From an uncultured Myxococcales bacterium (lineage in GTDB: Bacteria > Myxococcota > UBA4151): DNA of 21,952 nt. Below the pieces are notes generated by a model. It ran no database searches. It worked only from the letters and a program-made list of their open reading frames with translations, and was not told the origin of the DNA. A program made the position numbers and the translations under genes. Shown one piece after another: positions 1 through 21,952 of this stretch. Positions within the stretch are counted from its first letter, which is position 1, and each line of letters starts with the position of its first letter. Location: NCBI GenBank assembly GCA_964013405.1, contig CAXGWI010000049.1, positions 1-21,952 of the forward strand, written 5' to 3'.

Positions 1-10
1 GGGCCCGCCG

Positions 11-1477
11 TTAGAGGGGGAATGAGCCCGCAAGCATTTGGGCCAACGGGGCGAGGGACCAGCTCTCCGGCCACCAACCAAAGGCTTGGCTCACGATGAC
101 TGCCGTCCATGCGCCATACAGGAGAAGCAGTAAGATCGCCTGGGTGGTCCCCACGTAATGCACGGCCCGACCCCGGAGATCCCGGCCGGTCTTGGTGATG
201 AAGAAGATGCCGAGCAGGACCACGGTAGAGATCAACAACATCGCCCGTAGTGACTGGATCTCTTCTTGCCCTTGGTCCGTTGGCGACAGATTCAAATCAC
301 CGTTGAACCATCCGTACAGAAGCAGGGGGAGTCCGAGGGCAACACAGATATCGAAGATGTTGCTGCCAACCGCGTTGGCCACCGCATCGTCGTAGTCCCC
401 CTTCAAGGCGTCCTTATAACTGATGTAGGTGTCGGGGACGCTGCTCGCTGCGGCCCCCAAGATCACCGCGGTGAAATAGGGCGCCACATTCAGGGCCTCA
501 GCAGAAAGCATCACCGCTTCCGCAAGGATATAGCAAGACACAGCGATGACCGCCGTCGATGCGGAGAGGACCACCCAAGCACTGGACTTCGTAAAGGGGT
601 TCCTGTCGAAGATCAGCGCGTTCATATCGAAGGAGACAAAGGCGTTGAAGCGGGAGGCCCCCTGCGCCTGCTTAAGCGGCTTCAAGGTCTTTGCAGCCCA
701 GACACCGAGGGCATACATCAACCCCGTAAAGACATAGCCCTCAATGATGTAGACCATATAGGTTAAGTGGTTTTCCTTGATGAAATCGGGCAGGCTCGGA
801 TGGAAGTAAACACAGCCAACGATGTATAAAGGCACCCCAAGGGCTGCGCTCCAAGCACCATAGATCGACACCGTTCGCCGGGCTTGCTGCCGCGCCGCCT
901 GTTGCTCCTCCGATTCTTTCTCTTCCTCTTCCTCTTCCTCTTCCTCTTCCTCTTCCTCCGAGCTTTCCGCACCGACCCCACGGATGAGAATGGCAGCATA
1001 GGCGCCATAGACCAACATCAGGACCAGACCCATCCACCAATACATTGTGGAGCCACCGAGGAAGTAGATCAGCAAGATCTCCGCGCCCAAGAAGAACAGG
1101 CCATCCCGAATCAGCGTGCTGCGCAACAGGCTGATGCGATCGACCGTTTTGCCCTTCACCCCTTTGATGGTGACCGCCAAAATACACAGGGCCGGAATGA
1201 TCGCACCGTTGAACAGTGCGCTCCCAGCACAGGTGGCGATGCCCGCCGAAAACCCATCCTTGTCGTGGAAGAAGAACAGCAGAAAGAGGGTGGTAAACAG
1301 CTCCGGCATGGAACTGGCGATGGCCTCGAGGCTGGCCCCGCGGACGCCAGGCGCCATCTTATAGACTTTGGTCCCCAGATAGTCCGAGGCCCCCTCGAAG
1401 GAGTCACAGGCGTACTTGATGACGTACATGGAGACCCCGACCATGGCTAAGGCAGCCAAGAGTAGCGTGATATCCAT
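11..1477 (-). CDS. Ca2+/cation antiporter (CaCA / Na_Ca_ex family), NCKX-like signature
   Basis: 488 aa polytopic membrane protein. Two alpha-repeats: GASLEAIASSMPELFT...GSALFN and LGAAASSVPDTYIS...AVANAVGSNIFDI. GGAG lies just upstream of the ATG. Confidence 0.92.
   Translation of the reverse strand: MDITLLLAALAMVGVSMYVIKYACDSFEGASDYLGTKVYKMAPGVRGASLEAIASSMPELFTTLFLLFFFHDKDGFSAGIATCAGSALFNGAIIPALCILAVTIKGVKGKTVDRISLLRSTLIRDGLFFLGAEILLIYFLGGSTMYWWMGLVLMLVYGAYAAILIRGVGAESSEEEEEEEEEEEEEKESEEQQAARQQARRTVSIYGAWSAALGVPLYIVGCVYFHPSLPDFIKENHLTYMVYIIEGYVFTGLMYALGVWAAKTLKPLKQAQGASRFNAFVSFDMNALIFDRNPFTKSSAWVVLSASTAVIAVSCYILAEAVMLSAEALNVAPYFTAVILGAAASSVPDTYISYKDALKGDYDDAVANAVGSNIFDICVALGLPLLLYGWFNGDLNLSPTDQGQEEIQSLRAMLLISTVVLLGIFFITKTGRDLRGRAVHYVGTTQAILLLLLYGAWTAVIVSQAFGWWPESWSLAPLAQMLAGSFPL
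921..956. repeat. Perfect (TCTTCC)x6 tandem repeat within a 13-codon poly-Glu tract (920-958) of the antiporter
   Basis: Read directly; on the minus strand it is alternating GAG/GAA codons. Confidence 0.95.
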
Positions 1478-1632
1478 GGGTGACTCCGAGTTCCAGCGGA
1501 CTGGCCGGCGCCGCTATGACACGAAAGACCCCCCCGTTAAAGGGCTAGGTCACCGAGGCTCTAAAACCGTCTTCCCTTCGCCATCTTCCCCCGCAGGTTG
1601 GCATTGTTTAGGATGGCCCCGCCGGGATCGGG

Positions 1633-2901
1633 ATGGAGGGAGCCATGGAGCCGCCGGAGACCGACAAGATGCCCCCGCCGAATGCCTTTGAGCGGGCGTT
1701 GAGCGTCTGGCTCCTCGAAGCCGACCGGCTCGAAGAGCCGCCGGAGCAATTGCTCCACGGATTGGTGGAGCAGTTCGCCCGGCAAGGGATCCATCTCCTC
1801 ACCAGTTCGGCCCTGGTGCGGACCCTTCATCCTCAATTCGAAATGTTGGCCCAGCGTTGGCGTCCTTTTGTGGTCGACGAGATTAAAACCGAAGGCAGCG
1901 ATCGACTGCAGGGGCATCGCAAGGTGCCTGGACCTCGGGGAATCGTGGATATGTACATGTTTGCCCACGGTCATAGTCAGGAGACCCTCTATCAAGAGAG
2001 CCCGTTTCACGCGGTTCATCAGTCCGGTCTACCCATGCGATGGCGCCCCGAGACCGGGGGGGATGTCGCTGGTTTCCAGGTGATCGATGAACTCCGAGCG
2101 CGTGGCGCAACCGATTATGTGGTGCTGCCAGTTGCCATGCAGGCTCCATTCGCCGCCGGCGTCAGCTTTGCGACCGCCCATGCCGGTGGCTTTCCGCCAG
2201 GGTTTCAGGAGGATCTGGAGCGACTCATGCCCCTGTTCGGCTTGGTGATGGGCTTTGCCCTGGAGCGCATCAGCTTGCGGGAGATCATGGCTGCCTATCT
2301 TGGGCCCAGTGCCGCCAAGCGAGTCCTCCGCGGGCAGATCGTCTTGGGTCAGGTGAAGTCCTTGAAGGCAGTGATCGGTTTTGCCGACCTCTATGGCCTG
2401 CGCCGCCACGTGGATGATGTGCCTGAGGAAGATCAGATCAAAGCCCTTTCGCGTTTCTTTGCGGTCGCCCAATCCGCAGTGCGGCAAGCAGGAGGTGAAA
2501 TCCTCAAAATGATGGGCGACAGCTTGCTGTTTGTAGTGCCCCTGGAAGAGGGCGTGCCCGAGCGAATTCGGGGCCGTGCTCTGGACGTTGCACAGCAAGT
2601 GATCCGGCGGTCTCGAAACAATGAGTTGTTCGAAAAGTACGGACTGACGGTTTCTTTGGGACTTCACGAAGGCGAGGTCTTGCTGGGGAACGTCGGTGCA
2701 CCGTCGCGGCTCGACTTTACGGTGTTGGGCGAAGCGGTCAATCTGGCCGCTCGGCTGCAAAAATGGGGGGGGATGCATGGCGAGCCTATTGTGCTTTCCG
2801 CAGAACTTGCCGGGCGTCTAGATCGCGATTTTCGCGCCCTCGGCCCCGTGACACTCAAGGGCATTCTCGAGCCCCAGGAGGCCATGGCGCCCCGTGAATA
2901 A
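1633..2901 (+). CDS. Class III adenylate/guanylate cyclase with N-terminal GAF-like region (paralog 1)
   Basis: Motifs GFADL, GGEILKMMGD, GLHEGEVLLGNVG, RLDFTVLGEAVNLAARL. Lys and the RLD Asp point to ATP specificity. Start may instead be ATG 1645, after GGAGGGAG. Confidence 0.92.
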   Translation: MEGAMEPPETDKMPPPNAFERALSVWLLEADRLEEPPEQLLHGLVEQFARQGIHLLTSSALVRTLHPQFEMLAQRWRPFVVDEIKTEGSDRLQGHRKVPGPRGIVDMYMFAHGHSQETLYQESPFHAVHQSGLPMRWRPETGGDVAGFQVIDELRARGATDYVVLPVAMQAPFAAGVSFATAHAGGFPPGFQEDLERLMPLFGLVMGFALERISLREIMAAYLGPSAAKRVLRGQIVLGQVKSLKAVIGFADLYGLRRHVDDVPEEDQIKALSRFFAVAQSAVRQAGGEILKMMGDSLLFVVPLEEGVPERIRGRALDVAQQVIRRSRNNELFEKYGLTVSLGLHEGEVLLGNVGAPSRLDFTVLGEAVNLAARLQKWGGMHGEPIVLSAELAGRLDRDFRALGPVTLKGILEPQEAMAPRE

Positions 2902-4150
2902 TCCGGTTGATGAGCTGAGCCCAGAAGGACGCCTTCGGTTGGCGGAAACCACACAGTGGTTGTTGGATCCTGCTCGTCTTGAGGAAGCGCCCGAGCGCTA
3001 TCTTTTAAATCTGATGGCCCATCTCAACAGCCTCGGGTTGGAACTCGCGGGGGGCAGCATTATTCTTGAGACGATGCACCCACAGCTCGAGATGATGATT
3101 CAGCGCTGGCGCCCTCGGGGCGTGGATGAAGTCGATGTGGGCGACCTACGCACGCTGATGGGACTCGATCGGGTCGCAGACGATCAGGGGGTCGTTGAGC
3201 TCTATTTCCTGCGTCACGGTCATACGGACGAAGCCATGTACCGGAAGAGTCCATTTTACTACGCCTCGCAGACGGGTCGGGCCAGTTGTTGGAAGCTCGC
3301 TGAGCATCAAGAATCGCCACGCTTTCCGATCTTTACCGACCTCATCGCACGGGGGGAGACCGAGTACCTCGTAACGCCTCTACCCCTGCCAAAGCCCTAT
3401 CGAGCAGGTTTCAGCCTCTCGACCCGTCATCCCGACGGCTTCCCGGCGGATATGCTTGTGTTTATTGAGCACCTTCTTGGGGCTTTGCGTTTGTCACTGG
3501 CCCACAAGGTGGAACGAATTACCCTGGCTGAGGTGCTTGGCGCTTATCTGGGTCGAAGCCCAGCTCAAGAGGTGGTGACAGGCAACGTGCATTTGGGGGG
3601 GCTACGCTCCCTCGAAGCCATTGTCGGCTTTGCCGATCTCCGAGGTTTTACCGTGTTGTCTCAATGCCTCTCAGGCGAGGCTTTGGTCGCGACCATGAAC
3701 CAGTTCTTCGCGGCCCTCGAAAAGGTGGTTCGTCGGGCCGGTGGTGAAGTCCTGAAGTTTATGGGGGATGGTGCCGTCTTCGTCTTCCCTTGTGAAAATC
3801 AGGAGGAGGGGCAGGTGGCCGAACGAGCTGTTCAGGCCATCGTGGGCCTCGGAAACCAGCTCGAGGAGCAGCAAGACGCTGAAGGCGTCACGCGGCTACG
3901 CTTTGCGGCCGCGCTGCACAGGGGCAAGGTTCGCTACGGGAATGTGGGCGCACCCGACCGTCTCGACTTCACCATCATTGGCGCCGATGTGAACAAGACC
4001 GCTCGGCTCGAAGAGGTGGCTGCCCAGCATGATCTGGAGCTTGTGATCTCAGCCGAGTTGGCGAGTCTTCTGCAGCGACCCACAACCCCCCTAGGTCACT
4101 ATCAACTCAAGGGCTTTCGAGGTGAACAGGAAGTCTTCGTGCTTTCGTAA
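2894..4150 (+). CDS. Class III adenylate/guanylate cyclase with N-terminal GAF-like region (paralog 2)
   Basis: Motifs GFADLRGFT, GGEVLKFMGDG, ALHRGKVRYGNVG, RLDFTIIGADVNKTARLE. GTG start overlaps the upstream gene by 8 nt; colinear similarity to paralog 1. Confidence 0.93.
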   Translation: MNNPVDELSPEGRLRLAETTQWLLDPARLEEAPERYLLNLMAHLNSLGLELAGGSIILETMHPQLEMMIQRWRPRGVDEVDVGDLRTLMGLDRVADDQGVVELYFLRHGHTDEAMYRKSPFYYASQTGRASCWKLAEHQESPRFPIFTDLIARGETEYLVTPLPLPKPYRAGFSLSTRHPDGFPADMLVFIEHLLGALRLSLAHKVERITLAEVLGAYLGRSPAQEVVTGNVHLGGLRSLEAIVGFADLRGFTVLSQCLSGEALVATMNQFFAALEKVVRRAGGEVLKFMGDGAVFVFPCENQEEGQVAERAVQAIVGLGNQLEEQQDAEGVTRLRFAAALHRGKVRYGNVGAPDRLDFTIIGADVNKTARLEEVAAQHDLELVISAELASLLQRPTTPLGHYQLKGFRGEQEVFVLS

Positions 4151-4159
4151 AGCCGGCCT

Positions 4160-7150
4160 TTAGGGCTTGGGCTTCTCCGGTACTTGCTCGACCATTAGGT
4201 GCTTTTTGAAGAAGCGCAGCGTCGCCGCAATGTTGATCGCCCGGTTCTTGCGCTTGCGAACACCATGCCCCTCATCGGGATAGAGGATCACCTCCACCGG
4301 AACCCCCTTCGCTTCGAGGCGCTGGGCGATCTGCACCGTCTCGCCGGCGGGCACTCGAGGATCATTGGCGCCGTGAAGTAGCAACAGGGGGTCTTTAAGT
4401 TTGTCCACGTGGGTGATGGGAGACAAGGCCACCAGCGCCTCCATATCCTTGTCTAAGTAACCGTATTCGGATTCCCGCAGTTTGCGGCGATAGGGCGCAG
4501 TGTTCTCCAAAAAGGTCACCAGGTTGCTCATGCCCACATTGGCGGCACCGGCATCGTAGCTGCCGGCGAACATGGTCATGCCCACCAAGGTGGAGTAGCC
4601 GCCGTAGCTGCCACCGGCGATGCCGACTTTCGGCGCCTCGCTGTTGTGGGCATAAGCCTTCTTCACGTAGGTCGCTGCATCCCGAATGTCTGTGATCACA
4701 TCCAAGCGCTTGGCGCGATTGTCTGCATGGAGCCAGGCTTTGCCTAAGCCTGAGCTGCCCCGAACATTGGGCTTCGCGACGATAAACCCAGCCTCCAAGA
4801 ACAACTCATCATAGGGACTAAAGCCCGGATACGAAGCGCTCTCGGGGCCCCCATGGAAGCGGACGATCACCGGGCACAACTTCTCAAGACAGGCGGCGGG
4901 GCGTTTCACGAACATCGGGATCTGGGTGCCATCAGCGGCCGGATAGGTCACCAACTCGTCCTTGGTGAAGCGAGCCGTGTTGACTTCAGGCGCCGACGGA
5001 AGAGTCCACTGTTGCAGTTGGCGGGTTTGCCAGTCCCAAACATAGCTGCTGCGGGGGCGGTCATGGTAGGTGACGCCGACGGCCATATAGCGCCCGTTTT
5101 GGCTCAGTTTGCCCAGGAGCGTATGGGTCGCCCCTTCAAAGTTGGGACCCTCGATGGGCTCTCCTTCCATGTTCGAGAAGGCGAAGGAGTAGCGGCCATC
5201 TTTGACCAGGCGAAGATGGATGCGAGTCTTCGATCGGTCCGTGAAAAAAGAGCTGATCTCGATGCCGGTTTTGGGACTCAGCGGCACCAGCTCGCCTGCC
5301 CTCAAGACATAGAGGCGCTTGAAGTCCTCAAGCTTGTTGGTCAGAACCAACACTTCGCCCTTGTCATTAAAGGCGACGCTGTACTGCTCTTCTTCGTTTT
5401 GTCCCAGGATCGGGGTGAGTTTCTTGCTGCTCTCATCGAAGCGATACACTTCTCGTGACGTGTTGCCTTTGGCTTTCACCAGCAGCAGTTGGTCGCCCTG
5501 CTTGTCCGCCAGAAACCAATAGCCGGGCTGCTCAGACACCACCTCGTGGCGGTCTTCTGCCACCAGATAGCGATAGAGGGTGTAATCAGCCCGGTTCTTG
5601 TCGTTGGCCGTGTAGTAGAGGACGTTGGCATCATCAGCCGTCCACTGGAGATTGACCTTCACTTTTTTCGCTTCCTTGATGGGCCGAAGCGCACCGCCCG
5701 ACGCCTGCAAAAGGTAGAGACCGAAATACTCGCTGCCCGCGGAATCTCGGGACACCACCAGGGTTTTGCCGTCGCTGAGCAAACCGCGCAGATAAGTGCT
5801 GTCCTGGCCACCGGTGAGTTGCACCGGAAAGGACTGATCTTTGCTCAGTCGCCACACTTGGTTGGTTCCCGTGACCGACCAATTCATGAACACATTCCAG
5901 CCGCTGTTGCTGATCATGCCGCTGGAGGGTGAGCGAATGTCCAAATAGCTTTGAATTCGAGTCAACTCGGCACTTGGAATACGGGGCGGCGCGTAGGCCT
6001 CGAGGATCTCCGGTGAGACTGACCCTTCGCCATGGCCAGCATAGTCCAAGGAGGTCGGCACAGAGTTCGCCGGCAAGCGATGGGAGGACTCAAACCGCTT
6101 ATGAAAGGTGGCGAAGGACGCGAGGATGACAAAGAAGAAGCAAAGTGTCGCCAGGGTGGAGACCAGTAGAAGCAGTGGGGGGCGGTCACTGAATTGGGGT
6201 GGGGGTCGAGGGGATTCGCTGGGCTCGGCCAGCCTGCGAAGGGCCAGTCGCTGCATACGCGGGGTGAGGACCAACTCGCTGAGGCCGATGGCATAGAAAA
6301 GAGAAAGCAAAGCGAGCGCGAGCGCCGGACCGATCGTGGTGGGGTCGTCCATGTTGGCGAACATGGACACCATCCCAATGAAGAAGCCCGTGCCCCCCGC
6401 AGCGAGAATCAGTTGACGGCTGGTGTTGAAGACCCGGTGATGCACATCAGCCTCAGCCAATGGAGTCGACTGGCTACTTTCGGACCAAGCGGCGATCAGC
6501 CTTGGAAGGGAATGAAAGCTCAGGCTCAACAAGCAAGGGGCGATCAGGACAATCATCACAGCCGTGGTGTCGATAAAGATAGCGATCCATGAGTCGATCG
6601 TCATCGCAGCGATCAGCAGAAGCCCGGCCAGAAACTTGAATCCTTTGCGTGCGATGGGATGGGCGCCCCGAAGGGCAGCGACATCTTCTATGGCTGCATC
6701 GGGCAGGGACGCGTCGGCTCGCCCCCCTATTTTGCGCTGCAAGGGCACCACCAGTAACTCGGCCAGGACCACGGCGTAGAGGCTGGTCAAGAGGGCCACT
6801 GCGAGGGCCGGACCGATGGTGCTTGGATCCGACATGTTCGCGAGCATTTTGACCAGGCCGATGAGGGTTCCTACCACGCCTGCCCCACAGAGGGTGACCC
6901 GTAGGGTTTGGACGACATGCTGATGGGCAGCGGCTTGATTGGCCGGAAGGGGCCCGGAAGCCAGTGACGCTTTCAGTGCTTGGCCTAAGCTGTGCCACCC
7001 GTGGGCGCCGAGGGTAAAAAGAATGCCCCCCATGACGACCAAGATGGCGGAGTACAGATCGAAGAAGAGAAAGAGATGAAGAAGGTTCGGATTGGCCGCC
7101 GCTAGAAGAAAAATAGCGACGGCACCGATGAAGCAAAGCGCGCGGACCAA
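4160..7150 (-). CDS. Fusion: two mini-MotA/PomA-like membrane modules + extra TM helix + S9 (prolyl oligopeptidase family) serine peptidase
   Basis: aa ~1-142 and ~171-303 each carry F[FI]D in TM1-2 and GxxG..IG.V.M.ANM.DP.TIGPALA.ALL.LY in TM3-4. Further TM at aa ~326-348. Then a propeller-like region and a catalytic domain with FHGGPE, PNVRGSSG, GGSYGG (Ser), GANDPRV (Asp), DEGHG (His). TTG start with AGGAG 9 nt upstream. Confidence 0.9.
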   Translation of the reverse strand: MVRALCFIGAVAIFLLAAANPNLLHLFLFFDLYSAILVVMGGILFTLGAHGWHSLGQALKASLASGPLPANQAAAHQHVVQTLRVTLCGAGVVGTLIGLVKMLANMSDPSTIGPALAVALLTSLYAVVLAELLVVPLQRKIGGRADASLPDAAIEDVAALRGAHPIARKGFKFLAGLLLIAAMTIDSWIAIFIDTTAVMIVLIAPCLLSLSFHSLPRLIAAWSESSQSTPLAEADVHHRVFNTSRQLILAAGGTGFFIGMVSMFANMDDPTTIGPALALALLSLFYAIGLSELVLTPRMQRLALRRLAEPSESPRPPPQFSDRPPLLLLVSTLATLCFFFVILASFATFHKRFESSHRLPANSVPTSLDYAGHGEGSVSPEILEAYAPPRIPSAELTRIQSYLDIRSPSSGMISNSGWNVFMNWSVTGTNQVWRLSKDQSFPVQLTGGQDSTYLRGLLSDGKTLVVSRDSAGSEYFGLYLLQASGGALRPIKEAKKVKVNLQWTADDANVLYYTANDKNRADYTLYRYLVAEDRHEVVSEQPGYWFLADKQGDQLLLVKAKGNTSREVYRFDESSKKLTPILGQNEEEQYSVAFNDKGEVLVLTNKLEDFKRLYVLRAGELVPLSPKTGIEISSFFTDRSKTRIHLRLVKDGRYSFAFSNMEGEPIEGPNFEGATHTLLGKLSQNGRYMAVGVTYHDRPRSSYVWDWQTRQLQQWTLPSAPEVNTARFTKDELVTYPAADGTQIPMFVKRPAACLEKLCPVIVRFHGGPESASYPGFSPYDELFLEAGFIVAKPNVRGSSGLGKAWLHADNRAKRLDVITDIRDAATYVKKAYAHNSEAPKVGIAGGSYGGYSTLVGMTMFAGSYDAGAANVGMSNLVTFLENTAPYRRKLRESEYGYLDKDMEALVALSPITHVDKLKDPLLLLHGANDPRVPAGETVQIAQRLEAKGVPVEVILYPDEGHGVRKRKNRAINIAATLRFFKKHLMVEQVPEKPKP

Positions 7151-7176
7151 AGCGTTAAACTCCTAGCTTGGTGGGA

Positions 7177-7728
7177 TTAATCGATAGCGCTGAGTACGAC
7201 GAAGAGCATCGCAAGAGGGCCGATGATCACACCGCCCATGCTCAAGGGGGCCGAGGCACTTGGTGGCTGGAGCAGGTGATCGATCATGTGGCGGGGCGTG
7301 GTGTCATCGGCGCCGAGCATGGCGCCGACTCGGTGCATCAGCGGACCACAGATAAGAAGTCCAAAGAGCACGCCGTAGAGGAGACTCAGGATGGACACCG
7401 CCATGGCCGGGCCGATCCGTGCGGGGTCTTCCAGATTCCTGAGGATGCCCACAGCCCCAATAAAGAACCCCAGGGCGGCCATGGCCATGAAGAGATTGCG
7501 ACCGTTCCTGAGGGTTTCGTAGGCCTGCCACTTGTCCTGAGCGCTTTTGCCTTCGCCACTCCAGCTGACTCGAAGGGCTTGAAGGACATGACCGCCATGC
7601 TGACTCAACCAAAAGCAAAGTCCGCCTATTGCGACAAGGCCAAGGGAGGTGAGATCGATGAAAGAGACATGACCAGCGGCGAGGATCAGGGTCAGATAGC
7701 CCACAAGGATGAGAAGTGCAGCGAGCAT
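7177..7728 (-). CDS. Single mini-MotA-like module ('B type') with an extra C-terminal TM helix
   Basis: 183 aa; FIDLTS, then GFFIGAVGILRNLEDPARIGPAMAVSILSLLYG. SD GAGGAGG (7738-7744) lies in the end of the upstream gene. Confidence 0.85.
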   Translation of the reverse strand: MLAALLILVGYLTLILAAGHVSFIDLTSLGLVAIGGLCFWLSQHGGHVLQALRVSWSGEGKSAQDKWQAYETLRNGRNLFMAMAALGFFIGAVGILRNLEDPARIGPAMAVSILSLLYGVLFGLLICGPLMHRVGAMLGADDTTPRHMIDHLLQPPSASAPLSMGGVIIGPLAMLFVVLSAID

Positions 7729-7732
7729 CAGC

Positions 7733-8254
7733 CTAGCCCTCCTCTTTGTGGGTCACCGCCTTGCGGATCGAGCCAGACGGTGCGGGTTCCAAGGGGGACA
7801 CATTGCTTGGCGCCGCTTCACTGGGCTCTAGAATTTGAATCCGGCCGATGAGCGGTGCCACAATGAGCTCCGAGGCGATGACGGCGTAAAGACCCGTCAG
7901 CAGCGCCACCGCAAGCGCCGGCCCCACTGTGGTGGGGTCGCTTAGATTTTGCAGCATGTGGACGAGACCGATGAGAAAGCCGAGGCCTCCACAGGCACAG
8001 AGCAGTGAGCGCAGACTCTGCAAGACCTGACGGTGCTTCGCGCCCAGCCCGGACGCCACGGCTTCCTCTCCCTCCGCGGCGCTGATGGCAGCACCGAGGG
8101 CGCCAGGGCCGTGATATCCAGCGGCCAACAACACGCTAGGCACGATGACCACAACCGTCGAAGCGGCATCGATGAAGACGAGGCCTCCACCCATCGCCAT
8201 GACAAGACCTATGGTTCCTAAGCCCAGTAGTAAGAACAGAACACGAATCATCAT
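7733..8254 (-). CDS. Single mini-MotA-like module ('A type')
   Basis: FIDAAS, then GFLIGLVHMLQNLSDPTTVGPALAVALLTGLYAVIASELIVAP. Start moved from 8326 to ATG 8254/8251: GGAGG at 8257-8261 and an MIR.LF N-terminus shared with the 10286 paralog. Confidence 0.87.
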   Translation of the reverse strand: MMIRVLFLLLGLGTIGLVMAMGGGLVFIDAASTVVVIVPSVLLAAGYHGPGALGAAISAAEGEEAVASGLGAKHRQVLQSLRSLLCACGGLGFLIGLVHMLQNLSDPTTVGPALAVALLTGLYAVIASELIVAPLIGRIQILEPSEAAPSNVSPLEPAPSGSIRKAVTHKEEG

Positions 8255-8284
8255 GACCTCCGAACTGAACGAGCACGAGCCATC

Positions 8285-8293
8285 AGCATAACA
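8285..8293 (-). promoter_or_regulatory. Candidate extended -10 promoter element (TGtTATGCT) for the 8254-4160 genes
   Basis: TGn+TATGCT about 30 nt upstream of the start codon; no convincing -35. Confidence 0.35.
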
Positions 8294-8403
8294 TCGCCGG
8301 ACCCGAACACCTAGAAGGTCCCGCAATCGTTAGACTGGATACGATTTGGCGCTCGGGTCAAGCCCGTGAAAGGCCAGCGGCGCTTCCTTGCCGCAAACGG
8401 TGG

Positions 8404-9135
8404 CTAAGGCAGTGGTAACGTGCCGTCTCTAATGCCTCTGCAGGTTTTTGCATTGCGGCCCAGCGTTTCGGGTCTCTTACCTCGTGTTCGCACCCACCGG
8501 TCACCGATCTTTTGCAGGGTAAACAAGCCGCCGATGCAGCGGGTCTTTGGTGATTGACCCGCATGAATGGGCACGGCTCGGAGGCAGCCTTCAACATCCT
8601 TGTCGTAGTCGTGCGCTTCACCGGCTTTCCAGCAAAGAAACTGCTCCGTATACCACAGATAGACATTCACCGTCGTCTCTGGAAAAGCGGTCCCGTTGGC
8701 CGTCCGCTCGGGGACGATTTGGTGCTGCATGACCCGCCACCCCGCCTTGCCATCGCCACCGCCCCACCAGTCCCCGGACTTCCGCAGGGTCTTGATGATT
8801 TGAAAGACCTCTTCTTTCGTTTGGGGGTCATCGCAGTTGAAGAACTTGCAGGCCTTTTCGATCGGAATGGTTGAGTAGCGCCCTTTGACGGCAATCTCTT
8901 GAAAGTAGCTATTAAGGGTTTCCATAGCCGCTTTGCGCGCGGCTTCTTGGCGCTTGATCGGTTCTTCGATGGCTTTCAGCCGAGCCTTGGTTTCGGCCAA
9001 TTCTGTCTTGGTGCTCTCCAACTCCGCCTCCATCGCCTTTCGCTGCGCACCGAAAAGATCTGCGTGGGCGCAGCCGGACAAGCCGAGCGCAAGGCCGAGT
9101 GCGATGAAGCAGGACGTTAGACGACTCACTGGCAA
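8404..9135 (-). CDS. Hypothetical lipoprotein with N-terminal coiled coil and Cys-rich C-terminal domain
   Basis: Signal peptide with lipobox LSG-C; heptad-like stretch AMEAELESTKTELAETKARLKAIE; six Cys in the C-terminal domain. Start TTG 9135 or GTG 9129. Confidence 0.75.
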   Translation of the reverse strand: MPVSRLTSCFIALGLALGLSGCAHADLFGAQRKAMEAELESTKTELAETKARLKAIEEPIKRQEAARKAAMETLNSYFQEIAVKGRYSTIPIEKACKFFNCDDPQTKEEVFQIIKTLRKSGDWWGGGDGKAGWRVMQHQIVPERTANGTAFPETTVNVYLWYTEQFLCWKAGEAHDYDKDVEGCLRAVPIHAGQSPKTRCIGGLFTLQKIGDRWVRTRGKRPETLGRNAKTCRGIRDGTLPLP

Positions 9136-9254
9136 CCCCCTGTGTTTACCGGCCGACCCTAATTGAAATGTCCCGGCTTGCGAAGTCGCTTCATGACCAC
9201 ACCCATCGTGGCAGCTTCAAAGGGAAAGGGCGGATGGTGCCGTGGTGCTGGCCC

Positions 9255-10286
9255 TTATGGGACGGCCGAGATCGCCAGGAAGCTAAGCAGGACAAAGCCA
9301 AGCTGCATGCTGGTCGTGACGATCGGGGCCATGGTGCCGTTGGTTTGTAGCCATCGATGGACGAGGGCTGGGGGGGGCGTTGCATGGGTACCAAGTTTGG
9401 CACCGACGCGGTGCATGAGGGGGGCGCAGATCAAAAGCCCGAGATACAGACTGTAGAACAAACTGAGCAGAGCGATGGCCATCGAAGGACCGATTTTTGA
9501 GGGATCGTTTAGGTTCTGAAAGACGCCCATGGTGCCCATGAAGAAACCCACTCCGCCGGTCATAAGAAAGAGATCTCGACCGGTACGAAGGACTTGGTAG
9601 GCCTCAGTCATGTCTTGGGTCTCCCCTGCGGCCGGGTTCCAAGCCAAGCGAAATGCTCTGAAGACGCCGCTGCGGTATTGGGTCAGCCAGCAGCCCAGAC
9701 CACCACCAAAGACCAAGATGAAAGCCGTTGTGTCCAGGAATGCGGCCCAAGCCCTCCCCAACCACATGACCAAGCCCAAGAACAGGAAGCCGCCGAGCAC
9801 GAGAAGAAGAGAGAGCACGGGCTTCGTGCTTTTGACTGGGGTCCCTTCACCCGGGTCGGGATCCAGTACCTGAAAGCTGTTGATCATCGGAGCCACAAGC
9901 AACTCGGAGAGGATCAGTGCATAGAGGCCGGTGGTGATGACGAGAGCAAGCGCGACATGAAAAGTATTAAAGTCCGACAAGTGGTTGAGCATTTGAACCA
10001 TGCCAATGATCGATCCGACCGCACCGCAAGTACACAGAAGGGAGCGAAGTCCTTGCAGCGTCTCACGGTGTTGCAGCGCCACACCCGGTGGAATGGCCTC
10101 TGACTTGCCTGCGGCAACGATCGCTGCAGCCAGGGAACCGGGGCCCAGGTAGCCAGCGGCGAGAAAGAGGCAGGGAATGACGACGCTGAGGATCGAGGCA
10201 GTGTCCAGAAGCGCCACATGGCTGGCTGTCGTCATGACAAAGGCAAAGATCCCCGCGGTCGCGAGGAAGAAGAGGATGCGAATCAT
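9255..10286 (-). CDS. Double mini-MotA-like protein (A module + B module + extra C-terminal TM helix)
   Basis: 343 aa. N-half aligns by eye with 7733-8254 (LAAGY.GPG, LRSLLC.CG, TGLYA...SEL.VAP). C-half aligns with 7177-7728 (AY..LR.GR.LF, DP..IGP.MA, GLLIC.PLMHRVGA.LG). GGAGG upstream. Confidence 0.87.
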   Translation of the reverse strand: MIRILFFLATAGIFAFVMTTASHVALLDTASILSVVIPCLFLAAGYLGPGSLAAAIVAAGKSEAIPPGVALQHRETLQGLRSLLCTCGAVGSIIGMVQMLNHLSDFNTFHVALALVITTGLYALILSELLVAPMINSFQVLDPDPGEGTPVKSTKPVLSLLLVLGGFLFLGLVMWLGRAWAAFLDTTAFILVFGGGLGCWLTQYRSGVFRAFRLAWNPAAGETQDMTEAYQVLRTGRDLFLMTGGVGFFMGTMGVFQNLNDPSKIGPSMAIALLSLFYSLYLGLLICAPLMHRVGAKLGTHATPPPALVHRWLQTNGTMAPIVTTSMQLGFVLLSFLAISAVP

Positions 10287-10310
10287 GGTGGCCTCCGGCC
10301 GATGGGGCCC

Positions 10311-10718
10311 TTAAGGCCCGGTGCAGGTTTGGTCGAGTTGGAGGGTAAAGCTGCGAACGAGACTGTCGGGTTCGTCCGTCTCAATAAGACCTGAGGGTTC
10401 AGGGTCACTGCCAGGACGGCAGTGTTCGCCGTCGCCATTGACGTCTTGCCAGCCAAAAAGGCTGAGGCCCTCGCCATGGGTTTGGGGGATCTCCAGTTCA
10501 CGGTCGATGGCACCTGGGCCATCAAACCACTGGGTTTCGATGACCATGTTCCGGGTTTTCAGCATGCCTTCGCCCCAGTGGGTGTGCAGGAACCAGATTT
10601 CCACGGGGCCCTCGGCATCGCTCACGACATCCCCTTGGACTTGCACGATGCGAACGCTTTCGGGGGGCAAGCAGGCGGTGGTCGCAAGGGTGAAACCAAG
10701 TAGAGACAGGCGAATCAT
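10311..10718 (-). CDS. Hypothetical small lipoprotein
   Basis: 135 aa; lipobox TTA-C; beta-rich, with a DVNGDG Ca-loop-like motif and two further Cys. 4-nt ATGA overlap with the upstream gene. Confidence 0.7.
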   Translation of the reverse strand: MIRLSLLGFTLATTACLPPESVRIVQVQGDVVSDAEGPVEIWFLHTHWGEGMLKTRNMVIETQWFDGPGAIDRELEIPQTHGEGLSLFGWQDVNGDGEHCRPGSDPEPSGLIETDEPDSLVRSFTLQLDQTCTGP

Positions 10719-11278
10719 AAGCGCCTCCTAAGACCCACACCGAGGCCGGGAATGGCAAAACGCCCGTCGATCTCACTAAAGCGAAAGGCGGCCTCGAAGC
10801 CCCATCGCTTGGCGAAGGGGATGAGAACCTCCAGATCGACAGCCCAACTGCTGAGGCCTTGCCATTTGAGTCCGGTTGTTTTTTCATCGCCTTCTAGGCG
10901 TTCTGTCCGACGGACAGTGAGCAACTCTCGACCCCAGAGGGTGAGCGTCGGTCGGACCCGGCAGATTCGACAAGACAGGGACAGGCTGCCGCCGATTTGG
11001 GGGCCCTGGACGGAGAGCTCACCCCGCTGATCCCCATAGCCTAGACTCAGCGCCGGTTGCAGCTGCCAGCGGGTTCCGAGCGGCAGGGTGTAGCCGGCTT
11101 CCACCCGGCTCTCCCAACGGGCAAAGGAGGCGGTCTCTACGCGCAGATCGATTTCGATTTGCGGGCTCACCCGATGGGCGGCCCCCAAACCATGCCAGGG
11201 AAAACCGGTGCGCAGACTGAGTTCGGTGTCACCCACCGGGCCTGGGCTCATGAGGGCTAAGGGCAAAAACCAGATCAC
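10715..11278 (-). CDS. Hypothetical protein, possible small outer-membrane beta-barrel
   Basis: 187 aa with many alternating hydrophobic/polar strands ending GLGVGLRRRL; 4-nt overlaps with both neighbours. Signal peptide is weak. Confidence 0.55.
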   Translation of the reverse strand: MIWFLPLALMSPGPVGDTELSLRTGFPWHGLGAAHRVSPQIEIDLRVETASFARWESRVEAGYTLPLGTRWQLQPALSLGYGDQRGELSVQGPQIGGSLSLSCRICRVRPTLTLWGRELLTVRRTERLEGDEKTTGLKWQGLSSWAVDLEVLIPFAKRWGFEAAFRFSEIDGRFAIPGLGVGLRRRL

Positions 11279-12300
11279 CGCTTCACCCCAAAGACCCGCT
11301 CAAAGTTCCCGCCCATGACCAAGTCCGCTTCAGCGGTGGTGTAGTTGGCAGCCACCATGGCATCTCGGGCCTTGCCGGCATAACTCTGGAGAAAGCCCGG
11401 GAACTGAGGCCCATCGCTCCCGTAGATCACGCGGTCGATGAGGCCCATTTCCTTCACTCGGTTCATGACATGCCGCATCTTCTCACCCTCTGGGTCGGAG
11501 CGGTTTGAACCCAGGGCACTGGGCTCAAGAAAGACGTTTGGATAGCGCTTGGCGAGCGTTAGGCAGGTTTCCAAGTCTCCCAGGGTTCGATTGATAAAGT
11601 CGAAACCCATGTGACCCAGAATAAAGGTCGCCTCGGGATGGGTTCGGATGGCCTCTTCGAGGTAGGCGGGATCGGCATAGGGAGCCGACTCCAGCGTGCC
11701 CACAAAGGGACTGTTGCCGGTATGCAGGTAGAGGGGTTTGCCCATGCGCCCGGCCACTTCATAAATGCTGTAGTAGCGGGGATCGTCCATGCGAATGTGC
11801 ATGTGCACATGGGCCATTTTGACGCCGATCATGCCCGGCTTTGAGAGCGCATCTTCCAAGAGGGCCAGCTCGGCCGCAGCATCGGTCTCCCACCGATCGA
11901 CCCGCAAACTGGCGAGCCCATAGAGTCGGTCTGGGGCTTCAGAGACTTGCTTGATGGCCTGCTCGTTGGTGGCGATGCCCACGGAATGGGGGGCGTAGAC
12001 CGCGAGGACCACGCCCCGCCGCAGGTTCGCCTTGTCCAATTCGGCCACGATTCCTTCGGTCGTCAGTTGATCTTCCGCCAGCCCGCCGGGATCCAAGTTG
12101 AAAGGAAAGGGGAAGTTGTTCGCCAACTCTTCCTGAGCAGGAGGCGGAATCTGGGACCACTCGCCCACATGCAGGTGCATATCGACCGCTTGGATCACCT
12201 CGCCCTCGTAGAGAAAGTCAGTGACCTTGTCGTCACACGCGCTAAAAACCAGGGCCAGGGCGACCACGGTTGCCAGCGATCTGGTGGTTCCGTTCATCAT
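11275..12300 (-). CDS. Amidohydrolase-family (Amidohydro_2-like) metal-dependent hydrolase, predicted lipoprotein
   Basis: DMHLH (HxH), LYLHTG, ILGHMG and YGSDGP motifs; N-terminal signal with lipobox FSA-C; GGGAG upstream. Confidence 0.88.
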   Translation of the reverse strand: MMNGTTRSLATVVALALVFSACDDKVTDFLYEGEVIQAVDMHLHVGEWSQIPPPAQEELANNFPFPFNLDPGGLAEDQLTTEGIVAELDKANLRRGVVLAVYAPHSVGIATNEQAIKQVSEAPDRLYGLASLRVDRWETDAAAELALLEDALSKPGMIGVKMAHVHMHIRMDDPRYYSIYEVAGRMGKPLYLHTGNSPFVGTLESAPYADPAYLEEAIRTHPEATFILGHMGFDFINRTLGDLETCLTLAKRYPNVFLEPSALGSNRSDPEGEKMRHVMNRVKEMGLIDRVIYGSDGPQFPGFLQSYAGKARDAMVAANYTTAEADLVMGGNFERVFGVKR

Positions 12301-12410
12301 CCAGCTCCCATCGGGTATTAATCAACTACCAAGTAGATAAAAAAATATCGTCGGATGTTCGCCCGAGCCGTAGGACCTGGCTCCTGGCGCTGCCTTGAGA
12401 GGCCTTTTGC

Positions 12411-12848
12411 ATGTCCCGTCTGCCCCGTTTGTTCCTGCTCTTTCCCCTTCTCGTCATGCTGTCGGGCTGTTCATGGATCTTTGTGAAAACCGTCGACAAC
12501 TCGCCCCCACCGGCTCGCCGTCATTGCACCAATACCCTCTTGCTCCCGGTTCTCGACGGTATCGGCACGCTGACATCTACCTCCGCAGCCGTGAACCGAA
12601 TGCTGGGCCGGCAAGGGGGCGATATTCTTTGGAATGGGTTGAGCGCTGTGGCCCTGGGCCTGTCGAGTTATTACGGCTTCACGGAGACCAGGCGCTGCCA
12701 GACCTTGAAGGTGACCGGAAGAGACCCGGGGAGCACCGGTGCGTGGCAGCCAAGCGATGGCTTGGTCAGTCCCATCGCCGGCTGTGGTAGCGATCGGGAC
12801 TGCAAGGGCAGCCGAGTGTGCCGCTCAGGGCGTTGTGTCGATCGCTGA
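12411..12848 (+). CDS. Hypothetical lipoprotein with C-terminal Cys-rich motif
   Basis: 145 aa; lipobox LSG-C; two hydrophobic segments; C-terminal CGSDRDCKGSRVCRSGRC; GAGAGG upstream. Confidence 0.75.
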   Translation: MSRLPRLFLLFPLLVMLSGCSWIFVKTVDNSPPPARRHCTNTLLLPVLDGIGTLTSTSAAVNRMLGRQGGDILWNGLSAVALGLSSYYGFTETRRCQTLKVTGRDPGSTGAWQPSDGLVSPIAGCGSDRDCKGSRVCRSGRCVDR

Positions 12849-12871
12849 GATGACTCGGGTACTCGCTCCTC

Positions 12872-14269
12872 TTAGGGGGCTTTGCTTCGAGTATGCTCGA
12901 ACTGCCAATCCACTCTGCAAACGGTTTTGGGGGGCTTTGGGCTCCGCCGACTCGAGGCCCGCCTGGTTCCTTTGATATGGGGTTTGAAGGCCCTCCCTAG
13001 GGCGTCCTTGTAGCGGCTTCCTTGCAGTGGAAGCCCAAGGCATTGAGCTTTCACCTGTCCTAACCGAGGGTTCGTTTCACCCTCGCCGTTGGGCCCAGTT
13101 GAACCGGCATTTTTGCTTTTGAGGAATCGTTGGAGTCTCACCTTGAGTTGGTCCCTGCAGGATTTTTTGTCTTCGGCATTCTGGCACTTTTTCATGCCTT
13201 CTCGCATTTGCTTTCGATAGGCTTGCCGCCGGGCCTGGCTCGACTTCTTGGGGTTGGTTTCCCGTGCCGGAGAAGCAGTCATTCCACCCCTTTCGTTGAT
13301 GTAAAACGTGTAGTGATGACGGCCAAAGAGCCCTCTGCCTGCGTGAGAAAGGCATGATTTGATCTTTTCGAAATGGGGTTTGATCGCGGTGGCGACTGCC
13401 GCAGCATCGCAGGGCTCTTCCGTTTTCAGGTTGTACGTTTTGAGTTGATAGTCACCGGGCCTGCGCACTTGCCATGGGCCATCTTGCCACCTGCGAGGAT
13501 GTTCTTTGTATTCGTAGGTTTGCGTGATGCGGTAGTTCAGGCTGCAGACCTTCTTCGTATCGTTTGGATTCCAGTTGCTTGGCCTCTTCGAGCCCCCCCA
13601 ATACTTGCCCATGGAATTAATGGATTTCTGGATGCAGGTTTCGAGCGCGTCGCGTTTCGTTCCTTGCGCAAGGGCAGGGACGTTCGCTTTGACGGAGAGT
13701 TCGTGGCTATGGGCGGCGAATTCAGCCGCAATATAGGCGACGCCACCATCGTTGATTCCAGCCTGTTCAAAGCAGTGTTCGGCGCCCATGTGATAGGCGT
13801 ACTCTTTGAGTTTCTTGCGCTGACAACGGCCCTTGAAACGCCACTGATCAAAACGCCCCTTCCGGTATCGATAGGGGCGTTTGGCTGCCTCCTGGTCGGC
13901 GAGACGGTCTTTTGGATCCGAGGGGGAGACATCTACCGGCTGAAAGGGGGCGGCAGGCGTCGTTGTTGTGGAAGCAGCCGGGGGGGGAGGCGGTGAAACG
14001 GGGGGATTCTCCTGGGTCGGGGAGGGTGCTGGTGGTGGGGGCGTTGTTTGTTTGGGGGCGCCAGTGCTCGCCGAGGCAGAGGAGTCACCGTCCGCCGCCG
14101 AATCTGCGGTCTCAATCGAGGGGGGCACTGCGATGGATGGGGCGGATTCGGTGGACGACTCCGTCCCCATCGTGGCCGGGTGGTGTGTGGGCTGCTCCAT
14201 CGTGGGTTTGGGAGGATGACCACAGGCGGTAAGCCCTGTGACAAAGAGAATGAGGTGGTGGCTTTTCAT
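12872..14269 (-). CDS. Hypothetical lipoprotein: Pro/Ser/Thr-rich linker + two Cys-containing repeats resembling AgmX/PglI (TonB-C-like) domains
   Basis: 465 aa; lipobox LTA-C; aa ~20-120 low complexity. AIKPHFEKIKSCL....LFG.HHYTFYINERG ... AQCL resembles the AgmX/PglI C-terminal pattern; the domain call is tentative. Confidence 0.65.
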   Translation of the reverse strand: MKSHHLILFVTGLTACGHPPKPTMEQPTHHPATMGTESSTESAPSIAVPPSIETADSAADGDSSASASTGAPKQTTPPPPAPSPTQENPPVSPPPPPAASTTTTPAAPFQPVDVSPSDPKDRLADQEAAKRPYRYRKGRFDQWRFKGRCQRKKLKEYAYHMGAEHCFEQAGINDGGVAYIAAEFAAHSHELSVKANVPALAQGTKRDALETCIQKSINSMGKYWGGSKRPSNWNPNDTKKVCSLNYRITQTYEYKEHPRRWQDGPWQVRRPGDYQLKTYNLKTEEPCDAAAVATAIKPHFEKIKSCLSHAGRGLFGRHHYTFYINERGGMTASPARETNPKKSSQARRQAYRKQMREGMKKCQNAEDKKSCRDQLKVRLQRFLKSKNAGSTGPNGEGETNPRLGQVKAQCLGLPLQGSRYKDALGRAFKPHIKGTRRASSRRSPKPPKTVCRVDWQFEHTRSKAP

Positions 14270-14362
14270 GGCAAACTCTCAATTTCGCTGACGAGCTTGG
14301 CATGTTCCGCGCCGGCCGAGAATGGGGTGTGCGCAAATTTTCGGTTTCGGCGACGACGCTAG

Positions 14363-17300
14363 TTAGTCTGCACCGCAATGGACGTCGCGCCCTGTGCCCT
14401 CCCAAGGCTGACCTTCATCGATGGTTTCGCCGGAATCGAGACGCCCATTGCCGCAATGTCGGCGCCACGTGCTGAGCGTGCGGACTCGCAGGTCTTGCTG
14501 GCCATAAGTAACGACAAAGCGATCTGTGGCGGCGCCTTGGCCAAGCAGTTTGTCGATGGTGACGTGGTGATAGCCATCCATGGATCGACCGATCTCTGAA
14601 TCCTCGAGGGTCGGATTGACTGTGCCTTCGGCCCAGGGGGAATTGGCGAACAGACTGATCCCGTTCCATCCATCGCCTCGTTTATGGGAAGCCGCCCAGC
14701 TTCCATCGGCCGAAAAGAAGGGCCGAGCACACTTCCACGAACCCAATTCCACGAGTTTGAAACCGTCTCTAAGCCGGTGCAAGCCGCAACCATCCAGGCC
14801 GTAGAGTGCTTCTTTTTGCAGCGGCGACATTCCTGCCGTCATTCGGGGCCCGCCGGGCAGGATGTAGCGGCGCTCCCCGTAGAGATCGTAAGCTTGGAGC
14901 GAGCCCCATTGGCGGTTGCAAAAAAGACTGTTGCCGTCTGGGGAGAAGGCGAGAACCCGTTGGTTACTGTCGCCTCCGCCACATTCAGGCCACTGCCGAA
15001 GGGGCGTGAGTTCTTGGTCGAGTAAGATCAGACGACAATTGAGTTCGTCACAACCTGCCACCGCAATTCGTTCGCCTCCCGGCGCCAGGGCAAGTTCCGG
15101 GGAATCGACTTCTGAAGCCCAGCTGGCCTGGGGAGCTTCGGGGGCAAGGAGGTCGTAAAGTTGGACGGTGGCTTGTTGATTCGGCCCCGTGAGTAAGGCC
15201 AGCCAACGGCCCCCTGAATCAATGGCGGGACGGTAGCCAGGCAAGCGGGCAAAGATCAGCCCGCTGTTTACATCCCAGACAAGGACTTCCTCCCCATCAC
15301 TGGACACCACGGTTTGATGGTCGGCGCTCAGGCGAAACCCCGTATGACCTTCGTCCGGGCGCTGGAGTGTTCTTTTGAGTTTCCAAGTGATGGCGTCGAT
15401 AAATCGAACCGTGTTGTCACTGAGGAGCAGCGCTATGGTTTGTTCTTCGGCATCCATGGTCCAGAGATCAATGGAAGCGTGGCCCGCCTCAGGAGGCACA
15501 CGCAGAGGCCGAGCAGCGTCTGTGTTCGGGGGCAGAAGCGGACCTCCCGGAAGGGTTTGGTTGGCGAAGATACTTGTCCGATAATGGAAGCCAGAACTCG
15601 ACCAACTGTAGGTGGTCATTCCACCGATCCCGGGCAGCCGGGCTGTATCGAAAGGAACTCGATTGAAATGGCTCCCGTTGTCGCCGAGATCGACTTGGCC
15701 GAAGACGCCTTCTGGATCGCCCGCAAAAGGGCTTTGCTGGAGGGCGACCTCACCGGCGCGCCCACCGCCGTCAGCGAACCAGAGCGTTTGTGGCGGGCCC
15801 GTAAAGTCCAGTTGGATGAGGGGCTGATTCAGTTGACCGGCCGTGAAGGGGACTTCCGTGGGCGCAGCGAAGAAGGGGGCGGAGCCGGTACCGGGCAGGA
15901 AGGCGATACGGGGTAAAAGGTAGTTTGCATGGGTGCCTGTGGGCTGGGCGAGATCGAGATCCCCATCGCCATCGAGATCGGTCAGAGGACAGGCGAGCCG
16001 GGCCACTTGAGGGGCATAAGGGCTCACCGGATTGGGCCCATGGGACCAGGTTCGATGGCCATGGAATCGAAAAGCCTCTCCCTCTTGGTCCATCACCTGC
16101 ACCCAGCCGCCGCGGTCATCGACACCGCAAAGCACAGCCTCCAAAAAGGGATCGTCGTCTAACTGATGTCGTTGTCCGCCGAGAATCTTCAGGTCACCGG
16201 CATTGGCGCCGACCAAGATAGGTACCGCCAATCCACCGGGGGTGAGTTCAGTCCATCGATGGGGGGGATGGGCATAGATTTGGACGGGATCGCCCACTTC
16301 ACCATTGGGTTCAACCAAGCGAATCTCAAGTTCTCGCCCGTCTCCTAGGTCGGCATGGTCGACCTCTGTGAAATAGATCCAGCCACCATCTTGGGCCACT
16401 GCATCGATGGGCAAGTCCCGAACTTTACTTCGGTTCAGATCCCCTTCAGCGTTGATATCCACCGTCCACAATTCGGCCTTCGTGCAGCCTTGATAAGGGT
16501 CACCACCACCCTCCGCTTGGTCGGCCCGAAAACACTCGCCGGGCAAGCCATCTAAATCAGCAGGTCGAATGGGGGCATAGCCATCGGCCAAGTCCAAGTG
16601 AAAGCGTGTGCTTGCCGCCGCATCTTCCAGGCGAAAGAAGGTGGTGTTGTGAAGGGTAAAGCCGGGCCCATTGTCCGCTGCCGTGGCGATGCGAAGCCCG
16701 TTGAGTTCCGGCAGCGGATAGCCGTCGAGTTCGAGGTTCAGGGTGGGAGCTTGGGGCCACGGTTCTGCGATGGCCGGTTGGATGACACAGGGACGTGCAT
16801 GATTCCGCCCGCCCGCCACCCGCCAGGTCGCTTGGCCCTGAGCGTCCAAGAGCTGGATTCGCTCGTCCGTCCAGCAGTTGGTGACATTCAACCAGACTCG
16901 GAGGCCGACTTTGGGATTTCCAAGGGCATCATTGACGCTGAGCCGGATCGCTTGGCTGTTCTGCGCGCTGAACTCAGCGGGCGGGCTTTGATGGGCCAGG
17001 AATTGTTCCGGCCCATCATCGACCACAGCCTCGAGTGAGCCGCCTACCGGAGGCCCTGGTGTTTGTATGATTCGAAGGGGCTGGATCACCGCGCCGTGTT
17101 GAAGGTTAAATTCACAGTGGTCGTCGCCGCCCAGTGTCACCGCATGGCCCGCGGCGAGTACAACCCCATGATCCCCTCCCAAAATGACTTGGCCCCCGTC
17201 GTCGGTAACCATGTTGTCGGGCCCGATTTGCCCGCAGCCCTCCGGTTGATCGCCAGCCGCGACCGCGGAAAGCCCCAGACCCGCCATGCCCCCGCCGACC

Positions 17301-19318
17301 TCGTTCTCCAGGCGCAGGGTGATGGGTTCCACCAGCCGTTCGCCGATAGGGACCTGAAGGTTCACAGCACCCGCTTGATTCATCAGCACCCGTCCCGCCC
17401 GAAGCAAACGAATGCGATGGGGAGTCCCGGCGCCGACGGTGACCGTCAATTGGGTGGTTTGATCGAAGTCCTCACCCTTTTCGGCCCGGACCCCCAAACT
17501 TAATTCCCCAGCGGTTTCCGCACCCGTAATGAGGAAATTGAAGCGGCCCAATGGATTTGTGTAGCCACTGCTCGGACTCACCATGAGGCCATCGGGTGGG
17601 CTCAGGGTGATGGCAGCGTCAGCCACACCATTTCCGGCTGCGTCGCGGACGTGCACAGCCAGGGGACCGAAATTTCCGCCCAGCAAGACGGCGATTTGCT
17701 CGGCCGGCTCCGTCAGCACGGTCGTTGGTGGTCCAGGCTCGAGAAGTACGGGGATTTCTTGGCGGAGCTCCTGTCCATGGACTTTGACCACCAAGGTGAT
17801 GGGCCGGGCCACGGTCGCTGGACCGTAGGCGCAGAGGTCGAGGCGAACCGTGCCATAGGCGGGGTTTGCCGTGCCGTTGATTTCTTCCCGACCATCCGTC
17901 AGGGAGAACTCGGGGAGTCCATCCCCCTCTGGATTGCATTGTCCTTCTTGGGCGAGGCGAAGCGCCGAGGCACCGCTCCAGCGCACCAATTGCAAGTCGA
18001 GACGAGTCTCTGGAACCAGACTCGACTGGCGGTCCCGGGCTTCGATGATGATTGAAAAGGGCTCACCTGGTTCTGCTCTGCCTAACTCCCGATCCTCGTC
18101 GCCAGCCCTCGCTGTTAATTGGTGGACCGGCTGCGCCCAAAGGGCCACCCAGGCTCGAGCCTGCACGACCGGATGATCCACAAGGCTCGCCTGAAGGGCC
18201 ACTGGCGTTGGCAGTGAGATCGGGCATTGGACAAGGGCATGGATCTGTCCGGATGCGTTGGTGACTTGGATGGGGTTTCCAATCAATTCCAGAGCGTTGC
18301 CGTTGAGGAGGATCGCAACCCCCGAGGCTGGTCTGCCCTCCGCGTCGAGCGCTTCAAAGCGGATGGGGGGGGAGACCAGGCCGGGTTCGCAGCGGATGGT
18401 TGGCTCTAAGTCCGCTTCCGTGGCGTCGATGGCACGAATCAGAGCCGGGTCGGCCGACCGGGTGCTGCCTTGAAGCGCAAAGCTTCCATCTGGACTCCCA
18501 GGGAGATGGTCCCCATGGATTCGCCCAGGCAGTGTCAACTTCAGGGTCCAAGGGCCGATGCGCTCGCCCCCCGATAAACAAAGGATGGCCCAGCCCGCTT
18601 CGCCCCCTGTCCTCGCCACCGCCTGAGGCTCAGCCAGAGGGGCGCCACAGGTCCCACCTGCGCTGGAATGAAGGCGAACAGGGACCGCTTCATTCGCAGG
18701 GACGACCGGAGCCGACGCGTGGACCTCGATGCCGTCGATGGGATTGCCTTGTTGCCCTAAGACTTGAATCTTGAGTTGGACAGCCTCTCCATTGGCGATG
18801 ATTGAAAAGGGTGCAGCCGTGGGCAGCGGGTCCACTCGGCCCTGCTGCCAGTCCACGATGCCCGAAGCGCCGAGATCAAAGCGGATGGAGAGTTGCCGTT
18901 CGTCCGGGACCAACTTGAGTTCTAGTGTTGTCGAGAGATCAGGGCGTGCGTTGGCACGGGCGGTGAAGGTGACCTCACCAGCCGTACCTGTGGAGATCAC
19001 GAGGATGGAGCAATGACCTTCTGGATTGGTGGTGCAAGCGTCACCTTCGGGAAAGCGAAAACGTTCGAGGAAGTCCTGTTGCTGAACGCTGAGGCGCACG
19101 CCACTACCCGCTAAGGGGCCCGTGTTGGATCGGATCTCAATCTCGACCCTGAGTGGCGTGCCGACGAAGATCGCTGTTGGATCCAGTGGGTCACCAGAGA
19201 GGGCATCGCTGAGGCCTTTGATTTGGATTTGGCTTGGACCCTCGTCACCTGTTGGCAATTCTGGAAGTGACTGTGCACAGGCCGAAATCAGAACCAACAG
19301 GCTGCCGAGGTAACGCAT
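14363..19318 (-). CDS. Large (~1650 aa) lipoprotein: Ig-like (Big_1/invasin-type) repeats + FG-GAP + WD40-like propeller + degenerate myxobacterial Cys motif
   Basis: Lipobox ISA-C. Repeated D.xGNP..G / T(N/D)..G motifs (VRDAAGNGV, VNDALGNPK, TNASGQ, TDDGGQ); DLDGDGDLDLA; FSPDGNSL, FSADGSW; C-terminal CGNGRLDSGETIDEG. Start ATG 19318 preferred over GTG 19345. Confidence 0.8.
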   Translation of the reverse strand: MRYLGSLLVLISACAQSLPELPTGDEGPSQIQIKGLSDALSGDPLDPTAIFVGTPLRVEIEIRSNTGPLAGSGVRLSVQQQDFLERFRFPEGDACTTNPEGHCSILVISTGTAGEVTFTARANARPDLSTTLELKLVPDERQLSIRFDLGASGIVDWQQGRVDPLPTAAPFSIIANGEAVQLKIQVLGQQGNPIDGIEVHASAPVVPANEAVPVRLHSSAGGTCGAPLAEPQAVARTGGEAGWAILCLSGGERIGPWTLKLTLPGRIHGDHLPGSPDGSFALQGSTRSADPALIRAIDATEADLEPTIRCEPGLVSPPIRFEALDAEGRPASGVAILLNGNALELIGNPIQVTNASGQIHALVQCPISLPTPVALQASLVDHPVVQARAWVALWAQPVHQLTARAGDEDRELGRAEPGEPFSIIIEARDRQSSLVPETRLDLQLVRWSGASALRLAQEGQCNPEGDGLPEFSLTDGREEINGTANPAYGTVRLDLCAYGPATVARPITLVVKVHGQELRQEIPVLLEPGPPTTVLTEPAEQIAVLLGGNFGPLAVHVRDAAGNGVADAAITLSPPDGLMVSPSSGYTNPLGRFNFLITGAETAGELSLGVRAEKGEDFDQTTQLTVTVGAGTPHRIRLLRAGRVLMNQAGAVNLQVPIGERLVEPITLRLENEVGGGMAGLGLSAVAAGDQPEGCGQIGPDNMVTDDGGQVILGGDHGVVLAAGHAVTLGGDDHCEFNLQHGAVIQPLRIIQTPGPPVGGSLEAVVDDGPEQFLAHQSPPAEFSAQNSQAIRLSVNDALGNPKVGLRVWLNVTNCWTDERIQLLDAQGQATWRVAGGRNHARPCVIQPAIAEPWPQAPTLNLELDGYPLPELNGLRIATAADNGPGFTLHNTTFFRLEDAAASTRFHLDLADGYAPIRPADLDGLPGECFRADQAEGGGDPYQGCTKAELWTVDINAEGDLNRSKVRDLPIDAVAQDGGWIYFTEVDHADLGDGRELEIRLVEPNGEVGDPVQIYAHPPHRWTELTPGGLAVPILVGANAGDLKILGGQRHQLDDDPFLEAVLCGVDDRGGWVQVMDQEGEAFRFHGHRTWSHGPNPVSPYAPQVARLACPLTDLDGDGDLDLAQPTGTHANYLLPRIAFLPGTGSAPFFAAPTEVPFTAGQLNQPLIQLDFTGPPQTLWFADGGGRAGEVALQQSPFAGDPEGVFGQVDLGDNGSHFNRVPFDTARLPGIGGMTTYSWSSSGFHYRTSIFANQTLPGGPLLPPNTDAARPLRVPPEAGHASIDLWTMDAEEQTIALLLSDNTVRFIDAITWKLKRTLQRPDEGHTGFRLSADHQTVVSSDGEEVLVWDVNSGLIFARLPGYRPAIDSGGRWLALLTGPNQQATVQLYDLLAPEAPQASWASEVDSPELALAPGGERIAVAGCDELNCRLILLDQELTPLRQWPECGGGDSNQRVLAFSPDGNSLFCNRQWGSLQAYDLYGERRYILPGGPRMTAGMSPLQKEALYGLDGCGLHRLRDGFKLVELGSWKCARPFFSADGSWAASHKRGDGWNGISLFANSPWAEGTVNPTLEDSEIGRSMDGYHHVTIDKLLGQGAATDRFVVTYGQQDLRVRTLSTWRRHCGNGRLDSGETIDEGQPWEGTGRDVHCGAD

Positions 19319-19343
19319 CAACTTGCCGTCCAATTGCCATCTC

Positions 19344-19352
19344 ACGGTAGCA
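19344..19352 (-). promoter_or_regulatory. Candidate extended -10 element (TGcTACCGT) for the large lipoprotein gene
   Basis: TGn+TACCGT 25 nt upstream of ATG 19318. It overlaps the alternative GTG start. Confidence 0.3.
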
Positions 19353-19424
19353 AGGGAGCGCTGGAGCGGGAAGGGGGCGAAGGGAAACCCGCTTGGCTTG
19401 TGAGGCTCTTAACGGTGGGGCAGC

Positions 19425-20498
19425 TTAGATTCGACTCTGGGCCTGTAGGCGCCGTGTTTGGTCTTCCTTGATGAGCGCCTCGATCATCTTGCCCACTTCG
19501 CCATCTAAAATGCCCGAGAGGTTGTGGACGCTCAAGCCGATGCGGTGGTCGGTCACCCGATCTTGGGGGAAGTTGTAAGTGCGGATTTTTTCGCTGCGAT
19601 CACCGCTGCCGACCATCGCTTTGCGGTCCGCTGCCTCGCTGGCTTTGGCTTCGGCCTGGCGCGCTTCATAGATCCGGCTGCGCAGCACCGTCATGGCCTT
19701 GGCCTTGTTCTTGTGTTGAGACTTCTCGTCCTGACAGATCACCACCACACCGCTGGGGATGTGGGTGAGTCGGACCGCCGAGTCCGTGGTGTTCACGCTT
19801 TGTCCACCGGGCCCACTGGCCCGAAACACATCGACCCGGATATCGTTGGGGGCGATGCTCACGTCCACCTCCTCGGCCTCGGGCAAAATAGCCACGGTCA
19901 CTGCTGAGGTGTGGATCCGCCCTTGGGATTCGGTCTTGGGGACCCGCTGGACGCGGTGGGTGCCCGCCTCCCATTTGAGGTGCCCAAAAGCTGCTTCGCC
20001 GGCGACCCGAGCGATGATCTCTTTGAAGCCGCCCGCGGTGCCGGGGTTGCTTTCCATGGGTTCCAACCGCCAGCCCTGACGCTCGCAGAGCCGCTGATAC
20101 ATGCGGAACAAGTCGCCGACGAACAAAGAGGCTTCGTCACCACCGGTGCCGGCCCGAATCTCTAAGATGCAGTTCCGGTCGTCGTCTGGGTCTCGGGGCA
20201 AAAGGGCTAAATGGAGTTGTTCGGTTAATGCCTCAGCCTGGGCTTTCAACTCCGGTAACTCCATGGCAGCCAGCTCGGACAACTCCGGATCACTGCCGTC
20301 GGCGAGGACCGCTTCGTAGTCGGCGATCTCCGCAGCCACTGCCTTCGACTGGCTGTCCAATTCGACGATCTGCTCCAGGCGCGACCGCTTGGTCGTCAGC
20401 TCCCGAAGTCGCTTCGGGTCCCGGGCTAAATCGGGATCACCCAACTGCGCGGTCAACTCATGGAACTGTTCCACCAACTCGGCGATGCGGCCTTCCAT
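19425..20498 (-). CDS. prfA: Peptide chain release factor 1
   Basis: [22 protein letters not shown] (PxT = RF1), SGPGGQSVN (GGQ), [16 protein letters not shown]. True start ATG 20498 with GAGGA at 20505-20509; 357 aa. Confidence 0.97.
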
Positions 20499-20555
20499 GA
20501 TATGTCCTCGCGTCGATGGGCCCGTCTCTTGGGAAGTCCAGGTCCGTGTTTGGCC

Positions 20556-20584
20556 AACAAAAAGACCCCCGTCGCCGGGGGTCT
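20556..20584 (-). terminator. Rho-independent terminator between rpmE and prfA
   Basis: Minus strand AGACCCCCG-GCGA-CGGGGGTCT-TTTTGTT: 9-bp stem, GNRA loop, U-tract, ~40 nt after the rpmE stop. Confidence 0.85.
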
Positions 20585-20622
20585 CGGCAGGGACTGGGCC
20601 GGGGCGCCAGTCGCTGGAATGC

Positions 20623-20937
20623 CTAAGCCTCTTCGGCTGCGGCCTCTTCGGTGGTCTCCGCCTCGGCTTCGGCGTTCGCCGGCTGAGCAGCTGCTTGCTT
20701 GGCCGCATAACGGCGACGGAAACGATCGATCCGGCCCTCGGTATCCACCAGCTTTTGCTTACCGGTGAAGAAAGGGTGGGTGTGACTGGTGATGTCGCAG
20801 TTGACGACGTAGTGGTCGACACCGTCGATGGTTTTGGTGTCGGCGCTCGTCATCGTCGAGCGGGTCACGATCTCATCGCCGGTGGACACGTCCACGAAGA
20901 CGACAGGGTGATATTCGGGGTGGATGCCTTCTCGCAT
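20623..20937 (-). CDS. rpmE2: 50S ribosomal protein L31, type B (Zn-independent), with acidic C-terminal tail
   Basis: [16 protein letters not shown]...[30 protein letters not shown]; no CxC/CxxC; AAGGAG SD. Confidence 0.95.
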
Positions 20938-21102
20938 GATCCAGCTCCTTCCAAGTTGAGGCGGGCTCCCCTACGGGGCCAAAAGGGAGCCGTCAAGCGA
21001 AGAAGGAATAGAGAAAGCTCCGAGGACTCAGCATCTTGTCCGATGGCCGTGAACTGGTCTAAGGAGGGCCTGTAGCTCACTTCCGAGGTTCCCCAGGCCC
21101 TT

Positions 21103-21952
21103 ATGTGTGGAATTTTCGGCGTCTACTCGGCAGACCCTCAGCGGACTTTTCAAGCAGAAGAACTGGCGCCTCTCGTCGATGCGCTCGTGCATCGTGGTCC
21201 AGACCACCAAGACCTCCGCCGGGGGCCGGGCCTCGCCTTTGGGCACACCCGTCTTGCCGTGCTGGACCTGGGTCCCCAGGCCAACCAACCCATCGGTGAT
21301 GGGCCAGCCGGCGAATTGGTCTACAACGGTGAGATCTACAATTTTCGGGCCCTCGGTCTCCAGATCGAAGAGCCTGGACTCGACGGCGCCGGTGATACTC
21401 GAGTTCTGCTGAGTTGGTTGCGCCAAGAGGGGATGGAAGGGTTGCCCGAACTCAATGGGATGTTCGCCTTCGGCTTCCACGATCGGCAGCGGGACCAACT
21501 GCATTTGGCCCGGGACCCGATCGGTCAAAAACCCCTCTACTACCTCATGCACGACGAGTGCGTTTGGTTCGCCTCTGAAGCCCAAGTGTTGCGAGCGGTC
21601 CCCGGCTTTCAGGCCCGGCTCGATCCCCAAGTGCTCTCTGTTTACATGGCCACCGGGACCACCGAACTCCTCGATGGCCGGACGCTGGTCGAGGGCATCC
21701 GGGCTTTACCGGCCGGGGCCCAGATCGCCTGGGATCGGGATGCGGTCAGAAGCGGTGTCGCCCACCCGGTGCACTGGTTTGACCTAGAAGCGCTCCCCAC
21801 CCCGGTCGGTCGCATCCGCGAGCATGTGGCCATGAGCGTGAAAGACCGACTGGTCTCCGAAGTGCCACTGGGCGCGATGTTGAGTGGGGGGGTGGACTCA
21901 GCCCTGCTGGTCAGCCTGATCGCAGAGCATCGGCCCATGGAGGGGTTTAACA
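21103..21952 (+). CDS. asnB: Asparagine synthase (glutamine-hydrolysing)-family amidotransferase, truncated by window end
   Basis: Translated by hand from ATG 21103: MCGIFG, HRGPD, GHTRLAVLDL, VYNGEIYNF, LNGMFAF, LARDPIGQKPLYY, FASE, LSGGVDS. No stop in the window, so it is absent from the ORF track. Confidence 0.93.
   Translation, partial: MCGIFGVYSADPQRTFQAEELAPLVDALVHRGPDHQDLRRGPGLAFGHTRLAVLDLGPQANQPIGDGPAGELVYNGEIYNFRALGLQIEEPGLDGAGDTRVLLSWLRQEGMEGLPELNGMFAFGFHDRQRDQLHLARDPIGQKPLYYLMHDECVWFASEAQVLRAVPGFQARLDPQVLSVYMATGTTELLDGRTLVEGIRALPAGAQIAWDRDAVRSGVAHPVHWFDLEALPTPVGRIREHVAMSVKDRLVSEVPLGAMLSGGVDSALLVSLIAEHRPMEGFN

Follow-up and report, generated by a model that had tools for sequence, protein, structure and literature searches.

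The window, a 21,952-nucleotide stretch of an uncultured Myxococcales genome, contains four co-oriented minus-strand genes (gD, gC, gB, and gA) that together encode six stator modules in a 2+1+1+2 arrangement; coordinates and profiles agree here with the initial annotation, which had described an array of four-transmembrane (4-TM) stator-like modules in these numbers. Pairwise identity among the six modules is 21 to 49%. gD (9255..10286, minus strand; 343 aa) comprises two mini-PomA modules (D1 and D2) and a weakly MotB-like C-terminal helix (~aa 319 to 343), and is a paralogue of gC plus gB (D1-C1, 49% identity; D2-B1, 46%). Loop 3-4 of D1 is degenerate, yet the module has Glu at the position of PomA N194, where D2 has Leu; in the same-genus genome G001, gD is a remnant consisting of the last ~45 codons only. 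gC (7733..8254, minus strand; ~173 aa if read from the probable start codon that follows GGAGG) is a single module in the A-only form, with no B helix, Arg at PomA position 147, and Glu at 194. gB (7177..7728, minus strand; 183 aa) joins one module, with Leu at the 194 position, to a fused MotB-like helix (aa 159 to 182). A frameshifted copy of gD was ruled out as the source of gC and gB, because a separate ribosome-binding site, which overlaps the end of gC, serves gB, and because G001, G002, and G005 show the same split.

gA (4160..7150, minus strand) is a 996-aa fusion of tandem mini-PomA modules (aa 1 to 145 and 165 to 305; 6236..7150, minus strand), both with Arg147 and Glu194, an in-frame MotB-like transmembrane helix (aa 325 to 353; 6092..6178, minus strand), and, at the C-terminus, a predicted periplasmic peptidase of the S9 (prolyl oligopeptidase) family (4160..6055, minus strand). 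The peptidase part matches Pfam Peptidase_S9 (E = 2e-41, 142 bits) and S9_N (29 bits), and its translation shows the nucleophile, acid, and His motifs of the S9 fold (propeller plus alpha/beta hydrolase, Ser-Asp-His). The fusion is a genus-level trait, found in two genomes of one genus among the 31 searched. An assembly error was ruled out by an identical 996-aa frame in G001, and a role for the peptidase as a core component by G005, where it forms a separate protein of 655 aa that begins with a signal-like N-terminus, and by G003, where it lies away from the array. The array is split by a 243-aa open reading frame (ORF) (8404..9135, minus strand) with a lipobox-like N-terminus, which is unrelated to the modules and has no above-cut-off match in Pfam, NCBIfam, or PADLOC; it probably lies outside the system, and was rejected as a missing partner because the syntenic G001 locus lacks it. 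A scan for promoters and terminators returned nothing usable. The array differs from the initial description in an extra C-terminal transmembrane helix in three of the genes (gD, gB, and gA), the peptidase fused to gA, and the interrupting ORF.

In profile searches, each of the four genes matched PomA better than any other stator model, and the MotA_ExbB domain scored above the cut-off in three of them. Module D1 lacks both the F-x-D and the DP..GPA motifs that had been reported for the modules. The modules are PomA-type four-helix cores minus ~63 residues of the torque-generating interface: PomA aligns to a module in two pieces (residues 5 to 63 and 120 to 212), the median TM2-TM3 span is 56 residues over 78 modules versus 119 over 22 canonical MotA proteins, and the interface of four or more helices is missing. 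Profile and fold evidence agree with the proposed loss of the large cytoplasmic rotor-binding domain between TM2 and TM3, and the noted replacement of the TM3 Pro is borne out at the PomA P151 position by Cys, Leu, or Met in six of six modules. AlphaFold2 (AF2) models of gA (two modules; pLDDT 88.8, pTM 0.87) and gB (mean pLDDT 92) show a square four-helix transmembrane fold with a continuous TM3 (gA, 70 to 104 and 231 to 265; gB, 63 to 97); the linear helix arrangement with a broken TM3, a GIT-class trait, is absent from them. In a structural comparison, the closest folds to gB are MotA/PomA (VIA; Z = 13.7, rmsd 3.5, 144 residues aligned to 8gqy_A). A Foldseek search with the two-module model found nothing at E = 0.001, although PomA/MotA filled all of its top nine rows; ExbB/TolQ do not appear among the best matches by structure or by sequence. 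The suggested derivation from a stator is supported, PomA/MotA being best by both profile and fold.

The array had further been described as lacking a motB partner, which is incorrect. The window indeed contains no separate motB/exbD, zorB, or flagellar gene, but a MotB-like helix is fused to the C-terminus of three of the four gene products, and four motB genes lie elsewhere in the genome, where fliG and two canonical motA-motB-motB loci were found. A profile of the family helix aligns with the MotB transmembrane helix at an hhalign probability of 96% (E = 3.7e-9), versus <1% for the family's own TM1 to TM4 as controls. When the 3,220 proteins of the genome (1,105 with a hydrophobic segment) were ranked by this profile, the gA helix came top, the genome's three Asp-bearing MotBs took ranks 2 to 4, and an ExbD-like protein ranked only 322; the gB and gD helices are much less MotB-like than that of gA. 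In a further member (P0030), the helix matched MotB_plug at E = 7e-5 (22.7 bits, below the cut-off of 24). Judged from these alignments, the fused helix is homologous to the MotB transmembrane helix. The gA helix (pLDDT 64 to 72 in the AF2 model) retains the FFV[LI]L half and has Ser at the MotB Asp position; across the family, the PomB D24 column is acidic in 0 of 113 helices, and any Asp or Glu falls within the helix span in just 7. Most chains (98/113) end at most 20 residues past the FF motif, and just 8 continue for >60 more. The window genes have neither a plug nor an OmpA-like peptidoglycan-binding domain, and a candidate OmpA-like domain past the helix in the planctomycete L085 fell short of significance (hhalign 3.8%, rank 4 of 202 when shuffles were included).

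Of the PomA Na+ ligands, T158 is retained in 48/198 modules and T186 in 17/199, and in the accessible part of PMC6677748 the leak of plug-less PomAB is lost in each of T158A, T186A, and D24N. The Na+-type cavity residues M165 and M179, on the other hand, are largely retained (123/199 and 110/199), and the N194 position is acidic in 159/194 modules versus 0/53 canonical MotA proteins. These latter features, together with the suppression of PomB D24N by PomA N194D (stated in the available portion of PMC11725901, citing its ref. 42), favor a self-assembling non-rotary ion channel or ion-gradient sensor whose carboxylate would sit on Glu at the N194 position instead of on the MotB Asp, leaving flow uncoupled from rotation. 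Arg147 accompanies the acid in 133/193 modules and could be its salt-bridge partner; Glu stays without Arg147 in 26/193. Against such a channel also count the mostly lost T158 and T186, the absence of the acid from both modules in 9/46 two-module proteins, its presence in just 9/15 planctomycete modules (several of them selected by that very acid), and the toxicity that an open plug-less channel would entail; we rate it as somewhat unlikely, though a serious contender.

The family spans >150 clusters across Myxococcota, Planctomycetota, and others, with chains of the A, A+B, and AA+B forms, A+B alone being the commonest (70/158). The A:B ratio per array is 6:3 in the window, 4:2 in G001 and G005, and 2:1 in G002 and G003. 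No description of the family was found in searches of the openly accessible literature. Phage-borne members, suggested by Atlas clusters, remain a lead; none was recovered by tblastn of phage records or by two viral-contig pattern scans. The family genes show dN/dS of 0.18 to 0.29 (gC 0.19 and gB 0.18 versus G001) and by this measure are under purifying selection. Four neighboring genes have lower values (0.02 to 0.10), which, with the gD remnant in G001, the long branches, and a separate planctomycete origin that the tree test does not reject (p-AU 0.148), would suit decaying motA-motB duplicates of little function that arose repeatedly by deletion; repeated origin would also account for the fliG link described below. 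However, the frames are intact at every complete locus inspected, dN/dS is well below 1, mini and canonical sequences separate at 93/92 support, and one deletion, helix fusion, and new Arg/Glu pair is found across phyla, making decay very unlikely.

fliG is present in 27/29 tested carrier genomes versus 22/52 and 160/294 non-carriers, counts that are not independent because the carriers belong to a few lineages of related organisms. The two carriers with no fliG match are G409 and G005, the latter 59% complete. A FliG match does not by itself imply a flagellum. No inspected carrier locus adjoins flagellar genes, and none has a separate B gene directly downstream, the B helix being fused instead. 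The enrichment speaks somewhat against the non-motility role of a repurposed stator complex proposed initially, of which channel, sensor, and scaffold remain as rivals, and it would be left unexplained by an ion-tight scaffold in the membrane, or an envelope sensor, that works without a flagellum and either relays a conformational signal to the domains fused to it or holds periplasmic enzymes in place. Such a scaffold would fit the peptidase fusion of gA, a HAAS-fused member beside padR (L070), and fusions to a histidine kinase (P0154) and a C-type lectin (P0081), HAAS-PadR having been proposed, in the part of PMC11237479 that we cite, as an alternative to two-component systems. It would also fit the survey of homologous loci, where no conserved gene neighbors were seen. 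Such fusions are nonetheless few, the peptidase is confined to its one genus, and most helices end shortly after the FF motif; we consider this explanation quite unlikely. A search for longer fusions among 7,990 candidates of 421 to 2000 aa gave no hit (weak evidence).

Our preferred, though tentative, reading is that the family forms a sealed stator mimic with tethered subunits, which either co-assembles with the MotA/MotB stators of the host or throttles them. A-only, A+B, and AA+B chains would combine so that roughly five A modules surround two B helices. A predicted complex of three gC and two gB chains scored weakly (0.54, against 0.00 for the best control), with contact agreement of at least 93% between runs and partner pLDDT of at least 64, and may reflect likeness to solved MotA rings; the mark used was reached by 116/157 solved and 2/215 mismatched pairs, and at scores of 0.60 or less by only 18 solved pairs and both mismatches. 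The covalent A-B link would forbid continuous rotation of wheel around axle, and the canonical ion path would be shut without D24, T186, and mostly T158, so that a plug might not be needed. Where a genome has a single A+B gene plus canonical motA (G045, G050, G060, G075, and G121), the missing A subunits could be drawn from canonical MotA, and the hybrid stators would neither conduct nor push the rotor; the chains would then likely act as decoys or brakes on ordinary stators. Against the decoy, arrays with their own A-only genes might not need host MotA for assembly, and the HAAS, histidine kinase, lectin, and peptidase fusions are unneeded by a pure decoy; against sealing, the prevalent acid at N194 points to retained ion handling.

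Among known systems, PomA5PomB2 of Vibrio alginolyticus (PDB 8BRD, 8BRI, and 8ZYV; FIT/TGI4 class in the accessible text of PMC12505986) shares with the family the square core, unbroken TM3, a near-identical loop 3-4 and TM4 start, the largely retained M165/M179, and the periplasmic half of the B helix. The family differs in lacking the torque-generating interface and C-terminal cytoplasmic domain, in having A and B on one chain, with a B part devoid of Asp, plug, and OmpA-like domain, in the loss of P151, T186, and mostly T158 and the gain of Arg147 and Glu194, and in tandem modules outside flagellar clusters. With the GIT class (ExbB/ExbD, TolQ/TolR, and AglR) it shares the Pfam MotA_ExbB domain and a small cytoplasmic part, but the square fold, continuous TM3, and a helix profile favoring MotB over ExbD set it apart; the 5:2 and 6:3 ExbB assemblies given in the available part of PMC9389320 bracket its 2:1 module ratio. 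The laboratory PomA N194D/PomB D24N and plug-less PomAB mutants resemble it in carrying an acid at the N194 position of A-TM4 but not on the B subunit, and in the missing plug, whereas the family is natural, has Glu for Asp, and adds T158/T186 loss and A-B fusion. Zorya ZorA/ZorB is likewise a non-flagellar relative of 5:2 motors, but the family has no long ZorA tail, separate ZorB, or effector genes in the loci seen, and the four genes gave no match to the PADLOC ZorA models at E = 0.1. To our knowledge, every characterized 5:2 motor depends on A and B being separate chains, able to turn relative to one another, and on an acidic residue in the axle; the family has neither feature, although its membrane core is still of the flagellar type. 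We think it unlikely that it represents the first non-rotary ion gate among 5:2 motors, a single MotA-MotB chain with the carboxylate moved from axle to wheel and co-opted as the membrane-embedded input to HAAS-PadR and histidine kinase signaling. The family lets two questions be put to a natural system: whether ions can pass through a stator core without driving rotation, and what role N194 plays. If a decoy, it would represent an undescribed means of controlling flagellar motors from within the stator. Its square fold without a torque interface fills an empty cell of the FIT/GIT scheme, as that scheme is laid out in the accessible text of PMC12505986.

The minus-strand array consists of gD (9255 to 10286; two modules and a C-terminal extra helix), gC (7733 to 8254; one module), gB (7177 to 7728; one module and a C-terminal extra helix), and gA (4160 to 7150; two modules, an extra helix at the end of the membrane part, and then an S9 peptidase), in agreement with the six related modules in four same-strand genes (2+1+1+2) recognized in the initial annotation. 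The gD gene is a fused paralogue of gC plus gB (49% and 46% identity). Between gD and gC lies an orphan 243-aa open reading frame (ORF; 8404 to 9135, minus strand) with a lipobox-like N terminus and a coiled-coil-like stretch, which matched no known family, has no paralogue in the host genome (3.9 Mb, 94% complete, with the window being all of contig C49), and is absent in the same-genus genome G001. The window further encodes a member of the sodium/calcium exchanger family that contains a poly-Glu linker (11 to 1477, minus strand), tandem adenylate/guanylate cyclase-domain genes convergent with the array (1633 to 4150, plus strand), and, at 12872 to 19345 (minus strand), a 465-aa ORF without family assignment and a 1,660-aa Big_1/invasin-like protein with propeller repeats, both absent from the syntenic G001 region. 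In G001, G002, G003, and G005, cyclase-domain-like genes, judged from translations, are likewise located no more than ~8 kb from the arrays.

The proposed stator origin was supported both by a profile scan, in which each of the four genes had PomA as its top NCBIfam stator model, though with scores far below the PomA cut-off, and by structure prediction. AlphaFold gave confident models of gA residues 1 to 354 (pLDDT 88.8) and gB (pLDDT 92.0), and a structural search with the latter recovered only MotA/PomA chains as its top six matches (Z 11.7 to 13.7; next, 8.6). The family profile aligned with PomA in two pieces, residues 5 to 63 and 120 to 212, and the shortening between TM2 and TM3 relative to MotA seen earlier amounts to a median span of 56 residues (78 measurable modules) versus 119 (22 canonical MotA proteins). 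Together, the two-piece alignment, the short span, and the fold matches indicate that a flagellar-type core has lost its torque interface along with its C-terminal cytoplasmic domain.

The absence of a MotB partner, also claimed in the initial annotation, did not survive closer analysis: the additional helix that ends the membrane part of gA, gB, and gD is MotB-like. Profile-profile comparison of the family helices with 39 MotB helices gave a probability of 96% (E = 3.7e-9), against <1% for a control with family TM1 to TM4. A profile built from family helices only (111 of 113, with the helix from the window and that of the closest relative omitted) ranked gA first among 3,220 predicted host proteins, followed by three Asp-bearing MotBs at ranks 2 to 4; the rank of the fourth host MotB varied with the composition correction (17 or 40), and an ExbD-like protein ranked 322. 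MotB_plug matches were found in 5 of 37 proteins scanned, all under the cut-off (best E = 7e-5). The C terminus of MotA is cytoplasmic, and MotB crosses the membrane outward from the cytoplasm; the topology is compatible with a MotB-like helix (B) fused behind the mini-PomA module (A). The retained portion is the periplasmic half of the MotB helix, with the gB and gD copies being more degenerate than that of gA, and its Asp column is acidic in none of 113 proteins. Termination within 20 residues in 98 of the 113 helix-bearing proteins implies that the plug and wall anchor are absent from the fused part. A family profile search of 1.84 billion representatives recovered 5,192 matches at E 0.001, part of them canonical MotA, of which the best 150 were listed. 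Among 158 classed of 159 proteins, 70 have one module plus helix, 43 have two modules plus helix, and the helix-less remainder, a class that takes in fragments and one truncated canonical-like protein, comprises 38 single-module and 7 two-module forms.

Residues were counted over 199 modules, with numbering from a profile-PomA alignment. Replacement of the TM3 Pro of the MotA motif, already noticed in the window, extends across the modules as loss of P151; T158 is retained in 48/198 and T186 in 17/199, and M165 and M179 are retained in 123 and 110 of the 199. Since the leak of plug-less PomAB is abolished by T158A, T186A, or D24N singly (PMC6677748), the canonical ion path is predicted to be shut. 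Counting against this is the finding, cited in PMC11725901, that PomA N194D is a suppressor of PomB D24N. An acidic residue (Glu or Asp) occupies position 194 in 159/194 modules versus 0/53 canonical MotA proteins (in the window, Glu in four of six modules and Leu in the gB module and the D2 module of gD), and a basic one (Arg or Lys) occupies position 147 in 152/198. Of 193 modules, 133 combine Arg147 with the acid, 26 have the acid without Arg, 18 have Arg without the acid, and 16 have neither; either a salt bridge between the two or a relocated ion site is possible. One reading, though less likely than not, is a non-rotary channel or sensor whose carboxylate has shifted to the wheel.

The host genome, suggested earlier as a place to look for an orphan motB, instead carries two canonical motA-motB-motB loci, each with its motA, plus fliG; one of them sits in a cluster read from translations as fliL-fliM-flhA. 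The first of the tandem motB genes (G000:C7:26596-27297, equivalent to L001:8597-9298) keeps the OmpA domain and lacks the membrane Asp, and the second has the Asp and no OmpA match. This pairing behind a canonical motA recurs in loci L038, L039, L040, and L041, in several Myxococcota, and suggests, from sequence, a heterodimeric axle with one Asp. As first noted for the window, no motB or flagellar gene adjoins any mini-stator locus seen, and there is no conserved neighbor among the matches listed.

Full-length members occur in 6/6 host-family genomes and in 2/2 and 4/6 genomes of two other families (401 Myxococcota genomes, with eight candidates scored per genome only), as well as in 7/301 Planctomycetota. 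When species genomes were scanned with a pattern that required the Glu, 28 loci were recovered, one of them a chance match; they come from Myxococcota, Planctomycetota, Nitrospirota, and others. The ESM Atlas offers candidate relatives only: 149-aa MotA-like clusters, in which the few members with a classification belong to Spirochaetota or Uroviricota, and a 143-aa cluster from Bacillota. We found fliG in 8/9 carriers among relatives, in 7/7 planctomycete carriers (one match weak), and in 12/13 further carriers (testing covered 15 of the 28 loci, two of which are already within the planctomycete seven). The total of 27/29 carriers compares with 22/52 and 160/294 noncarriers, with kin not being independent.

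In host-family arrays the A:B ratio is ~2:1 (window, 6:3; G001, 4:2; G002, 2:1; G003, 2:1; G005, 4:2), which would fit three A plus two A+B chains (5:2) or 6:3; an ExbB 6:3 assembly is reported in PMC9389320. A predicted complex of three gC and two gB chains gave weak support (score, 0.54; highest of three controls, 0.00), and its likeness to solved rings may explain the score; in calibration, 18/157 solved complexes and both passing mismatches of 215 fell at this score level. Contact agreement, for contacts not themselves given, was at least 93%, with partner pLDDT of at least 64. The link from P199 in TM4 to the FF motif of the B helix (median, 37 residues) would prevent continuous rotation. 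We tentatively favor a reading in which mini-stators are sealed, locked stator mimics that would join host stators by co-assembly and throttle them, with the channel or sensor ranked close behind. Such a mimic would account for the tolerated plug loss, the conserved packing surfaces, the link with fliG, and the large number of genomes whose single A+B gene is unable to reach 5:2 alone.

Modules of the family are also fused to other domains: to the S9 peptidase in G000 and G001 and in none of the rest of 31 genomes, to a histidine kinase and a C-type lectin elsewhere in the family, and to HAAS in L070 (1270-2390), beside padR, with the Pfam HAAS match below cut-off. A flagellum-independent scaffold or sensor, to be set beside both these fusions and the fliG counts, appears unlikely. 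The loci L126:3996-4859, L064:6467-7132, L122:3914-5605, and L070 comprise mini-stator modules with HAAS or HAAS-like N termini (Pfam match for L070 only) and one module sitting behind a gene that by eye resembles an ECF sigma factor. By eye, too, the planctomycete member L085:1480-2445 has a periplasmic domain resembling a worn OmpA-like MotB domain, with a sequence match that is not significant.

A tree on 114 columns, leaving out two long or gappy canonical rows, separates mini from canonical sequences by one branch (93/92); a separate planctomycete origin was not rejected (p-AU 0.148). Compared with G001, the modules and helix have a dN/dS of 0.18 to 0.29, the peptidase has one of 0.06, and four neighbors range from 0.02 to 0.10. 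G001 is without gD except for its last codons, a 3' remnant at L018:7190-7400 that marks a deletion, and decay, which such losses might bring to mind, is an improbable reading. Synonymous divergence of the mini-stator genes (window 6236-8251 versus L018) is 0.11 to 0.38, against 0.9 to 1.6 for four upstream neighbors, which suggests that the two species exchanged the cluster recently. The anatomy is, with high probability, that of a single-chain, rotor-blind MotA-MotB remnant kept under selection.

Outside supplements, a possible place for such proteins, our search found no published description of the family, and the words "fusion" and "fused" are absent from the main text of PMC12505986. In that paper, a square fold combined with an expanded torque interface marks a protein as a flagellar stator. 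Mini-stators resemble the membrane core of PomA5PomB2 but fall outside the FIT (flagellar) stators, having no torque interface, no separate B gene, and neither the Asp, the plug, nor the wall anchor; they are unlike ExbB/TolQ in structural matches and helix-profile ranks and, with no PADLOC match, unlike Zorya.
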